NCBI GenBank assembly: GCA_964520655.1
Contig: CAZFNI010000007.1
Location: 6,398 to 70,397 of the forward strand
DNA: 64,000 nucleotides
Direction of reading: 5' to 3'
From: an uncultured Planctomycetales bacterium
Lineage (GTDB): Bacteria; Omnitrophota; Gorgyraeia; Zapsychrales; Fredricksoniimonadaceae
Shown piece after piece: positions 1 through 64,000 of this stretch. Positions within the stretch are counted from its first letter, which is position 1, and every line of letters begins with the position of its first letter. The notes beneath the pieces were generated by a model. It was not told where the DNA came from. It saw nothing but the letters and a program-made list of their open reading frames with translations, and ran no database searches. Position numbers and translations under genes: made by a program.

Positions 1-361
1 ATATTCCACCCGCATGATTATAGGTGAAGAAGAAATCCTGACGGTAGGTCAAAAACCATAAGCCTCCCAGAAAAGCAGCCGCAGGCGAGAACAGGCGCGC
101 AAGGCAAAGGAAGATCCCTAAGCCGGCGCCGATATTCAGGATGATCTGTCCCAAAAGAATGCTGGGGATGTGCACCCCGAAGAGTTTGAACATCAGCCCG
201 TAATAGTAGGGCATGAGCGGTCCATAGACCCACCAGAAATCTTTGTAGGGCATTTCTCCGCGTAAGACAGCCGCGGCCGCATACAGGTCCCGGCCATGGT
301 CCCCCTGGGCAATGAAACTTTGGAAATTATGGTATGGCCAGCAGATGATGACGCCGGCCAT
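1..361 (-). CDS. Partial CDS (N-terminal ~120 aa; continues beyond window start) of a Family-A-like polytopic membrane protein, a putative GT-C glycosyltransferase. Start codon is the complement of 359..361.
   Basis: Manual minus-strand translation: MAGVIICWPYHNFQSFIAQGDHGRDLYAAAAVLRGEMPYKDFWWVYGPLMPYYYGLMFKLFGVHIPSILLGQIILNIGAGLG... This shares the D-x-G-R-[ED]-[LV]-Y ... YKD[LF] ... G-x-L-x-P-Y-[WY]-x-x-L-[LM]-F-K-[IL]-F-G signature of the + strand paralogs at 4930, 6761, 8576 and 12740. It is absent from the ORF track because there is no in-window stop. Confidence 0.55.
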   Translation of the reverse strand, partial: MAGVIICWPYHNFQSFIAQGDHGRDLYAAAAVLRGEMPYKDFWWVYGPLMPYYYGLMFKLFGVHIPSILLGQIILNIGAGLGIFLCLARLFSPAAAFLGGLWFLTYRQDFFFTYNHAGGI

Positions 362-532
362 AAAAGTGAGAGCGCAAAAAAAGATAAAACGGATGTTAGG
401 GGAGCTAAACACGGGGACATTTTAGTGGGAAAAGCCGGGGGCGTCAAGAAAGCGCTTGCAGAAATAATATGATCCAGCACTTGTTTTATTGTTGGACAGT
501 AGTAAACTTTAATTAGCATTTATAAAAAGATT

Positions 533-2980
533 ATGAAAACGCGCGCTGCCTACATAATGATGGTTATGCTGCTTCTGGGTGCGGGTTTCTTTTTTTGCCG
601 GCCGGCGATCGCGGATATTTATTACGCTGATCCTTCCGGCCATTTTGATGCCAATGCCATGGGGGTCGGCAATACCGTCATCGAAACGCCATCGGCAACA
701 TCAGGGGATTGTTCATCTGAAACATATAGTTCGTGCCGGGCCTCCGCTACTCCCGTAAAATTGAATGTTCCCGCTTTCAATATTGCTGTTGGAACGCAGT
801 GCAAATATATCACCGTTAATAATGGAAAAACAGTTTTTATCCCGGCGAGGACATCCAATGAATGGAAGTCGTTCATGGATTGGGCGGGAAATCCGCTCAG
901 GAATGGCGGGCAAGTGGACCTCCATGGATGCAGCGACGGGATGTGGACGGTGTGGAGCGGGTGTTCTCCGGCCTGCGGACCGCTTGCCGGGACGCAGAAC
1001 CGCCTGTGCGTGTACACCTCCAATTGGAAAGGCAATAATTGCAGCGCGCTGGATGCCTGGGGCAGCTCCAGGGCCTGCGCGGATTATTCCACCTGTGTTT
1101 GCGCGGCGAAAGACGCCAATTCGACATTTTGCGCCGGATCCGACAGCGGCTTTACGGCCATGCCGCCGCCCGTCACCTATGTTAATTTAGGTGGCTGCGA
1201 CGGGACAAAGTGCCAGGCGGCCTGTGTGGCGAATTATCACACCATCGCAGGCGGCTGCGCGATCAATACCTGCGCGCCCCTGACGGCTAATGCGACGGCA
1301 TGTAATGCCCTGACGCCTCCTGCGCATAATCAAAGCTATACGCTTGTCGCCGCTTGTTCGGCCAGCCCCTGTTTGGCCACCTGCAACAGCGGATATTTTA
1401 GAGACGGTGCGGTTTGTAATATTACCCCAGTTTGCGGCGCCAGCCCGAATACTTGCAGTGCCGGGGCACCTTCAGGTTATGACGGTCCCAAAGCCTGCGG
1501 CGGCAGTGTAGAGAATTGGACGTGCAGCAGCGGTTCGGCTTCGATCGCTTGTACCAGCACAACAGCGGCCTGTCCGTCTTGCGGCGGTTCTGCTAACACT
1601 TGCGCTGTGGGATCACCGACATCCTATAACGCGGATGTTTGCGGCGGGACATCAACATGGACATGCGTCAGTGGTGCATTTTCACTAGGGTGCAGCAAGG
1701 CCAATGCCGCGTGTCCGACCTGCGGCGGCAGCAATAATACTTGCGGCGTGGGATCACCGGCGGGGTATAGTGCCGGGGTGTGCGGCGGGTCCGCCACTTG
1801 GAATTGTAATAATGGAGGTTATACTCAAGCCTGCAGCAATGGGAATGCTGCCTGTCCGATATGCGGGGCCAGCAATAATACCTGCAACTTGGGAAGTCCG
1901 TCGGGATATAGTGCCGGCGTATGTGATGGCTCTTCCTCCTGGACGTGCAGTAACGGGGGGTATAATACTAGTTGCGGTAACCCGAATCCTGCCAATCCGA
2001 CCTGCGGGGGCAGCAATAATACCTGCGGTATAGGAACGCCGTCGGGATATGCTCTTGGTGCCTGCGGCGGGTCAGCGACATGGACATGTTCCAATGCAAC
2101 GTGTACTCCTAAAGCATGTAGCAATCCCAACCCTGCCGTCCCGACTTGCGGAGGCAGCTCGAATACATGTGGGATTGGAACCCCATCGGGGTATAGTGCA
2201 GGCGGATGCGGCGGGTCAGCTACATGGTCTTGTGATAATTCATGGTGTTCATCGCAGTCTTGCAGTAATCCGAACGCGGCTTGTCCCGTTTGCGGCGGCA
2301 GTGCCAATACCTGTTCGACAGGTTCACCATCGGGGTATGATGGTCCAAAAGCATGCGGAGGACTTACGGAGAATTGGACGTGCACAAACGGCGGTAGTTC
2401 AACGGGCTGTACGAAAGTCACAGGGGCCTGCGCGGGATGCACGTTTAGCGGAACCTGGGGAGGTGGATGCTCGGGTTCAACATCCGCGGCGCATGGTGCG
2501 ACGGGGACTGCGACGGATAGCACCGGATCGGAAACTGGTTGGATCTCGGCAACGTGCAACAATGGGACATGGACCGGAGTCTCTTCCTACTGCCAGGGGC
2601 CCTATACATTGGGGGCGTATGGCAGCTGTTCGCCATGCCGGACACGCAGTCTGGGTGGCGGATCGGAAGGGACACGCTCGCGCTCCGTAACATGCTCTTA
2701 TGACGCGTGCACGGGCGATAATACAAGCATCCAATGCTGTATTGCTTCTGATTGTCCGGTTACGTGCGGCGATGGGTCCTGCAATGGGGAAACGATCGCT
2801 GGTTGCCCAGCAGATTGCGGTTATTATTATTGCGGCGATGGCAGTTGCAATGCCCCGGAGAACCCCGGCAATTGCCTTGGCGATTGTCCGACAAGTTGTG
2901 GTGACGGATATTGCGTGGGTAGTGAAGTTTGTGATGGCTGTATCGCTGATTGCGGAGCATGTCCGCCTCCTCCAGATTAA
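533..2980 (+). CDS. Secreted Cys-rich multi-repeat protein (815 aa). It has an N-terminal signal peptide, a thrombospondin-type-1-like module, about 8 tandem ~45-aa Cys-rich repeats and a C-terminal CGDGxC Cys-rich tail.
   Basis: Hydrophobic N-terminus MMVMLLLGAGFFF. TSR-like segment WTVWSGCSPACGPLAGTQNRLCVY (W-x-x-WS-x-CS-x-x-CG ... R-x-C). Repeats of the form CP-x-CGGS-x-NTC-x-x-GSPSGY-x-x-G-x-CGGS-x-TW-x-C. N-terminal region is paralogous to the next gene (CKYITVNNGKT[VL]FIPA). Confidence 0.8.
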   Translation: MKTRAAYIMMVMLLLGAGFFFCRPAIADIYYADPSGHFDANAMGVGNTVIETPSATSGDCSSETYSSCRASATPVKLNVPAFNIAVGTQCKYITVNNGKTVFIPARTSNEWKSFMDWAGNPLRNGGQVDLHGCSDGMWTVWSGCSPACGPLAGTQNRLCVYTSNWKGNNCSALDAWGSSRACADYSTCVCAAKDANSTFCAGSDSGFTAMPPPVTYVNLGGCDGTKCQAACVANYHTIAGGCAINTCAPLTANATACNALTPPAHNQSYTLVAACSASPCLATCNSGYFRDGAVCNITPVCGASPNTCSAGAPSGYDGPKACGGSVENWTCSSGSASIACTSTTAACPSCGGSANTCAVGSPTSYNADVCGGTSTWTCVSGAFSLGCSKANAACPTCGGSNNTCGVGSPAGYSAGVCGGSATWNCNNGGYTQACSNGNAACPICGASNNTCNLGSPSGYSAGVCDGSSSWTCSNGGYNTSCGNPNPANPTCGGSNNTCGIGTPSGYALGACGGSATWTCSNATCTPKACSNPNPAVPTCGGSSNTCGIGTPSGYSAGGCGGSATWSCDNSWCSSQSCSNPNAACPVCGGSANTCSTGSPSGYDGPKACGGLTENWTCTNGGSSTGCTKVTGACAGCTFSGTWGGGCSGSTSAAHGATGTATDSTGSETGWISATCNNGTWTGVSSYCQGPYTLGAYGSCSPCRTRSLGGGSEGTRSRSVTCSYDACTGDNTSIQCCIASDCPVTCGDGSCNGETIAGCPADCGYYYCGDGSCNAPENPGNCLGDCPTSCGDGYCVGSEVCDGCIADCGACPPPPD
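1424..2453 (+). repeat. About 8 tandem, protein-level-conserved ~135-nt (45-aa) Cys-rich repeat units inside CDS 533..2980.
   Basis: The translated motif C-P-x-C-G-G-S-x-N-T-C-x-x-G-S-P-S-G-Y ... C-G-G-S-x-T-W-x-C recurs 8 times. The DNA copies have diverged, so this is not a recent duplication. Confidence 0.6.
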
Positions 2981-3138
2981 GGATTTTCAGTTATTAGATC
3001 CCATCAATTATTTTTGATAACCATGTTGTTCTGGGTAGAACGAATGTATGTCTCTGCTGTTCTGGTTAAAAAGGCGTGATCAATTTTTAAAGTTTATAAA
3101 AGAAAGCGTTTGCCTAAAAAGTGGATTTGAGCCTTGAT

Positions 3139-3159
3139 TTTAGACTAGGAAGGTCTAAA
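3139..3159 (+). promoter_or_regulatory. Inverted repeat TTTAGAC-N7-GTCTAAA immediately upstream of the RBS of the second Cys-rich gene. Possible operator or promoter-proximal element.
   Basis: Perfect 7-bp inverted repeat read directly from the sequence, in an AT-rich 185-nt intergenic region, 12-20 nt upstream of AGGAG. Confidence 0.3.
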
Positions 3160-3180
3160 CTTTAAGTGCTAGGAGAAAAA

Positions 3181-4887
3181 ATGACAATGCGCACAATCAC
3201 AGTTTTATTAGTCATGCTGTTTTTGAGCGCGGCTGTTTTTTTTGTCAAAGACCTTCAGGCAACAATTATCTACGGCGACGATTCTCTGAATGCCCATACA
3301 GTTGAAGGTGACAGTGAAACCACGAGTACAGCTCCCGGCGCCGATCCTGAGCAAAACCCGACAGGGGACTGCTCACAGAATCCCAATAAATCCTGCAAAG
3401 CTTCAGCGACCCCGACAAAATTAGATTCTTGGGGAACGCCGTGCAAGTACATCACGGTCAATAATGGCAAGACTTTATTTATCCCCGCCAAGAGCATGGG
3501 GGAATGGAATAATTTTCTTTCCTGGGCATCAAGCAATAATGGGGGGACGGTTTCCTTAAATGATTGTGTCGACGGAACATGGTCAGGGTGGGGCGCTTGT
3601 GTGCCTAGTACCTGCGGCTTCGGTACAGAAACGCGGACCTGTGTGTATGCAAGTCCCTATAAAGGGAAAGACTGTAGTTTGCTTGATGGGGGCAACAGCA
3701 CCCGGCCATGCACAGATTATACGCTATGCACCTGCGGTTCAAATGATGCGAATTCATCGTTCTGTGCCGGCCAGGACATTAATTTCACGGCCATGCCTCC
3801 GCCAACGACATATGTGGAAGCTGGCGGTTGCGACGCGTCAACCAAATGCCAGGCGCAGTGCGGGGCGGCATATCATGTGATACCGGGCGGCTGCGCGTTG
3901 ACAACATATACCGGGACATATCCGGCGTGTCCATCCGGATGCGGGTATATGGGAGGCCCTGTGGCACCTTTAACGTGCACTCGCGATCATGATGGGGCCT
4001 CTGTGGCGGGCGCTTTTTGTGGCAATCAAAGTTGTCCGACAACAGCGCCGTGCTGTGCTGGCGTCATTGATTGTTTCGGCGTGTGCAACGGTGGCGCGGT
4101 CACTGATTGTGCGGGGACTTGCGGCGGCAGTGCGGTCACCGATTGCAACGGTGTTTGCGGTGGCGGTGCGCAGATTGATGTTTGCGGTGTCTGCGGCGGT
4201 AGCGGGAATACCTGTCCATGCGTGGGGGCAACGCCGTGCGGCAGCCCGGGGGCGTGTTATGCGGCGGATGCATGCGGCGTGTGCGGCGGTCCAGGGCCGG
4301 GTTGTACACCAAGTGCTCCGGTATGCGGGGCGCCTAATGTCACGGTATGCAGTCAATGTACAGATGGCTGCGGGATCACCTATGTGGATTGTAATGGATG
4401 TCTTGCTGAACCAGAGCCATGTTCAGGAGCAACGCCGTGCGGCAGCCCGGGGGCATGCTATGCGGCTGATGCGTGCGGTGTGTGCGGAGGGGATGGTTCA
4501 TCATGCGCGCCACCGCCTTGTGTCTATGATTGCAATGGCGTTTGCAACGGCGGCGCGGTCGTGGATAACTGTGGAGTTTGTGGTGGACCTGGTGGCTGTG
4601 GGGGCTGCGCGGGGACAGTGGATTGCAATGGTGTGTGCAATGGCGGCGCGGTCGTGGATAACTGCGGAGTTTGCGGTGGACCTGGTGGCTGCGGGGGTTG
4701 CGCGGGTACAGTGGATTGCAATGGTGTTTGTAACGGCGGCGCGGTCGTAGATGCCTGCGGTCAGTGCGGTGGAGACGGCAGCAGCTGTTGTGCCGGAGGA
4801 TCATTTGATTGCAATGGTGTCTGCAACGGTGGGGCGGTCTTAGATAATTGCGGCGTCTGCGGCGGCTCAGGCGGATGTGGGTATTGA
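3181..4887 (+). CDS. Secreted Cys-rich repeat protein. It has a signal peptide, a TSR-like module and ADAMTS-like CGVCGG repeats. The ORF track starts it at a GTG (3166); the ATG at 3181 with an AGGAG RBS is preferred.
   Basis: MTMRTITVLLVMLFLSAAVFF signal peptide. WSGWGACVPSTCGFGTETRTCVY fits the TSR1 consensus. Repeated D-C-N-G-V-C-N-G-G-A-V-x-D-x-C-G-V-C-G-G-[PD]-G units. N-terminal domain is paralogous to gene 533..2980. Confidence 0.8.
   Translation: MTMRTITVLLVMLFLSAAVFFVKDLQATIIYGDDSLNAHTVEGDSETTSTAPGADPEQNPTGDCSQNPNKSCKASATPTKLDSWGTPCKYITVNNGKTLFIPAKSMGEWNNFLSWASSNNGGTVSLNDCVDGTWSGWGACVPSTCGFGTETRTCVYASPYKGKDCSLLDGGNSTRPCTDYTLCTCGSNDANSSFCAGQDINFTAMPPPTTYVEAGGCDASTKCQAQCGAAYHVIPGGCALTTYTGTYPACPSGCGYMGGPVAPLTCTRDHDGASVAGAFCGNQSCPTTAPCCAGVIDCFGVCNGGAVTDCAGTCGGSAVTDCNGVCGGGAQIDVCGVCGGSGNTCPCVGATPCGSPGACYAADACGVCGGPGPGCTPSAPVCGAPNVTVCSQCTDGCGITYVDCNGCLAEPEPCSGATPCGSPGACYAADACGVCGGDGSSCAPPPCVYDCNGVCNGGAVVDNCGVCGGPGGCGGCAGTVDCNGVCNGGAVVDNCGVCGGPGGCGGCAGTVDCNGVCNGGAVVDACGQCGGDGSSCCAGGSFDCNGVCNGGAVLDNCGVCGGSGGCGY
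4528..4881 (+). repeat. Tandem 93-nt in-frame repeats (about 3.8 copies; copies 1 and 2 are ~90% identical) encoding the DCNGVCNGGAVVDNCGVCGGPGGCGGCAGTV units.
   Basis: Units start at 4528, 4621, 4714 and about 4804. Copies 1-2 differ at only a few wobble positions. A separate ~65-nt direct repeat occurs at 4231..4295 and 4429..4493 (ATPCGSPGACYAADACGVCGG). Confidence 0.85.
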
Positions 4888-4929
4888 TATCTATTGAATC
4901 CATTTTAGCATTGATATCGCTTTAAATAT

Positions 4930-6756
4930 GTGCAGAATAAAAGCATGTCCGTGCGCAGAAAAGATGTCCTCATTGACGGCTTTTTCCTGTCGATCTTCCT
5001 TCTAATCTTCGTATCCTTCACCTGGGGCAAATGGATCCATCCGATCGTTGATTTCGGCCGAGAGGTTTATATCCCCTGGGCGATCGATCAGGGGGCCGTT
5101 CTCTACAAAGACCTGGCATTTCTTTTCGGTGCCTTGCCTCCTTACTGGAATGCTCTGCTATTTAAGATCTTTGGCGCGTCTTTGCAGACGATCCATGTTG
5201 TGGATGTGTTGGTAGTTTTTCTTTGCGCCGCATTGATCTATCGTTTTTTCTACTGCACCATGAACCGCTTGACAGCCTTCATGGTCACCCTCTCTTTTCT
5301 TATCCTGTTTGTCATGGATTTTTATTATTATGAATCCAATATGGCGTTTTTATCGCCATTCACGCACAGTTATTTTTACGCGTTCCTTTTTGTATTAGCG
5401 GCGGTCAATATCTGGCAATGTTTTCTCATGCGTCCAAGCAGGGCCTGGATATTTTTTTTAGGGATTTGCGTCGGCGGGGTTGTTGTATCACGGCTGGAGA
5501 TCGCGGCAGCATTCTTCGTGGCATTGTTGATCGGGTTTGCCTTTTATCTCCAGCGGTTAAAACCAGGATCACGGCAAACGCTGTATTATATGGGGTGTTT
5601 TATCGGGGGATTATTGACCCCGATCGCTTTGTTCTGGGCGTATTTCTTAATGTATTTACCGCCCTTACCCGCGTTTCTTTCCATCATTGGGTATAATCCT
5701 CAATGGCGTGAGGTAGGGGATCTGTATTTTTATCAATTCTTGGGAGGGTGGAACAACTGGGAGTTAAATGTGCTCTGGATGATCCGCAATTTGCTGGTTT
5801 ATGCGGCGCTGTATGCTTCATTTCATCTGATGCTGATCGCTCGTTTAAGCTTCAGTAAGAAAGAATGGCTGAAAGGTGTTTTCTCCTTCGCGATCTTTTG
5901 TATGGTCTACGGTGGGGTCGCGTTCTATATCAGTGATATATATGCCCGGGGTGTGTTTCGAGGCGCGATCCCGGTAGTGGCGGCGTTGATCGGGATCAGC
6001 CTGTTCAATATTTGCCAGAACAAAGAATGTGCCTGCCGCGACAGGCATTTGTCAATTGTGGTTTTGGCTGTCTTCGCGTTCTTGCTGATGTTCAAGGTCC
6101 CATTACAGTTGACCTTGCAGGACTATGCGCTGATCTACGGGATGTTTGGGGTGTTGATGTTCGTTGCCGGATGTGTGTATTATCTGCCGGAAAGATATCA
6201 ACAGTATCCAGGCGGGAGGAATTGGGTTGCGTTATTAGTTTGCGCGCTGCTGGTGCTGGTCATGGTGCGCGTCGGGATCGTTTCATGGGGAGGGTTATCC
6301 AGCAAGAAAACACTGGTTGGGAGAGGGGAAAATGTGCTATGGACGTTTGATAGTCCCGCGCCTTTTGGTTCCGGCGGCAGCGTGAAAAGTTTTCTGGACT
6401 GGTCCCGGGAACACTTTGCCCCTGAAGATACGTTTGTTGTTTTGCCGGAAGGAATAATGCTCAACTTTTTGACGGGGCATCGGATCACCGGCCGGCATGT
6501 CACATATATGCCGGCGGAAGTAACGACTTTTGGTGAAGCCAGCATGCTTCAAGAACTAAAAATGTCCCCGCCGGATTATGTGGTGGTTGTCGTCAAGCAG
6601 ACAAATGCCTATGGAGGACTGGACCTGGGCGTGAATTATTTAAATGATGTGTATAGATGGGTAAAGGATAACTATACCGTAGTATGGAGGTCGGGGAGCA
6701 AGAAGAAAGATAGTTTCCTGATGTCAGTGTATCAGAAAAAAGAGCGGAAGAGGTAG
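4930..6756 (+). CDS. Family A-1: polytopic membrane protein, putative GT-C-fold glycosyltransferase (ArnT/PMT-like first-loop motif), with a ~150-aa conserved C-terminal non-membrane domain.
   Basis: 608 aa with many hydrophobic helices. GKWIHPIVDFGREVYIPWAIDQGAVLYKDLAFLFGALPPYWNALLFKIFG resembles ArnT DE-x-RYAE ... YFEKP ... YW. C-terminal motif VVLPEGIMLNFLTGHRITGRHVTYMPAE is shared with the three paralogs. Confidence 0.75.
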   Translation: MQNKSMSVRRKDVLIDGFFLSIFLLIFVSFTWGKWIHPIVDFGREVYIPWAIDQGAVLYKDLAFLFGALPPYWNALLFKIFGASLQTIHVVDVLVVFLCAALIYRFFYCTMNRLTAFMVTLSFLILFVMDFYYYESNMAFLSPFTHSYFYAFLFVLAAVNIWQCFLMRPSRAWIFFLGICVGGVVVSRLEIAAAFFVALLIGFAFYLQRLKPGSRQTLYYMGCFIGGLLTPIALFWAYFLMYLPPLPAFLSIIGYNPQWREVGDLYFYQFLGGWNNWELNVLWMIRNLLVYAALYASFHLMLIARLSFSKKEWLKGVFSFAIFCMVYGGVAFYISDIYARGVFRGAIPVVAALIGISLFNICQNKECACRDRHLSIVVLAVFAFLLMFKVPLQLTLQDYALIYGMFGVLMFVAGCVYYLPERYQQYPGGRNWVALLVCALLVLVMVRVGIVSWGGLSSKKTLVGRGENVLWTFDSPAPFGSGGSVKSFLDWSREHFAPEDTFVVLPEGIMLNFLTGHRITGRHVTYMPAEVTTFGEASMLQELKMSPPDYVVVVVKQTNAYGGLDLGVNYLNDVYRWVKDNYTVVWRSGSKKKDSFLMSVYQKKERKR

Positions 6757-6760
6757 GCCC

Positions 6761-8566
6761 ATGTCGCCGCGAAAAACAGGATTGTTGTGGGATGCCGCGG
6801 TCCTTTTGACCGTAGCCGTTGTGTTTATCATATTGACTGGCGGAAAGTGGACCCATCCGGTCAATGATTTTGGCCGGGAAGTCTACATCCCCTGGGCGAT
6901 CGATCAGGGGGCGGTCCTTTATAAAGACCTGGCTTATCTTTTTGGTGCTTTGCCGCCCTGCTTAAATGCGCTGCTGTTTAAATTCTTTGGAGCTTCCTTA
7001 CAGACGATCCAACAATTTGATCTTTTGGTCGTCGCCCTGATGACCGCGTTGATCTACCGATTTTTCTATCTTGTCTGGTGCCGGTTATCCGCATTAGCTG
7101 CTGCGGCATCATTTTTAGTTCTTTTTGCTTTTGATTATCTGCCGTTTGGTTCAAACATGTATTATTTAAGCCCCTATTCTCACAGTTATTTCTATGCTGG
7201 ATTGTTTACCCTCGCGATCTTTAACACACTGGAGAAGTATTTTAAGGATCAGCGTAAGCGCTGGCTTTTATTGACAGGGGTTCTTTTAGGTGCGGCATTG
7301 TTGTCCCGTCTGGAGTTATTTATCATCATATTCATCGCATCGATGTTCGGGCTGGTGATCGATGCCTGTGCCAAGAACATGGCGCTGCGGGAAAGGTTCC
7401 GGAACTGGATGCTGGTGTTGGCGGGGGTTACGATCGCGGTCCTGCCGTTTTTGATATATTTCTCGATGCATATGCCCGTGTCAAAAGCGTTAATGTCGAT
7501 CGTCGGGTTTAATCCACAGTGGCAGCAGGTGTCTGGCATCTATTTGTATAGAAATCTGGCCGGGCTTATCCATGTTCCGATGAACCTGCAGATGTTGGGC
7601 ATCGTTCTGGGAGCATACGCGGCGTTGTATTTAGGATTGAACGCGCTTGGTCAGGCGTTTTTGCTGCGGCGCGCGGGGAGGGATCATTTTCAGGTATTTG
7701 TTCTGGGGGCGTATTTCTTTACGGTTTATGGGGCTGTGCTGTATGCGGTCAATCACGGCTGGGCGCATGAGATCTTTCGTGGAGCGGCCGTTTGTGTGAT
7801 CTTAGCCGGTATTCTGGCGTATAGAAAAATGCGTCAAGCGCAGGATGCGGATAGCCGCACCAGGGCGCTGCTGATGCTGATGTTCTGTCTTTTTGCCGGG
7901 CTGATGCTGTTTAAAGTGCCGCTGTCGATGAAATTATTCAATTACGCGCTTTTTTACGGCATGCCCGCGGGGCTTGTCACAGTTATCGTCTGGGTCAAGG
8001 TGGTCCCGCAGATCATGCAGGAACGCTATAAGTCGGGCGCTGTCAGTCAGCTGTTTGTCTTATTCTTGCTTGTCAGCGTCGGAATCCAGGTGTTTGGCGC
8101 GTCCATCCATGGGCTTGGGGCGAGACAAAAGAAAGTCGGTCTGGGTCCCAATGCGCTGTGGGCGTTGGACAGGACTTCACCGTGGGGCGCGGGTGATGAT
8201 GTGGATCTATTCCTGAAATGGGCCAAAGAAAATCTTAAGGCCGGCGAGCGCTTCGTGGTCCTGCCGGAAGGCATCATGCTGAACTTTTTAACGGGGCATA
8301 AGATCTCCGGCAGGCATTTAACGTTTATGCCGGCGGAGATGGTCACCTTTGGCGAGAAAAGCATGTTGGGGGCATTGACGGAAGATCCGCCGGAATACAT
8401 GGTGCTTGTCCATAAAAGCAATGCTGAATACGGAGGGATCGTCCTGGGGCAGAATTATGCGCTTGAGATAGTCGGTTGGTTGAAAGAACATTATCAGCGG
8501 GTATGGATCTCCCGGGAAAAAAGGCCGGGGAATTTTTCAATTGAGGTCTATCAACGAAGATCATGA
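6761..8566 (+). CDS. Family A-2 paralog (601 aa), putative GT-C membrane glycosyltransferase.
   Basis: Same N-terminal (GKWTHPVNDFGREVYIPWAIDQGAVLYKDLAYLFGALPP) and C-terminal (VVLPEGIMLNFLTGHKISGRHLTFMPAE) motifs as A-1. Confidence 0.75.
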   Translation: MSPRKTGLLWDAAVLLTVAVVFIILTGGKWTHPVNDFGREVYIPWAIDQGAVLYKDLAYLFGALPPCLNALLFKFFGASLQTIQQFDLLVVALMTALIYRFFYLVWCRLSALAAAASFLVLFAFDYLPFGSNMYYLSPYSHSYFYAGLFTLAIFNTLEKYFKDQRKRWLLLTGVLLGAALLSRLELFIIIFIASMFGLVIDACAKNMALRERFRNWMLVLAGVTIAVLPFLIYFSMHMPVSKALMSIVGFNPQWQQVSGIYLYRNLAGLIHVPMNLQMLGIVLGAYAALYLGLNALGQAFLLRRAGRDHFQVFVLGAYFFTVYGAVLYAVNHGWAHEIFRGAAVCVILAGILAYRKMRQAQDADSRTRALLMLMFCLFAGLMLFKVPLSMKLFNYALFYGMPAGLVTVIVWVKVVPQIMQERYKSGAVSQLFVLFLLVSVGIQVFGASIHGLGARQKKVGLGPNALWALDRTSPWGAGDDVDLFLKWAKENLKAGERFVVLPEGIMLNFLTGHKISGRHLTFMPAEMVTFGEKSMLGALTEDPPEYMVLVHKSNAEYGGIVLGQNYALEIVGWLKEHYQRVWISREKRPGNFSIEVYQRRS

Positions 8567-8575
8567 TAAAACGTA

Positions 8576-10387
8576 ATGGATAAGAATAAACGGGACATAG
8601 CCCTGGATGCGGCATTTATTCTGATGGTCTTGGGTGGATTTGTGGCCGTGACCTGGGGCCGGTGGGCTCATCCGATCATTGATTACGGCCGCGAGGTGTA
8701 TGTCCCCTGGCGTATCACCGCGGGGGAGGTCTTATATAAGGACCTGGCTTATCTGTTCGGTGCTTTTCCGCCCTATTGGAATGCGCTGCTTTTTAAAGTG
8801 TTCGGCCCATCGATCGCCACCTTGACGGGATTCAACACCCTCCTGGCCCTGGCGGATGTGTTCTTGGTGTACCGGTTCCTGCTTCTGTCCGCCGATCGCT
8901 TGACCGCGCTTTTGGGCGCGGCTGGTTTTTTATTGCTGGCGGTCTGCAATCTGCACATGGCCTACAATATGTATTATTTGGCCCCCTATTCGCATAATGC
9001 CGCGTATGCGGTCTTTTTTGTTTTGTGCGCGTTAAATGTGCTGCCGTCGTTGTTGCGGATATTGGAGCACAGGGCATTCTTTTTATTGGGGCTTTTTCTC
9101 GCTGGAGCGTTGTTATCGAGGCTGGAAATATTCCTGGCCGCGGCGCTGGCGATCTTTACGGCTTTAGGGTTGTATTTTTGGAAATATTCAGTACAAAAAA
9201 ATAAAGCGTTCGCTTATATCGGCACGGCGGTGGCAGGCATTTTCTTTCCGGTATTTGTGTTCTGGGTGTATTTTGTGGCACACTTGCCGCCCTTAGAAGC
9301 ACTTTTTTCTATTATAGGCTATAACCCTCAGTGGCGAGAGGTGGCCCAAACAACACTGTATGCCAAGCAATATGCGGCGTGGCGGGAGAATGTCACGCTG
9401 ATGGCCATGGCGTTGGGAGGCAGCATGTTATTGATCGTCGGCATTGAGATATGCTGCCGGGGCATGATGTTATGGCAAAAGAGCAAAGAGCGGTTGAAAG
9501 CACTGTTGATGTGCGGTCTTTCTGTGTTGTTATATACAGGGGTTCTATATGTTTGCACGGGTGAGAATGTGTATGATGTGTTTCGGGGGCAGATCATCCT
9601 TCAGATCGTATTGGTCGTTTTTTGTTATAAAAGATTCCAGTCTTCCACTGGATTGGAAGATAATATCAGAACATTGTGCCTTTGGGTGTTGTGTGCCTGG
9701 GGGCTTTTCATGCTGGGGAAGATCCCCTTAAAATGTGTTGTCCGGGGCAGCGGCTTGATCTACGGGATCCCGGCGATGCTGACAGCGGTCGTTCTTTTCG
9801 CGTATCTTCTGCCGCAGCGGGCGCAAAGGCTTTACGGCCAGGGGCGTATTGCGGCAATAGCGGCAGCGCTGCTGCTGACATTTTTGTTCTGTCGGGTGTT
9901 GGCGTCTTCGTTGAATAACTTGTCGCTGCGTTTGAAGGCTGTCGGTCAGGGAGCCAATGCATTGCGGACCATTGATTACCCATTGCCATTCGGGCTTGGG
10001 ACCGACATTGAGAAATTCCTTTCTTGGTCGCGGGATCATTTGGGGAACAATGACACCTATGTTGTCCTGCCCGAGGGGGTCATGCTCAATTTCCTGACCC
10101 GTCACCGGATAACGGGCCAGCACATCACCTTTATGCCGGCGGAACTGGCAACGTTCACGGAAGAACGTATGCTGGCAGGGTTGAAGGATGTTCCGCCTGA
10201 TTATGTGGTCATTGTGAATAAGGATAATACGGCTTACGGGGATATGGTTTTTGGGAAGAATTACGCGCCGCGTCTTTATCAGTGGGTCATGACGCGGTAT
10301 TCGCCGGTCTGGGATTCCAGGGTTATCCCCAACCGGTATGCAGGCATAACGGTCTTCAAACGTCAGGAAATACAGGGGCATGAATAG
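8576..10387 (+). CDS. Family A-3 paralog (603 aa), putative GT-C membrane glycosyltransferase.
   Basis: GRWAHPIIDYGREVYVPW ... YKDLAYLFGAFPPYWNALLFKVFG. C-terminal VVLPEGVMLNFLTRHRITGQHITFMPAE. Confidence 0.75.
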   Translation: MDKNKRDIALDAAFILMVLGGFVAVTWGRWAHPIIDYGREVYVPWRITAGEVLYKDLAYLFGAFPPYWNALLFKVFGPSIATLTGFNTLLALADVFLVYRFLLLSADRLTALLGAAGFLLLAVCNLHMAYNMYYLAPYSHNAAYAVFFVLCALNVLPSLLRILEHRAFFLLGLFLAGALLSRLEIFLAAALAIFTALGLYFWKYSVQKNKAFAYIGTAVAGIFFPVFVFWVYFVAHLPPLEALFSIIGYNPQWREVAQTTLYAKQYAAWRENVTLMAMALGGSMLLIVGIEICCRGMMLWQKSKERLKALLMCGLSVLLYTGVLYVCTGENVYDVFRGQIILQIVLVVFCYKRFQSSTGLEDNIRTLCLWVLCAWGLFMLGKIPLKCVVRGSGLIYGIPAMLTAVVLFAYLLPQRAQRLYGQGRIAAIAAALLLTFLFCRVLASSLNNLSLRLKAVGQGANALRTIDYPLPFGLGTDIEKFLSWSRDHLGNNDTYVVLPEGVMLNFLTRHRITGQHITFMPAELATFTEERMLAGLKDVPPDYVVIVNKDNTAYGDMVFGKNYAPRLYQWVMTRYSPVWDSRVIPNRYAGITVFKRQEIQGHE

Positions 10388-12743
10388 GAATTTAGTCACC
10401 GTCGGTGTCATTTCGTTTTCGGCCATCTTGTTCCAGATATGCGTCACGCGCATTCTGGCGGTGACCCTGTGGTATCATTTTGCTTTTCTGGTGATCTCGC
10501 TTTCGATGCTGGGGATGACGGCAGCCGCGATCGCCTGTTTTGTTTTTTGGCCGCGTGTCATAGAAACACAAAGCCGGCGGTATTTTATTATTTTTGCAGC
10601 CCTGTTCGCCTTGCTTGCGCCATTATCCGTTGCTGTTCATTTAAATATCAATTTTCAGGAAGTGGCGTTCAACACGGCCGGATTTTATGCGATCGCGATG
10701 CTCCAGCTGGTGTTTTTGGCGGCGGCGTTCTTCGCCGCAGGGATGGCGTTAAATATCATTTTGTTCAAAGAACAGGAACGGATCGGATTTGTCTATTTCT
10801 GTGATCTGATCGGCGCCGCGGCGGCAAGCCTTCTGGTCATGGCGCTGTTATATTGGGTCAGCCCTATCGCTGTTGTGTTTCTCATTTCATTTTTGTCCTT
10901 ATGGGCAGCCTATGTGCAGGCATCGCATCAGGGCTTACGCCTGGCGCTGCTTTTATCAGCGGGAGTGATGCTGGTATTATTCATCAACAATGACGCGTGG
11001 CATATCTTTAAGATCAGGGCCGTGAAAAGTTATGGGGAGAAAGCGTTCCAGGTGGAGGACAAACCTCTTTTGTTCGAGAAATGGTCGCCGTTCGCGCGTA
11101 CGACGGTGTACAGCCCGACCCGCCATGACAGCGGGACATTATCCATTGAGAATAATTCCGGCGCACCGGCGGCAATGTTCAAATATGACCCGATGCTTCC
11201 GCCAACCCAGCTGAGGACCAGGCTTTACGGTCTTCAGGAAATGGCTTTTGTCCTCAAGAAGAGCGATGAAGCCTTGATCATCGGCTCAGGCGGAGGGAGG
11301 AATTTGCTGGCAGCGTTGCTCTCGGGTCAGGGCCATATCACGGCGGTTGAGGTCAATCCGGTGACTGCGGAGATCGTTACAAAGGATTTTTCGGATTATA
11401 TCGGCCGCATCTTTGAGGATTCCCGCGTTACTTTTCATGTGCAGGAGGGGAGGAATTTCATTGCCCGTACCCAACAGTTGTACGATGTGATCAATATCTC
11501 CATGGTTGAGAGCTGGGGGAATCAGGCCGCGGCCAGCAATTCGTATATTTTTACCGAGAACACCTTGTACACCAGAGAAGCGGTCTGGGATTATGTGCGT
11601 CATTTAAACCCGCAGGGGATACTGAGCATCACCCGGTATGATGATTTTGATGAAGGCTTGCGTTTAGTGAACACGATGATCGACACGCTGCAGGAGAGAG
11701 GGGAAAAAGACCTTAAGGACCAGTTCGTCGTTGTGTTGGGCTACAAGTATCGGGGATCGGTGGGGCTAGCCAATGTCATGTACAAACGCGGCGGATTCAC
11801 CAGGGAAGATGTGGCCAGGATCAGGGATTTTACATCCCGTAACGGTTTTAAGATCATTTACGCGCCGTTCTTGCCGGAGGCAGCAATGAGCGCGCTTCCC
11901 CGGTCGGAATTTTACCGCAAGCTTATCCTCGGGAAAGACAGGAGGGATGATCTGGTGGCGCGGTATCCCCGGATCATCAGCCCATCCACGGACGACAAAC
12001 CATTTTTTTTCTACATGGACCGATTTAAGGATTCATTTGTGTTCAATGCCAATGAACATGCGGCCCGAAGACGCGCTATCCCGATATTGTATGGATTGTG
12101 TGCGGGGGTAGCGGTGCTTAGCCTGATCATGGTCTTTCTGCCGTTGTTAGTTTACCGCCGTACACGTTTAAGCACGCTGTTGCAATGCCGGGTGAATTTG
12201 CTTTATTTTGCAGCGCTGGGAACGGGGTTTATGTTCATTGAGTTATCCCTGATACAGCGACTGACTGTTTTTCTGGGGCATCCCATTTACGCCTTGATCG
12301 TGGTGTTGACCGCCTTGCTGTTAAGCAGCGCTATGGGGAGCTTCTTCTCAGGAAGGATCAAGCCTCTAATGAAAGAGAAGGTGCTTAAGGTTGTGCTGCT
12401 GGCGATCGCCCTCTGTGGCGTTCTTGTGGGGGGAATTATGTTCGATCACCTGGCGCGCTGGATGTATTTACAGCAGCCGCTGCGTGTCATCGTTGCTGTC
12501 GCGACCATCGTTCCTTTGGGGGCTATGCTGGGGATGTGTTTCCCGCTGGGTGTTCATTTGCTGCAGGAGAAGGACAGGCAGCTGATCGTATGGGCGTGGG
12601 GTATCAACGGGATATTTTCTGTCTTAGGATCGGTGCTGGCCATGGTGCTGGCACTGCATATGGGATTTAAAGCCGTGTTCTTGATCGGAGCGGCATGTTA
12701 TTGCGGGGCATGGTTGGCGGTCAAACGCATGGGGAATCAATGA
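10380..12743 (+). CDS. Spermidine-synthase-like (aminopropyl/methyl-transferase fold) domain flanked by N- and C-terminal multi-TM domains (787 aa).
   Basis: The central segment IIGSGGGRNLLAALLSGQGHITAVEVNPVTAEIV ... DVINISMVESWGNQAAASNSYIFTENTLYTREAV matches the spermine/spermidine synthase fold. Hydrophobic N- and C-terminal regions are consistent with the known fused spermidine-synthase-like membrane proteins. Confidence 0.65.
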   Translation: MNRNLVTVGVISFSAILFQICVTRILAVTLWYHFAFLVISLSMLGMTAAAIACFVFWPRVIETQSRRYFIIFAALFALLAPLSVAVHLNINFQEVAFNTAGFYAIAMLQLVFLAAAFFAAGMALNIILFKEQERIGFVYFCDLIGAAAASLLVMALLYWVSPIAVVFLISFLSLWAAYVQASHQGLRLALLLSAGVMLVLFINNDAWHIFKIRAVKSYGEKAFQVEDKPLLFEKWSPFARTTVYSPTRHDSGTLSIENNSGAPAAMFKYDPMLPPTQLRTRLYGLQEMAFVLKKSDEALIIGSGGGRNLLAALLSGQGHITAVEVNPVTAEIVTKDFSDYIGRIFEDSRVTFHVQEGRNFIARTQQLYDVINISMVESWGNQAAASNSYIFTENTLYTREAVWDYVRHLNPQGILSITRYDDFDEGLRLVNTMIDTLQERGEKDLKDQFVVVLGYKYRGSVGLANVMYKRGGFTREDVARIRDFTSRNGFKIIYAPFLPEAAMSALPRSEFYRKLILGKDRRDDLVARYPRIISPSTDDKPFFFYMDRFKDSFVFNANEHAARRRAIPILYGLCAGVAVLSLIMVFLPLLVYRRTRLSTLLQCRVNLLYFAALGTGFMFIELSLIQRLTVFLGHPIYALIVVLTALLLSSAMGSFFSGRIKPLMKEKVLKVVLLAIALCGVLVGGIMFDHLARWMYLQQPLRVIVAVATIVPLGAMLGMCFPLGVHLLQEKDRQLIVWAWGINGIFSVLGSVLAMVLALHMGFKAVFLIGAACYCGAWLAVKRMGNQ

Positions 12744-14566
12744 GATTAAACATGGCAAAGATCGACAGACGAGTTGTGCAAGATGTCATTGTGCTGATGA
12801 TCGTCATGATGTATTTCATCGCAAGGACATGGGGGAAATGGGCCCACCCGATCACGGATTTCGGACGGGAATTGTATATCCCTTGGCGCTTAAGCGAAGG
12901 GCAAATATTATACAGGGACATTGCCTATTTGTTTGGTGCATTTCCCCCCTATTGGAACGCGCTGATGTTCAAGCTGTTCTCCCCGTCGCTGGCCATGTTG
13001 ATAACGATCGACCTTGTGGCGGCTTGTTTATACACAGCATTGATCTACCGCTTTTTATATGTCACAACCAACCGGTCAACAGCATTCATGGGAAGTTTGG
13101 GTTTCATGATGGTGTTCGTCTGTAATTTTATGGGGTATAACATGTATTATCTAACCCCCTATTCTCACAGCAATTTTTATGCCGTTCTCTTTTCTTTGGC
13201 CGCAATGAACCTGTTCCATCTTCTTTCGCAACACTTTAAAAAAAGGATGGTATTCGCGATCGGCCTGTTATTAGGCGGGGTGCTCTTATCACGTCTAGAG
13301 ATATTCCTGACGATCATTATCCCTGTTATTGTTGGTATAGCGATGTTGGTGGATCGACGCGGCAGCAAGGCAGTGATCGCACGGAGTTATGCTGTATTTC
13401 TTTTAGGGCTTGTGATCCCCGTTATCTGTGCATGGGGTTATTTCTTGCAGTATTTCCCAGCGGCACAGGCGCTGCAGAACATCGTGGGATATAATCCCCA
13501 TTGGCAGAAAATATCGGGTGTCTATTTGTACGCAAAACAATATCTCGGCTGGGAAAGGAATGCCTCTCTAACGGCAAAGGCAATAGCCGCGGGCTTTATA
13601 TTTTATGGAGCCATTGATCTGTTGTGCCGGGGTATTCGCGGGGGTCTTGACAATAAAGGGGCATATCGGTTTGCGGGGATGATCTTGCCGGGTTTTTGTA
13701 TGTATGCCTTGATCGTTTATCTGTGTGTGACGCCTTATGTGTACGATTCTTTTCGGGGAGCGGCCATGGCGGCTGTCGTGCTGGCTGCAGCTCTTTTCCG
13801 TCGACTGAAAGGTGTTCCGTCCTTGCCGCAGAGTATTCCAGGTCTGATACCGCTGCTGGTGTGTTGTTTCTGGGCAGTCTTGATGTTGTTCAAGGTGCCG
13901 CTGATGATCACCTTCCGGGGATACGGGCTGGTCTATGGGCTGCCGGCATTTCTGATGGGGGTGGTCCTTTTTGTGTATTTTGTCCCACAGCAGATGCAGC
14001 GGAAATATGGTCAGGGACAGTTGTCGCGGCGACTGGTATCCGCGTTGCTGCTGTTGATATGCGTGATGATATATTCTTCTTCATTCAAAAATTTGTCATC
14101 GAGGAACAAGGCTGTTGGTTCTGGGAATAATATTGTTGTTTATCTGGACAAGAAGTCCTCTTACGGACTGGCGGAAGATATTGAGCGTTTTCTCCTCTGG
14201 GCCAAGGATCATTTGGGCCCCAGGGACACGTATGTTGTTCTTCCTGAGGGAGTAATGCTCAATTTTTTCACCAGGCATGCGATCACCGGTCCGCATGTCA
14301 GCTTTATGCCCGCGGAAATGGCCACGTATGGGCAAGAAGAACTGTTATTGTCGTTAGAACGTGATCCGCCGGACTATGTGCTCATTGTCCACAAAGATAA
14401 TCGCGTGTATCCCGGGATGATATTGGGTAGAAATTATGCGGTAAGCATTGTAGACTGGGTCAAAAGAAATTACCGTTCTGTCTGGGATTCGCGCGAGAAT
14501 AAAAAACGTTTTGTCGGGATCGAAGTGTTTCAACGCGAGGGGATAAATGATCAAGATCTTTATTAG
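12740..14566 (+). CDS. Family A-4 paralog, putative GT-C membrane glycosyltransferase. The ORF track starts at 12695; the ATG at 12740, overlapping the upstream stop as ATGA, is preferred.
   Basis: GKWAHPITDFGRELYIPWRLSEGQILYRDIAYLFGAFPPYWNALMFKLF. C-terminal VVLPEGVMLNFFTRHAITGPHVSFMPAE. The distance from the start to the GKW motif matches the paralogs. Confidence 0.7.
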   Translation: MRLNMAKIDRRVVQDVIVLMIVMMYFIARTWGKWAHPITDFGRELYIPWRLSEGQILYRDIAYLFGAFPPYWNALMFKLFSPSLAMLITIDLVAACLYTALIYRFLYVTTNRSTAFMGSLGFMMVFVCNFMGYNMYYLTPYSHSNFYAVLFSLAAMNLFHLLSQHFKKRMVFAIGLLLGGVLLSRLEIFLTIIIPVIVGIAMLVDRRGSKAVIARSYAVFLLGLVIPVICAWGYFLQYFPAAQALQNIVGYNPHWQKISGVYLYAKQYLGWERNASLTAKAIAAGFIFYGAIDLLCRGIRGGLDNKGAYRFAGMILPGFCMYALIVYLCVTPYVYDSFRGAAMAAVVLAAALFRRLKGVPSLPQSIPGLIPLLVCCFWAVLMLFKVPLMITFRGYGLVYGLPAFLMGVVLFVYFVPQQMQRKYGQGQLSRRLVSALLLLICVMIYSSSFKNLSSRNKAVGSGNNIVVYLDKKSSYGLAEDIERFLLWAKDHLGPRDTYVVLPEGVMLNFFTRHAITGPHVSFMPAEMATYGQEELLLSLERDPPDYVLIVHKDNRVYPGMILGRNYAVSIVDWVKRNYRSVWDSRENKKRFVGIEVFQREGINDQDLY

Positions 14567-16529
14567 GAGCATGTTTATCGCGTTGATCGCCGCATGTTTG
14601 ATCGGCATGTCCGACCTGATATTCATTTCTGTTTCCCCTAAAGCGTTTATCAGTTTCAGGAATATCACTGTTCTGGCCGGAGTTCCGGTCCTGGCGATGA
14701 ACTGGCTGCTGGTCTTTTTCGCAACGTTCATCCTTGTGTTCGTATGTTCTTGGCTGGGAGGCTATGTTGTCGCCGGGATCTTTTCTTTATGGACGATCTT
14801 TTATTTGATCAGTTGGGGGACATATTTAGTCGTTGGTGAGTTTCTTGGTTTCGAGGGGATCCGGTTTGTTTGGTATAACCTCAATGATATCCTCTGGATG
14901 ATGGGACAGATCTCTGCCTGGTATTGGGTGGCTTTGACCGTCCTGGTACTAACGCCGGTCGCTGGTTTTCTTTTGACCAACAGGTTTAGTCATTATTTCA
15001 AGAAGATCATCACCGCTCTTGAAGTGAGGCAAAGAGTAGTTGCTGGGATCGGTGTTCTGGTTTTATGCACGTTGATGGCGATCGCGTTTATTCTTTTTGC
15101 GTCGTTGACCCCCAAACAGAAAGCTGACTTAAGATTACGTGTTTCTCCCCAGGCGACATTGTTCTGGGACCGTCCGCAAAAAGAGATCCTTTTGGGACGC
15201 GCGCATGATCAAGAGCACTTAAGAACACATTACTCCCAGGTTATTGGATGGGAGGATTATCAGAAGATGCAGGTCAAGACCGTCAAGCCTGTTCCTGTGA
15301 TCGTCATAGTCATTGAGTCCATGTGCTGGGACGTTTTGAACAATGCGCAGGTGATGCCCAACACGTACGCTTTAAAACAGGATGGAGTGTATTTACGCGC
15401 GTATACGACCAGCAATCAATCCGATTATGCGTGGCCCGCGATATTCTCGTCACAATATCCCCTGCGGACCAGATATCATTATTATTATCCCAGAGAAAGC
15501 CGCTTCCCGCGCGTTACCATCTATGACGTATTAAAGCAACAGGGATTCGACACGGCTATCTATTCTGCCCAGAATGAGACCTGGGGGGGAATGTTCAATT
15601 ATTTGAATACCGGGTCTTTAGACATGTTCTATTATTCCGATGCCTCTCATGGGGAGGATTATATGTCCCACGAAGATTCCGGGTTCGCTGCCTATACGAA
15701 AAAGTTCAGATCCCCGGGGAAGATCGATGATGGAGTGGTGGTCGATGAGGCCATATCGTGGATCAAAGGAAGGCATCAGGATAAGTTCTTTCTTGGTCTT
15801 AATTTTCAGCGTTCGCATTTCCCCTATACCTGGCCCGACTCATTCCATCCCCCTGATCCGGGAGTAAAGCCAAGCGGCTGGGGATATTCACGCACTCTGG
15901 TCAAGGGTGTAAAGGCCAGGTATTTCAGTGCGTTGCGTTATACGGATGAACAGATCGGACGTTTTATTAATTTCTTAAAAGAGCAGGGGATCTATGAAAA
16001 GAGCATTATTGTATTGATGGGCGACCACGGAGAGGCCTTTTATGAACATGCTTCTCCGATCCATGGGAATGAACTCTTCAATGAAACTGCTTTGACCGGG
16101 TTGTTGATCAAGGGATCAAACGAGCGCATAACCGTCAAAAATTATAAGAATCCGGAACTTCTGGATGTTGCTCCGACGCTATCTTCAATGTTGGGATTGA
16201 CGATACATCCGGCTTTTCAGGGGGAATCACTAGTGGCCCCGTCTTCTTTTTCAAAACCAGTCTTCATCACGGTGCAGTCGGCTATCGCTAAACAGGATGC
16301 GATCGTCGCGGGCGGGTGGAAATTGATCCGGGATCTGCGTAATAACAGGACATCTCTTTTTGATCTTCGACGTGATCCTGGGGAAAGCAAGAATGTTTAT
16401 CAATCCAATCAGGTTCAAGGGCTGAAACTGTTGCTCCAGTTGCTGTATTGGCGCAAGAAGCAGTTAGAGTATTATTCAACACCGGACATGGCAAAAAAAT
16501 ATTATGCCCCCAAGTACTCGTCCCCATAA
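14547..16529 (+). CDS. Membrane-anchored sulfatase-family enzyme (alkaline-phosphatase superfamily), LtaS / phosphoglycerol- or phosphoethanolamine-transferase-like.
   Basis: About 5 N-terminal TM helices followed by a soluble domain with VIVIVIESMCWD and the signature LMGDHGEAF. The architecture matches LtaS/MdoB/EptA-type transferases. Confidence 0.65.
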   Translation: MIKIFIRSMFIALIAACLIGMSDLIFISVSPKAFISFRNITVLAGVPVLAMNWLLVFFATFILVFVCSWLGGYVVAGIFSLWTIFYLISWGTYLVVGEFLGFEGIRFVWYNLNDILWMMGQISAWYWVALTVLVLTPVAGFLLTNRFSHYFKKIITALEVRQRVVAGIGVLVLCTLMAIAFILFASLTPKQKADLRLRVSPQATLFWDRPQKEILLGRAHDQEHLRTHYSQVIGWEDYQKMQVKTVKPVPVIVIVIESMCWDVLNNAQVMPNTYALKQDGVYLRAYTTSNQSDYAWPAIFSSQYPLRTRYHYYYPRESRFPRVTIYDVLKQQGFDTAIYSAQNETWGGMFNYLNTGSLDMFYYSDASHGEDYMSHEDSGFAAYTKKFRSPGKIDDGVVVDEAISWIKGRHQDKFFLGLNFQRSHFPYTWPDSFHPPDPGVKPSGWGYSRTLVKGVKARYFSALRYTDEQIGRFINFLKEQGIYEKSIIVLMGDHGEAFYEHASPIHGNELFNETALTGLLIKGSNERITVKNYKNPELLDVAPTLSSMLGLTIHPAFQGESLVAPSSFSKPVFITVQSAIAKQDAIVAGGWKLIRDLRNNRTSLFDLRRDPGESKNVYQSNQVQGLKLLLQLLYWRKKQLEYYSTPDMAKKYYAPKYSSP

Positions 16530-17505
16530 AGGTTTTCCTGTGATGGTGCTGGCCTTTGTTGCGGCGGCCCTAGCCACGGTCATTGTATTGTTGGTCTGGA
16601 TGCTTTTGCCCAAGCAGCGGTTCGTGCATACGCGCTATGACAAGGATCTGGGATGGGTTAATATCCCGAATTTAAATATTTCCGATGCGTTCGGAAAAGG
16701 CGTTTCTATCAGGACGAACGCTCAGGCTTTCCGTAATGACAGGGAATTCTCCATCGCTGTTCCGGCGGGGAAAAAACGGGTCATTTGCCTGGGGGATTCT
16801 TATACCTTTGCCTATGGGGTTGATAATGACCATGCCTGGTGCCAGCAGCTGGCGTTGCTGGACCCGCGCATCGAAAGCGTCAACATGGGGCAGGGGGCCT
16901 ACGGCATTGATCAGGCTTACTTGTGGTACAAACGAGACGGCCTGCCGTTGGACCATCATCTGCAGGTGTTCGCCGTCATTTATGATGACTTTAACAGATT
17001 CGGTAAAAGGTTCCTTGGTTACGAGAAGCCGGTTCTGGAGTTGCACGGAGGGAATTTGACGGTAGGGAATATTCCTGTCCCCAAGCAGTCAGTCTTGCAG
17101 CGGCGGATGGGGCAGATCATGGGAACATTGTATCAGTCCTCTAAGGTTAGCAGATCACAGCAGCGTCGGCTGGCGCTGGCTGTTTTTGAAGATTTGGATA
17201 AGATCAATAAGGGTAAAGGCGGCCGTTTGGCGGTCGTGTATCTACCGACCTATTTCGCGGATATGGGGCATAACAGCAACCGGGAGCTGCGCGCCTTTCT
17301 CAATGATGAACTTTTTAAAAGAGGGATCCCTTTTATCGATCTGACGGACGATTTCGCGCGGCTGCCAAAAGCACAGATCAGGGCGATGTATAATATCAAC
17401 GATCAGAAAGGCGGACATTATACGGAAATGGGGAATGCGTTCGTTGCAAAACTGCTTTTACCGCGATTGTCTGTGCTAATGGAGCAGCAGGGGATAGAGA
17501 GGTAG
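16504..17505 (+). CDS. SGNH/GDSL-family hydrolase (esterase or acyl-group hydrolase) with an N-terminal membrane anchor. The start may be downstream, at about 16540-16543.
   Basis: Block I motif VICLGDSYTFAYGV (GDS). A hydrophobic anchor VMVLAFVAAALATVIVLLVWMLL. It overlaps the upstream gene by 26 nt if the 16504 start is used. Confidence 0.6.
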   Translation: MPPSTRPHKGFPVMVLAFVAAALATVIVLLVWMLLPKQRFVHTRYDKDLGWVNIPNLNISDAFGKGVSIRTNAQAFRNDREFSIAVPAGKKRVICLGDSYTFAYGVDNDHAWCQQLALLDPRIESVNMGQGAYGIDQAYLWYKRDGLPLDHHLQVFAVIYDDFNRFGKRFLGYEKPVLELHGGNLTVGNIPVPKQSVLQRRMGQIMGTLYQSSKVSRSQQRRLALAVFEDLDKINKGKGGRLAVVYLPTYFADMGHNSNRELRAFLNDELFKRGIPFIDLTDDFARLPKAQIRAMYNINDQKGGHYTEMGNAFVAKLLLPRLSVLMEQQGIER

Positions 17506-17515
17506 TTTGGCTGAT

Positions 17516-19570
17516 ATGCGCAATGTCATCAAATTCGGTTGGCCGCTTGTTCTGTGGATGATCCTTTGCCGGGATCTCATCTGTGGAGCCATTCCATTTA
17601 ACATGGACACCAATACCATTTACGGGGTGGCCAAATTTTATTTTAATAATGTTTTTAACGGCGTTGTCCCCTTGTGGGACCCGTTCGTCAGTCTGGGCCA
17701 TCCGTTCTATGCCTTGTCGATCTGCAATTTGTTCAATCCCGTAACGCTGTTGATGCCGCTCTTGAAGCTGTGCGGCTTGTCGTACAATATCGCCTTCGCT
17801 TTGTATATGACCGCGTATTTCTGGGTCGGGGGCATGGGATTCTATTTTCTATTAAAGAGGCTCCTCAACGATAAAAGCTTGGCCTATCTCGGCTACGTGG
17901 CGCTGTTATTCTCCAGCTTTGGTCTTAGCATGTTCACCCAGTTCACATTCCTGGAGATCGTCGTCCCGGCCATTTGGTTCTTTTATTTCCTGGCCGCGTA
18001 TTTCGATCGGCAAACCAGGGGGCATTTGCTTGGTCTGACATGCGCATTGATGGCCGCGCTTTCGTCCTATTTGCCGTTTTATTTTCTAACGGTGCTGTTC
18101 GTGTTCATTGCCGCCGTTATTGTATTGTACCCCAAAGAAACATGGAGCTACTGCATCCGCTCATTCGCATTCAAATTCCAGCATTGGCCGTTGACTTTTC
18201 TTTGTGCGGCAGGCATTGTCTGTGCCGCCGGACCACTGTTGGCCTATAAAATGCTCGATGCTTCAGGCGACGCTGTCTCTCCCGGACGGCACTGTCAATA
18301 TTCGTCCATCGAGGAGTGTTATAACCGCACCATCAATCATCAGGGCGGCATGCTCTATGAAGAGATCGCCCGCAGCGGCGGACTTGGGGAACGTTTGGAT
18401 ATTGGGTATTTATTCACCCATTTGGATAAGTTGACCTATGGCAGTGATTCGCTTTTCTTCGTTCCGGTATTGATCTATATTCTGATTGTTTTATCCATTG
18501 GTTTGAAATGCAGCCGTTTTAATGTGCTGTTAGTCGCCATGATGACCGGCATCGGCCTGATCGGGCTTGGCAGCGCTTGCGGTCTGCACCGTTTTTTATA
18601 CGACCACGTTTTCTTCTTTAAATATTTCCGAAATTTATTCTTCCTGGGGGCATTCTTAATTCCGCTTGCGATCATCTTCGCGCTTAGGCAGTTGAAAGAA
18701 CTGTTGTTATATAAACCGGCAGATGCCAGCCGTAAAAAGTTCGCTATTGTCGCCATTGTGGCAACCCACGCCGGCATGGCGGCGTATTTATGGCATTTAG
18801 GCGGCATTATCCCGTCGATATGGATCACGTTGGTGTTGAGCGCGGCGATGTTCTCTCTGTACTATGCGGGCGGATGGGTCTGGCCGCTTCGATACTGGAT
18901 GTGGGGGATGGTTCTGCTCATGCTCATTGAGCCCTTGGCGCTCATGCATGCCTATGCGCAAAACGCCGTGGAATTCCGCTGCGTATTGCCTAATGCCCAT
19001 GTGGTCCCGCGATTTTCCTGGGTGCGTCCGGATAAGCCGGCCACCAGCGCCTGCCGCATCTATCAATTTGTCCCCTATGAAGACTTCTGGTATGCCATGA
19101 GCATGACCGACGCCCCGGCGGTGGTGGGATACCCACAGGCCGCGGCGCGCTATGTGTTCATGCTCTCCAAACAATTAGGGGACGTGCCGTTATCACAATA
19201 TGCGAAATATAAAGTGTACCTGTTCGATGACCTGACCTCGTCGGGTCAGGTCATCGACGGCACACAGCCGTCGGTGCGTATCGTGCATTTTGACGTCAAC
19301 CGCGTTGTGTTCGATGTCGATCTGCCCAAGAGAAAGCAGCTGGTCTATAATGACGCTTATACCCAGCAATGGCGCGTTCTTGTCGACGGTCGGCATCAGG
19401 AACTTGTGCGGGCCAGTGGCGCCTTCAAAGGGGTTTGGGTAGAGCAGGGGCGTCACCGGGTGGAGTTCTCCTATCACCCGCCCGGGGGACAATGGGTCTA
19501 TCTGTTAACGACGGCGGTCCTTTTGGTATTTTTCATTATTACTGGGATAATGCTATGGAAAAAAATATGA
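17516..19570 (+). CDS. Family B-1: YfhO-like polytopic membrane protein (putative GT-C glycosyltransferase using a polyprenyl-phosphate sugar donor).
   Basis: About 685 aa and multi-TM. The C-terminal region NDAYTQQWRVLVDGRHQELVRASGAFKGVWVEQGRHRVEFSYHPP matches the characteristic YfhO C-terminal block ([WF]-x-[AV]-x-VDG ... G-x-H-x-[IV]-x-[FW]-x-Y). The ORF-track start at 17507 is TTG; the ATG at 17516 is preferred. Confidence 0.6.
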   Translation: MRNVIKFGWPLVLWMILCRDLICGAIPFNMDTNTIYGVAKFYFNNVFNGVVPLWDPFVSLGHPFYALSICNLFNPVTLLMPLLKLCGLSYNIAFALYMTAYFWVGGMGFYFLLKRLLNDKSLAYLGYVALLFSSFGLSMFTQFTFLEIVVPAIWFFYFLAAYFDRQTRGHLLGLTCALMAALSSYLPFYFLTVLFVFIAAVIVLYPKETWSYCIRSFAFKFQHWPLTFLCAAGIVCAAGPLLAYKMLDASGDAVSPGRHCQYSSIEECYNRTINHQGGMLYEEIARSGGLGERLDIGYLFTHLDKLTYGSDSLFFVPVLIYILIVLSIGLKCSRFNVLLVAMMTGIGLIGLGSACGLHRFLYDHVFFFKYFRNLFFLGAFLIPLAIIFALRQLKELLLYKPADASRKKFAIVAIVATHAGMAAYLWHLGGIIPSIWITLVLSAAMFSLYYAGGWVWPLRYWMWGMVLLMLIEPLALMHAYAQNAVEFRCVLPNAHVVPRFSWVRPDKPATSACRIYQFVPYEDFWYAMSMTDAPAVVGYPQAAARYVFMLSKQLGDVPLSQYAKYKVYLFDDLTSSGQVIDGTQPSVRIVHFDVNRVVFDVDLPKRKQLVYNDAYTQQWRVLVDGRHQELVRASGAFKGVWVEQGRHRVEFSYHPPGGQWVYLLTTAVLLVFFIITGIMLWKKI

Positions 19571-19788
19571 TCCTAAAGATATTATTGCGCAATGCGCTGC
19601 TGTTCTTGATCGCGGCAGCCCTGCTCTCAAAAAGCGTTGATCGGCAGGAATGTTTTATCAAGCGCGGAAAATATTTATTAGGGATCGTTTATAACGGTTT
19701 TTTCCAGAATGAGCGCGACAAGATCGTGTACGAGGATTATTTAAAGCGGCATGGCAGCTCCCCTGAGATATTCCAAAAGGGGTTATAA
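19555..19788 (+). CDS. Small hypothetical protein (77 aa) with an N-terminal hydrophobic segment.
   Basis: ATG at 19555 overlaps the end of the upstream gene, and the CDS otherwise fills a 300-nt gap. MEKNMILKILLRNALLFLIAAALL. No recognisable domain. Confidence 0.3.
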   Translation: MEKNMILKILLRNALLFLIAAALLSKSVDRQECFIKRGKYLLGIVYNGFFQNERDKIVYEDYLKRHGSSPEIFQKGL

Positions 19789-19867
19789 GCCATCGCGAAA
19801 GAGTGTTGCCATGGCCTTGTGTTGTCTGCTAGTATGGGGGCCTGTAATTACCCACTAAAGATATATC

Positions 19868-20719
19868 ATGAATCTGAAAAGATCGTTTAGAGATTTTCGC
19901 CGGCAGGTCATCCGCTTGTGGCGCATCAATTCCGCGATACCGCGGCTGCTGCGGTACAATCCGTATACTGGCTTTATCGGACGGAGGCTGTTCCAATATA
20001 TCCCGTTCTTGTTGCCGCATGATAAAAGTTACTACGGCTTCGCGCATCTGGTGCATCAGGGGCCTGGTCTTTTTCTGGATGTGGGAGCCAATGACGGGAT
20101 CTCCGCGATCGGGTTCCGCCACATCCACAGCGACTACGATATCATTTCCATCGAACCCAATTTGTGCCATGAGCGGGCGTTGCGCAAATTAAAACGCCGT
20201 CTGACCCGGTTTGAGTTCAAACTGATCGGGGCGGGCCGCGAGCGTTCCCAGATGACCTTGTATATCCCTATTTATAACGGGGTGCCGATCTACACCGCGG
20301 CTTCCCTGCGGCGGGATTATGTCATGACCACGATGGAAGAGCAGCATTTGCCGGGGCAGAAAGATAAGAGCATTGTCATTGTGGAATACAAAGTGGACAT
20401 TGTCCCTCTGGATGAGCTGGGATTAAAGCCAGACATCATCAAGATCGATACAGAGGGTTTTGACCTGGAGGTGCTGCTGGGACTGCAGCAAACGATCGCC
20501 GTTGCCCGGCCGTCAATATTGATCGAGCATAATCCCGATCTGCTTCCCAAGCTGGAGGTGTTCTTTAAGGAACGCGACTACCTTTTGTTAACCTATGACC
20601 ATCCCTCCGACAGTTTCACTCTTTTTGATAGGAAAAAAGAGCTGGATATTTATCAAAATCAGAAAGTGACGACCAATATTTTCTGCGTCCCTAAAGAAAA
20701 ATCATCGGGCTTATGCTGA
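19868..20719 (+). CDS. FkbM-family SAM-dependent methyltransferase.
   Basis: FLDVGANDGISAIGF glycine-rich motif and IDTEGFDLEVLLG are typical of the FkbM family. 283 aa. Confidence 0.65.
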   Translation: MNLKRSFRDFRRQVIRLWRINSAIPRLLRYNPYTGFIGRRLFQYIPFLLPHDKSYYGFAHLVHQGPGLFLDVGANDGISAIGFRHIHSDYDIISIEPNLCHERALRKLKRRLTRFEFKLIGAGRERSQMTLYIPIYNGVPIYTAASLRRDYVMTTMEEQHLPGQKDKSIVIVEYKVDIVPLDELGLKPDIIKIDTEGFDLEVLLGLQQTIAVARPSILIEHNPDLLPKLEVFFKERDYLLLTYDHPSDSFTLFDRKKELDIYQNQKVTTNIFCVPKEKSSGLC

Positions 20720-23196
20720 CGGTATTAATATCAGTTGGCCTGTCTTTGCTGGCCTCTTTGTTCTTATTCTCGGACCTGTTCTGGTTCCATAACCAGAGCT
20801 TCATGTGGCATCATGATACCGAGATCCCTTTTGAGAATACCTTTAACATCATTTCATTCTTTTCTCAGGGCGGGGTGCAGCTTTTCGACCCTTTCGACGG
20901 TTTTAATTACGCGTATTCCCATTTAAGCAGCGGGTTTTACACTGTAGCCAATGCCATCACCGCATTTATTTATCTATTGTTCTCTCCGTTCTATAGTGAA
21001 CCCGGGCAGGCCTACCATCATTGTTTCAGTGTTGTGTTCCATGCGGTCACGATGCTTTTGCGCACGATCGGCGGGTATTGTCTGCTTAACCGCATGAGAC
21101 TCAACCGTCCGGTCATGGTCATTTCCCTTGTGATCCTCAATACATTTTTGTCGTCGACGATGTATTTTGGATTATTGACGGATAATCTGTATTCCTATTT
21201 CCCGCTCCTGGCGTATTTTATCGTGAGTTATTTCGAGCATTTCCGCGCCAGGGATCTGGCGGCAGCATTCTTGGTGTTTGTCATTTGCGTCGCCAATTCC
21301 CCATTCTTTGCGCTGGGCTATTTTTATGAACCGGTGCATTTTTTGATCTTAAGCGCCGCGTTGATCGGATTGATATTCTATCGGCGCAGCATCAAGTGGC
21401 ATAAGCTTGGCGAACCGATGCTGTGGATCAAGACAGCGGGTGTTCTGCTGCTGGCGGCGCTGATCTTGCTGCCGTCGGGGATGCTGTCAAAGTCCCTGTC
21501 GAAAGATTTTTATGTGGCTAATTCAGGCATTAATGGGACAGAGGGGCGTTTAAAAAGCATATTTAATCCCAAGAAATATTTCTCGCCAAAATCAGAAACA
21601 TTGATCCCCCTTAAGGAGCTTCCGTTCAAGGTCGTCGATACGACCAATGACTGGTGGGAGAAATCGTGGATATTCTGGGGAGCGGGCATCATTGGGTTGG
21701 CGTTCTTTGGTCTGGTTGCCAGTCATCGACGGGAGAAATATATGTTCGGCGCCGCGATGGGGTTGATCGTGCTCTCCAATACCGCGCTTGATCCCTCTTC
21801 TCCGTTGTCGCTGGCGCACTGGATCAATGCCTTAACCAATCCTTTTGCGTTCTTGTTGCGCAGCTATCATATGCCGATCCTGTTGATGCCCTATCTGCTC
21901 TTTGTGCCTGTGGCGTTAGGATTGCAGGCGGTATGGGACCTCTCTGTTCGGATCAAAGGCCATGTGCATTGGTTTAAAAGCATGGTGCTGGTCGTTGGTC
22001 TAGTCCTCTTATTAAAGCTGGCGCTGACTTTCCCGGAACCGGTCAGAAGTTATGCTGCTATTGTTGCCGGTTTGTTCATTGGACTTGCTGTTGTGCTCAT
22101 CGCACCGCTTGCGCCTAAAGCGCGCATGGTCACAGCGGCGGTCTTGATGCTTGTCATCGCCGGTATCGACAGTAACGCATTGTGGAAATATTATGTCCAG
22201 AATCAATACCATGGACGCTATTTCTGTAAGGACGACGGGCGGCACATCAAGCCGCGGATATTCGATGATTTTAAGCAAGAGGTGCCGCTGATCTTGGAAT
22301 ACCAGGACCCGGCCATGATCCCCTGGCGCGAATTCGTGCGTGTTTTCCCCACACAGACCGCGCCGGCCATGCACAGCGAGCAAAATCATTATGGATTGTT
22401 CTACCGGTATCATGCCTTAGAGCGTTTCTTGCTGGAACCCAATATTTACGCGCCGCGGCCTTATGTGTATAAAGATCTCTATCAAGATACGGAGACGATC
22501 CGTCTGCTGGCCCAGGATCCCCGGTCGATATTTCTGGCGTCAGATGTCAATGGCGGTGCCGTGCAGGACCTGGGACGGCATCTCGAGCGTTTTGAACTGG
22601 ATATGCGCCGGGGGAAATTTGTCACAAAAGAGGGTTATTTGCAAGGGCAGTGGAAGCTTCCGGATGGATTTAATCCTTTTGCCGCGACCGGGGTGTTCAC
22701 GTTGGATCAGGACCTGATGAAGGCAGCCGTTGATGGGGAGATCTATACGCCGGTCCAGGGGGCACTGACCGCTTTGCGTCAATTTGATGTGAACAATATC
22801 AGAAAAGGATATCTGACAGCAGCGCTGCCGCGGGGTTTTGTGGTCAAAGATAAACCGTTGCTGTTATTCTATCACCGCAGCAATGAACTGCTGCGGGTGA
22901 GAGAAAATACGCTGGACCGCATGACGTTTGATTTTCTGGCGAGCAGGGCAGGGTATTTAAAGACCAGGATCGCCTTCAATGATCAATGGCGCGTTACTGT
23001 TGACGGCAAAGAAGTTACACCTGTGAAGGTGGACAAATATTTCCTAGGCGTGCCGATCTCCCAAGGACAGCATACGATCACATGGCAGTATGGCGCGGGG
23101 AGCATGTTACGCGTATGGATCATTGTGTCCATGCTGTTGACTTTCCTGGTGTTGGCTGCTGTTTTACGTTTTTCGATCAGAAGTTCTGCCTTTTAG
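20713..23196 (+). CDS. Family B-2: YfhO-like polytopic membrane protein (827 aa).
   Basis: Shares with the B-3/B-4/B-5 paralogs the blocks QGGVQLFDPFDGFNYAYS and HWINALTNPFAFLLRSYHM, plus the C-terminal NDQWRVTVDGKEVTPVKVDKYFLGVPISQGQHTITWQY (YfhO-like). Confidence 0.65.
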   Translation: MLTVLISVGLSLLASLFLFSDLFWFHNQSFMWHHDTEIPFENTFNIISFFSQGGVQLFDPFDGFNYAYSHLSSGFYTVANAITAFIYLLFSPFYSEPGQAYHHCFSVVFHAVTMLLRTIGGYCLLNRMRLNRPVMVISLVILNTFLSSTMYFGLLTDNLYSYFPLLAYFIVSYFEHFRARDLAAAFLVFVICVANSPFFALGYFYEPVHFLILSAALIGLIFYRRSIKWHKLGEPMLWIKTAGVLLLAALILLPSGMLSKSLSKDFYVANSGINGTEGRLKSIFNPKKYFSPKSETLIPLKELPFKVVDTTNDWWEKSWIFWGAGIIGLAFFGLVASHRREKYMFGAAMGLIVLSNTALDPSSPLSLAHWINALTNPFAFLLRSYHMPILLMPYLLFVPVALGLQAVWDLSVRIKGHVHWFKSMVLVVGLVLLLKLALTFPEPVRSYAAIVAGLFIGLAVVLIAPLAPKARMVTAAVLMLVIAGIDSNALWKYYVQNQYHGRYFCKDDGRHIKPRIFDDFKQEVPLILEYQDPAMIPWREFVRVFPTQTAPAMHSEQNHYGLFYRYHALERFLLEPNIYAPRPYVYKDLYQDTETIRLLAQDPRSIFLASDVNGGAVQDLGRHLERFELDMRRGKFVTKEGYLQGQWKLPDGFNPFAATGVFTLDQDLMKAAVDGEIYTPVQGALTALRQFDVNNIRKGYLTAALPRGFVVKDKPLLLFYHRSNELLRVRENTLDRMTFDFLASRAGYLKTRIAFNDQWRVTVDGKEVTPVKVDKYFLGVPISQGQHTITWQYGAGSMLRVWIIVSMLLTFLVLAAVLRFSIRSSAF

Positions 23197-23240
23197 AGAA
23201 AAATTCAAGCAAATTTTTTGAGAATAGGTATAATGCCCCT

Positions 23241-24662
23241 ATGCAACAAACGCATTTTGATTATTGTGTGGTGGGCAGCGGCCCAAGCGGTCTGACCGCG
23301 GCCTATAAGCTTCTTAAAGGGGGCAAAAGCGTCCTGCTCATTGAACGCGATGACCGCATCGGCGGTTTGGCCAAAAGCTATGAATATGACGGCCACATCT
23401 TCGATACCGGCCCCAAACGTTTTCATACTGACGATCCCGTGGTGCTGGACTTCATCCAGGAGATCACTAAAGGCCATATCGCCACCATCGGCCGCTCGAC
23501 CAAAGTTTTTTTCTTAGGCAAATATTTTGAATGGCCCCTGCAGACCAAGGACCTGATCAAAATGCCGGCGGGTGTTTCTTTTAAATGTGCCATCGATTTG
23601 CTGAAAAAACGTCCGATCACCGATAAGGCCTCGTTTCACCAATTCATCAATTCCAAATACGGCGAAACACTCTACGGCGTTTTCTTCAAACCATATACAC
23701 AGAAATTCCTGCGCTGGGATACGGAAGACATCCATTCCGATTGGGCTTCGACAGGCATCAACCGCACGGTCATCGATAAACGCATCAATGCCAATTCACT
23801 ATTGGACCTGTTCCGTTCTTTGCTGCTTCCCGCGAAAGTAGAGACTGAATTCTTATACCCGTTAGAAGGCGGCTTCGGTGGTTTTTATGAACAGATGCTG
23901 GGGCTTTGCCGTCAAATGAAAGGTTTTCACCTGCAGCTATCCGACACGATCGTTCAGCTGAAGGATACTGGAAAGATCTTCGAAGCCCAAACCGCTGCAC
24001 GGCAGAATTTCACGTTCACGGACTTGATATGGACGGGGAATTTAAACGCGTTAAGCGCTGTCGTTGCGCCTAAGAATACGAACGTCAGTTATCTGAATAC
24101 GATCTTTTACAATGTGATCTGTAAAGAAGAGGGCGTCGGCCAGCAGAAAGCACAGTGGATCTACGTCAGCCGTGGGGATAGTTTGATCAGCCGCATCACC
24201 TGCATGAAAGAATTTCTGCCTTATACCTGCCGCGAGGGCTATTACAACATGATCTGTGAGTTGACGGATTCTCAGAAGGTTCCTCATTATTTTAACGACC
24301 CGCAGGCGCATAAAGACGGCATTTTAGATGAGTTGGCAGGGATGAGATTCATCCGCAACAAAAAATATGTAGATGCGGTGCATGTGGAGCCGGTCAAGGA
24401 CACGTATCCGATCTATCACCGCCGCTACAGCCATGATTTTGCCAAAGTCAAGGCGGGCATCGCTCAGTTCTCCAAACGCATCCATTTGCTGGGCCGCTGC
24501 GGTGCGTTCTGGTATAACAATTCCGACCATTCCATCCGTTTTGCCATCGAGACAGCGGACAAACTGCTGGGTGCTCAGAAAAAAGAATTCGATTACCGGG
24601 ATTATTTCGGCGGTCTTTACGGAGCCGGTGCTCATCAGGCGGAAGAAAGCGTCACCACATAA
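23241..24662 (+). CDS. FAD/NAD(P)-binding oxidoreductase (amine-oxidase / UDP-galactopyranose-mutase-like superfamily). The ORF-track upstream extension from 23082 is rejected.
   Basis: Rossmann dinucleotide motif DYCVVGSGPSGLTAAYKLLKGGKSVLLIERDDRIGG at the N-terminus. The ATG at 23241 follows the upstream stop at 23196. Confidence 0.6.
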   Translation: MQQTHFDYCVVGSGPSGLTAAYKLLKGGKSVLLIERDDRIGGLAKSYEYDGHIFDTGPKRFHTDDPVVLDFIQEITKGHIATIGRSTKVFFLGKYFEWPLQTKDLIKMPAGVSFKCAIDLLKKRPITDKASFHQFINSKYGETLYGVFFKPYTQKFLRWDTEDIHSDWASTGINRTVIDKRINANSLLDLFRSLLLPAKVETEFLYPLEGGFGGFYEQMLGLCRQMKGFHLQLSDTIVQLKDTGKIFEAQTAARQNFTFTDLIWTGNLNALSAVVAPKNTNVSYLNTIFYNVICKEEGVGQQKAQWIYVSRGDSLISRITCMKEFLPYTCREGYYNMICELTDSQKVPHYFNDPQAHKDGILDELAGMRFIRNKKYVDAVHVEPVKDTYPIYHRRYSHDFAKVKAGIAQFSKRIHLLGRCGAFWYNNSDHSIRFAIETADKLLGAQKKEFDYRDYFGGLYGAGAHQAEESVTT

Positions 24663-24675
24663 GCCGGAGGTTGTG

Positions 24676-25452
24676 ATGAAGAACATTCTTGTCGTCGGCG
24701 GATCCAGCGGGATCGGCGCGGCGACGGTCCAATTGCTTAAACAGCAGGGTTTCCATGTCCAAATAGGGGATATCCGCAAGCCGGGATCGGATACGGATTT
24801 TGTTACGCTGGACATAAGCAGCCCCTCGGGCTATGCCAATGCCCTGGCGCTTTTTAAATCCTCCCAGAAACGTTTCGACGCGCTTGTCATCACCGCGGCC
24901 ATGCACAGCGCATACCCATCTGAATATGTCAGCGACCAGATAATCGACAAAGTCCTGGCGGTCAATTTGACCGGACACATCAAATTCGTGCGGGACATGA
25001 TACCGCTGCTTAATCCCAACAGTCGCATCATTGCTGTTTCCTCGATCGCGGCCGGCATCGGCATCCCCATGGAGTCCCTTTACAGTGCGTCCAAAGCGGG
25101 TCTGGAAATGTTCTATGAGTCTCTTTCCGTCGAGATCGCATACCGCGATATCAGCTGTACGATCATCCAGCCGGGGAACGTGAATACGGGTTTTAATGAG
25201 ACCCATAATGATTTTCCCGGGACAGGCCAGGCACAAGTGGACGGCCCTTACCAGACGATCCTCAAACGCATTGACAGCAGGCTGGGCATGCCGCCTGCGG
25301 ATGTTGCGAACGTGATCGCTTTGGCCGTCAATGCGGCACGCCCCAGATTTTCCTATATCGTCGGACAGAATGCGCTCAAGGCCCACTGGGCTAAACGGAT
25401 CCTGGGCCGCGACCGGGCGCTGGTCGTCATGAAAAAATTTTTCGGTCTATAA
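24676..25452 (+). CDS. Short-chain dehydrogenase/reductase (SDR).
   Basis: MKNILVVGGSSGIGAATV (TGxxxGxG-type) and the catalytic YSASKAG (YxxxK) motif. The ORF-track upstream extension from 24373 is rejected in favour of the ATG at 24676. Confidence 0.75.
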   Translation: MKNILVVGGSSGIGAATVQLLKQQGFHVQIGDIRKPGSDTDFVTLDISSPSGYANALALFKSSQKRFDALVITAAMHSAYPSEYVSDQIIDKVLAVNLTGHIKFVRDMIPLLNPNSRIIAVSSIAAGIGIPMESLYSASKAGLEMFYESLSVEIAYRDISCTIIQPGNVNTGFNETHNDFPGTGQAQVDGPYQTILKRIDSRLGMPPADVANVIALAVNAARPRFSYIVGQNALKAHWAKRILGRDRALVVMKKFFGL

Positions 25453-25459
25453 TCTTCCT

Positions 25460-27340
25460 ATGTGCGGGATCATCACCCATTTAAGTCTGGACAACAGCAG
25501 CCGTATTTCTCCTGATACATGCCGGCAGTTAAATGATCTGCTGATCCATCGCGGTCCCGATGATTCCGGTATCTTCTTAAGCGGCAATGTGGCCATGGGC
25601 ATGCGCCGGCTGGCCATCGTGGACTTAGAAGGCGGTCGTCAGCCGATCTCATCGAACGATGGGCGCTACACCATCGTTTTTAACGGGGAGATCTACGATC
25701 ATATGCTGCTGCGCCGTGAACTCTCGGCGCGGGGCAGGACATTTAAGCAGCACAGCGACACCGAGACGATCCTCAATGCCTACATCACCTGGGGAGCGGA
25801 TTGCCTGCGACACTTAAACGGCATGTTCGCGTTTAGCATCTGGGACGACACGGATAAGACTTTGTTCATTGCCCGCGACCGCGTCGGGATGAAGCCGCTT
25901 TACTACGCCCAGGATGCGAAACGCATCTTCTTCTCGTCCGAATTGACCCCGATCGTCCGCAGCCGTTTTTTCGACCTTCAATATAATCTCAAGGCGATCA
26001 GCGACTATTTGAGTTACTGGTATATCTGCGAGCCGGACACGATCTTTTTAAATGTGCATCAGCTTCCTCCGGGGCATTATGCCACCATCAAGGATGGGCG
26101 CATGACGGTCACCCGGTACTGGAGTATTCCCGCTAAGCCTGAGGCGGATGTGCCCTATGCCCAAAGCGTGGAACAGCTGCATGGTTTATTGACCGACGCG
26201 GTCAGGTCCCATTTGGTCGCGGATGTGCCCTTGGGCACATTCTTAAGCGGCGGTATTGATTCGGGCGTGGTGACAGCTTTGGCTAAAAGGCAAGCTGCCG
26301 GGCGATTATGTTCTTTCGGCATCGGTTTCAAAGATAGAAGTTACGATGAGACATCGCTGGCCAAAATGACGGCGGAGAAGCACGGGGTTGATCTGAACGT
26401 CCATATCATGGAGGACATATCGCCCGAACTTCTCGAGGAGATCATCGGCGCATTTGATGAACCGCTGGGGAATGCCAGTTATGTGCCGACCTATCTTTTA
26501 GCCAGGGCCGCTCGCGCCAAACTGAAAGTCGTACTGACGGGCGACGGAGGGGATGAGCTTTTCGGCGGTTATCCGACTTATCAGGCGCCTTACTACCAGA
26601 ATATGTGGCAGCGGACGCCGCGCTTCTTCAAGCAGATCATTAAGCAGTATGTCGCCGGGATGCGGGTGTCGCATCAACGCATTTCCCTTGATTATCGTCT
26701 CAAGCAGCTGATGCAGGGGATAGACCAGGATTATCAGCGCGCGCATATTTCCTGGCGTCAGGTAGCATCGATGGCCGTGCAGCAGCGTTTATGGAGATCT
26801 CATGTTTACGAGAAACTGCGGGGCCATGATCCTTTCATTGTCGCAGAGCGTTATTTCAGCCAGGCCAAAGAACTTTCGGTCATCAATCAGCTCATGTATG
26901 TGGACATCAATACGTTCTTGTTAAATGACCATTTGCGCAAAGTGGACCGCATGACCATGGCCCATGGATTGGAAGCCCGCATCCCGTTCTTGGATCACCG
27001 GATCGTGGAACTCGCCATGCGCATGCCGGCTCAGCATAAGATCAACCTCAGAAGCACAAAAAGAGTGCTCAAATCAGTCGCTGCTCAGTACTTGCCGAAA
27101 CAAGTCATCATGGGCAAGAAGAAGGGGCTGACATCGCCCATTGCCGGCTGGATCCATGGCCCGTTAAAAGAATATTTCAGCGATGTATTAACAGGGGGTA
27201 TTGCCAGCGAATTGTTTGAGTCCAAGGAGATCCGGGTACTGGTCACGGAACACATGGAAAGAAAAAAAGATCACAGCCGTATCTTATGGGCATTATTGAC
27301 GTTGCAGGTCTGGCATCGCAGGATCAGTGTTGGCCCATAA
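25460..27340 (+). CDS. asnB: Asparagine synthase (glutamine-hydrolysing) family amidotransferase.
   Basis: The N-terminal MCGI nucleophile and the PP-loop SGGIDSG (LSGGIDSGVVTALA). 626 aa, typical of AsnB/WbpS-like enzymes found in glycan loci. Confidence 0.85.
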   Translation: MCGIITHLSLDNSSRISPDTCRQLNDLLIHRGPDDSGIFLSGNVAMGMRRLAIVDLEGGRQPISSNDGRYTIVFNGEIYDHMLLRRELSARGRTFKQHSDTETILNAYITWGADCLRHLNGMFAFSIWDDTDKTLFIARDRVGMKPLYYAQDAKRIFFSSELTPIVRSRFFDLQYNLKAISDYLSYWYICEPDTIFLNVHQLPPGHYATIKDGRMTVTRYWSIPAKPEADVPYAQSVEQLHGLLTDAVRSHLVADVPLGTFLSGGIDSGVVTALAKRQAAGRLCSFGIGFKDRSYDETSLAKMTAEKHGVDLNVHIMEDISPELLEEIIGAFDEPLGNASYVPTYLLARAARAKLKVVLTGDGGDELFGGYPTYQAPYYQNMWQRTPRFFKQIIKQYVAGMRVSHQRISLDYRLKQLMQGIDQDYQRAHISWRQVASMAVQQRLWRSHVYEKLRGHDPFIVAERYFSQAKELSVINQLMYVDINTFLLNDHLRKVDRMTMAHGLEARIPFLDHRIVELAMRMPAQHKINLRSTKRVLKSVAAQYLPKQVIMGKKKGLTSPIAGWIHGPLKEYFSDVLTGGIASELFESKEIRVLVTEHMERKKDHSRILWALLTLQVWHRRISVGP

Positions 27341-27410
27341 CCATAACGGAATAGGTGAATTTTCTGTTAAATCATGATATTCTGACGTCATTGCATTGAA
27401 AGAACGCGCG

Positions 27411-27752
27411 ATGGAAAAGATCATTCTGGGAATAGTCCAAACGATATTGTGCCCGCAATTCGCGGCTGATGCTAACCATCATCACGTGACGCATACGGCG
27501 GAAGTGCTTTACCGCAAGATCATGGCCATGCCGTTGTTGCTGCGTCTGGCCATGTCCGTGCTGTTATATGTTTTTAACGGATACGGGGTTTTGCTGGGCG
27601 GACATTTGTTTGAGAACCATGTCCCCCAAAACAAAGCTAAACAGTTAAGCCAATGGCAGAACAGCCCGATCGCCCCTTGCCGTGAAGCAATGTCTTTTTT
27701 TTATAAAATGACTTTTTTTATTTATTTCTCCTTATGCCCAAAGATCGATTAA
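27411..27752 (+). CDS. Hypothetical small membrane protein (~113 aa). The ORF-track start at 27396 is TTG.
   Basis: One hydrophobic helix MAMPLLLRLAMSVLLYVFNGYGVLLGG. Its end overlaps the GMC oxidoreductase start by 19 nt. No recognisable domain. Confidence 0.3.
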   Translation: MEKIILGIVQTILCPQFAADANHHHVTHTAEVLYRKIMAMPLLLRLAMSVLLYVFNGYGVLLGGHLFENHVPQNKAKQLSQWQNSPIAPCREAMSFFYKMTFFIYFSLCPKID

Positions 27753-29065
27753 GTTGTGACGTTCTAGTCATTGGTTCCGGCCCCGGCGGCGCTATGACAG
27801 CCATGCTGTTGGCCCAGGCGGGACGGGATGTGATCCTTTTGGAAGAGGGGCAGCATATCCCCATCGACCAGGTTCCTGCGTATTCCCTGGATGAGATGGA
27901 CCTTAAATACCGCCACGGCGGGTTAACGGTCAGCGCGGGAGATCCCAAGGTCACTTACATAGAAGGCCGCTGCGTCGGAGGGGCAAGCGAGATCAATGCC
28001 GGGCTTTATCATCGCCCGCTGCCAAAAACATTGGATGCCTGGGGGGCGGAGCACCGTTTAAAGGGATTTTCTTCCCAGCTGATGGAGCCGTTCTTTTTAG
28101 CCAATGAAGACATGATCAAGGTGGTGCCGTTTCAGGGTGAATTGTCGATCGCTTCGCGTTTGATCCGCGACGGGGCTCAAAAGCTGGGCTGGCAGTCGGG
28201 GGAGGTGCCCAGGTTATGGGATTACGCGAAGGGATGTAAGTGCTCGATGAGCGAAGCGGTGATCCCGCAATTTATCAAAGCCAAAGGACGGCTGATCACG
28301 CAGGCCAGGGCGGGACGTTTGCATGTGTCCAATAGAAAAGCCTTTCAGGTCAATACCCGTTTATTGAATATCCGTTTTAACCATGTGTTTATCTGCGGCG
28401 GCGCGATACAAACGCCGCTCTTGCTGCGGCGAAGCGGCATCAAGAAGAATATCGGCAATAATTTACGTATGCATCCGGCGGTGCGGGCGGTCGTTGAATT
28501 TGACCGCGATATCAATGATCCAAGTGAGGGCGTGCCGGTCTATCAGGTCAGTGAATTCAAACCGGAGATCTCATTAGGGGGTTCTTACAGCGGGCTGCCG
28601 CATTTAGGGCTGTGGCTCTCCGGGCGAAGCGACCTAAAAGCGCATTTAAAGGCCTGGAAGCGACACGCGATCTTTTACGCCCTGATCATGGCTTCTACGC
28701 CTGGGAAGGTGCGTGCTATTCCTTTTGTCGACGAGCCGATTGTCAGCCTGCCCATGGTCAAGGCTGATTGGGAGCTGATGGAGCAGGGGCTTTCGCGTCT
28801 GGAGGAATTATTCAAGGCGGCAGGGGCGGTGCATATCCACCGCAGCATCAAGCCCGAACTATCAACGATACATTTGTTCTGTTCCTGTCCCATGGGGGAG
28901 GACTCACCGACCGCTGCGGTCGATTCTTACGGCCGGCTGCACGGGTATGACAATATTTATTTGAACGACGCCAGCATTCTACCGGCAACGCCCGGGGTCA
29001 ATCCCCAGGCAACCATCATGGCGCTGGCCCGCCGCAACGTGGAGCATTTTATAAAATACTCATGA
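27734..29065 (+). CDS. GMC-family FAD-dependent oxidoreductase.
   Basis: N-terminal CDVLVIGSGPGGAMTAMLLAQAGRDVILLEEG (FAD-binding GxGxxG). C-terminal YLNDASILPATPGVNPQATIMALA is the characteristic GMC C-terminal motif. Confidence 0.75.
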   Translation: MPKDRLSCDVLVIGSGPGGAMTAMLLAQAGRDVILLEEGQHIPIDQVPAYSLDEMDLKYRHGGLTVSAGDPKVTYIEGRCVGGASEINAGLYHRPLPKTLDAWGAEHRLKGFSSQLMEPFFLANEDMIKVVPFQGELSIASRLIRDGAQKLGWQSGEVPRLWDYAKGCKCSMSEAVIPQFIKAKGRLITQARAGRLHVSNRKAFQVNTRLLNIRFNHVFICGGAIQTPLLLRRSGIKKNIGNNLRMHPAVRAVVEFDRDINDPSEGVPVYQVSEFKPEISLGGSYSGLPHLGLWLSGRSDLKAHLKAWKRHAIFYALIMASTPGKVRAIPFVDEPIVSLPMVKADWELMEQGLSRLEELFKAAGAVHIHRSIKPELSTIHLFCSCPMGEDSPTAAVDSYGRLHGYDNIYLNDASILPATPGVNPQATIMALARRNVEHFIKYS

Positions 29066-31116
29066 GCCGATTATCTTTGAGCCCCGCGTACCGCAATGTC
29101 CTGATGCTGGCCGTTCTAAGCTTCCTGCAGGCGCTGCAGCTGCTGATCTGGGCGGCTGCTGCAAGTTCCCTGATCCCCTATGCCAGGACCGATTTTGTCA
29201 CAAAGATCTTTCCGGTCTATTTGCCCGAGGTAAGGCCTGAGCGGGAGATGCTCTTGTTCCGTTTGTTTGTGGTGATGGCCGTCGCTATCATGGCGGCGTG
29301 GATCGTCCGGCACAAGGATGAGGTCGACTCCCGAGAACTTCGACGGGAATATGGCGCTTATACGGTCTTTACGGCAACGGTCATTGTCATACAGCTGATC
29401 TTTATTTTTAAACTTATTGTTTTTGGGGGCCCCCTGTGGGCCAGAGTGATGATGTGGCTTTGCATGGTCGGAGCTTTGTTGGCGCATGTGTTCTGGCCGG
29501 AACTGCGGAAAATATTATCTTCCTGGCAGGGGAAGATCATATCCAGCGATGATGTTGGATCCCCGCATTTGTGGGATGCTTCATTTATCCTTTTGCTGTT
29601 TGTTCTGCTATATCCAAATAATCTAGATAATGTACTGGGCCGCATATTTGTTCATGATCAGTTCTATCATTTAGACAGCATGCTCATGATGCCGGGCTTC
29701 GCGCATCTCAAAGGTCTGCTGTTAAACCGGGATATCACCAGCGAATACAGCGCCGGGTTGCCTGTAATGCTGTCCAATGTGCTGAATTTCTTCCATGGGT
29801 TTGATTATCCGGGGGCGGTAAGGCTGTTGATCATGTTGAACCTGGTTTATTACGCGGCGTTGTACCTGTTCATTGCCCGCTGGCTTAATTCCAGGCCTTT
29901 GGGGGTGTTGGGCACATTGCTTGCGGTCAAATGGCAAATGTTCCATTGGGGGGTGGCGCCATTGGTCTGGCAATTCCCCAGTGCCACCGCTTTAAGGCAT
30001 TTGCCGGACATTGTGTTTTATTTTACTTTCTGGCAGTATTTAAGAACACTTAAGACGCGCTGGTTGATCATTGCGGTGATCTCTGTCGGTGTCACGTTGT
30101 TCTGGATGATGGATGTCGGGGTCTATTTGCTGGCAGCGCTTTGCGCGGGCATGCTTTTATTCAATTGGCGGCAGGCTTTCGCAGCGGCGGCTCTGGCGCT
30201 TGGCACGGCTTTTGTGTTGCTGTGGGCTGGGCAGCCCCAGGCGGTTGTGTCGGCGGATTATTGGAAGAACCAGTTTGAATTCGCCTCATTGTTCCTCAAC
30301 GGGTGGGGGGCATTACCGATGACGGAAGGGTTAAAGGATAAGCAGTTCTTTGCTTTTATCATTGGATTTGTTATTCCCGTCGGTTATGCCGCCAGTTTAG
30401 TCTACAGCGCCCAACGTTTCTGGGCAGATAAAAACCGAAAAGACCATTTGTTCGTCGTTGTGTTGTGCCTGTACGGCCTTGGCCTGTACCATTATTTTAT
30501 CCATCGTTCTGGTGTCACCAGTTATTACGCGGTGTGTGTTCCGCTTGTTTTGCTTGTGTGTTTTTGGGGGCAGCAGCTGTTGTCCCGGCTGCCTGCCGAT
30601 AAGCGGCGGCTGGCGGCGGTCGTGGCCGCAAGCCTGATGCTGCCGATCTTGGCTACGAGCTATCTGTTCACGTATTATCCCAATATCCTTAATCTTGCCG
30701 GCAATGACTGGAAGATCGAGGCCAAATATTATCGCGAACACTTTGACCTGAAAAAAGATGCGCAAATGATCGCGTCATTGTCCGCTCCTGGCGAGAGGGT
30801 GGCCATCATCAGTAGTTTTGAGACCAGGATCCTGATGCAGGCCGACCGTCCGCCGCTGTTTTACTATTCACCCATGGTCGAATCTTCCTTGATGGATGAT
30901 CCGCGATCACGGTTGACCTATCTACACACTCACAAACGGCTGCGGGAGACGATCGCGCAGATCGAGGAACGCAGGCCGTCGTATGTTTTTATCGAGGCAA
31001 AGATGCTCAATGTGCAGGGCCAGGAAGCATTGTCAGGTCTGTTAAGCGCGGTGATGAACAATTACACACCGTTTAAACAAGGGGTTTACTTGATCGCCTT
31101 TAAGAGGACGAAATGA
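29062..31116 (+). CDS. Family C-1: uncharacterised polytopic membrane protein (684 aa) with a conserved C-terminal soluble domain.
   Basis: Shares with five paralogs the blocks FVHDQFYHLD, YGLGLYHYF, YYPNILN and a C-terminal SSFETRILMQADRPPLFYY ... YVFIE. No match to any family I recognise. Confidence 0.7.
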   Translation: MSRLSLSPAYRNVLMLAVLSFLQALQLLIWAAAASSLIPYARTDFVTKIFPVYLPEVRPEREMLLFRLFVVMAVAIMAAWIVRHKDEVDSRELRREYGAYTVFTATVIVIQLIFIFKLIVFGGPLWARVMMWLCMVGALLAHVFWPELRKILSSWQGKIISSDDVGSPHLWDASFILLLFVLLYPNNLDNVLGRIFVHDQFYHLDSMLMMPGFAHLKGLLLNRDITSEYSAGLPVMLSNVLNFFHGFDYPGAVRLLIMLNLVYYAALYLFIARWLNSRPLGVLGTLLAVKWQMFHWGVAPLVWQFPSATALRHLPDIVFYFTFWQYLRTLKTRWLIIAVISVGVTLFWMMDVGVYLLAALCAGMLLFNWRQAFAAAALALGTAFVLLWAGQPQAVVSADYWKNQFEFASLFLNGWGALPMTEGLKDKQFFAFIIGFVIPVGYAASLVYSAQRFWADKNRKDHLFVVVLCLYGLGLYHYFIHRSGVTSYYAVCVPLVLLVCFWGQQLLSRLPADKRRLAAVVAASLMLPILATSYLFTYYPNILNLAGNDWKIEAKYYREHFDLKKDAQMIASLSAPGERVAIISSFETRILMQADRPPLFYYSPMVESSLMDDPRSRLTYLHTHKRLRETIAQIEERRPSYVFIEAKMLNVQGQEALSGLLSAVMNNYTPFKQGVYLIAFKRTK

Positions 31117-33701
31117 AGAACCAGTGCGCAAGACGTGATATTGGCATCGCCTTTATCCTGACCATGGCGGCTTATGCGCTGCTTTATCCTGATCAGTTCG
31201 TGTTCGGCAGCCGCCGTTTTTTGCAAGGGCAGGATACGGAGATACATTTAGAGAGCCTATTTACGCTGGTATCCCATGTTTTCCAGGGCGGGGTGCAGCT
31301 GTACGACCGTTTCGACGGGTTCAATAATGTATACACCCTCATGACCGCTGGCTTATATTCAGTTCTGGATATGATCTTAGCCGGCATATATGTATTGTTA
31401 AGCCCTTTAAGCGATCATTCCGGAAGTTTCCTGCACCAGGTCTATTCCGTCGGGTATTACGCCGGAGCTGCGGTGATACGCATCATGGGGGGCTATTTAT
31501 TGCTGGGCAAGTTCACGCGAAACAGGGCGGCCCGCGTCATCGCGCTGGTGCTGGCGAATCTGTTCCTCTCGTCGTTTTTGATCAACCGCGGCATGCAGGT
31601 CAATAACTTGTATAGTTATTTGCCGCTGCTTTTATATTTTGTCCTTAATTTTTTTGAGAACTTTGATCTAAAAGATGCGTGTCTCGCCGCGCTGGTCATG
31701 GCATTGGCGGTGAGCAATTCGCCATTCTTGGGCTTAAGTTATTTTTATTTGATCGTCCATTTTTTTATGATCAGCTGTGCAGCCGTCTATGCGTATTTTG
31801 CGTTAAAAGATGGCATCAAAGAAAGAACGCTAAGCTGGGAACCAGCTCAATGGGGATATGCCGCCGCTGTTGCAGCGGTCATTGTTATCCTGATCCTGCC
31901 GTACGCGCTGATGCAGTCGGATTTCAAAAATGATTTCTTCATCGCTAATTCAGGTGTTAACGGCACCGTTGGCCGTCTAAAGGCGGCGGGGGTGGACGCG
32001 TATTTTTCTTTCCCCGGTCGTTCCTATGTGAACCCTGGTGAGTTCTTGACCAAAAGTGTTGATTTCACGCTGACCCGATGGGGATCGACATGGATGTTCT
32101 TAGGTGTCGGTATGCTCTTTCTGATCTTAAGCGGACTGGTGCTGTCCCGTCAGAGGTTAAAGGGAGTGATCGTTTGCCTGACGGTCTTTGTGCTGAGCTT
32201 AAATATTCCAGCCAGCAAGGACAGTGTGCCCGGCTTTGCCCACTGGATCAATGTGTTGACAAATCCTTTCCATTTTTTGATCCGCAGCGTCCATATGTCG
32301 ACGCTGTTATGGTATCTCACCTTGACGCCGTTAGTTGCGCTGGGGATAGAGGCGTTGACCGCTTTGGCTGCTGGCCGCCGCGAGGCGGTCCATGCCGGTC
32401 GTCTTTATACATTCCTGGGATTCTTTGCCGGATCGTGTGTGCTGACAGCGTGTTTATCGCCGGGGCGGGTGCAGGGATATGTGCTGCTGCAGGGGGCGCT
32501 TATTGTCGCGACCATGCTTTTACTCTCCACACAGAAGAAGAAAATGAAATGGGCGGCCGCGCTGCTGGGGATCATTTTGATCGCCGGAGAGCTGGCAGCT
32601 CTTAAGAATTACGTGGACGAAGACCTGGATGTGCAGGTGCATTTAAAGCCGCAGGTTTACAGCGGCGTGCGTTCTGCTGAACCAATTTTATTAGATCATC
32701 AAAACCCCAAGGTCTTTCCCAACCGGGCGTATTATAAGAATAGCGCGCAACCCGTCTTTCCGCCGGCCTATACCTATCAGAACACTTACGGCGCCTATTA
32801 CAGTCATTATCCATTGATGGAGCGTTTTTTGCGTCCTCCTTCGCTGTATGAACCAAGGCCGCTGGTATTTAAAGGTTTCGCCCAAGATGTCGCGAACGCG
32901 GCGTATTTGCAGAAAGTCGGCCTGATGATGTTCTTTGTGCCGTATGCCATGGATGATTCGCGGGTGCGCATGGAAGACTTGTTGTCCGCGGGGCTTAATG
33001 GGCAGGTGGTGCTATTGCCCGCGGGTTCGCCTGGGATGGTTCCGCCCGATCAGGCGATCGTACCCCAGCCGATGCCAGTGGTCAGGACCCAGGAATTCGC
33101 ATTAGATCCCAAAAAAGCCAAACGTATACAGAAGGGGACTAATATCGAGTGGCATTTGACGCTTCCAGGCGGCTTCCCTTCTTATGTGACATCGACGGTG
33201 TTCACTCAAGATCAAGATGATCTTCAGCTATTGATGGGAGAGAGGGCATTAACACAGGTTCAAGGCGGGTTGGTTGTTCCCTACAGCTTTGATGTACAGA
33301 ATATCAAGGAGGGCAAGGCGGTGGTCCTGCTGCCGCAAGGCATTGATCCAGCATCGTCAGGGCTTAAGCTGGTGTACAAAAGATCAGACGGTATTAAGGA
33401 GATCTGGAAGAATACCCATGATGCCTGGGGTTTGACGATCGAAGCTCCCGTGGATGGATGGGTGGTGTTCCACTATCCGTATGATCCAAAATGGAAGATC
33501 ATTGTCGACGGAAGAACAGAAGCGCTTTACAAGGCGGATCATTATTATTGCGCTGTGCGTGTATCCAAAGGCGAACATCGGCTTTTACTCCAGTATTGGC
33601 CGGGGACGATCATACGGCCGTTGTTATTGTTATCAGCACTGCTTAGCATCGGTGTATTTTTTTATGTATTTAAAGAAGGGTATCGGCGTGAGTGTCCATA
33701 G
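31113..33701 (+). CDS. Family B-3: YfhO-like polytopic membrane protein (862 aa).
   Basis: FQGGVQLYDRFDGFNNVY and HWINVLTNPFHFLIRSVHM. C-terminal DPKWKIIVDGRTEALYKADHYYCAVRVSKGEHRLLLQYWP. Confidence 0.65.
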   Translation: MKNQCARRDIGIAFILTMAAYALLYPDQFVFGSRRFLQGQDTEIHLESLFTLVSHVFQGGVQLYDRFDGFNNVYTLMTAGLYSVLDMILAGIYVLLSPLSDHSGSFLHQVYSVGYYAGAAVIRIMGGYLLLGKFTRNRAARVIALVLANLFLSSFLINRGMQVNNLYSYLPLLLYFVLNFFENFDLKDACLAALVMALAVSNSPFLGLSYFYLIVHFFMISCAAVYAYFALKDGIKERTLSWEPAQWGYAAAVAAVIVILILPYALMQSDFKNDFFIANSGVNGTVGRLKAAGVDAYFSFPGRSYVNPGEFLTKSVDFTLTRWGSTWMFLGVGMLFLILSGLVLSRQRLKGVIVCLTVFVLSLNIPASKDSVPGFAHWINVLTNPFHFLIRSVHMSTLLWYLTLTPLVALGIEALTALAAGRREAVHAGRLYTFLGFFAGSCVLTACLSPGRVQGYVLLQGALIVATMLLLSTQKKKMKWAAALLGIILIAGELAALKNYVDEDLDVQVHLKPQVYSGVRSAEPILLDHQNPKVFPNRAYYKNSAQPVFPPAYTYQNTYGAYYSHYPLMERFLRPPSLYEPRPLVFKGFAQDVANAAYLQKVGLMMFFVPYAMDDSRVRMEDLLSAGLNGQVVLLPAGSPGMVPPDQAIVPQPMPVVRTQEFALDPKKAKRIQKGTNIEWHLTLPGGFPSYVTSTVFTQDQDDLQLLMGERALTQVQGGLVVPYSFDVQNIKEGKAVVLLPQGIDPASSGLKLVYKRSDGIKEIWKNTHDAWGLTIEAPVDGWVVFHYPYDPKWKIIVDGRTEALYKADHYYCAVRVSKGEHRLLLQYWPGTIIRPLLLLSALLSIGVFFYVFKEGYRRECP

Positions 33702-35904
33702 AAAGATCTTTTATTCGTCCCTGTTAGGTATCCTGACAGCCCTTCAGGCGACAGTCCTGTTAGCCAGGCTCTTGTCCTTGAGAGTTCCGTCCTCGGCATT
33801 GACTGCCGATGTGGTCGGCGAGTGGCAATCCCTGCTGCGCCCGGAGTGGGAGACGGTCATTTACCGCGGATTTGTTTTTTTTGCTATTACTGGAGCATTT
33901 CTTTGGGTGAATATCCTTCGATTTATCCCGCGTTTACCCCGCTTTGCGGCCGCGGAGCTGGTCGTGACCGTCGCGATCCTGGGGACATGTTTCAAAGCGG
34001 CGGTCTATGCCGGCCATCCGCAGCTGGCAGGCAATTGGCAGATCATTCTTCTGGCCTCAGCGGTGCTTCTTAAAGTTTTCTGGCCGTGGGTGGATCGTCA
34101 GACAGAGGCGTTGGCGGAATTTGCTCTCAATAAGAGCAACAGGAAATACATCGATCTGCTGCTGACGGTCCTGATGCCCCTGGTGATCGTTTTGATCATC
34201 GATGTCCCCAATGTCCAGGGCGCTGTGGCGCGATTTTTTGTCGGCGAGCAATTCCATCATAACGACAGTTTTATTTATGGGCCGGTCCTCGCTTATGCCA
34301 GCGGCGCGAAGCTTGATGTGGATGTCATCAGCCAGTACGGGGTGGGTGTCGGCGCTATTTTTGGGACTTTGTCCTCGATGATCGGGGGCGTCAGTTATGA
34401 AAATGGGCTGACGCTGATGGTCTGGGGCGCGATCATCTATTATGTGCTGCTCTTCTTCCTGCTAAGGTCCTGGATCAACAATACAGTGCTGGCCTGTGCA
34501 GGGGTTTTTCTGGCGCTTAAATTCCAAATGTTCAATGCGGGCGTTTATCCGTTCGCTTTCACCTATGGCAGCGCGACAGTGCTGCGCGCCTGGTTTGATA
34601 TTGTTGTGCTTTGGTCCTTATGGGCGCACAGCCGCTGTCCCAGGATGCGCTGGCTAATATTGGCCGCCGCCGCATGCGGAGCGCAGTTATTCTATATCCC
34701 CTCCGACGGGGCTTATGTGTCGGCGATGCTGGCGTTCTATATCTTTGTCTGGGCCTGGCTTAACGGGGGGGTCAGAAAACTCTGGATCCTGGTCGTGCTG
34801 CTGGCTGCGCCGGCAATAATGCTGCTGTTGATGGGGATATTCCTGGGACCATCGGTCGGGCAAAAGATCTTTTGGGAGAACCTCAAAGAATTCGTCAGCT
34901 ATTTCCTTAACGGTTTTGGGCTGACGCCGATCGACAGCGGTTTGATCGAGCGCAAGTTCCTGGCATCCCTGATGGGCTTTGTGCTGCCGGTCCTTTATGT
35001 ACTGACGTTGTTGTTCACCGGCGCGCTTTTGCTGCTGCGCAAGATCCATCTGCGCAACCTTTTTGCCTGTACGCTCAGCGTTTACGGGTTATGTCTCTAC
35101 CATTACTACGTGGCCCGATCAGGCCCGTCGAGCTATTATGTGGTTTCTGTTCCTTTTGTGATGCTCTTGATATTTTGGATCAGCAAAGCCGGCGCGCTGT
35201 TCCCGGAAAATCTCCGCCGTATGACAAGTCCGGCGGTTCTTCTGGTCAGCGTGTTGATGCTGCTGCTTAATCAGAATTTTATTGCCTATCCTAATCGCTT
35301 TAACGTCTCGCGAAATCCTTTGACCGATCCCGCTGTTGCCCAGCCGCTGGATTCCGGCCTGCCGTATTTCTATCATTTATATAGAGGCTACAATGATCAA
35401 CTGAAAGTCCCGCTCAATGCTTTAGGTCAGCAGGATGAGGGACTCTATGCCGAATCGGATTTCCGCTCAGATGACCAGCTTTTGTCCTATTATCGCGCGG
35501 AATCGGATTTTTCTGTTGATGCGGCATTGATCGCCCGTTTGACAAAACCTGATGAGCCGGCGGCATTGATCAGCAGTTTTGAGATCAAAATACTCATCGA
35601 TGCCAAACGCCGCCCTTACTTTTATTATTTCCCTCTGGCAATTTCTCATCCGCTGCGTTCCCGGACGCTTGTGCGCAGCAGCATTTACACGAAGGACCAG
35701 CTGACAAAGGTGCTTGAGAAATTAGACCGGGACAAGCCGCCGTATATTTTCGTCGAACGCGTTTTGCTGCAGCGTCCGCTGCCGGAAGTATTTTATTTTT
35801 ATTATTCCAGCATGCTGTATTTAGTCGACCATGTGATGGCCAACTATGAGGTCGCCCAACAGGGGAAATATATTGTTGCCATGCGTTATAAAGGAGCCCG
35901 ATAG
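33688..35904 (+). CDS. Family C-2 paralog. The GTG at 33688 (or the ATG at 33664) is the preferred start; the ORF-track extension to 33454 overlaps the upstream gene by 250 nt and is rejected.
   Basis: FVGEQFHHNDSF, YGLCLYHYY, AYPNRFNVSRNP, ISSFEIKILIDAKRRPYFYYFP ... YIFVERVLL ... GKYIVAMRYK. Confidence 0.65.
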   Translation: MSVHRKIFYSSLLGILTALQATVLLARLLSLRVPSSALTADVVGEWQSLLRPEWETVIYRGFVFFAITGAFLWVNILRFIPRLPRFAAAELVVTVAILGTCFKAAVYAGHPQLAGNWQIILLASAVLLKVFWPWVDRQTEALAEFALNKSNRKYIDLLLTVLMPLVIVLIIDVPNVQGAVARFFVGEQFHHNDSFIYGPVLAYASGAKLDVDVISQYGVGVGAIFGTLSSMIGGVSYENGLTLMVWGAIIYYVLLFFLLRSWINNTVLACAGVFLALKFQMFNAGVYPFAFTYGSATVLRAWFDIVVLWSLWAHSRCPRMRWLILAAAACGAQLFYIPSDGAYVSAMLAFYIFVWAWLNGGVRKLWILVVLLAAPAIMLLLMGIFLGPSVGQKIFWENLKEFVSYFLNGFGLTPIDSGLIERKFLASLMGFVLPVLYVLTLLFTGALLLLRKIHLRNLFACTLSVYGLCLYHYYVARSGPSSYYVVSVPFVMLLIFWISKAGALFPENLRRMTSPAVLLVSVLMLLLNQNFIAYPNRFNVSRNPLTDPAVAQPLDSGLPYFYHLYRGYNDQLKVPLNALGQQDEGLYAESDFRSDDQLLSYYRAESDFSVDAALIARLTKPDEPAALISSFEIKILIDAKRRPYFYYFPLAISHPLRSRTLVRSSIYTKDQLTKVLEKLDRDKPPYIFVERVLLQRPLPEVFYFYYSSMLYLVDHVMANYEVAQQGKYIVAMRYKGAR

Positions 35905-38502
35905 ATGCTGTTCTTAGTCATGGTCCTGAATTTTATCGTGGCAGCGTTGCTGTATCCCGAGATCTTCATCCGCATGGACTATCGCCTGGTGCAGGGGCAT
36001 GAGACTTGCGGGCCGATGCAGTATGTGTTCTTTTTGATCGGCCAGTTCTACCAGGGCGGGGTGCAGCTTTTTGACCGCTATGACCTTTTTAATGGGTCTT
36101 ATACCCAGCTCTCCGTCGGGCTCTATACGCCCATTAATTTCCTGATCGCAGCGGGCTACGCATTATTGTCGCCGTTCGTTAAAGATCCCGCCCAGTTCTT
36201 CCATCACTGGTATCTGATCGCCTATCACGGCCTGGGGCTGATGCTGCGCACCTATGGGGTTTATTTGCTGGCGTCTTATATGACCAAATCCCGGATGACA
36301 GCGCTTGTGTCCACCCTATGGGTCAACTGCTTTTGCGCGATCACCATGATCCATTTGGGCGGGTTGTGTATTTCTCCTGTGTATAATTACCTGCCGCTGC
36401 TGTTATTTTGTCTGGTCTATTACTGGGACACCCGTTCGATCAAAGCTGCGGTTGCCTCGATCTTAGTCTTTCTGCTGGCGGCTAATAATGCGATGTATGT
36501 CGGGTTTGGGTTCTTTTACCAGACAGTGCATTTGTTCTTGTTCGACATGCTGATGATCTGGCTGATCTTTCAGCGCCGCAAAAAACCATTATTTGCCGGT
36601 CGTTTCGAGTTAAAGAGGACGCTTGGCCTAGTACTTATCATCATTTTATTGTTCCTGCCGGTGTTATGGTGGGCGACCAACATCATCAGTGATTTTGATA
36701 TGGCTGGTTCTGGTCTGGGGGGGACACAGGGGCGTTTTAACCGCATCTATAATCCGCACGCCATGATGACAGATCCGTTGCGTTATTTTGTGTCCTTAAA
36801 AGATGTGTTCCACCACGCTTATGATTTCACGACCAGCGGCTGGTATCTAAGCGGCGCGTTCCTCGGGATCACAACGATGTTGCTGGCCTTGATCGGTCTG
36901 GTGCTGGGCAAGCATTCGTATAAAGTGGTCTTTATCACGGCGGCGGTGATGATGGGATTCTTGAACGTACCCTCGACACAAGGCGGATGGATGATGTGGG
37001 CCCATTGGGTCGATGCGATCACCAACCCATTCTGTTTTCTGGTGCGCAGTTTCCATTACGCGGTCTTGCTGTGGTATTTGAGCATCATGGTGCCGGTGAC
37101 GCTTGGCATACAATCCCTGTGGGCCATGGCCTGTGACCAGAAGGATAAGATCTATGCCGGCAGGATCCCGTTTATCACGGGGATTTTGGCGTCGGGATTG
37201 ATCGGGTGTTTCTTCATTCAGGCCCCTGTTATCAAAGCTTATGCCATAAAGATCGTCGCGGCGTTTTTGGTGTTCTTTGCCGTGATGAGCCTTGAGCGTC
37301 TCTCAACAGCGCTGCGCCGCTGGCTGGCCGCCGCCGCGATCGCGGTGATCGTGGTGACGGAATTTATCGTGCTCGTCAGTTATATCAACACCCCCAGCGT
37401 GGACATGAACGGCGCGTATTGGGACGGGTTAAGGGTCAAACCAAGGGTCTATTCCCCCATGCATACGCCGCCGATCCCGATGGTGTTGGATTATCAGAAT
37501 CCCCGCACGCTTCCAGTACGTTTCTTTTACCGAACCGATAAACAGGTGGTGTTCCCGCTGCTCGTTGAATTCCAGGGGATGTTTGGACAGTTCTACCAAT
37601 ATATGCCCCTGGCCTTGAGACTTGAACGGCCGGCGTGTATCTATATCCCAAGGATGAAGATCTTCAACAATATTGATCAGGATAAACAGATCCAGGAATA
37701 TATCGCCCGCGATGGGAGGATCATGTATATCGCTGACGCGGCGATCGCGCCGGACCAGAAAGAGTATGCCCGCATCCTGGATGCCGGCCTTGACCGTCGG
37801 GTGGTGCAGGTTGAAGCGGCGCATGAGGATAAGGTCCAGAAATTAGCGGACATGGCGTTGCCTTTGGCCGCAACGGAGCTTTTTAAGAACAATGAGTATG
37901 TGTTCCCCTCGATCGATGCCAGGGTCGTCGACAAGAAGGATACGATACAGTATCAGTGGCGCCTGCCCGCGGATTTTCCGCGCTATCTTTCCACAGGGGT
38001 CTTCACAGCGGACGCGCAGTTGTGGCGTCTTCTTGTCGGCAATGATCCGCTGACCATCGCACAAGGAGCCTTGGTCTATCCGGGGACGTTCGATGTGAAC
38101 AATGTCCGCGACGGATATTTGACCGTCCTGATGTCAAAGTCCAGGCCTGTGGGTAGAGGCAATGTCACGTTGACGGTAGCAACGCCGGCCGCATTAATGG
38201 ATGTTTGGCGCAACACCCAAGACCAGTTCGGTTTCACCTACAATAATCCCCGAAGCGGCTGGTGGGTCATGCACATGCCTTATGATCCAAAGTGGCAGCT
38301 TTTTATCGACGGGAAGAAGACACCGATCGCGCGCGTTAACCGCTATTTTATCGGCGCCCCGTTATCTGCGGGCGAACATCAGATCTTATTGACCTATTGG
38401 CCCGACAGTCCGCTTCGACCGCTGATCATTGTGTCGCTGATCACGGCGCTCTTGATCATGATCTGGGTCTTTCGAACGACCTATCGATGGAGCAAGACAT
38501 GA
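35905..38502 (+). CDS. Family B-4: YfhO-like polytopic membrane protein (865 aa).
   Basis: YQGGVQLFDRYDLFNGSY and HWVDAITNPFCFLVRSFHY. C-terminal DPKWQLFIDGKKTPIARVNRYFIGAPLSAGEHQILLTYWP. Confidence 0.65.
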   Translation: MLFLVMVLNFIVAALLYPEIFIRMDYRLVQGHETCGPMQYVFFLIGQFYQGGVQLFDRYDLFNGSYTQLSVGLYTPINFLIAAGYALLSPFVKDPAQFFHHWYLIAYHGLGLMLRTYGVYLLASYMTKSRMTALVSTLWVNCFCAITMIHLGGLCISPVYNYLPLLLFCLVYYWDTRSIKAAVASILVFLLAANNAMYVGFGFFYQTVHLFLFDMLMIWLIFQRRKKPLFAGRFELKRTLGLVLIIILLFLPVLWWATNIISDFDMAGSGLGGTQGRFNRIYNPHAMMTDPLRYFVSLKDVFHHAYDFTTSGWYLSGAFLGITTMLLALIGLVLGKHSYKVVFITAAVMMGFLNVPSTQGGWMMWAHWVDAITNPFCFLVRSFHYAVLLWYLSIMVPVTLGIQSLWAMACDQKDKIYAGRIPFITGILASGLIGCFFIQAPVIKAYAIKIVAAFLVFFAVMSLERLSTALRRWLAAAAIAVIVVTEFIVLVSYINTPSVDMNGAYWDGLRVKPRVYSPMHTPPIPMVLDYQNPRTLPVRFFYRTDKQVVFPLLVEFQGMFGQFYQYMPLALRLERPACIYIPRMKIFNNIDQDKQIQEYIARDGRIMYIADAAIAPDQKEYARILDAGLDRRVVQVEAAHEDKVQKLADMALPLAATELFKNNEYVFPSIDARVVDKKDTIQYQWRLPADFPRYLSTGVFTADAQLWRLLVGNDPLTIAQGALVYPGTFDVNNVRDGYLTVLMSKSRPVGRGNVTLTVATPAALMDVWRNTQDQFGFTYNNPRSGWWVMHMPYDPKWQLFIDGKKTPIARVNRYFIGAPLSAGEHQILLTYWPDSPLRPLIIVSLITALLIMIWVFRTTYRWSKT

Positions 38503-39902
38503 GGAACGTATCCGTAGTTGCTGCGGCACTGTTCCAGGATCCCGACGAGATATTGGCAGTAGATCTGGTTGCTGCGGCGCGTGATGGCGTGATGGATGAG
38601 CTGGTGCTGGTGCTCTGTGCGCAGGCCCTTGAACCGTCGTGGGTCAAGTCGCTGCCCGATGCTGTGCGCGTGATCATTGTCCGCAGCCCGGCCCAGGCGG
38701 GGAAAGAGGGAGCGGTTAAACGCGGGCTTTTTGCCGCAACGGGGGACTGGGTTATTACCTGGGAAGATATGCGCGTTTCATTCAAGGAAGTCTTGTCTTA
38801 TGCGTTTAAACACAAGGATTCAGGGATCGTTTTAGGGATGTTCTATGCGCATGGGGAGAGACGGGTGCATCAGCATTTGACCCGTTGGTTGCTTGGAGAA
38901 GGCATTGTCGAGGGAGATTGCGCGTTTCGCTGTGTCCCTGGAAAATATTTAACGCCTGTGCTGGGCCGCATTTATCTGGAGCGCGACGGGTTTAATACGG
39001 AGTGGTGTTATGTGGCGCATCAGCTGGGATTTCCGCTGACAGTTGTGCCTGTGATCGTGCCGTGGCGCTTTGACCGGATGGACATCATGGCCTATGTGAA
39101 TCTCTGGCGCATCCGTCTCTGGCATCACACGCCTGTTAATACCAGCGATGAACATATGTCCGACCATGATGTGGCTCAGATGTATGCCCAGGAAAGTCGT
39201 CATTGGTGGTTTACGGCCAAGGCCGCTTTTATGGAGAAGATCTTAACACAATGGGTGCCTATCCAAGATCCATTTGTTCTCGATGCGGGCTGCGGCACGG
39301 GGCATAATATGCTGTATTTGGCTAAACAGGGCAGCTATGTTGGCGTGGATGTTTCCGGCAAAGCCTTGAGTTTCTGTCAGACGAACGGGCACACGCGTCT
39401 GGTACAAGCCGATCTTTTAGGCTTGCCGTTTAAGCCTGAAAGTGTGGATGTGATCCTTTCTTTGGATGTGGTCGAACATGTCGGCAATCCCTGGGGCTTG
39501 ATCCGTCAATACAAGCGTGTGCTGAAAAAGGATGGCTATTGCGTCATTGCTGTCCCGGCATACGGCTTCTTATTCGGCCCTCACGACGAAGCCTTGTCCC
39601 ATTATAAACGTTACAGTTCTGGGATGATACGTTCATTGATCGAAGAAGCAGGTTTTGAGGTGCTGCATGAGAACTATTTGTATTGCATCCCATTTTTCCC
39701 GGCAGCCACCGTCAGGCTTTTTCGTAAAATATGCTGCCGTGATCAAAAGCCCAGCACGGACATGTATTTAATGCCCCTGCCGTTCGTTAATGAGCTGATG
39801 CAAAAACTCATGGCATTGGAAGTCTGGCTGTTAGGCAAAGTGCCGATGCCTTTTGGTACATCGATCGTCGTAGTGGCGAAAAAAAGCGGGGCACATGGGT
39901 AA
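38499..39902 (+). CDS. Two-domain enzyme: an N-terminal GT2-like (polyprenyl-phosphate glycosyltransferase-like) domain fused to a C-terminal class I SAM-dependent methyltransferase.
   Basis: The C-terminal half carries the canonical MT motif I LDAGCGTGHNMLYLA and VLKKDGYCVIAVP. The N-terminal half (AGKEGAVKRGLFAATGDWVITWED) resembles GT2 DPM-synthase-like folds. The start ATG at 38499 overlaps the upstream stop as ATGA. Confidence 0.6.
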   Translation: MRNVSVVAAALFQDPDEILAVDLVAAARDGVMDELVLVLCAQALEPSWVKSLPDAVRVIIVRSPAQAGKEGAVKRGLFAATGDWVITWEDMRVSFKEVLSYAFKHKDSGIVLGMFYAHGERRVHQHLTRWLLGEGIVEGDCAFRCVPGKYLTPVLGRIYLERDGFNTEWCYVAHQLGFPLTVVPVIVPWRFDRMDIMAYVNLWRIRLWHHTPVNTSDEHMSDHDVAQMYAQESRHWWFTAKAAFMEKILTQWVPIQDPFVLDAGCGTGHNMLYLAKQGSYVGVDVSGKALSFCQTNGHTRLVQADLLGLPFKPESVDVILSLDVVEHVGNPWGLIRQYKRVLKKDGYCVIAVPAYGFLFGPHDEALSHYKRYSSGMIRSLIEEAGFEVLHENYLYCIPFFPAATVRLFRKICCRDQKPSTDMYLMPLPFVNELMQKLMALEVWLLGKVPMPFGTSIVVVAKKSGAHG

Positions 39903-42372
39903 TCCCGGGCAAAAGAACTCACAGACATTATTGTTGATCGCCGCGATCGTGCTGGCCGGCATGGAGCTGGCATTGATCACGGGCGCGCTGTTGTCTTTTG
40001 TCCCGATCGACCAGCGGGCATTATTGGCGGATGTTTTTGCCAAAGATGTGCACATCATCAAAAAAGACTGGAAGATGCTTGTCTATCATGGCGTGATCGC
40101 GGCCATCGCGTTTTTGGGGTGGCTGGCCCTGACCCGGTTTAAGCAATATTGTTTTGAGCAGGACAAGCGGCGGGAATTGGCTCTGTTGTGCAAAAGCAGC
40201 GCGGCCTGGATCACGCTGATGGTCTACGCATTATTTTTTGTGATCAATGATCCTCGTCCCACATGGGCCTGGCAGACCTTCGGCCTGGCCGCGATCGGCG
40301 CCGTGTTAACGAAATTATTCTTTCCTGAATTAAATAATTTATTCCAGGGTCCAGCTGTTTTTAAAAAAGCGGCGATATTTGGCGGCTTTCTTTTTACCGG
40401 AGTTTTTGTTCTGTATAACGGAGGCGCTCGGGCGGCTGGGACATTGGCCTTGTGGTCCGTATTCCTAGGCGGGGCCATTGGCGCGGGATGGTTATTAGGC
40501 CGAACGGATCTAAGTCCAATTGCCAGGAAGTTGACGCGGCTTTCCCCGTTGGCGGATGTGTTGATATGGCTTTGCAGCAAAAGTGTTCTGGCCAACACTG
40601 CTTTTGCCGCAGGCGGTATTTTCCTTGTGTCGCTTTTGGCTATCGTCGACCCTGTCGCAGTCCTGGCACAGACGGCCTTTGGCGAGCACTATTACCATTT
40701 TGACCTGATGCTCATGGCCGGTGCCTATGCGTTTGGCAGCGGCAACACGCTGGGCGTCGATCAGATCGCGTATTACGGCATTGGTCTGCCTGCTTTAGTC
40801 GGGGGTTTGTCCAAAGCATTCTTTGGGCAGGTCACTTATGAGGGTGTCTTTGCCATCTATTGGGGATTGACGATCGTTTATTACGCGGCTTTCTATGCCG
40901 TCATGCGCTACTGGCTTGGCAGCGTTCTGTTAGCATTTGCCGCCGTGATGCTCGCGGTCAAATGGCAGGTTTTTTATTCCTTGTCTTATCCGGTCTCTGC
41001 CATTTATCCCAATAGCTCTCCACTGCGCTGTTTTTTAGACATTCCGACATTTATATTGCTGTGGATGTTCATCAAAAGCGGGAAGACAAGATACCTGTGG
41101 TCTGCCGCTGCCCTGACAGGAGTGGCAATGGTTTTCATGCCAACGACTGGCGTCGATCTGTATCTGGCCCTGGTGGCATTCGCGGGGATGTTTTTTATTC
41201 TTCGAAAGATCCAAAAGATAACGATCGATCGCCTTCGCGTTGCCACGGCGCTGCTGATCCCGTTGGCCTGTGCATTGATCGGATTCTTCTTTCTGTGCGG
41301 CAAGGCCGTGTTCGCTGGCCAATTCTGGAAAGACCTGATGTTCTATCCGCATTTGTTCACCAACGGGTTTTATGACATCTGGTTCTGGGATAATTTAATG
41401 CACGGCCATTATGTCGATTTTGCCGTCGGCGTGCTTTTTCCGGTCCTGTATCTATTCACGATGCTGTGGATAGGGTTTCGTTTGTACCGCCGGGAGGGAT
41501 CGCTTGAGGAAATGATCACCTTTGCCGTTTGCGCATATGGCTTAAGTCTGTATCATCACTACCTGGTGTTGTCGCTGCAGAATAATTATTTCATGCGCGC
41601 GGTCGTTTTTATCTGGGTGATCTTCTATTGGGTCAAAGGCGCGATGAATGCGTGTTCATCATCAAAGGCCAGGGCGCTGTGGGCGTGGGGTTTAGCTGCT
41701 GGATGCTTGTTCTTCCTGTTAACCGATAAGCTTTATCAGGCGTTCCCGAATTATTGGAATTCATTGAACGTGCGTAATCCCATCGTCGATAAACGCACTG
41801 CCCGGGGTTTACCTGAGGACGGGCGGCCTTACTTTTTCCATCAAGAGGCGTGGACCGCAGAAAAAGATAAGCTCGCGGCAAATTCTGTGGGAACAACACA
41901 GGAGCGTATCTTTTTTGAATGGCAGGTGCCTGACCATGAAACGTTAAAAGCGCTTTATGCCCAGGAGTTTGATTTTAAGGAGGATGTGGCCCTGATCAGG
42001 GCCTTGACCACGCCGTCAGAAAAGACCGCGCTGCTCTCAAGCTTCGAGATCGAGATATTGCGTCAGGCCGGGCGCCGTCCGTACTTTTTTTATTTCCCTG
42101 TCATTTCTTCGCGCGGCATGGATGTGCGCACCTTCCCGCACACCAACATTTACACCAAGGGCATGCAGGCGCGGATGATCCAGGAGATCGAGAGCTCAAT
42201 GCCGGAATATATTTTTATGGAACGGATATTTTTAAGCGATGCGCTTCCGGCTTCCTACGCGGTCGACCACGAGGAGCTCTTGGGTGTCATCGCGCATATC
42301 CGCAAACATTATCAACCCTTCGCCCAGGGCAAGTACTTGACGGCCATGAAGAGGGTCCATGTCCAGGATTAA
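39895..42372 (+). CDS. Family C-3 paralog (825 aa).
   Basis: FGEHYYHFDLMLMAG, YGLSLYHHY, AFPNYWNSLNVRNP, LSSFEIEILRQAGRRPYFFYFP ... YIFMERIFL ... GKYLTAMKRV. Confidence 0.7.
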   Translation: MGNPGQKNSQTLLLIAAIVLAGMELALITGALLSFVPIDQRALLADVFAKDVHIIKKDWKMLVYHGVIAAIAFLGWLALTRFKQYCFEQDKRRELALLCKSSAAWITLMVYALFFVINDPRPTWAWQTFGLAAIGAVLTKLFFPELNNLFQGPAVFKKAAIFGGFLFTGVFVLYNGGARAAGTLALWSVFLGGAIGAGWLLGRTDLSPIARKLTRLSPLADVLIWLCSKSVLANTAFAAGGIFLVSLLAIVDPVAVLAQTAFGEHYYHFDLMLMAGAYAFGSGNTLGVDQIAYYGIGLPALVGGLSKAFFGQVTYEGVFAIYWGLTIVYYAAFYAVMRYWLGSVLLAFAAVMLAVKWQVFYSLSYPVSAIYPNSSPLRCFLDIPTFILLWMFIKSGKTRYLWSAAALTGVAMVFMPTTGVDLYLALVAFAGMFFILRKIQKITIDRLRVATALLIPLACALIGFFFLCGKAVFAGQFWKDLMFYPHLFTNGFYDIWFWDNLMHGHYVDFAVGVLFPVLYLFTMLWIGFRLYRREGSLEEMITFAVCAYGLSLYHHYLVLSLQNNYFMRAVVFIWVIFYWVKGAMNACSSSKARALWAWGLAAGCLFFLLTDKLYQAFPNYWNSLNVRNPIVDKRTARGLPEDGRPYFFHQEAWTAEKDKLAANSVGTTQERIFFEWQVPDHETLKALYAQEFDFKEDVALIRALTTPSEKTALLSSFEIEILRQAGRRPYFFYFPVISSRGMDVRTFPHTNIYTKGMQARMIQEIESSMPEYIFMERIFLSDALPASYAVDHEELLGVIAHIRKHYQPFAQGKYLTAMKRVHVQD

Positions 42373-44860
42373 AACCATCACATGGGGACCGGCGCAATGG
42401 ATGTTCGCCTGTATTATGGGGGCTTTTGTTCTTTTGGCGCTATTCTTCCCGACGCTGTTGATCACGCGGAAAGTCAGTTTCATCTACATGCAGGACTATC
42501 TCAATGATTACAAAGCTGTCCATCTGCTTATTCAATTCTTTTATCAGAAAGGCATACAGCTGTGGGATTTTTTCAGCCAGATGCCGCACACCTATTTCTT
42601 TGCGACATTCGGGACATTCAAGGTCGCCAATTTATTGACCGCTTTGGCCTATGTAGGCACATCAGGCTTCTTTTATGATCAAGCCAAATTGCTGCACGAT
42701 GTCTTCGCCTGGGTCTATGTTCCGGCGCTGCTGACCTTAAGGGCGTGCGGCATGGTGATCGTTTTGAGGCTGCTTGGATTTGGCAAAGTTTTCGCGGCGG
42801 CCTTTGGGCTGGCTGGTGCATTATTGTGGGCAAAGCCGGCGATCGTGATCGGCACGTTCTATCAAAGCTATACACCATTGATCATGCTGCTTATTTTGGC
42901 GTGGGTGACATTTCAACAGGGCCGTTATCTGCTGCTCTTGGCATTGATGCTGGCGCACGCCTTCACGCAAGGCATGGTGCATGCGTGCTATTTGTATTTA
43001 GGGATACACGGGTTGCTATTGTCGGCAGTCATCTATCAGTGTTTCCTTGGGAAGAAGGAGGCGTGGCGATTTTCATTCAAAGAAGCGGCGATCGCGATCG
43101 TTCTGATCGGTTTGATGCTCTGGCCGTACGCGGCCATGATCAAATTATCTTTTGCTGACATCATGTTCGCGCCGGGGGAGAGCCGGCTTAATGGATTTTT
43201 CGATCTGAAGTATTATTTCAATGCCATGAAGATCGACCAGGTGCGCGTGGGGACATTTGTCGCAGACAGCCTGAGGTTCGATGATATCAGCGGGATCAAA
43301 TATTTCTTTGGTCTTGGTTTCTTCTGGTGCGCGCTCACCGGATGGGTCATGGCGGCGGACAGGCGTAAATGGATCTTTGCCGGCGGTCTGATATTGTTAT
43401 GGGCTGTCAACACGCCGCGTTTCGGGTTTAACCCGGGGATGATCGGCCATTGGATCAATGTGCTGACCAATCCCATGAGCACCATGGTCCGTTCCTATGA
43501 AATGGCTGCCTGCGCGGCCGTGGGCTATATGCTCCTGCCGTTGTGCGCCTGGGGGATGATCTGGTTGTGGGAACACGACGGAGTGAAGGTCAGTGCGTAT
43601 AAAATGAAAATATGGTGGCTGTTGACGGCATGTCTGCTGGCGTTAGCGTTTGGGATCAATGTGCCGGTTCAGGTGCGTTTATATACGATCATTCTGAGCG
43701 TATTGATCGCGGGAGCGCTTTGGATCAAGACATACACGATGTTTAAAGTCGGCCGTAAAAAATATTCTGGCTGGTCATTCAGGGGATTGCTGATCATCAT
43801 GATCGCGTTAGACGCGTTCTTGAGCATCGTGCAGATCAACCGGTTCTTTGCCGCGGGAGAGGTCGCAACACCGCCGCTGGCGGGATCGGCAAGACATTAT
43901 GGTCTTAACCTTGATCATCAAAACCCGAGAGTGATGGGCTTTCCCTATAATGCGGATATGATCGATACAGGCGCGACGTCGCATGTGTGGAGTTTGCGGG
44001 ATATCTCGCCGGGCTACAGCCGTGTGATCAACCGCTTTATCGCTTTTGAAAAGCCAGGTGACCATTTCCCCCGTCATCAGGCTTATGCGGGATGGTATCA
44101 GAATGAACGCGTGATGGAATATGTTAAGCGTTATCCGGCATTGGCTTATTTTGTCCCGTCAGATGGAAAAAATGAGGCGTTGATCATCTCAGGGGAGCGG
44201 CCGGGAGATCTTGGCGGGCAATTTGTACAAGAGAGCCTGTTGCAAAGTCCGATCGTGGTAAATTCACAGGCCCATGGTTATTGGAGCATGTCATTTGCGC
44301 TTAGCGATCCATTTGCCCATATTGTAAGCAATCAAGTGTCCGCGTTCCCGGCGGCCAGAGTTTTTGTTGAGACAGATGGCCAACAGCATGAATTGGAAGC
44401 CTCCCAGGGACGATTATTGGGGTCTGGGATGTTTGATATCAATAATATCTATCAGGGCAAGATGCTGGTATCATTGCCCAGAGGAGTTTTGCCACAGGCG
44501 GTTAAGGTGCATGTATGGCGCTACCAGCAGGAGACTGGGATCGTCGGAGTTGATTCCTTCACACATGACCGTTTGAGCGCGGCATTCGCCGCGCCGCACA
44601 ATGGATGGGCGGTATGGCACATCCCGTATGATACGAAATTTGTGATCATGGAAGATGGACGCAAGGTCGATTACAGACGCACGACTGCCGGCTTTATCCG
44701 CTGGCCGATCAAAGCCGGACGGCACAAGGTGGTGATCGATTATTGGCCACAGGGCTGGTGGCTGAGATGGGGGCTTGTGTGCTCGACGGTGGTGTCCATG
44801 GGGTGTTTGGTGTACATCCTTAACCTGTTATGGGTAAGATCGTTCCGATATGAAAAATAA
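42359..44860 (+). CDS. Family B-5: YfhO-like polytopic membrane protein (833 aa), the most divergent copy.
   Basis: YQKGIQLWDFF and HWINVLTNPMSTMVRSYEM. C-terminal DTKFVIMEDGRKVDYRRTTAGFIRWPIKAGRHKVVIDYWP. Confidence 0.6.
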   Translation: MSRIKTITWGPAQWMFACIMGAFVLLALFFPTLLITRKVSFIYMQDYLNDYKAVHLLIQFFYQKGIQLWDFFSQMPHTYFFATFGTFKVANLLTALAYVGTSGFFYDQAKLLHDVFAWVYVPALLTLRACGMVIVLRLLGFGKVFAAAFGLAGALLWAKPAIVIGTFYQSYTPLIMLLILAWVTFQQGRYLLLLALMLAHAFTQGMVHACYLYLGIHGLLLSAVIYQCFLGKKEAWRFSFKEAAIAIVLIGLMLWPYAAMIKLSFADIMFAPGESRLNGFFDLKYYFNAMKIDQVRVGTFVADSLRFDDISGIKYFFGLGFFWCALTGWVMAADRRKWIFAGGLILLWAVNTPRFGFNPGMIGHWINVLTNPMSTMVRSYEMAACAAVGYMLLPLCAWGMIWLWEHDGVKVSAYKMKIWWLLTACLLALAFGINVPVQVRLYTIILSVLIAGALWIKTYTMFKVGRKKYSGWSFRGLLIIMIALDAFLSIVQINRFFAAGEVATPPLAGSARHYGLNLDHQNPRVMGFPYNADMIDTGATSHVWSLRDISPGYSRVINRFIAFEKPGDHFPRHQAYAGWYQNERVMEYVKRYPALAYFVPSDGKNEALIISGERPGDLGGQFVQESLLQSPIVVNSQAHGYWSMSFALSDPFAHIVSNQVSAFPAARVFVETDGQQHELEASQGRLLGSGMFDINNIYQGKMLVSLPRGVLPQAVKVHVWRYQQETGIVGVDSFTHDRLSAAFAAPHNGWAVWHIPYDTKFVIMEDGRKVDYRRTTAGFIRWPIKAGRHKVVIDYWPQGWWLRWGLVCSTVVSMGCLVYILNLLWVRSFRYEK

Positions 44861-45323
44861 ATCTTTTGATGTCTTTGATCCGGTCTTTACCGGTTTATTA
44901 GCTGCCGCGGCGATCCTGTGCGCGATGGAAATGCTCATTATCGCCGGTGTTGTTTTGTTCTATATCCCCTTTACGCCTGACCCATCCCTGCAGGATATAT
45001 TCTTCCATTACCGCAAAGGATATGTTCCCGAGCAGGAATTATTATTGTACGGCGTTGGGATCGCGATGGCGGTGGTCTTCTTTGTCGGCGCTGCGATCGT
45101 TTTTGCGCGGCGCGTTTCGGATGTTTTGTTTCAAAGGTCATTGATACGTTATGCGGTGGTGCATACGGCCGTTGTGATTTCGATGACGGCATGTGTTTTT
45201 AAATTGATCGTCACACCGTCGGATGGCATCGCGTGGGCATGTCTTTATACAATGTTGGGCGTTTCTTTGGGACTTAACATATTTTGGAGCGAGATCGATC
45301 AATGGTTTGGGCGGACCTTTTAG
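44850..45323 (+). CDS. Family C-4, N-terminal fragment (157 aa, 4 TM), ending just after the family's FW-x-EI motif.
   Basis: ...NIFWSEIDQWFGRTF* aligns with FWPELRK, FFPELNN and IFWAEIVRFW of the paralogs. Either a split gene or an independent short ORF. Confidence 0.5.
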   Translation: MKNKSFDVFDPVFTGLLAAAAILCAMEMLIIAGVVLFYIPFTPDPSLQDIFFHYRKGYVPEQELLLYGVGIAMAVVFFVGAAIVFARRVSDVLFQRSLIRYAVVHTAVVISMTACVFKLIVTPSDGIAWACLYTMLGVSLGLNIFWSEIDQWFGRTF

Positions 45324-47068
45324 CGGTTCTCGGGATCTTTCTGGTGCTGTTCATCCCTGACCCGTCGTCGACGGTGGCGCAGCTGTTCTTGGGCGACTAT
45401 TTCCATGACTGGGATGTGGTCTTCATGGGGCCGGTCTACGGATTGTTCTGCGATCTTGTTCCCAACATCGATGTCAATACGACCTATGGGTTTGGATTAA
45501 GTCTGCTCATCAAGTGGGGGATGCAGCTTTTGGGCGGATTTGATTATACGCATGCGCTTGTCGTATTAGTCTGGCTGGGAATTATTTATTTTGTCGCCTG
45601 GTATTTTTTGCTGCGCCGGCTGTTTGAGCATCGGCTGCTGGCCTTTATCGCCATTTTGCTTGGCATGCGTTTTCAGATGTTTGTTTCGATCCTGATCCCC
45701 ATCGTCTGGAACGATATCCAATGCTCAGTGCTGCGTTTTTATTTTGACGCGGCCTTTTTCTGGAGTTTATACCTGCATCAGAACAAAGGTGGTCAGCGTT
45801 ATCTTTGGCTCATGGGGTTATCTGCGGCGCTGGGGATCTTCCATATGCCGACCATGGGGATATTTTTAGCGATGACCATGGTCGTTTATCTGGCCTTCTT
45901 GACCCTTGATGGATATTTTAAGGAAGGGATGAAATCCTTGGGCTCAGCGGCCTCCAATGCCCGGCCTTTGATCTTTATCCCGGTCGTCGTCTTCATCTTG
46001 TATTATGCCATTGTTAGGGACCATATTTTCACCGGAACATTCTGGGCCAACACCGCCGGATTCGCGTCCTATTTTGCTAAAGGATTTTTCTATAGCCCGA
46101 TGCTTGACCCGCTTAAACGGGGCAATTATCTGATGGTCATCGGCGGGATCTTGATCCCGCTGTGGTATCTGTTCTGCCTGTTCTTTTTCGGCTGGCGCTA
46201 TCTTACCCCTGCCAGAAGATCCAGGGATATATGGATCGTTCTGCTGTCCGTGTATGGTCTGGGGATATTCACGTATTTTGTCGGGATGTCCCATAAATAT
46301 TCGACGGTGTCTCTGCCGGCGACATTTGTTTCCTTTCTTGTCCTTGATGAGATCTTGGCCCGCGCCTCGCGGCACTGGAAATTCCGGATCACGTGGACTT
46401 TGCTTGCGGTGAGTATTTATGCTCTTGCGGTCGAGCCTATGTTCAAGGCCTACCCCAACTGGCTTAATATTTCCCGCGATCCGGTCGTTGACGAGCGCGT
46501 GACCATGAAAACTCCCAATGGAAAACCGTATTTTCAGCAGCTGGCCATCGATTTCCCAGAGTGGATCAAGGTCCCCTTCAATTCGCTGGGGGAGACGGAT
46601 GAGAAGTTCAAATATGAGAAAGATTTCGTCAACAGCGACGCGTTAAAGTCCTATTACCGTCTGGAGACCGCGTTTGTCGAGGACGCGGGCTTGATCCGTC
46701 GTTTGACCAGCCCCGGCGACAGGGTGGCCTTATTATCCAGTTTTGAGGTGATGATCCTTTCTAAAGCACAGCGTAAACCACTGTTCTATTATTTCCCATT
46801 GCTTAATTCCCATCCCATGCGCATGCGAAATTTCGTGGTCACGACCATATTTAGCTACCCGCAATTGCGCCAGAGCATTGACCAGTTAAACGCGGCCATG
46901 CCGCCCTATATTTTTATGGAGAAGGTGTTCTTGACGGAGCAGGTCCACCCCTGGTATTTTGAACAATTCGAGGATTTGATCGCGCTGATCCGCTGGATCA
47001 AATATTATTATACGCCGGTCGAACAGGGCAAATACTTGGTGGCCATGAAAAGGAAGACCGATGGTTGA
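45302..47068 (+). CDS. Family C-4, C-terminal fragment (ATG at 45302, -1 frame relative to the upstream fragment; the ORF track shows a TTG start at 45284).
   Basis: FLGDYFHDWD, YGLGIFTYF, AYPNWLNISRDP, LSSFEVMILSKAQRKPLFYYFP ... YIFMEKVFL ... GKYLVAMKRK. Confidence 0.6.
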   Translation: MVWADLLAVLGIFLVLFIPDPSSTVAQLFLGDYFHDWDVVFMGPVYGLFCDLVPNIDVNTTYGFGLSLLIKWGMQLLGGFDYTHALVVLVWLGIIYFVAWYFLLRRLFEHRLLAFIAILLGMRFQMFVSILIPIVWNDIQCSVLRFYFDAAFFWSLYLHQNKGGQRYLWLMGLSAALGIFHMPTMGIFLAMTMVVYLAFLTLDGYFKEGMKSLGSAASNARPLIFIPVVVFILYYAIVRDHIFTGTFWANTAGFASYFAKGFFYSPMLDPLKRGNYLMVIGGILIPLWYLFCLFFFGWRYLTPARRSRDIWIVLLSVYGLGIFTYFVGMSHKYSTVSLPATFVSFLVLDEILARASRHWKFRITWTLLAVSIYALAVEPMFKAYPNWLNISRDPVVDERVTMKTPNGKPYFQQLAIDFPEWIKVPFNSLGETDEKFKYEKDFVNSDALKSYYRLETAFVEDAGLIRRLTSPGDRVALLSSFEVMILSKAQRKPLFYYFPLLNSHPMRMRNFVVTTIFSYPQLRQSIDQLNAAMPPYIFMEKVFLTEQVHPWYFEQFEDLIALIRWIKYYYTPVEQGKYLVAMKRKTDG

Positions 47069-48308
47069 ACGAAAGATCATCAGCATCATTACAGCCTTGG
47101 TACTCGTCGAGTCCTTGCAGGCGCTTGCGTTGATCGCGCATATTTATAGTTTTATCCCCATCTCCCTCAAAGGCCCGATCCTGCCAGGGCTTGAGCCGGA
47201 AAGGGAGAGTTTTCTCTACATCATTTTCCTGGCCATGGTTTTTGTGCTGACGATCGTGCTGACGGCGCTGTTATATAAGCCGCTTAAGTCCGCTGCTTTT
47301 CAACAGAGAGCATTGAAGTTCGTATATTTGGAAACGCTCTGGATGGGACTGATGCTGTTTGCCTTCTTTAAATGGGTAAGCTACCAGCATCCTTTCTATA
47401 ATATTCTGCCGCTGGAGAACGGACGATGGGTATATCCGTTCTTTTACGCAGTTGCCTTTTTAAGCTTTTTGACAAAGATATTCTGGGCGGAGATCGTCAG
47501 GTTTTGGGAGAGCTGGGAACAGGGGCGGGGCCGCAGACTGGTGACAAAAGAAAAACCATTGGCTGTTTATGCCGCCGGGATAATGTTTGCGGCCGCATTG
47601 TTGTACCCCAATGTGCCGCTTGCCTCGCAGGTCATTGCCTCCTGGAGCCGTTTTGCGCCATGGCAGAATTTCTGGCTGACGCGTTTTTTTCTTGAACGGG
47701 GATTCTCTCCTGAGGCGATCATTGCGTGTTTATACGGTCTTAATATGATCGTCCTGGGCGTGATCTTTGTCGGAGCGCATCGCTACTTGAAGAATTCCTG
47801 GCTGGCCTTTGGTGTCCTCATGCTGACGATCCAAATGACGTTTTTCCATTACGGCACATCACCGGTGTGCTGGAATGCTCCGCAGAATACGCTCATCAAT
47901 TTCGGCTGGGACTTTGGCTTTATGAAAGACGCCGCGCATTTGCCCATGTTCGCTGCCTTGCGTGTGCGCCAGTTTCTTTCATTCTTTATGGGATATGCCA
48001 TCGCGGTGTTGTATGTCTTCTCTATATTATATTGCTGGGGCAAAGATAGAATGGCGGTGATCTTAAGTGGCCTTGGCTTACTCTTATATACCCGCTATAT
48101 CGCCCATGCCGATGTATTTGCTTTTGGGGCGGCATCCTTCCCGGCAATGATCTTGTCTGCGCACTGGTTGAGAATTGTAATAAGGCGATTTTTTCCCAAA
48201 CAGGAAAATGCTGTTTATATCGCGCTTGCCGCAACGTCAGTTTTCATGCTGTTAACCAACCGGGTATTTGTGACCTACCCGCATTTTTGGATGAACAATG
48301 TTCCATAA
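47061..48308 (+). CDS. Family C-5: truncated paralog (415 aa). Membrane domain only, ending at the YP-x-[FW]-x-N boundary motif and lacking the C-terminal soluble domain.
   Basis: IFWAEIVRFW and LMLTIQMTFFHYGTSPVCWNAP (compare LVCFRLQMFHYGVSPLCWIYP in C-6). Ends ...TYPHFWMNNVP*. Confidence 0.55.
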   Translation: MVERKIISIITALVLVESLQALALIAHIYSFIPISLKGPILPGLEPERESFLYIIFLAMVFVLTIVLTALLYKPLKSAAFQQRALKFVYLETLWMGLMLFAFFKWVSYQHPFYNILPLENGRWVYPFFYAVAFLSFLTKIFWAEIVRFWESWEQGRGRRLVTKEKPLAVYAAGIMFAAALLYPNVPLASQVIASWSRFAPWQNFWLTRFFLERGFSPEAIIACLYGLNMIVLGVIFVGAHRYLKNSWLAFGVLMLTIQMTFFHYGTSPVCWNAPQNTLINFGWDFGFMKDAAHLPMFAALRVRQFLSFFMGYAIAVLYVFSILYCWGKDRMAVILSGLGLLLYTRYIAHADVFAFGAASFPAMILSAHWLRIVIRRFFPKQENAVYIALAATSVFMLLTNRVFVTYPHFWMNNVP

Positions 48309-50445
48309 AGAAGATCTTAAGATCAGCGTATTGAGTATCTGCAGCGCGATGCAAGTGGCCGTGCTCGTGGCCCAGGCACTGTCAGCGTTGAATGCGGCCT
48401 CTGGGGTTTATGACGGCATTGTCTATGTCGCTTTTTTGGTCAGTAGTGTCTTTGTGTTCGCTCTGTTAAAAAAGCAGCGGGACTTAGCTTGGAATGTGTG
48501 GATGGAAATGCTGGTGACGTTTCTGTTGCTAAGCGCTGTCTTTAAAAGCACCATCTATGACAATAGTCCGTTTCTGGCCAATGCCGCTGTGCTTTCGCTG
48601 CTTACGATCGCGGCTGCGATAAAAGTATTCTCGCTTGAGATATCGTCGGGATTGTTAAGGCTATCCGCGAAAGCGCGTGTAATGTCGTCATTTGGGCCGA
48701 TCGCTTCCTGTGCCGCCATCGCCGCATTGGTCTATGTGCCCAATCTAAATGCGGTGCTGGCGGAGGTCTTTATCGGCGAGCAGGCGCATCATTTGGACTT
48801 TTTTGTGATGTCTCCGGGATGGTCATGTTTTAACGGCGGTAAGCCCTACGTGGATGTGATCTCTCAATACGGGGTGGGCATACCGGTTATTTTTGCTAAC
48901 TTAAGCCGCATTCTTGGCGGGTTTGATTATTTGACCTTCCTTCAGGTGAACATGGCTTTCGGTATCTTGTATTTTATATTGTTCTTTTGGGTGACGCGCG
49001 CATGGCTTGGCAGCACGATGCTTGGGTTTGCCGCATTCCTGGTGTGTTTTCGTCTGCAAATGTTCCATTACGGGGTCAGCCCCCTGTGCTGGATCTATCC
49101 ATCCTCAACACCTATCCGTTTTGGGCTGGACATCCTCTGGTTGTGGCTGTTGTGGCGCCATCTGCAGACCGGCAGGGGGATCTTTCTGATCTTAGCCGCT
49201 TTGTACAGCGGGTTTGCTGTTTATTTCATGACATCGACGGGTATTTTTATCATGGTCACGTTCTACGCATATTTAGCAGGGCTGCTGGTACTGCAAGGAC
49301 TCCGCAAAGAAAAAATATTATCGCCCAGGCTTATGGCAGCGGCTGCTATCATCCCCGTGGTATCGGCCTTTGTATTCTTTTGGATCACCCTGGGTGGACA
49401 TGTTGTCAGTCAAACGTTCTGGCGGAATGTCGTCGAGTATATGTCATATTTCTCCAACGGACGCGGCGCTTTGCCTATCTTTGAAAGTTTGAAATACCGC
49501 AACTATTGGGTCGCGCTGATGGCTCTGGCTGTTCCTTTATTGTATGTGGCGACCGCCGTCAGCGTCGGGATCGCGTTATGGAAAGAAAAAGTCGATCGCA
49601 AATATTTGTTTGTTGTCACGATCGCGGTCTATGGGTTGGTCAATTATCAATATTTCGTTGTGCGTTCGGCGATGACCAGTTATTACAGCAATGCGGTGCC
49701 TTTCGTGCTACTGTGCGCGTTCTGGGCTGACATTGCCGTCAAACATTACATGCCGGCGAAAAAGGGGAAGATCTACGGACTGTGCGCCATTCTGGCCTTC
49801 TATGCACTGGCCACCAATCACAATTACATCAGCTATCCCAATCTGTTCAATTTCAGCCGTAACCCTTTGGTTGACATCACCGTGGCCCAGCGTTTCCCTG
49901 ACCGGCAGGGCTATTTCCATCATTTGGTCAAACATATCAAGGAAGAGGATAAGGTCGCCTTTAATGCGGCGGGCGACGGGGACGAGCATTTGATGACGGA
50001 GGATAGCTTTAAGACGGATAAGGAGTTGATCGATTTTGTTAAAAGCGAGAATGATTTCAGCCTCGATGCCGCGCTGATCGATTCTCTTGTGTCTTCCAAA
50101 GAACCCACGGCGGTCTTAAGCAGTTTTGAAACGAAGATCCTGATCCAGGCCAAGCGGGCGCCGTTCTTTTACCATACACCGCTTATCACCTCCCAGCCGA
50201 TGCGGGTGCGCTACTTTCCGGCGGATGCCGCGCACAGTCCAAGTTTTTTGGCAGACACACTGCGCCAGCTGGAGGATAAGAAACCGGCTTATGTATTTAT
50301 CGAGAATGTCTTTTTGCAGGAGATCATTCCGGCAAGCTACAGGGAGTCAAACGCAAATATATTGACAATCATCGCCTATATCAGGCAGAATTATACCCCT
50401 TTTAAGAGGGGACAGTATTTGACAGCAATGAAGAGACATGAATAA
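48298..50445 (+). CDS. Family C-6 paralog (715 aa), last gene of the long array.
   Basis: FIGEQAHHLDFF, YGLVNYQYF, SYPNLFNFSRNP, LSSFETKILIQAKRAPFFYHTP ... YVFIENVFL ... GQYLTAMKRH. Confidence 0.7.
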   Translation: MFHKEDLKISVLSICSAMQVAVLVAQALSALNAASGVYDGIVYVAFLVSSVFVFALLKKQRDLAWNVWMEMLVTFLLLSAVFKSTIYDNSPFLANAAVLSLLTIAAAIKVFSLEISSGLLRLSAKARVMSSFGPIASCAAIAALVYVPNLNAVLAEVFIGEQAHHLDFFVMSPGWSCFNGGKPYVDVISQYGVGIPVIFANLSRILGGFDYLTFLQVNMAFGILYFILFFWVTRAWLGSTMLGFAAFLVCFRLQMFHYGVSPLCWIYPSSTPIRFGLDILWLWLLWRHLQTGRGIFLILAALYSGFAVYFMTSTGIFIMVTFYAYLAGLLVLQGLRKEKILSPRLMAAAAIIPVVSAFVFFWITLGGHVVSQTFWRNVVEYMSYFSNGRGALPIFESLKYRNYWVALMALAVPLLYVATAVSVGIALWKEKVDRKYLFVVTIAVYGLVNYQYFVVRSAMTSYYSNAVPFVLLCAFWADIAVKHYMPAKKGKIYGLCAILAFYALATNHNYISYPNLFNFSRNPLVDITVAQRFPDRQGYFHHLVKHIKEEDKVAFNAAGDGDEHLMTEDSFKTDKELIDFVKSENDFSLDAALIDSLVSSKEPTAVLSSFETKILIQAKRAPFFYHTPLITSQPMRVRYFPADAAHSPSFLADTLRQLEDKKPAYVFIENVFLQEIIPASYRESNANILTIIAYIRQNYTPFKRGQYLTAMKRHE

Positions 50446-50451
50446 CAGCGA

Positions 50452-50493
50452 CTAAAGATAAGTGATAAGATCGATCTTATCGCTTATCTTTAG
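50452..50493 (+). terminator. Long near-perfect palindrome / hairpin (~19-bp stem, GATC-centred) 7 nt after the last gene of the array. Possible operon-end terminator or protein-binding palindrome, with no U-tract.
   Basis: CTAAAGATAAGTGATAAGATCGATCTTATCGCTTATCTTTAG: the arms are reverse complements with one T/C mismatch. It is followed by TCCACGC rather than a T-run. Confidence 0.4.
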
Positions 50494-50529
50494 TCCACGC
50501 ATTTATGCATAACGCATGAAAGGAAACGT

Positions 50530-50847
50530 ATGACCATTGATGAATTCAAGAAATTCGAATTGATCGTTGCTCAGATCAAGGAAGTCAAGGAACACCCCAA
50601 CGCGGACAGGCTCTACGTGCTGCAGGTCGACACGGGCAAAGATGTGCGCCAGATCGTCGCCGGGATACGCCGCGCCTATACGCCTGAGCAATTGATCGGC
50701 CGACGCATCGTGCTGATCGCTAACCTCGAGCCGGCGGTCATCCGCGGAGAGGCCTCCAACGGCATGCTTTTGGCTGCGTCCGATGAAACACAAATGGGAC
50801 TGCTGATGCCTGACAAAGATATCGCGCTGGGCAGTCCGGTAAAGTAA
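50530..50847 (+). CDS. csaA: tRNA-binding (OB-fold) domain protein, CsaA/Trbp111-like.
   Basis: 105 aa. FELIVAQIKEVKEHPNADRLYVLQVDTGKD ... SNGMLL is the classic MetG-C/CsaA tRNA-binding domain signature. RBS GAAAGGAAACGT precedes the ATG. Confidence 0.7.
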   Translation: MTIDEFKKFELIVAQIKEVKEHPNADRLYVLQVDTGKDVRQIVAGIRRAYTPEQLIGRRIVLIANLEPAVIRGEASNGMLLAASDETQMGLLMPDKDIALGSPVK

Positions 50848-50875
50848 CGTATAAGGGGGCGGTCACCTTTATCTA

Positions 50876-51598
50876 TTAGCTGCGGTATTGACCCTTAATG
50901 AGATTCCATTTGATGCGGACAAGGTCGCGCAGGGATGTCAGGGCGTCGCGCAGGGCTCGGACCTGGGAGCTGTTGTGATGGTTCCAGACAACCGGCAGCT
51001 CTCCAATCCTAAAATTTTTGGCTATGGCAATGCCGATAATTTCCGTGTCATAGGCCCACTGGTCGATCTCCTGACGGGAGAAGATGTCTTTTGAAGCGGC
51101 AGCGGTGAACATTTTAAATCCGCAGGTGAAATCCTGGATGTTACGCCCGACGCAGATCTTGGAAAGCAGCAGGAAGAATTTACCCAAAATTTCCCGGTGC
51201 AGCGGCTGTCGGATCTTTTGCGCATGAAAGTGTGATTTGCGTTCCCCAAGCAGAACGTCGTATTGTCCGGTGCGCATCGCCGCAAGAAAATCATCCACAG
51301 CATCCAGAGAGGTGGAGAGGTCGACGTCCATGAACAGATGGAAACGTCCTCGGGCTTGAAGCATCCCCAAACGTACGGCATGGCCTTTGCCGGCATTGCG
51401 TTCATAGCTTAAGATCTTAAACGTATCCGCCGGCAATTGGCGCATGCATTCTAAAGTATTGTCCCTCGAGCCGTCATTGACCAAAATGATCTCGTGGGTG
51501 ACCTTAAGCGATCTAAGCTTTTGTTGGATCAACAGCGCGTTGCGCTGGATGTCGGCGGCTTCATTGAATGCCGGCAGGATGACAGATAGTTCGATCAT
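50876..51598 (-). CDS. GT2 polyprenyl-phosphate sugar synthase (DPM1/GtrB/CsbB-like).
   Basis: SVILPAFNEA, VNDGSRD, RNAGKGHA, MDVDLS (DxD). 240 aa with no TM tail. This is the enzyme type that makes C55-P-sugar or Dol-P-sugar donors for GT-C transferases. Confidence 0.8.
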   Translation of the reverse strand: MIELSVILPAFNEAADIQRNALLIQQKLRSLKVTHEIILVNDGSRDNTLECMRQLPADTFKILSYERNAGKGHAVRLGMLQARGRFHLFMDVDLSTSLDAVDDFLAAMRTGQYDVLLGERKSHFHAQKIRQPLHREILGKFFLLLSKICVGRNIQDFTCGFKMFTAAASKDIFSRQEIDQWAYDTEIIGIAIAKNFRIGELPVVWNHHNSSQVRALRDALTSLRDLVRIKWNLIKGQYRS

Positions 51599-51617
51599 GG
51601 ATTATTTGGGTTTGTGC

Positions 51618-51646
51618 TGTATAATCAAATATTGACCGATTATACA
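51618..51646. promoter_or_regulatory. Face-to-face divergent extended -10 elements formed by an inverted repeat TGTATAAT-N13-ATTATACA, between the divergent genes 50876..51598 (-) and 51668..52156 (+).
   Basis: TGTATAAT (51618..51625) reads as an extended -10 on the + strand. Its inverted copy (51639..51646) reads TGTATAAT on the minus strand. Spacing to the two start codons is 34-43 nt. Confidence 0.45.
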
Positions 51647-51667
51647 TGAACCATTTCTGGAATACTA

Positions 51668-52156
51668 ATGAAAAGCAACGCAAGTCTTGAATTAAAGCAA
51701 TTTGTCCCATCTTCCGTCTGTTTACAATGCGAGGGTTGCTGCCGCTATGAATCAGCGGATTCCTTGTGGCGGCCTAAATGGGACAAGCGTGAATTCCTTG
51801 ACGACAATGATTACATCACCACCATTCAGGAGTGCGGCAAGCATTTGTGCCGTTTCCTAAATACAAAAGACAATACCTGCCGGGTCTATGCCGAACGCCC
51901 ATTTGAGTGCGCGTTATACCCGTTCGTGCTTTCTTTAAACAAAGGCAAGGTCGAAGTGCATTTGCACTTGGCTTGTCCCTATGTGCAGGACAATCAGGAC
52001 ACAGGGGCTATTGAGGGATATATCGATCATTTGAAACAGTTCTTCCAGAGCCCGGAATGCATCGCTTTTTTAAAACGTCAGCGCCATTTGATCCACGATT
52101 ACGCGCCGGTCGCGCTCGAGCTAAAGTATGTGTTTACAATACAAGCCGCTATTTGA
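51668..52156 (+). CDS. YkgJ-family (UPF0153) putative Fe-S / zinc-binding protein.
   Basis: The C-x-Q-C-x-G-CC-R cluster (CLQCEGCCRY) and a downstream C-x-x-Y ... C motif are typical of PF03692. Confidence 0.6.
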   Translation: MKSNASLELKQFVPSSVCLQCEGCCRYESADSLWRPKWDKREFLDDNDYITTIQECGKHLCRFLNTKDNTCRVYAERPFECALYPFVLSLNKGKVEVHLHLACPYVQDNQDTGAIEGYIDHLKQFFQSPECIAFLKRQRHLIHDYAPVALELKYVFTIQAAI

Positions 52157-53006
52157 CAGCTACGCCGCAAAGACAGCGTGCCCGCTATCGGTATATCATT
52201 TTTCCAGCCTTTATGCCTGGAGTGATCATTTCGATTTTCGTTTTGAGGAGATCCGCGGCCAGCTGTGTGTTTTTGCCTGTCAGGGCAAGGATAGCTTTTT
52301 ATATTTACCGCCGTTGGGAGAAAGCATAGACCCTGAAGTTTACCGAGAGTGTTTTAAGCGCATGGGCCGAAGACCAATCGCCCGTATTGAAAATATTGTC
52401 GATTATCAAATTGCGGCGCTTGAGGGCTCTGGTTATAATGCCTATCAGAAGTCCTATGAATATGTGTACCGCACAAAAGACATAGCGGACCTTTGCGGCA
52501 CGGCTTATAAATCCAAACGGCATGATGTGAATCTTGTTGGAAAGAGTCATCCCCAGGCGCGTTTTCGTGAATTTACGCGCGAGGATATCGCTGGCTGCAG
52601 GGGCCTGTATCAACGCTGGTCGGATAGCCGGAAGGCTAAGAACAGCGACGTCATTTACGTGCAGATGCTGGAAGAGAATGCGCTTGTGCACGCGAAATTG
52701 ATGGATAAAGCCGCCGAGCTGGGATTAGTCGGCCGGGTAGTGGATATTGACGGGAAGATCGCCGGGTACACTTTCGGCTATGTGCTGAATGACGATACGT
52801 TCTGTGTTGTCCTGGAGATCGCGGATAACGAAGTCGCAGGATTAGCCGCGTTCACATTTAACCATTTTTGCCGGGATAAAGCGGTCCGGGATCTTCCCTG
52901 GATCAATGCCATGGATGATTTCGGTATGCCCAATGTCGCCAAAGCCAAAGCATCTTATCATCCCGCGCGCACCATCGCGGTCTATAATATTAAGGAAAAC
53001 ACATGA
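52128..53006 (+). CDS. Hypothetical protein, possibly DUF2156-like (MprF C-terminal domain-like, GNAT-fold). Start uncertain; it overlaps the upstream gene by 29 nt.
   Basis: 292 aa soluble protein. Weak resemblance (FTFGYVLNDDTFCVVLEIAD) to aminoacyl-phosphatidylglycerol synthase C-domain-like proteins. The product call is low confidence. Confidence 0.35.
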   Translation: MCLQYKPLFDSYAAKTACPLSVYHFSSLYAWSDHFDFRFEEIRGQLCVFACQGKDSFLYLPPLGESIDPEVYRECFKRMGRRPIARIENIVDYQIAALEGSGYNAYQKSYEYVYRTKDIADLCGTAYKSKRHDVNLVGKSHPQARFREFTREDIAGCRGLYQRWSDSRKAKNSDVIYVQMLEENALVHAKLMDKAAELGLVGRVVDIDGKIAGYTFGYVLNDDTFCVVLEIADNEVAGLAAFTFNHFCRDKAVRDLPWINAMDDFGMPNVAKAKASYHPARTIAVYNIKENT

Positions 53007-53623
53007 ACATTAATGGATTAGAGATTGTGGTCTTTGACGTGGAAACAACCGGGCTGTCGCCGACAGACGGGGATCGTATCATCGAGATCGCGGCCATGAA
53101 GGTCAAGGATTTCAAGGTCACTGACCAGTTCTACTCCCTGATCAACCCAAAGCGTTTTCTGCCCGCTCAGGCCATGGCGGTCAACGGCATTACCGAGGAA
53201 ATGGTGGCGGACGCGCCGTTCTCCGAGGAGGTTATGCCCAAATTCATTGATTTTATCGGCGGCGCCTGTGTGGCCGGTCATAATGTGAAATTCGACCTGA
53301 ATTTTGTCTGTTTTGAACTCTCGCTGTTAAACCGTAAGTTGAAAGACCAGACCCCGGCGATCGATACGCTTAAAATGGCCCGGGAATTATTCCCCTATTT
53401 AAGTACATACAAACTGACCTATCTGGCGCGCGCGTTAGGGATTAGCGTCGACGGGGCTCACCGCGCCATGACGGACGTGGAAACAACGGTCAAGGTCATG
53501 CTGCGCATGATCGAGAAGGCGCAGACGCAGGACTTGGGGCAGATCCAGAAATTCCTGGCTCAGTTCGGCGTGGAAAAACCGGTGTTCAAAGCTGTCCGCA
53601 CCACGGAATCGTCGCTGTTCTAA
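53003..53623 (+). CDS. DnaQ-like 3'-5' exonuclease (DEDDh family, DNA polymerase III epsilon-like).
   Basis: Exo I motif VVFDVETTGL, plus downstream H-x-A-x-x-D (GAHRAMTDVETT). Confidence 0.75.
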   Translation: MNINGLEIVVFDVETTGLSPTDGDRIIEIAAMKVKDFKVTDQFYSLINPKRFLPAQAMAVNGITEEMVADAPFSEEVMPKFIDFIGGACVAGHNVKFDLNFVCFELSLLNRKLKDQTPAIDTLKMARELFPYLSTYKLTYLARALGISVDGAHRAMTDVETTVKVMLRMIEKAQTQDLGQIQKFLAQFGVEKPVFKAVRTTESSLF

Positions 53624-53627
53624 CGCT

Positions 53628-54848
53628 ATGCAGAAAAAATTATCATTTAACGGGGACGCATTTGCGGTTTTTAGCGCCATGGCCGACCGTCCCGGGGCGT
53701 TTTTTCTGGACTCCAGTTTGTTGTCAAAAGACGGGGCTGTTTCGATCATGGGGTTTGCGCCCAGCCGGATCATCAAAGGCGAAGATCTTGATCGCATGCG
53801 CAGAGTATTTTCCCTCAATCACCGCTTAAAGACCTTGGCCGTTGGATTTATTACTTATGAGGGGGGATTCCATTTCGGAATTTACCGCCAATGGATCACC
53901 ATCGACCATGCCAAGCACAGCATGACCATTCACGCGTCCACGCCAAGAATGCTAGCGGCACTGTGCGCCATGGTACGAATTTCTATGCGTTGTGATAAGG
54001 CTGCCGTTCATCAAGTCTTTATTCCCAAAAGTAATTTTTCAAGAACAGCCTATATGCGCGCGGTGAAAAAAGCGCTGGAGGCGATCAAACGCGGCGACAT
54101 TTACCAGATCAATTTATCCCGCGTGATCTTTGCTAAAATGCGCGTCGATCCTTTGCGGTTGTATGGGGCTTTGCGTAAACATTCTCCGTCGCCGTTTGCG
54201 GCCTATTATGATGCCGGCCGCGAAAAGATATTGAGCTCTTCCCCAGAGAGGTTTTTGAGGTTAACCGGCAGGCAGGTCCAGGTCAGGCCCATGAAAGGGA
54301 CAAGGCCCCGGGGACGTACATTATCAGAGGATAAACGGATGCGCCGCGATCTGGAACAAAGCCCTAAAGAGATCGCTGAGCTGTTGATGGTGACGGATTT
54401 GGAGCGTAATGATTTGGGTCGCGTGTGCAAAACAGGATCGGTCAAGGTTGCCGCGATGCGCACGATCGAAGCTTATGCTTCCGTTTATCAGGCCACAGCG
54501 GCGATCGAAGGGGTTTTGGCTTCTGGTAAAGGAGCGTTTGATCTGATCAAGGCTGCCTTCCCCAGCGGTTCAGTGACCGGCTGCCCCAAGATCGAAGCCA
54601 TGAAGATCATCAAGAAGATCGAAGGGATTCCCCGGGGCTTTTATACCGGCGCATTGGGGTACATTGATCCAAAAGGCAATATGGACTTAAGTGTCTTGAT
54701 CCGTTCGGTGAGTGTCTCACCCGGCGGACTGCGCTATCATGTCGGAGGCGGCATCGTCGCGGATTCTGATCCAAAGCGTGAATATGAGGAAACTGTGTTG
54801 AAAGCCAAAGCCATTGAATCAGCCATACGCGAGGTCAGCCATGCGTAA
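53628..54848 (+). CDS. pabB: Aminodeoxychorismate synthase component I (chorismate-binding enzyme, short form).
   Basis: GDIYQINLS, SSSPERFL, RPMKGTRPRG, LMVTDLERNDLGRVC, GGIVADSDP are canonical chorismate-utilising-enzyme motifs. It is adjacent to a class IV aminotransferase. Confidence 0.75.
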   Translation: MQKKLSFNGDAFAVFSAMADRPGAFFLDSSLLSKDGAVSIMGFAPSRIIKGEDLDRMRRVFSLNHRLKTLAVGFITYEGGFHFGIYRQWITIDHAKHSMTIHASTPRMLAALCAMVRISMRCDKAAVHQVFIPKSNFSRTAYMRAVKKALEAIKRGDIYQINLSRVIFAKMRVDPLRLYGALRKHSPSPFAAYYDAGREKILSSSPERFLRLTGRQVQVRPMKGTRPRGRTLSEDKRMRRDLEQSPKEIAELLMVTDLERNDLGRVCKTGSVKVAAMRTIEAYASVYQATAAIEGVLASGKGAFDLIKAAFPSGSVTGCPKIEAMKIIKKIEGIPRGFYTGALGYIDPKGNMDLSVLIRSVSVSPGGLRYHVGGGIVADSDPKREYEETVLKAKAIESAIREVSHA

Positions 54849-55578
54849 TTTGACGTTCTATTTAGACGGGGTTTATTTAAACAGCAATGAAAAGCTCCTG
54901 TCAGTTTTTACCCCGGGTCAGCAAAGCTATCGGGGGGTGTTTGAGACCATGCGCGTTGTCAACGGCCGTGTGGAATATCTGGATGAGCATCTCTTTAGAC
55001 TGTTAAAGGGATTGAAAACCTTGAAGATCAGCTGCCCGTCATCTTTAGCAGCCATTAAACGCATTGTCAGTACTGTGGTTAGCAAAAATCCATCTATTGC
55101 TTTGGGGCGTTTGCGGCTGATGGTTTTTGGTGAACAAGGACAAACACATACGGCCTGCATGGTCTTGCCGTATAAGCCTTTTAATGGCCGTCAGTATCGA
55201 GAGGGCTTAAATGCGTGTGTGATCAAAACAGCGCGGCCGGCGACCAGCCGTTATGCGTCGGTCAAATCTCTGGATTACGCGGTCTTTTCCAACGCCCTAA
55301 AGCGGGCCGTCTCGCAAGGGTATGACGAGGCAGTGCTGCTTAACGCGAAAGGATATGTTTGTGAAGCCAGCCGGGGGAATATTTTTATTCTCTATCAAGA
55401 TCAATGGCTGACCCCGCCGCTGTCGAGCGGTTGTTTGAACGGGATCATGCGGACGCTGGTGATGGGCCAGATGGATGTCCGGGAAAAGAACATCACACCG
55501 AAGATGCTGCGTTTGGCGGATGTTGTCGTGATGACTAATTCTTTAGCCGGTTTGATCAAGCTGGTTGTGGCCCCTTAA
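54841..55578 (+). CDS. pabC: Aminodeoxychorismate lyase / class IV aminotransferase.
   Basis: Class IV fold motifs (GVFETMRVVNG, EASRGNIFI). The start ATG at 54841 overlaps the pabB stop. The pabB-pabC pairing supports the call. Confidence 0.65.
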   Translation: MRNLTFYLDGVYLNSNEKLLSVFTPGQQSYRGVFETMRVVNGRVEYLDEHLFRLLKGLKTLKISCPSSLAAIKRIVSTVVSKNPSIALGRLRLMVFGEQGQTHTACMVLPYKPFNGRQYREGLNACVIKTARPATSRYASVKSLDYAVFSNALKRAVSQGYDEAVLLNAKGYVCEASRGNIFILYQDQWLTPPLSSGCLNGIMRTLVMGQMDVREKNITPKMLRLADVVVMTNSLAGLIKLVVAP

Positions 55579-55596
55579 AGGCTCTTGAAGGGATGG

Positions 55597-55625
55597 TTGC
55601 TTTATTAACTCGTGAGTGATATAAT
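55597..55625 (+). promoter_or_regulatory. Sigma70-type promoter TTGCTT-N17-TATAAT for the small Cys-rich peptide gene.
   Basis: -35 TTGCTT at 55597..55602, a 17-nt spacer, and a perfect -10 TATAAT at 55620..55625. RBS AAGGAG at 55644..55649, 6 nt before the ATG at 55656. Confidence 0.6.
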
Positions 55626-55655
55626 GCTTATAATTCGACATATAAGGAGAGTGTT

Positions 55656-55919
55656 ATGAAAACAATTTTGATCAGAACGGCCGTGGGTGCGTTGATCTTA
55701 GTGCAAGTCGTATCCATCATGCTGCTCATCGACCAGAAAAAAACAGCAAAGGCACAGTGTATTCCTATCAGTTCAACCATTGCCTGTAATGCGTCTTTTA
55801 ATTTCAATGCGAGCGACGGTTCCTCATGCGGGCCAGTTGCTGTGGCCTGTTCCGGCGGTTTGATGACCGGGATAACCTATACCGGCGGTTCATGCGGCAG
55901 CCCAAGCGGCGGTACATAG
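55656..55919 (+). CDS. Small secreted Cys/Gly/Ser-rich peptide (87 aa precursor with a signal peptide).
   Basis: MKTILIRTAVGALILVQVVSIMLL signal-like N-terminus. The mature region carries 6 Cys in a Gly/Ser/Thr-rich context (CIPISSTIACNASFNFNASDGSSCGPVAVACSGG ... CGSPSGGT). It has its own promoter and terminator. Confidence 0.6.
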   Translation: MKTILIRTAVGALILVQVVSIMLLIDQKKTAKAQCIPISSTIACNASFNFNASDGSSCGPVAVACSGGLMTGITYTGGSCGSPSGGT

Positions 55920-55946
55920 ACATTTGTTCTAAGGAAGTGTTGTTTA

Positions 55947-55992
55947 AAGCCGGTCGTTTTAGTAAGATCAAAATGACCGGCTTTTTCTTTTT
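55947..55992 (+). terminator. Rho-independent terminator (GC-rich stem AGCCGGTC / GACCGGCT followed by a TTTTTCTTTTT tract).
   Basis: The inverted repeat is read directly from the sequence, 28 nt after the stop of the small peptide gene. The T-run ends 12 nt before the next ATG. Confidence 0.75.
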
Positions 55993-56004
55993 GATCCTAT
56001 CGAG

Positions 56005-57462
56005 ATGAAAGTTATGGGTTTTCGCAAGAAATTAGATGATCTATTCGGGATAGACATACGGGCTTTGGCCATTATGCGCATCGCCTTCGCTTTATTATTG
56101 ATCGTGGATCGATTCCGTGATCTACCGTTCGTTAAAGAGTATTATTCGGATGCCGGTCTTTTGCCTCTAGCCTATGGAAAGATGCTGGTGCCACGCGAGT
56201 CGTTTAGTTTATTCTTCTTTAACGGTTCTTTGGAATTCCAGTATTTCTTACTATTCGTGTTGCTTGTGCTAACGGTGGGACTGTTGGTGGGTTATTATAC
56301 GCGCTTTTGCACGGTGATGATGTGGGTCTTGCTGGTCTCGATGCATAACCGCAATTGGCTTATCCTGGGCGCGGAGGATAAACTGTTGGATGTGCTGTTT
56401 CTCTGGTTCATATTCCTGCCGTGGGGGGCATGTTATTCGATCGACAGGCTGCGCCATCCGGAAAGAAGGCCTCCGGCAAGGGTCTTGTCAATGGGGTCCG
56501 CGGCGTTCTTGCTCCAGGTCAGTTTTTTTTACATTTTTGCCGGTTTTCTTAAATCATTCCCGGAATGGACCAGGGATCATAATGCCGGGTATTTGCTCTT
56601 AAGCCTTCATGAATTTGTGAAGCCTTTAGGCACAAGCCTGCTTTCTTATCCCAAATTCTTGGAATGGATGACGGTATTGAGCTTGAACATGGAGCGTTTC
56701 GGCCCGTTCTTCTTTTTTATCCCTTTTCAAACGGTCCCTTTTCGATTTGTCATGGTCATTATCTTTGTGATCTTTCATTTGGTCCTGATGGCCACGTTAG
56801 AGACAGGGATCTTTCAATGGGTGTGTTTGATCATGTTCATCGGGTTCTTACCCACAGCATTTTTTGACAGGATCCTGGGTAAATATGAACCGCACCTCCC
56901 GCATGAGAAGGGAAATGCCCGAGAGAAAAGATCAGATGGAGGGGCGGGATTGCCGTGGTATCTGAACCTGATCGTTGGATTTCTGATCCTTTATGGGTTT
57001 TGTTGGAATTTGCATGATCTCTTAAAGCCTGGCAGCCAGATGCCCAAAAGCGTGAAGTGGATCGGATGCGCGCTTAATCTGCGGCAGCACTGGGGGATGT
57101 TCGCTCCCGGCCCTATGCGTGATGATGGCTGGTTCGTGATCCCAGGGAGATTACGTAATGGGACAGAGGTTGATCTGATGAAGTCAGACGGGGCTCCCGT
57201 CGTTTGGGAAGAGCCTCCTTCTATCATGGATCTAAATCGATCGGATCATTTAACGCTTTATTATATGAATATCCACCGTCCACATTATTCGCATTTTGTC
57301 CACCCCTGGGGGAAATATTTGTGCCGGGAATGGAATGCGACACATTCAGAAGAAGAACAAGTTCTTACATTCAAGATCATATTCATGGAGCGGATGATAC
57401 AAAAAGATCTTCAGCCGCCTAAAATGAGAAAAATCGTTCTGTTCAATCAAAGATGTTTTTGA
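56005..57462 (+). CDS. HTTM-domain (vitamin-K-dependent gamma-carboxylase-like) integral membrane protein.
   Basis: N-terminal FGIDIRALAIMRIAFALLLIVDRFRDLP matches the HTTM-domain opening motif (D-x-R-x-LA-x-[FM]-RI-x-[FL]). Multiple TM helices, 485 aa. Confidence 0.65.
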   Translation: MKVMGFRKKLDDLFGIDIRALAIMRIAFALLLIVDRFRDLPFVKEYYSDAGLLPLAYGKMLVPRESFSLFFFNGSLEFQYFLLFVLLVLTVGLLVGYYTRFCTVMMWVLLVSMHNRNWLILGAEDKLLDVLFLWFIFLPWGACYSIDRLRHPERRPPARVLSMGSAAFLLQVSFFYIFAGFLKSFPEWTRDHNAGYLLLSLHEFVKPLGTSLLSYPKFLEWMTVLSLNMERFGPFFFFIPFQTVPFRFVMVIIFVIFHLVLMATLETGIFQWVCLIMFIGFLPTAFFDRILGKYEPHLPHEKGNAREKRSDGGAGLPWYLNLIVGFLILYGFCWNLHDLLKPGSQMPKSVKWIGCALNLRQHWGMFAPGPMRDDGWFVIPGRLRNGTEVDLMKSDGAPVVWEEPPSIMDLNRSDHLTLYYMNIHRPHYSHFVHPWGKYLCREWNATHSEEEQVLTFKIIFMERMIQKDLQPPKMRKIVLFNQRCF

Positions 57463-57473
57463 CCAATCCGTCA

Positions 57474-57501
57474 TTGCTCTTCGAGAATAAACAGGTATAA
57501 T
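57474..57501 (+). promoter_or_regulatory. Sigma70-type promoter TTGCTC-N16-TATAAT, 7 nt upstream of the ATG. This gives a leaderless or near-leaderless transcript for the coiled-coil gene.
   Basis: -35 at 57474..57479 and -10 TATAAT at 57496..57501. ATG at 57509 with no SD. Confidence 0.5.
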
Positions 57502-57508
57502 ATTATCC

Positions 57509-58477
57509 ATGATTCGGTTATTGGCCGCATTCTTCATATTTTTTCCCGTCGTGGGAGTTCATGCCCAGGAATTGACATCGGCCATGCGTGCTAATGGCCC
57601 GTCGGCAGCAGCTTTGGAGCAATGGAAGAGCGGGGTCGATGCTATCCGGGGGCAAATGGATGTGTTGATACGCCAGAATGACCAGTTGACGCAAGTGTAC
57701 GATCAGGAAAGATCGCAGGAACAGCAATTGCTGCGGGAGATCGAAGAACAGCGTCAGAAAGTGGAGGCGTTAAAGGAATATTTACGGAAACGCGAGGGAA
57801 AAACAGACCAGGACCTGCGCGTGGACGCGTTAAACGGAGAATTACGGATCAAGCGCATGCAGATGGATAAGATTTTGCTCGAGTATAAGACCAGCCATGC
57901 CAAAGCACAGGATGTTCTAGACAGGGTTGAATCCAAACGGATGAAGATCTCCGCGTATGATCTTAAGCCAACAGAGCCAGCCGTTGAAAAAAAGGCCGTA
58001 GAGCCGCGCAAAGACCCGGCCCTGGAGGCTTTGCGCGCGGAATACCAGCGCCAGAAAGCGTCGGAGGCAAGATTAGAAGCCGGTATGGATCCGGCGCGGG
58101 AGAGCAGCGACGCGCTGGAGATCAAGCAGTTAGAGGTCAGGGTTGCGGCGCTGACGGAACAAAAGGCGCAGCTGATGAAAAAACCTTTGGCGGAAGATCA
58201 CAGCGCAGACAAATTGAATTTGATGCAGACTAAGAAGGATGAGTTGGAAAAGAAGATCCGCGCATTTGAGAGCAGGATCGAATCATTGAAGTCAACATCG
58301 GTGGTTTCTGGTTCCTGGGCGGCTGCGCGTAAAGAAATGGTGCGGGCCGTTGTGCAGGGGGATGCGCGTAATAAGAAATTAGCGAATGAGATCAAAGAAC
58401 TAAAAGAGAATATCGCGCTGCTGCGCAGCCAGATAGGCGTTTTGGAAAAACGCGTGCTTTTCAGTAAGAAACGATAA
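57509..58477 (+). CDS. Secreted or periplasmic coiled-coil protein (322 aa).
   Basis: A signal peptide MIRLLAAFFIFFPVVGVHAQ, then ~300 aa of E/K/Q/L/R-rich heptad-like sequence. Confidence 0.65.
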   Translation: MIRLLAAFFIFFPVVGVHAQELTSAMRANGPSAAALEQWKSGVDAIRGQMDVLIRQNDQLTQVYDQERSQEQQLLREIEEQRQKVEALKEYLRKREGKTDQDLRVDALNGELRIKRMQMDKILLEYKTSHAKAQDVLDRVESKRMKISAYDLKPTEPAVEKKAVEPRKDPALEALRAEYQRQKASEARLEAGMDPARESSDALEIKQLEVRVAALTEQKAQLMKKPLAEDHSADKLNLMQTKKDELEKKIRAFESRIESLKSTSVVSGSWAAARKEMVRAVVQGDARNKKLANEIKELKENIALLRSQIGVLEKRVLFSKKR

Positions 58478-58488
58478 GGAGCGATGAA

Positions 58489-58818
58489 ATGGCAAAAGCT
58501 GTCAGCCCGTCCACTGTCAGGGCATTGATCGAGGTGAGCATTACTCCTCAAAAAGACGTGGGTTTTGATCAGATCGCGGAACGCATTTACAGTTATCCGG
58601 AAGTTAAGACGTGTTATCTGTTGTCCGGTGGTTATGATCTATTGGTCGTCGTTGAAGGGGATAATATCCAGACCGTCGCGGATTTTGTGGCGGCAAAACT
58701 ATCGTCCATGGCCAATGTCCGCCAGACCGCAACACATTTCTTGCTGCGGAAATATAAAGAAGAAGGTCAAGTCCTGCATCACAGTAAGAAGGAACGCCGG
58801 CCTAATATTTCGTACTAG
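58489..58818 (+). CDS. Stand-alone Lrp/AsnC C-terminal (RAM) ligand-binding domain protein.
   Basis: 109 aa. IEVSITPQKDVGFDQIAERIYSYPEVKTCYLLSGGYDLLVVVEGDNIQTVADFV matches the AsnC-type regulatory domain pattern. Confidence 0.6.
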   Translation: MAKAVSPSTVRALIEVSITPQKDVGFDQIAERIYSYPEVKTCYLLSGGYDLLVVVEGDNIQTVADFVAAKLSSMANVRQTATHFLLRKYKEEGQVLHHSKKERRPNISY

Positions 58819-58827
58819 GGAACATCT

Positions 58828-59979
58828 ATGCGCATTGCTAAAAAAGTTGAACAATTAGCGCCCTCGGGGATCAGGGCTTTCTTTGATCTTGTGCTGGGCA
58901 TGAAAGACGTTATATCGCTTGGGGTCGGCGAGCCGGATTTTGTCACGCCTTGGCATGTGCGTCAGGCGGCGATCCATTCCCTCGAACAGGGTTTCACGTC
59001 CTATACTTCCAATAAAGGCATGGGTGAGCTGCGCAAGGCCATCACGGTCTTTTTAAAGAGCCGTCATGGGCTTGATTATGATTTTGAAGAAGAGGTTTTG
59101 ATCACCGTCGGTGTTTCTCAAGGCTTTGACCTGGCCATGCGTGCGATCCTTAATCCCGGCGAGAAAGTGCTGATCCCGGATCCCAGTTATGTCGCTTACG
59201 GCCCGGTCGTGGAATTAGCCTACGGCGTACCGGTATTTTTGCCCACGTCGCTTAAAGGCGGGTTTAAGATAACCCCTGAACAGGTCGACCGCGCCTGTAC
59301 CAAGGGGGTCAAGGCCATTTTATTTAATTATCCATGTAACCCGACGGGGGCTTCTTATACGCATAAAGAGCTTTCCGCGTTGGCCAAGGTCTTTAAGAAG
59401 CATGACCTGATCGTTATCAGCGACGAGCTCTACGATGAGCTGACCTATGATTTCGACCATACGGCTTTCCCGACGTTGGCCGGCATGAGGGAACGCACAT
59501 TGTATCTCAATGGTTTTTCTAAGAGCCACGCCATGACGGGGTTTCGCGTTGGCTATGCCTGTGGCCCTAAGGATATCATCGGCGGTATGACCAAGATCCA
59601 TCAATACACCATGCTATGCGCGCCGATCACCTCGCAGATGGCCGCGATCGAAGCATTGAAAGATGGGCTTAAGGATGTGGCCTCCATGAAAAAGGAATAT
59701 CAACGCCGCCGCGATTTTATCGTCGGGGCTTTAAATGAGCTTGGGTTGACGTGCCATACGCCGCAGGGAGCTTTTTACGTATTCCCGTCAGTTAAGTCCA
59801 CCAAACAGACCTCCATGGATTTTGCCAAGCAGCTGCTGCAAGAGCAGAAAGTGGCCTTGGTCCCGGGGGTTGCGTTCGGGACATCGTGTCCGGACTGCGT
59901 GCGTATTTCTTATGCATCGAGTTATGACAATCTCAAAGAGGTTGCCGTGCGTCTGAAGGCATATTTGAAACAGCATTGA
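58828..59979 (+). CDS. PLP-dependent aminotransferase, class I/II (aspartate/aromatic aminotransferase-like).
   Basis: LNGFSKSHAMTGFRVGY (PLP lysine in SKS). 383 aa with typical fold I motifs. Confidence 0.8.
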   Translation: MRIAKKVEQLAPSGIRAFFDLVLGMKDVISLGVGEPDFVTPWHVRQAAIHSLEQGFTSYTSNKGMGELRKAITVFLKSRHGLDYDFEEEVLITVGVSQGFDLAMRAILNPGEKVLIPDPSYVAYGPVVELAYGVPVFLPTSLKGGFKITPEQVDRACTKGVKAILFNYPCNPTGASYTHKELSALAKVFKKHDLIVISDELYDELTYDFDHTAFPTLAGMRERTLYLNGFSKSHAMTGFRVGYACGPKDIIGGMTKIHQYTMLCAPITSQMAAIEALKDGLKDVASMKKEYQRRRDFIVGALNELGLTCHTPQGAFYVFPSVKSTKQTSMDFAKQLLQEQKVALVPGVAFGTSCPDCVRISYASSYDNLKEVAVRLKAYLKQH

Positions 59980-59997
59980 TCCGGAAAGGTTTTAGAC

Positions 59998-60408
59998 GTG
60001 CGCAAGGAACACGCGAAGAAGCTGCCGAAATCCAAAGATGATATCGAATTTGAGATCGCTTTTTATGAGAATGTCCTCAAGGAAGCCCCGAATTTTATTG
60101 AAGCCTTGGTGGTGATGGGGGATCTGTACACCCGCGCCGGTTACTGGCAAAAGGGGCTGGATGTGGATGTGAAGCTCTCCAAGCTTCGCCCCCACGACCC
60201 CAATGTTCTCTATAATCTAGCGTGTTCTTACGCATTATTGAATCAGACCCGCGCGGCGCTTGCGGCGCTCGCCCAGGCCATTGAATACGGCTATGATGAT
60301 TTTGCCTATCTGCGCCAGGACGCGGACTTAAGCAATTTGCTCAAAGATTCCCATGTGCAGGCTTTCCTTAAAGACATGGAAAAGAAAAAGAAGAAGGCGG
60401 CCTCGTGA
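59998..60408 (+). CDS. TPR-like repeat protein (136 aa), GTG start.
   Basis: Helical repeat pattern (W-x-x-G ... [10 protein letters not shown] ... [10 protein letters not shown]). A stretch of five lysines (KKKKK) sits in the C-terminal tail. Confidence 0.5.
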
Positions 60409-60824
60409 AGCATTTCCGCCGTGAATTGTTCTTTCATACGCAGACCCGCCGGGCATATATCAATATCACGCATCAGGTCCAGGAGGCGATCGACCAGAGC
60501 GGAATTCAAGAGGGGCTCTGTCTGGTCAATGCCATGCATATTTCCGCCAGCGTCTATATCAATGATGATGAGTCGGGTTTACTGCATGATTATGACAAAT
60601 GGCTGGAAAAATTGGCCCCGCATGAACCGGTTGGTCAGTATCAGCATAATAATACCGGTGAGGATAATGCCGACGCGCATTTAAAACGCCAGGTCATGGG
60701 GCGAGAGGTTGTGGTGGCTGTGACGAATGGTAAATTGGATTTCGGGCCGTGGGAACAGATCTTTTATGGCGAGTTCGACGGCCGGCGTAAAAAACGTGTG
60801 TTAATTAAAATCATAGGAGAATAA
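60405..60824 (+). CDS. yjbQ: YjbQ-family (UPF0047) protein, a 'secondary thiamine-phosphate synthase'-like enzyme. GTG start overlapping the upstream stop (GTGA).
   Basis: [20 protein letters not shown] ... [10 protein letters not shown] and [15 protein letters not shown] match the YjbQ signature. Confidence 0.7.
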
Positions 60825-60828
60825 CAAG

Positions 60829-61731
60829 ATGAGCCTGGTTGTGTTAGGGACAGTGGCATTAGATCATGTGAAGACCCCTTCCGGCAGCAAAAAGGATATG
60901 TTAGGCGGGTCCGCCGCGCATTTTTCCATGAGCGCGCGCCTGTTCACGCCCGTGCATTTGGTGGCGGTCGTCGGGAAAGATTTCCCGGTCAGGCATCTGG
61001 ACTTCTTAAAGCGCAAAGGGGTTGACCTGACGTCCTTGATGATCGGCAGCGGGAAGACCTTCCGCTGGTCGGGGGAATATAAGAAGGGTGATCTCAACAC
61101 CGCACTTACGCTTGGGACGGAGCTTGGCGTTCTGGAGAATTATGTCCCAACCATCGCCGACCACCAGAAACACATGCCGAACTTATTTTTGGCGAATTTC
61201 GACCCGGATCTGCAGATGAAGCTCATTGGCCAGCTGAGATCTCCGAAGTTGATCGGTTTAGACAGCATGAATCTGTGGATCAATATCAAATTAAAATCGC
61301 TTAAAAAGCTGATCAGGCAGGTGCATTTGTTCGTTGCCAATGACAGCGAGGCCAGAGCCTTGACGGGTGAGCATAATCTGATCATGGCCGCCAAAGCCAT
61401 TGCCGCCATGGGGCCTAAGATGGTCGTGATCAAAAAAGGCGAGCACGGGGTATTGTTTTACAGCAAAAGCTTTATGTTCGCTTTTCCCGCTTATCCGGTC
61501 ACTAAGGTCGTTGATCCGACGGGCGCGGGGGATACCTTTGCCGGCGGGCTGATGGGGTATTTAAGCCGGGTCAATAAGGTCGACGAGAGGTCGTTGCGCA
61601 AAGCGCTCTTATATGCCACCACCGTTGCTTCATTTAACGTGGAAGGTTTTGGTATGGCCAAAACGGCGCCGCTGACGATGAAAGATGTCGAGGAACGCAT
61701 GAAACATTTAGTGAAATTCTTCAGTGTGTGA
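60829..61731 (+). CDS. PfkB-family carbohydrate/nucleoside kinase (ribokinase-like).
   Basis: DPTGAGDTFAGG anion-hole/catalytic motif and an N-terminal GG dipeptide region. RBS ATAGGAGAAT precedes the ATG. Confidence 0.8.
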   Translation: MSLVVLGTVALDHVKTPSGSKKDMLGGSAAHFSMSARLFTPVHLVAVVGKDFPVRHLDFLKRKGVDLTSLMIGSGKTFRWSGEYKKGDLNTALTLGTELGVLENYVPTIADHQKHMPNLFLANFDPDLQMKLIGQLRSPKLIGLDSMNLWINIKLKSLKKLIRQVHLFVANDSEARALTGEHNLIMAAKAIAAMGPKMVVIKKGEHGVLFYSKSFMFAFPAYPVTKVVDPTGAGDTFAGGLMGYLSRVNKVDERSLRKALLYATTVASFNVEGFGMAKTAPLTMKDVEERMKHLVKFFSV

Positions 61732-61741
61732 TATGGAACAT

Positions 61742-62005
61742 ATGACTTTAATCGAAAAGATCGGTATCGCGGGCTCCATCGGCCTGCCGTTATGGAATAT
61801 CCCGCTGATCATCAATATTTGCCGCCGGCGCTCCTCAGCGGACCTCTCCGCCAGCTGGCTGATCGGGGTGTGGGTCTGCTCGCTGTTGATGCTGCCCAAC
61901 GGGCTTTTGTCCAAGGATGTGGTCTTAAAAGTGTTTAGCATCGTTAACATAACTTTATTTTCAGGGGTGGTGATCGTTGCCTTCAAATACCGTCAAAAAA
62001 AGTAA
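61742..62005 (+). CDS. Small hypothetical membrane protein (2 TM). The start could instead be 61724 or 61733.
   Basis: Hydrophobic helices IGIAGSIGLPLWNIPLIINI and WLIGVWVCSLLML. No recognisable domain. Confidence 0.35.
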   Translation: MTLIEKIGIAGSIGLPLWNIPLIINICRRRSSADLSASWLIGVWVCSLLMLPNGLLSKDVVLKVFSIVNITLFSGVVIVAFKYRQKK

Positions 62006-62927
62006 ACTCTTAAAAAGCGGCATTGTCAGTATCGTCGGCCGTCCCAATGTGGGCAAGTCGACGTTGGTCAACGCCATCATTGGCGAGAAGATCTCGATCG
62101 TCTCTGATATACCCCAGACCACCCGCCAGCAGATCAGGGGTATCTATACGGATGAGCGCGGGCAGATCGTGTTCATTGACACGCCGGGTCTCCATTTGGG
62201 GGGCGATAGCCTGGATAAGTTCATGAGCCGTTCCTCCATGGGGGCGCTGCAGGGCGTCGATGTTGTCATCCATTTGGTCGACAGCAGCGAAGGGGTCGGC
62301 AAGGAAGAGAATTTTGTCGTCAATCAATTAAAGAAATTGAAGGTTCCCATTATCGTGGGGATGAATAAAGTTGATTACAAGCAGGGTAAATGCATCCAGG
62401 AATATATCGAATTGTGGGAACAAGCGACGGGCAAATCGATCCATGAATTAAAGAATTTGACGCTCTTGCCGCTTTCCGCGCTTAAAGGCACCAACGTTGA
62501 GAAATTGATCGAGCTTGTGTTCGAGTTATTGCCCGAAGGGCCGATGTTATATCCGGAGGATGTGATCACTGACCTGCCCCAGCGCCTGGCCATGGCGGAC
62601 TTGGTCAGGGAAAAGTTATTTCAGACCATGCGTGAAGAAGTGCCGCATTCGATCGCGGTCAAGATCGAGCATGTCAGCCCCCGCAAAGGCAAGGTTCTGC
62701 TGATCAAAGCGCTGATCATCGTTGAGCGTGAGACGCAGAAAGAGATCGTGATCGGCAAGAAGGGGGAAGTTCTCAAGAACATCGGTACGGCCGCCCGCGC
62801 GGACTTGGAAGAACTGGTTGGACAGAAAGTGTTCCTGGAGCTCTACGTGAAGACCACGAAGAATTGGCGCGATAATCCATCCGTGCTTGAGGACATGGGC
62901 TATATCTTTGAAGGGGCGGCATGCTAG
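61977..62927 (+). CDS. era: GTPase Era (TTG start).
   Basis: G1 IVGRPNVGKST, G2 TTR, G3 DTPG, G4 NKVD, and a C-terminal KH domain (VIGKKGEVLKNIG). Confidence 0.9.
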   Translation: MPSNTVKKSKLLKSGIVSIVGRPNVGKSTLVNAIIGEKISIVSDIPQTTRQQIRGIYTDERGQIVFIDTPGLHLGGDSLDKFMSRSSMGALQGVDVVIHLVDSSEGVGKEENFVVNQLKKLKVPIIVGMNKVDYKQGKCIQEYIELWEQATGKSIHELKNLTLLPLSALKGTNVEKLIELVFELLPEGPMLYPEDVITDLPQRLAMADLVREKLFQTMREEVPHSIAVKIEHVSPRKGKVLLIKALIIVERETQKEIVIGKKGEVLKNIGTAARADLEELVGQKVFLELYVKTTKNWRDNPSVLEDMGYIFEGAAC

Positions 62928-63580
62928 ACAATGCCCGCATGGGCACCGCGATCGGACGTTTAAAGCGGGCCATGCGCGATCTGCCTGATCCTTCTGTCAC
63001 ACTCGTTGGTAAAAAGTTCAAAAGTCCATTCCTTGTCCTGATATCCTGTCTGCTTTCCTTAAGAACAAAAGATACAACGACCCTTCCGGTATGCGAACGT
63101 TTATTCCCACAGGCGGATACGATCGACGCGTTCTTGAAATTGACGCCGGGGCAATTGGAGAAGCTGATCTATCCGGTCGGTTTTTATAAGACAAAAGCCC
63201 GCACCATTTTGGATATTTGCCGTGACCTTAAGGCGCGTTTTGGATCCCAAGTCCCTTCAACCCTCGAGGAGTTATTGACGCTCAAAGGGGTGGGGCGCAA
63301 GACCGCGAATCTGGTGCTGACCGAAGGTTTCGGCAAGCCGGGCATGTGCGTGGACACGCATGTGCACCGCATTTCTAATCGTTTGGGATATGTAGATACG
63401 AGAAGTCCTGAAGAAACAGAATTTGCTTTAAGAAAAAAATTGCCCCGTCAATATTGGATTGAGTATAATGCTTTGTTGGTCACCTGGGGACAGAATGTCT
63501 GCGCCCCGGTCTCGCCAAAGTGCAGTGTGTGTCCGGTATCGGATATCTGTTTACGCAGAGGAGTGACAAAGAGCCGATGA
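62921..63580 (+). CDS. nth: Endonuclease III (HhH-GPD DNA glycosylase with a 4Fe-4S cluster).
   Basis: LVLISCLLSLRTKD, LKGVGRKTANLVL (HhH-GPD), the catalytic Asp region, and the C-terminal C-x6-C-x2-C-x5-C (CAPVSPKCSVCPVSDIC). Confidence 0.9.
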   Translation: MLDNARMGTAIGRLKRAMRDLPDPSVTLVGKKFKSPFLVLISCLLSLRTKDTTTLPVCERLFPQADTIDAFLKLTPGQLEKLIYPVGFYKTKARTILDICRDLKARFGSQVPSTLEELLTLKGVGRKTANLVLTEGFGKPGMCVDTHVHRISNRLGYVDTRSPEETEFALRKKLPRQYWIEYNALLVTWGQNVCAPVSPKCSVCPVSDICLRRGVTKSR

Positions 63581-64000
63581 AGCTTTTTCTATATTTCTCA
63601 CATTTGATCGGGATGGATGTGTTGGACTCCAAAGGCGAGTACTTAGGGGCCCTGCATGACCTGATCATGAACCCTCATGGGGACATTTATCCTCGCGCCA
63701 CCGACCTGATCGTCACCACCCGCCAAATGCGCAAGCAGTACGCGTTGATCAGATGGGAGGATGTTGTTTATATTGAAGATGAGATCCGATTAAAGATCGA
63801 GGGGGATAAGGTTGAATTCCATCCCGAGCCGGTCAAGACGGACTTTACCTTGCGCCGGGACATACTGGACCAGCAGGTCGTGGACACTGATGACCAGCGT
63901 GTTGTGCGTGTCAATGACATTCATTTGCTCAGAGTTGAGAATCAGCTCTATGCCGCCCATGTGGATGTCGGTTTGCGCGCGCTGGTGCGACGTCTGGGAT
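63577..64000 (+). CDS. Partial CDS (N-terminal 141 aa, runs off the window end). A PRC-barrel-like domain protein.
   Basis: MKLFLYFSHLIGMDVLDSKGEYLGALHDLIMNP ... RRDILDQQVVDTDDQRVVRVNDIHLL. The start overlaps the nth stop as ATGA. Not in the ORF track because there is no stop in the window. Confidence 0.4.
   Translation, partial: MKLFLYFSHLIGMDVLDSKGEYLGALHDLIMNPHGDIYPRATDLIVTTRQMRKQYALIRWEDVVYIEDEIRLKIEGDKVEFHPEPVKTDFTLRRDILDQQVVDTDDQRVVRVNDIHLLRVENQLYAAHVDVGLRALVRRLG

Follow-up and report, generated by a model that had tools for sequence, protein, structure and literature searches.

A putatively secreted small peptide and a GGCX-fold HTTM membrane protein in an apparently recent, species-specific juxtaposition

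The window, a stretch of 64,000 nucleotides from an Omnitrophota genome (contig CAZFNI010000007.1), carries three consecutive genes on its forward (+) strand: an ORF for an 87-aa peptide precursor (55656–55919), a gene for a 485-aa polytopic membrane protein with a Pfam HTTM domain (PF05090; 56005–57462, or 482 aa from an alternative start at 56014), and a gene for a 322-aa, Glu-rich coiled-coil protein (57509–58477) with a signal-peptide-like N-terminus (MIRLLAAFFIFFPVVGVHAQ/E). An earlier note on this DNA had described the first as an autonomous and probably highly expressed unit, equipped with a consensus promoter, a strong RBS and an intrinsic terminator, encoding a secreted peptide and followed by an HTTM (GGCX-like) neighbour and a secreted coiled-coil protein. 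Each of the three signals is present in the sequence, and together they support the autonomous unit; the product looks Sec-exported from its signal-like N-terminus and AKA motif; Pfam, AF2 and Foldseek agree on the HTTM neighbour; and the coiled-coil gene lies where it had been placed.

The promoter of the peptide gene, read from the sequence at 55597–55634 (+), consists of a -35 TTGCTT (55597–55602), a 17-nt spacer and a TG-extended -10 TATAAT (55620–55625), with a second, overlapping TATAAT at 55629–55634; a promoter scan scored an alternative pairing, TTAACT-18-TATAAT, at 10/12 matches. Since promoter-like matches around the gene are not rarer than chance (three found against 5.0 expected), the call rests on position and on the counterpart TTGATT-17-TACAAT, which occupies a similar place in the relative L003. 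A Shine-Dalgarno sequence, AAGGAGA (55644–55650, +), stands 6 nt 5′ of the ATG at 55656, and SD-like sequences (AAGGAGA, AAGGAA or GGGAGGG) precede the peptide gene in the relatives L003, L001 and L013. Downstream, an intrinsic terminator (55946–55992, +) is formed by a hairpin at 55946–55984 with a stem of ~15–16 bp (AAAGCCGGUCGUUUU / AAAAUGACCGGCUUU) and a U-tract running to ~55992. The hairpin folds at -25.1 kcal/mol (z = -3.8), a value that no shuffle out of 200 matched; it was missed by a consensus terminator scan whose printed rule covers loops of 3–8 and ≤20 pairs. The terminator is absent from the spacers between the peptide and coiled-coil genes of L001, L003 and L013, and an Rfam scan of the whole window returned no family match. 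Taken together, these signals indicate that the peptide gene is transcriptionally autonomous.

Codon-level comparison shows the ORF to be a real gene, with saturated synonymous sites and a conserved N-terminus. Over the first 33–34 codons, pS is 0.74–0.87 among the window, L001 and L003 and reaches 1.09 in pairs with L013, while pN is 0.11–0.20 in the former and up to 0.31 with L013; the signal region has pS 0.74–0.84, and in the mature part pN is 0.39–0.43. The family itself appears to be tiny, comprising four lineages, all apparently close Omnitrophota relatives. A search of a set of ~5.8 billion proteins gave three matches, and exhaustive HMMER searching of 1.84 billion representatives added only one further, distant member (P0067). 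No relatives were found in JGI metagenomes or in viral contigs, GTDB species genomes contained the peptide only in an already known MAG, and neither Pfam, NCBIfam, PHROGs nor PADLOC gave a match.

Residues 1–33 of the precursor resemble a Sec-type signal or anchor, with K2 and R7, an 18-residue hydrophobic core and then DQKKTAKA. TAKA followed by Q or E is invariant in all four lineages, and cleavage is predicted, as judged by eye, at AKA|Q; the long h-region means that the N-terminus could equally stay as a membrane anchor. The predicted mature peptide has 54 aa, of which 52% are S/T/G/N, and contains five Cys, one Asp and no Glu, Lys or Arg. Three of the five Cys (C35, C44 and C65) are conserved, and the orthologue P0002 likewise has five. 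A lipobox ([LVI][ASTVI][GAS]C) is absent from the signal end, where the first Cys is preceded by KAQ (KAQ-C), or by ESY in P0067 (ESY-C). The N-terminus shows the n-, h- and c-regions and AKA of Sec-type signals, no double-glycine, NHLP or other RiPP/class II bacteriocin leader was found, and no C39/ABC, LanB/C or rSAM genes occur within ±5 kb. An AF2 model of the peptide was too poor to use (pLDDT 58).

The HTTM protein matches PF05090 over residues 16–282, scoring 36.5 bits where the cut-off is 27.7 (E = 5e-9); scans against NCBIfam, PHROGs and PADLOC returned nothing for it. Its AF2 model (pLDDT 90, pTM 0.90) shows a GGCX-like fold that includes the C-terminal alpha/beta domain, predicted to be extracytoplasmic. 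When this model was compared with the PDB by Foldseek, only GGCX entries were returned at E ≤ 0.01; the best reached E = 1e-8 over ~480 columns, and the top 15 spanned 1e-8 to 4e-6 over ~470–490 columns, although the TM-score normalised to the length of GGCX is 0.38 (485 aa against 758 aa). The single sequence found no match among PDB sequences, and a profile of 24 homologues reached GGCX with E = 8e-9 and the lysine aligned. That lysine, K183, is invariant in the 24 homologues and aligns to K218 of GGCX (FAGFLKSFPEW here, IAGVKKLDADW in GGCX), the catalytic base that deprotonates vitamin K hydroquinone (10.1101/2025.02.09.637231). The carboxylase-like catalytic residues that the earlier note had proposed to look for are thus represented by an equivalent of K218; W157 and H160 of GGCX gave no consistent alignment to the protein. 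On the strength of the model and alignment, the protein is a predicted GGCX-fold membrane protein that keeps the quinol-deprotonating lysine. The likeness to GGCX extends to the Pfam domain, the fold and this lysine, whereas no substrate with a propeptide and Gla domain is encoded nearby, the adjacent peptide is free of Glu, and the protein is much the shorter of the two. Neither it nor its neighbours contain a DCC1-like domain (PF04134), and it has no match to DUF5819. No clear promoter or SD for the HTTM gene was visible in the sequence or the scan and, with a strong terminator between the two genes, co-expression with the peptide is uncertain.

The coiled-coil gene has a promoter at 57472–57501 (+; CATTGCTC...GGTATAAT), with a -35 TTGCTC (57474–57479), a 16-nt spacer and a -10 TATAAT (57496–57501), and its ATG lies 7 nt past the -10 in a leaderless layout. 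The same motif, as TTGCCT-17-TATAAT-7nt-ATG, precedes the gene in L001, L003 and L017. Domain scans of the protein gave only weak, coiled-coil-type matches, and only four homologues were found in the 5.8-billion-protein set. Identity is 53–56% between the window and L001, L003 or L017 and 59–68% among those three, against 89–97% for the housekeeping genes downstream. By these comparisons, the peptide and the coiled-coil protein both evolve fast.

Synteny and alignment define a species-specific segment of ~1.55 kb (55920–57471, +), which runs from the stop codon of the peptide gene to the promoter of the coiled-coil gene and contains the terminator and the HTTM gene. Relative to L001, L003 and L013, the segment is present only in the window and in the conspecific L007, which has the same peptide–HTTM–coiled-coil layout. 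In L001/L002, L003/L004 and the distant L013, the coiled-coil gene comes straight after the peptide gene, without an intervening HTTM gene, and the constant partner of the peptide is therefore the coiled-coil protein with its own conserved, leaderless-type promoter. The GC content of the segment is 46%, against 50–51% in its neighbours, with similar GC3. In most of the compared genes (the exceptions being Aminotran_4 and the peptide), L001 and L003 resemble one another more than either resembles the window, and because they group together and the slot of the more distant L013 also lacks the HTTM gene, parsimony favours a single gain over repeated exact losses. Viral contigs contained neither the peptide nor the HTTM protein, and nothing thus points to an origin in phages or mobile elements.

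It follows that members of the peptide family need not be partnered by an HTTM protein, since other lineages have the peptide without an adjacent HTTM gene, and the sequence comparisons identify the pairing as a juxtaposition of recent date, confined to this species, rather than a conserved system. The co-occurrence check suggested by the earlier note thus turned out against the pairing, both in relatives, where outside the species the coiled-coil gene comes next, and across HTTM genes, as the peptide had no homologue at 55 other HTTM loci. What bacterial relatives of the blood-clotting carboxylase do is poorly understood, and the locus reveals no conserved peptide–HTTM system that would explain it. 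What it does reveal is a clade-restricted, fast-evolving, putatively secreted pair of peptide and coiled-coil protein, which may bear on the surface biology of ultra-small bacteria.

A looser association emerged from the neighbourhoods of HTTM homologues. Signal-peptide ORFs rich in S/T/G or Cys and lying within 300 bp were counted 40 times in the 95 slots next to HTTM genes, compared with 25 across 184 kb of flank farther out, in a crude screen whose first, strict version (40–129 aa, ≥3 Cys, within 400 bp) recovered only the window's own peptide, so that the association is seen only after the post-hoc choice of relaxing the size limit and admitting S/T/G-rich proteins. In 27 of 32 loci of the Hymenobacter/Pontibacter type, an S/T/G-repeat ORF lies directly upstream on the same strand; most of the S/T/G association stems from a single clade of family rank and hence represents few independent events. 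In the closest HTTM subclade, Cys-containing secreted proteins are adjacent or two genes away in six of seven loci, with 8–78 Cys in five of them, while L018 has a G/P/T/S-rich ORF that contains Cys. Small secreted Cys-rich proteins stand by the HTTM genes of L020 (167 aa, nine Cys) and L021 (155 aa, eight Cys), and many homologues have a DCC1-type thiol-disulfide oxidoreductase either fused to them or encoded next door. The S/T/G-rich neighbours have almost no Glu and, apart from a lipobox Cys, no Cys; a role in thiol redox therefore cannot explain all cases. Homology of the peptide to the Cys-rich neighbours elsewhere was rejected (all E > 0.05 in a 10-sequence database), and beyond compositional similarity no shared partner family was found.

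As for the peptide-modification hypothesis of the earlier note, a conserved pairing and the carboxylation of Glu both fall away, the latter because the whole precursor lacks Glu and classical gamma-carboxylation of the peptide is thereby excluded. What stands is the looser link just described, which makes a lineage-specific client relationship plausible. That lysine-keeping HTTM proteins repeatedly adjoin secreted proteins or ORFs that lack Glu, whether Cys-rich or built of Ser/Thr/Gly repeats, is a testable lead, and it points to a substrate or a chemistry other than classical gamma-carboxylation.

The explanation that we prefer, and that we regard as roughly an even bet when taken whole, is a small, fast-evolving secretome islet into which an HTTM gene has newly been inserted. 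The peptide would most likely be Sec-exported and cut after AKA to release a 54-residue, Ser/Gly/Thr-rich peptide described as uncharged, in which the three conserved and two extra Cys may form disulfides and the N-terminal Gln could cyclise. The HTTM gene, with the terminator upstream of it, would have been inserted between the peptide and coiled-coil genes in this species only, and its product would probably act on exported proteins on the outer side of the cytoplasmic membrane. It may be a general maturation factor for exported Cys-rich or S/T/G-rich proteins, a view suggested by the habit of its homologues of adjoining such secreted ORFs and of being fused or adjacent to DCC1. The 87-aa peptide would then plausibly be one client among others, acquired only recently, as opposed to a substrate to which the protein is dedicated; a functional link between peptide and HTTM protein is, from the sequence, possible.

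A related analogy is offered by LMF1, a membrane factor needed to fold secreted, disulfide-containing lipases. Some homologues of the window protein have precomputed matches to the LMF1 family (PF06762); LMF1, however, is eukaryotic and located in the ER, and the window protein itself scores as HTTM only.

It is also conceivable, if somewhat unlikely, that the two genes form a dedicated pair like SdpB/SdpC, in which the 87-aa precursor is the specific target of modification or processing by the HTTM protein (e.g. by oxidative cross-linking, Asp or backbone carboxylation, or cleavage), which would itself be made in small amounts from transcripts that read through the terminator. The genes are 85 nt apart on the same strand, the second has no evident promoter or SD, and a structural gene followed by a leaky terminator and a maturation gene is a classic layout. 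Moreover, chance would seldom place the insertion right next to a secreted peptide of similar composition, and the small Cys-rich proteins of L020 and L021 show that such neighbours recur. Precedents also exist, among which the SdpABC/YitPOM toxin-maturation systems of Bacillus subtilis are the nearest experimental one for an HTTM protein with a secreted peptide, SdpB being presumably an HTTM-family membrane protein (Pfam/NCBIfam). In both settings a precursor, Sec-secreted in B. subtilis and putatively so here, is encoded beside a polytopic membrane protein, which in B. subtilis is required for maturation: SdpA and SdpB are needed to process secreted SdpC (PMC6818787). HTTM proteins are likewise encoded together with ribosomal peptide precursors in linaridin RiPP clusters (e.g. 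CrdG), with a role that is unknown (PMC9927463), and MloH of the malonomycin pathway carboxylates an aspartyl and not a glutamyl residue (10.64898/2026.08.19.745780). In MloH and the HTTM-DCC1/DUF5819 pairs, a bacterial HTTM enzyme is fused to an extracytoplasmic domain or has one as its partner, a feature shared by the many DCC1-fused or DCC1-adjacent homologues of the window protein.

Against a dedicated pair, three lineages have peptide orthologues without an adjacent HTTM gene, no sequence feature separates the window peptide from them (five Cys occur in P0002 as well), the intervening hairpin is a strong terminator, and the peptide offers no Glu. The precedents also differ in detail. An NCBIfam scan at E ≤ 1 gave no SdpA, SdpB or SdpC match for either protein, and the locus has no SdpA-like, SdpI/SdpR-type or other immunity genes, its neighbours being a class IV aminotransferase, the coiled-coil protein, an AsnC-domain protein and an aminotransferase. 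The SDP/YIT toxin segment is hydrophobic and derived from a 203-aa precursor, whereas the mature part here is S/G/T-rich and its pairing with the HTTM gene is not conserved. No other linaridin genes are present and the precursor has what looks like a Sec-type signal in place of a RiPP leader; the window protein, for its part, carries neither DCC1 nor DUF5819 and has no PKS/NRPS context.

Mere coincidence of position is unlikely but deserves consideration: the slot 5′ of the coiled-coil gene could be an insertion hotspot for accessory envelope genes, with the HTTM protein serving some unrelated purpose, for instance in the chemistry of quinones or lipids, or acting on other envelope proteins, among them the two large, Cys-rich TSP1-like proteins encoded ~50 kb upstream. 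The slot is variable, as L017 lacks the peptide gene and has in this place a divergent membrane protein of 406 aa together with a Cys-rich, TSP1-like protein. The latter is homologous (E = 6e-22) to TSP1-like secreted proteins of the window itself, which have 90 and 74 Cys and are encoded at 533–4887, ~50 kb upstream. The 406-aa protein was not counted as an HTTM homologue, given a sub-threshold MauE match, an hhalign probability of 13% and a BLASTP E of 33. The heterogeneity of HTTM neighbourhoods would also suit coincidence; the enrichment of secreted low-complexity or Cys-rich ORFs directly beside HTTM homologues would not, nor would the tight, co-oriented position of the HTTM gene behind the peptide gene, which fits that pattern.

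A bolder reading, and one that we consider doubtful, is that this HTTM subfamily comprises menaquinol-dependent maturation enzymes for exported, Glu-free proteins rich in Ser/Thr/Gly or Cys. They would install a change other than Glu gamma-carboxylation (e.g. an oxidative cross-link, or Asp or backbone carboxylation), with the 87-aa peptide as a minimal natural substrate recruited upon insertion. If true, this would provide the first general function for bacterial GGCX homologues.

Very improbable is a true GGCX-like enzyme–substrate pair in which gamma-carboxylation by the HTTM protein is directed at the coiled-coil protein, whose gene lies 47 nt downstream on the same strand. The coiled-coil protein is Glu-rich and predicted to be exported, and the HTTM protein retains the catalytic lysine and GGCX fold; yet L001, L003 and L004 carry the coiled-coil gene without an HTTM gene at the locus, the gene has its own conserved promoter, no coiled-coil neighbour was seen at any other HTTM locus, and the enzyme is far shorter than GGCX, with the low TM-score given above. 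Finally, the prospect that the 87-aa ORF is a non-functional chance frame with chance signals is negligible: promoter-like matches do occur at chance frequency and the ORF has no family annotation, but other pipelines also call it as a gene, relatives have SD and promoter elements at similar places, and its retention in four lineages despite saturated synonymous change, with a strongly conserved N-terminus and three Cys, means that the codon-level pS/pN comparison effectively refutes it.

The small-peptide gene is real and autonomous, and the promoter, ribosome-binding site, terminator hairpin and two downstream reading frames described in the earlier note are all present in the sequence. The 87-aa ORF (55656-55919, + strand), as read from the sequence, is preceded on the same strand by a -35 element TTGCTT (55597-55602), a 17-nt spacer and a -10 element TATAAT (55620-55625) with TG two bases before it, and by a ribosome-binding site, AAGGAGA (55644-55650); a second, overlapping TATAAT (55629-55634, +) gives an alternative promoter scored 10/12 by scan. 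Downstream lies a terminator hairpin (55946-55984, +) with a U-tract, folding at -25.1 kcal/mol (z = -3.8), which is absent from the output of the consensus terminator scan; no Rfam family was matched anywhere in the window. The precursor has neither a lipobox nor a RiPP-type leader, and it is probably exported by Sec, cleaved at AKA and disulfide-bonded. Its predicted mature form (cut between AKA and Q) has 54 residues, 52% of them Ser/Thr/Gly/Asn, with five Cys, one Asp and zero Glu, Lys or Arg; lacking glutamate, it is not a possible substrate for a classical carboxylase. The AF2 model of the peptide shows a low-confidence helix and a small sheet only.

It is the coiled-coil gene, and not the HTTM gene, that is conserved as the peptide's partner. 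In contigs L001 and L002 (peptide relative P0002) and L003 and L004 (P0003), the genes run from a chorismate-binding enzyme through class IV aminotransferase, peptide, a 301-329-aa protein and AsnC-domain protein to an aminotransferase. The 301-329-aa protein, without a Pfam match, is the orthologue (53-56% identity) of the signal-peptide coiled-coil protein encoded next after HTTM in the window (57509-58477, +), and no HTTM gene separates it from the peptide in these four contigs, the order otherwise being that of the window. In the more distant L013, a 522-bp contig bearing the distant relative P0067, the slot likewise lacks HTTM, and a signal-peptide ORF with a coiled-coil-like, not HTTM-like, N-terminus begins 44 nt past the peptide stop. 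The window layout recurs only in L007, from the same species, where HTTM is 96% identical. The expected conservation of the HTTM-peptide adjacency thus fails in L001-L004 and L013, and HTTM at this position is species-specific.

A conserved sequence, CATTGCCTCTTCGAGAATAAAAAGGTATAAT-7nt-ATG, lies within ~20 nt of the peptide stop in L001 and L003 and immediately past the HTTM stop in the window (57472-57511); since these positions fix the junctions, the extra segment (~55920-57471) comprises the terminator and the HTTM gene. Downstream housekeeping proteins are 89-97% identical among the lineages of the window, L001, L003 and L017 (a fifth lineage with the coiled-coil gene), and these are therefore close relatives. 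L001 and L003 resemble each other more than either resembles the window in pabB, RNase T, an LPG-synthase-like gene, the coiled-coil gene and AsnC, the exceptions being Aminotran_4 and the peptide. With L013 as outgroup, a single gain of HTTM in the window's lineage would be the parsimonious account. The GC content of the HTTM gene is 46% versus 50-51% in its neighbours, with similar GC3.

The HTTM-domain ORF (56005-57462, +) matches PF05090 at E = 5e-9, above the gathering score, and its product has the GGCX fold and catalytic lysine. The AF2 model, with 24 homologues as input, is confident (pLDDT 90, pTM 0.90), and a PDB fold search returned only GGCX entries at E <= 0.01 (best E = 1e-8, query TM-score 0.5), aligning ~480 columns with the C-terminal domain included. 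Moreover, the family profile matches GGCX at E = 8e-9 and aligns the family-invariant K183 (FAGFLKSFPEW) with GGCX K218 (IAGVKKLDADW), an alignment that is reliable for the lysine only and not for other active-site residues. In GGCX, vitamin K hydroquinone is deprotonated by K218 acting as base, and a K218A mutant is inactive (10.1101/2025.02.09.637231). The proposed check for carboxylase-like catalytic residues thus turned up the equivalent lysine. With all three tested features present, the protein belongs to the HTTM/GGCX family; no NCBIfam model was matched, that of the SdpB family included. It probably acts on exported proteins.

The contexts of the closest HTTM homologues (40-50% identity) differ from one another and hold no peptide homologue. 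A metagenome scan added 62 loci to the sample. A strict screen for small ORFs with at least three Cys, covering 55 homologue loci and the window, found only the window's own peptide. A looser, post hoc screen, with criteria relaxed after a first look and crude gene calls, found 40 signal-peptide, S/T/G- or Cys-rich ORFs within 300 bp of HTTM over 95 adjacent slots, and 25 in 184 kb of farther flank; the S/T/G pattern came mostly from one family-level clade. Hymenobacter/Pontibacter-type loci carry an S/T/G-repeat ORF directly upstream on the same strand in 27/32 and downstream in 15/28 (13/15 same strand; 11/15 with a lipobox and often an Asp run behind it), and the ORFs on both sides are essentially without Glu. 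The upstream ORF is small, with a signal peptide, T/S/G repeats and basic patches; the downstream one, also small, often has a lipobox, a poly-Asp run and then T/S/G repeats. Loci with this two-small-ORF flank are L026, L028, L029, L033-L040, L042-L048, L051, L056-L059, L061, L062, L064 and L067.

In the closest subclade (44-50% identity, L018-L023), Cys-containing secreted proteins are adjacent or two genes off in 6/7 loci, with 8-78 Cys in L019-L023 and a Cys-containing G/P/T/S-rich ORF in L018; a YYPSPSGxY motif is common to several of them, and the N-terminus of one is type IV pilin-like. The N-terminal motif (YYPSPSGxY / YPAPxGxYN) marks a secreted family adjoining these homologues (L019 149-2263; L020 3212-3715; L021 2065-3951 and 5547-6014; L023 748-2709), of which 4/5 members are Cys-rich (8-58 Cys), against 6 Cys in the one from L023; their low-complexity tails vary and contain (TN)n and (GTPT)n runs. 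L022 113-2773 encodes a pilin-like protein with 78 Cys. A TSP1-repeat protein also lies near HTTM in L016, where tandem HTTM paralogues (4001-7170), the second of which carries a fused DCC1-like thiol-disulfide oxidoreductase domain, come after a FIST / histidine kinase / GGDEF set and adjoin this 574-aa, 76-Cys protein. DCC1-like oxidoreductases are fused or adjacent in many HTTM homologues; the window HTTM does not belong to an HTTM-DCC1 module. None of these HTTM neighbours is homologous to the window's peptide.

A functional pairing of HTTM and peptide, as first suggested, therefore lacks conservation in relatives but is kept alive, as a lineage-specific possibility, by the secreted low-complexity proteins that HTTM genes elsewhere often neighbour. 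We give about an even chance to HTTM serving generally in the maturation of exported proteins rich in Cys or S/T/G: its gene would have inserted next to that for one such protein, and the peptide would be matured as a plausible, not dedicated, client among them. The most useful outcome is a testable lead in culturable Bacteroidota.

That HTTM and peptide form a dedicated, SdpB/SdpC-like pair is doubtful given the relatives, although known systems lend it some colour. SdpB is an HTTM-family membrane protein. In B. subtilis it serves a secreted peptide, with a different kind of precursor (PMC6818787); linaridin clusters encode an HTTM gene with a peptide precursor (PMC9927463), and MloH is a bacterial HTTM with non-Glu (aspartyl) carboxylation (10.64898/2026.08.19.745780). 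These precedents make action of an HTTM on an exported peptide plausible as a mechanism class, though membership fails: the SdpABC system gave no model match, SdpA and immunity genes are absent and the precursor is of a different kind, nor does the locus belong among RiPP or bacteriocin loci.

Pure coincidence of HTTM and peptide in a variable slot is unlikely in view of the secreted neighbours elsewhere. What lies just before the coiled-coil gene does vary, because L017 keeps that gene and its promoter motif, lacks the peptide gene and has two others in the slot, one for a divergent membrane protein of 406 aa and one for a secreted, TSP1-like protein rich in Cys; the former, with a sub-threshold MauE match only, is not demonstrably an HTTM. 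It is very improbable that HTTM carboxylates the adjacent coiled-coil protein, which is Glu-rich and is retained in L001-L004 with no HTTM gene in front of it. The coiled-coil and peptide families are equally narrow (4 proteins found for the former). The coiled-coil gene's sigma-70-type promoter (TTGCCT/TTGCTC-16/17-TATAAT; window 57472-57511, L001 6270-6311, L003 6018-6051, L017 2650-2690) is highly conserved in its DNA sequence despite saturated synonymous sites in neighbouring genes, and the ATG lies exactly 7 nt past the -10 without an SD, a leaderless-mRNA layout. The 109-aa protein at 58489-58818, an AsnC/Lrp ligand-binding domain alone without an HTH, is 89-97% identical across lineages, whereas the adjoining coiled-coil protein is just 53-68% identical.

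The peptide family is very rare. A search of 5.8 billion proteins found three relatives (P0001, 99% identical; P0002, 58%; P0003, 58%), and an exhaustive family-profile HMMER pass over 1.84 billion representatives added the distant P0067 and one spurious repeat protein; the sole match in GTDB species genomes was P0003's contig, a Candidatus Omnitrophota MAG, and JGI metagenomes and viral contigs gave none. The N-terminus is strongly conserved (35 alignment columns invariant across the closest four sequences, two being 99% identical), with DQKKTAKA invariant, C35, C44 and C65 conserved and the rest of the C-terminal part variable. Codon comparison of the window, L001 and L003 gave a peptide pS of 0.73-0.87, with synonymous sites saturated; pN was 0.11-0.20 for the signal region and 0.39-0.43 for the mature part, the latter being higher than in any other gene compared (AsnC-domain protein 0.01-0.03; RNase T 0.04-0.08; coiled-coil 0.19-0.30). 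By this conservation and codon pattern the gene is real, its export/anchor segment under constraint and its mature part diverging rapidly, and a chance ORF of 87 aa is hardly credible. The peptide and coiled-coil genes are the ones that evolve fast in this neighbourhood. On the short contig L013, an ORF ending just upstream of P0067 (1-30) has a Gly-rich tail (GGGGSGGY before the stop) and might represent another small gene for a Gly-rich peptide, in tandem with the first.

Elsewhere in the window, 533-4887 encodes two proteins, secreted or anchored, that are rich in S/T/G/N and very rich in Cys (90 Cys in 815 aa and 74 Cys in 573 aa), both bearing thrombospondin-type WxxWxxC motifs (WTVWSGC, WSGWGAC); in the former (533-2980), the N-terminal ~170 aa are homologous to the TSP1-hitting slot protein of L017 (E = 6e-22). 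Directly downstream of these TSP1-like proteins, 4930-50445 holds ~20 consecutive + strand genes for large polytopic membrane proteins with 7-14 predicted TM segments each, five having YfhO C-terminal matches, along with a sulfatase/LtaS-like gene (14547-16529), an asparagine synthase (25460-27340) and a spermidine-synthase-like domain (10380-12743), and the whole has the look of a giant cluster for glycosylation or assembly of the envelope.
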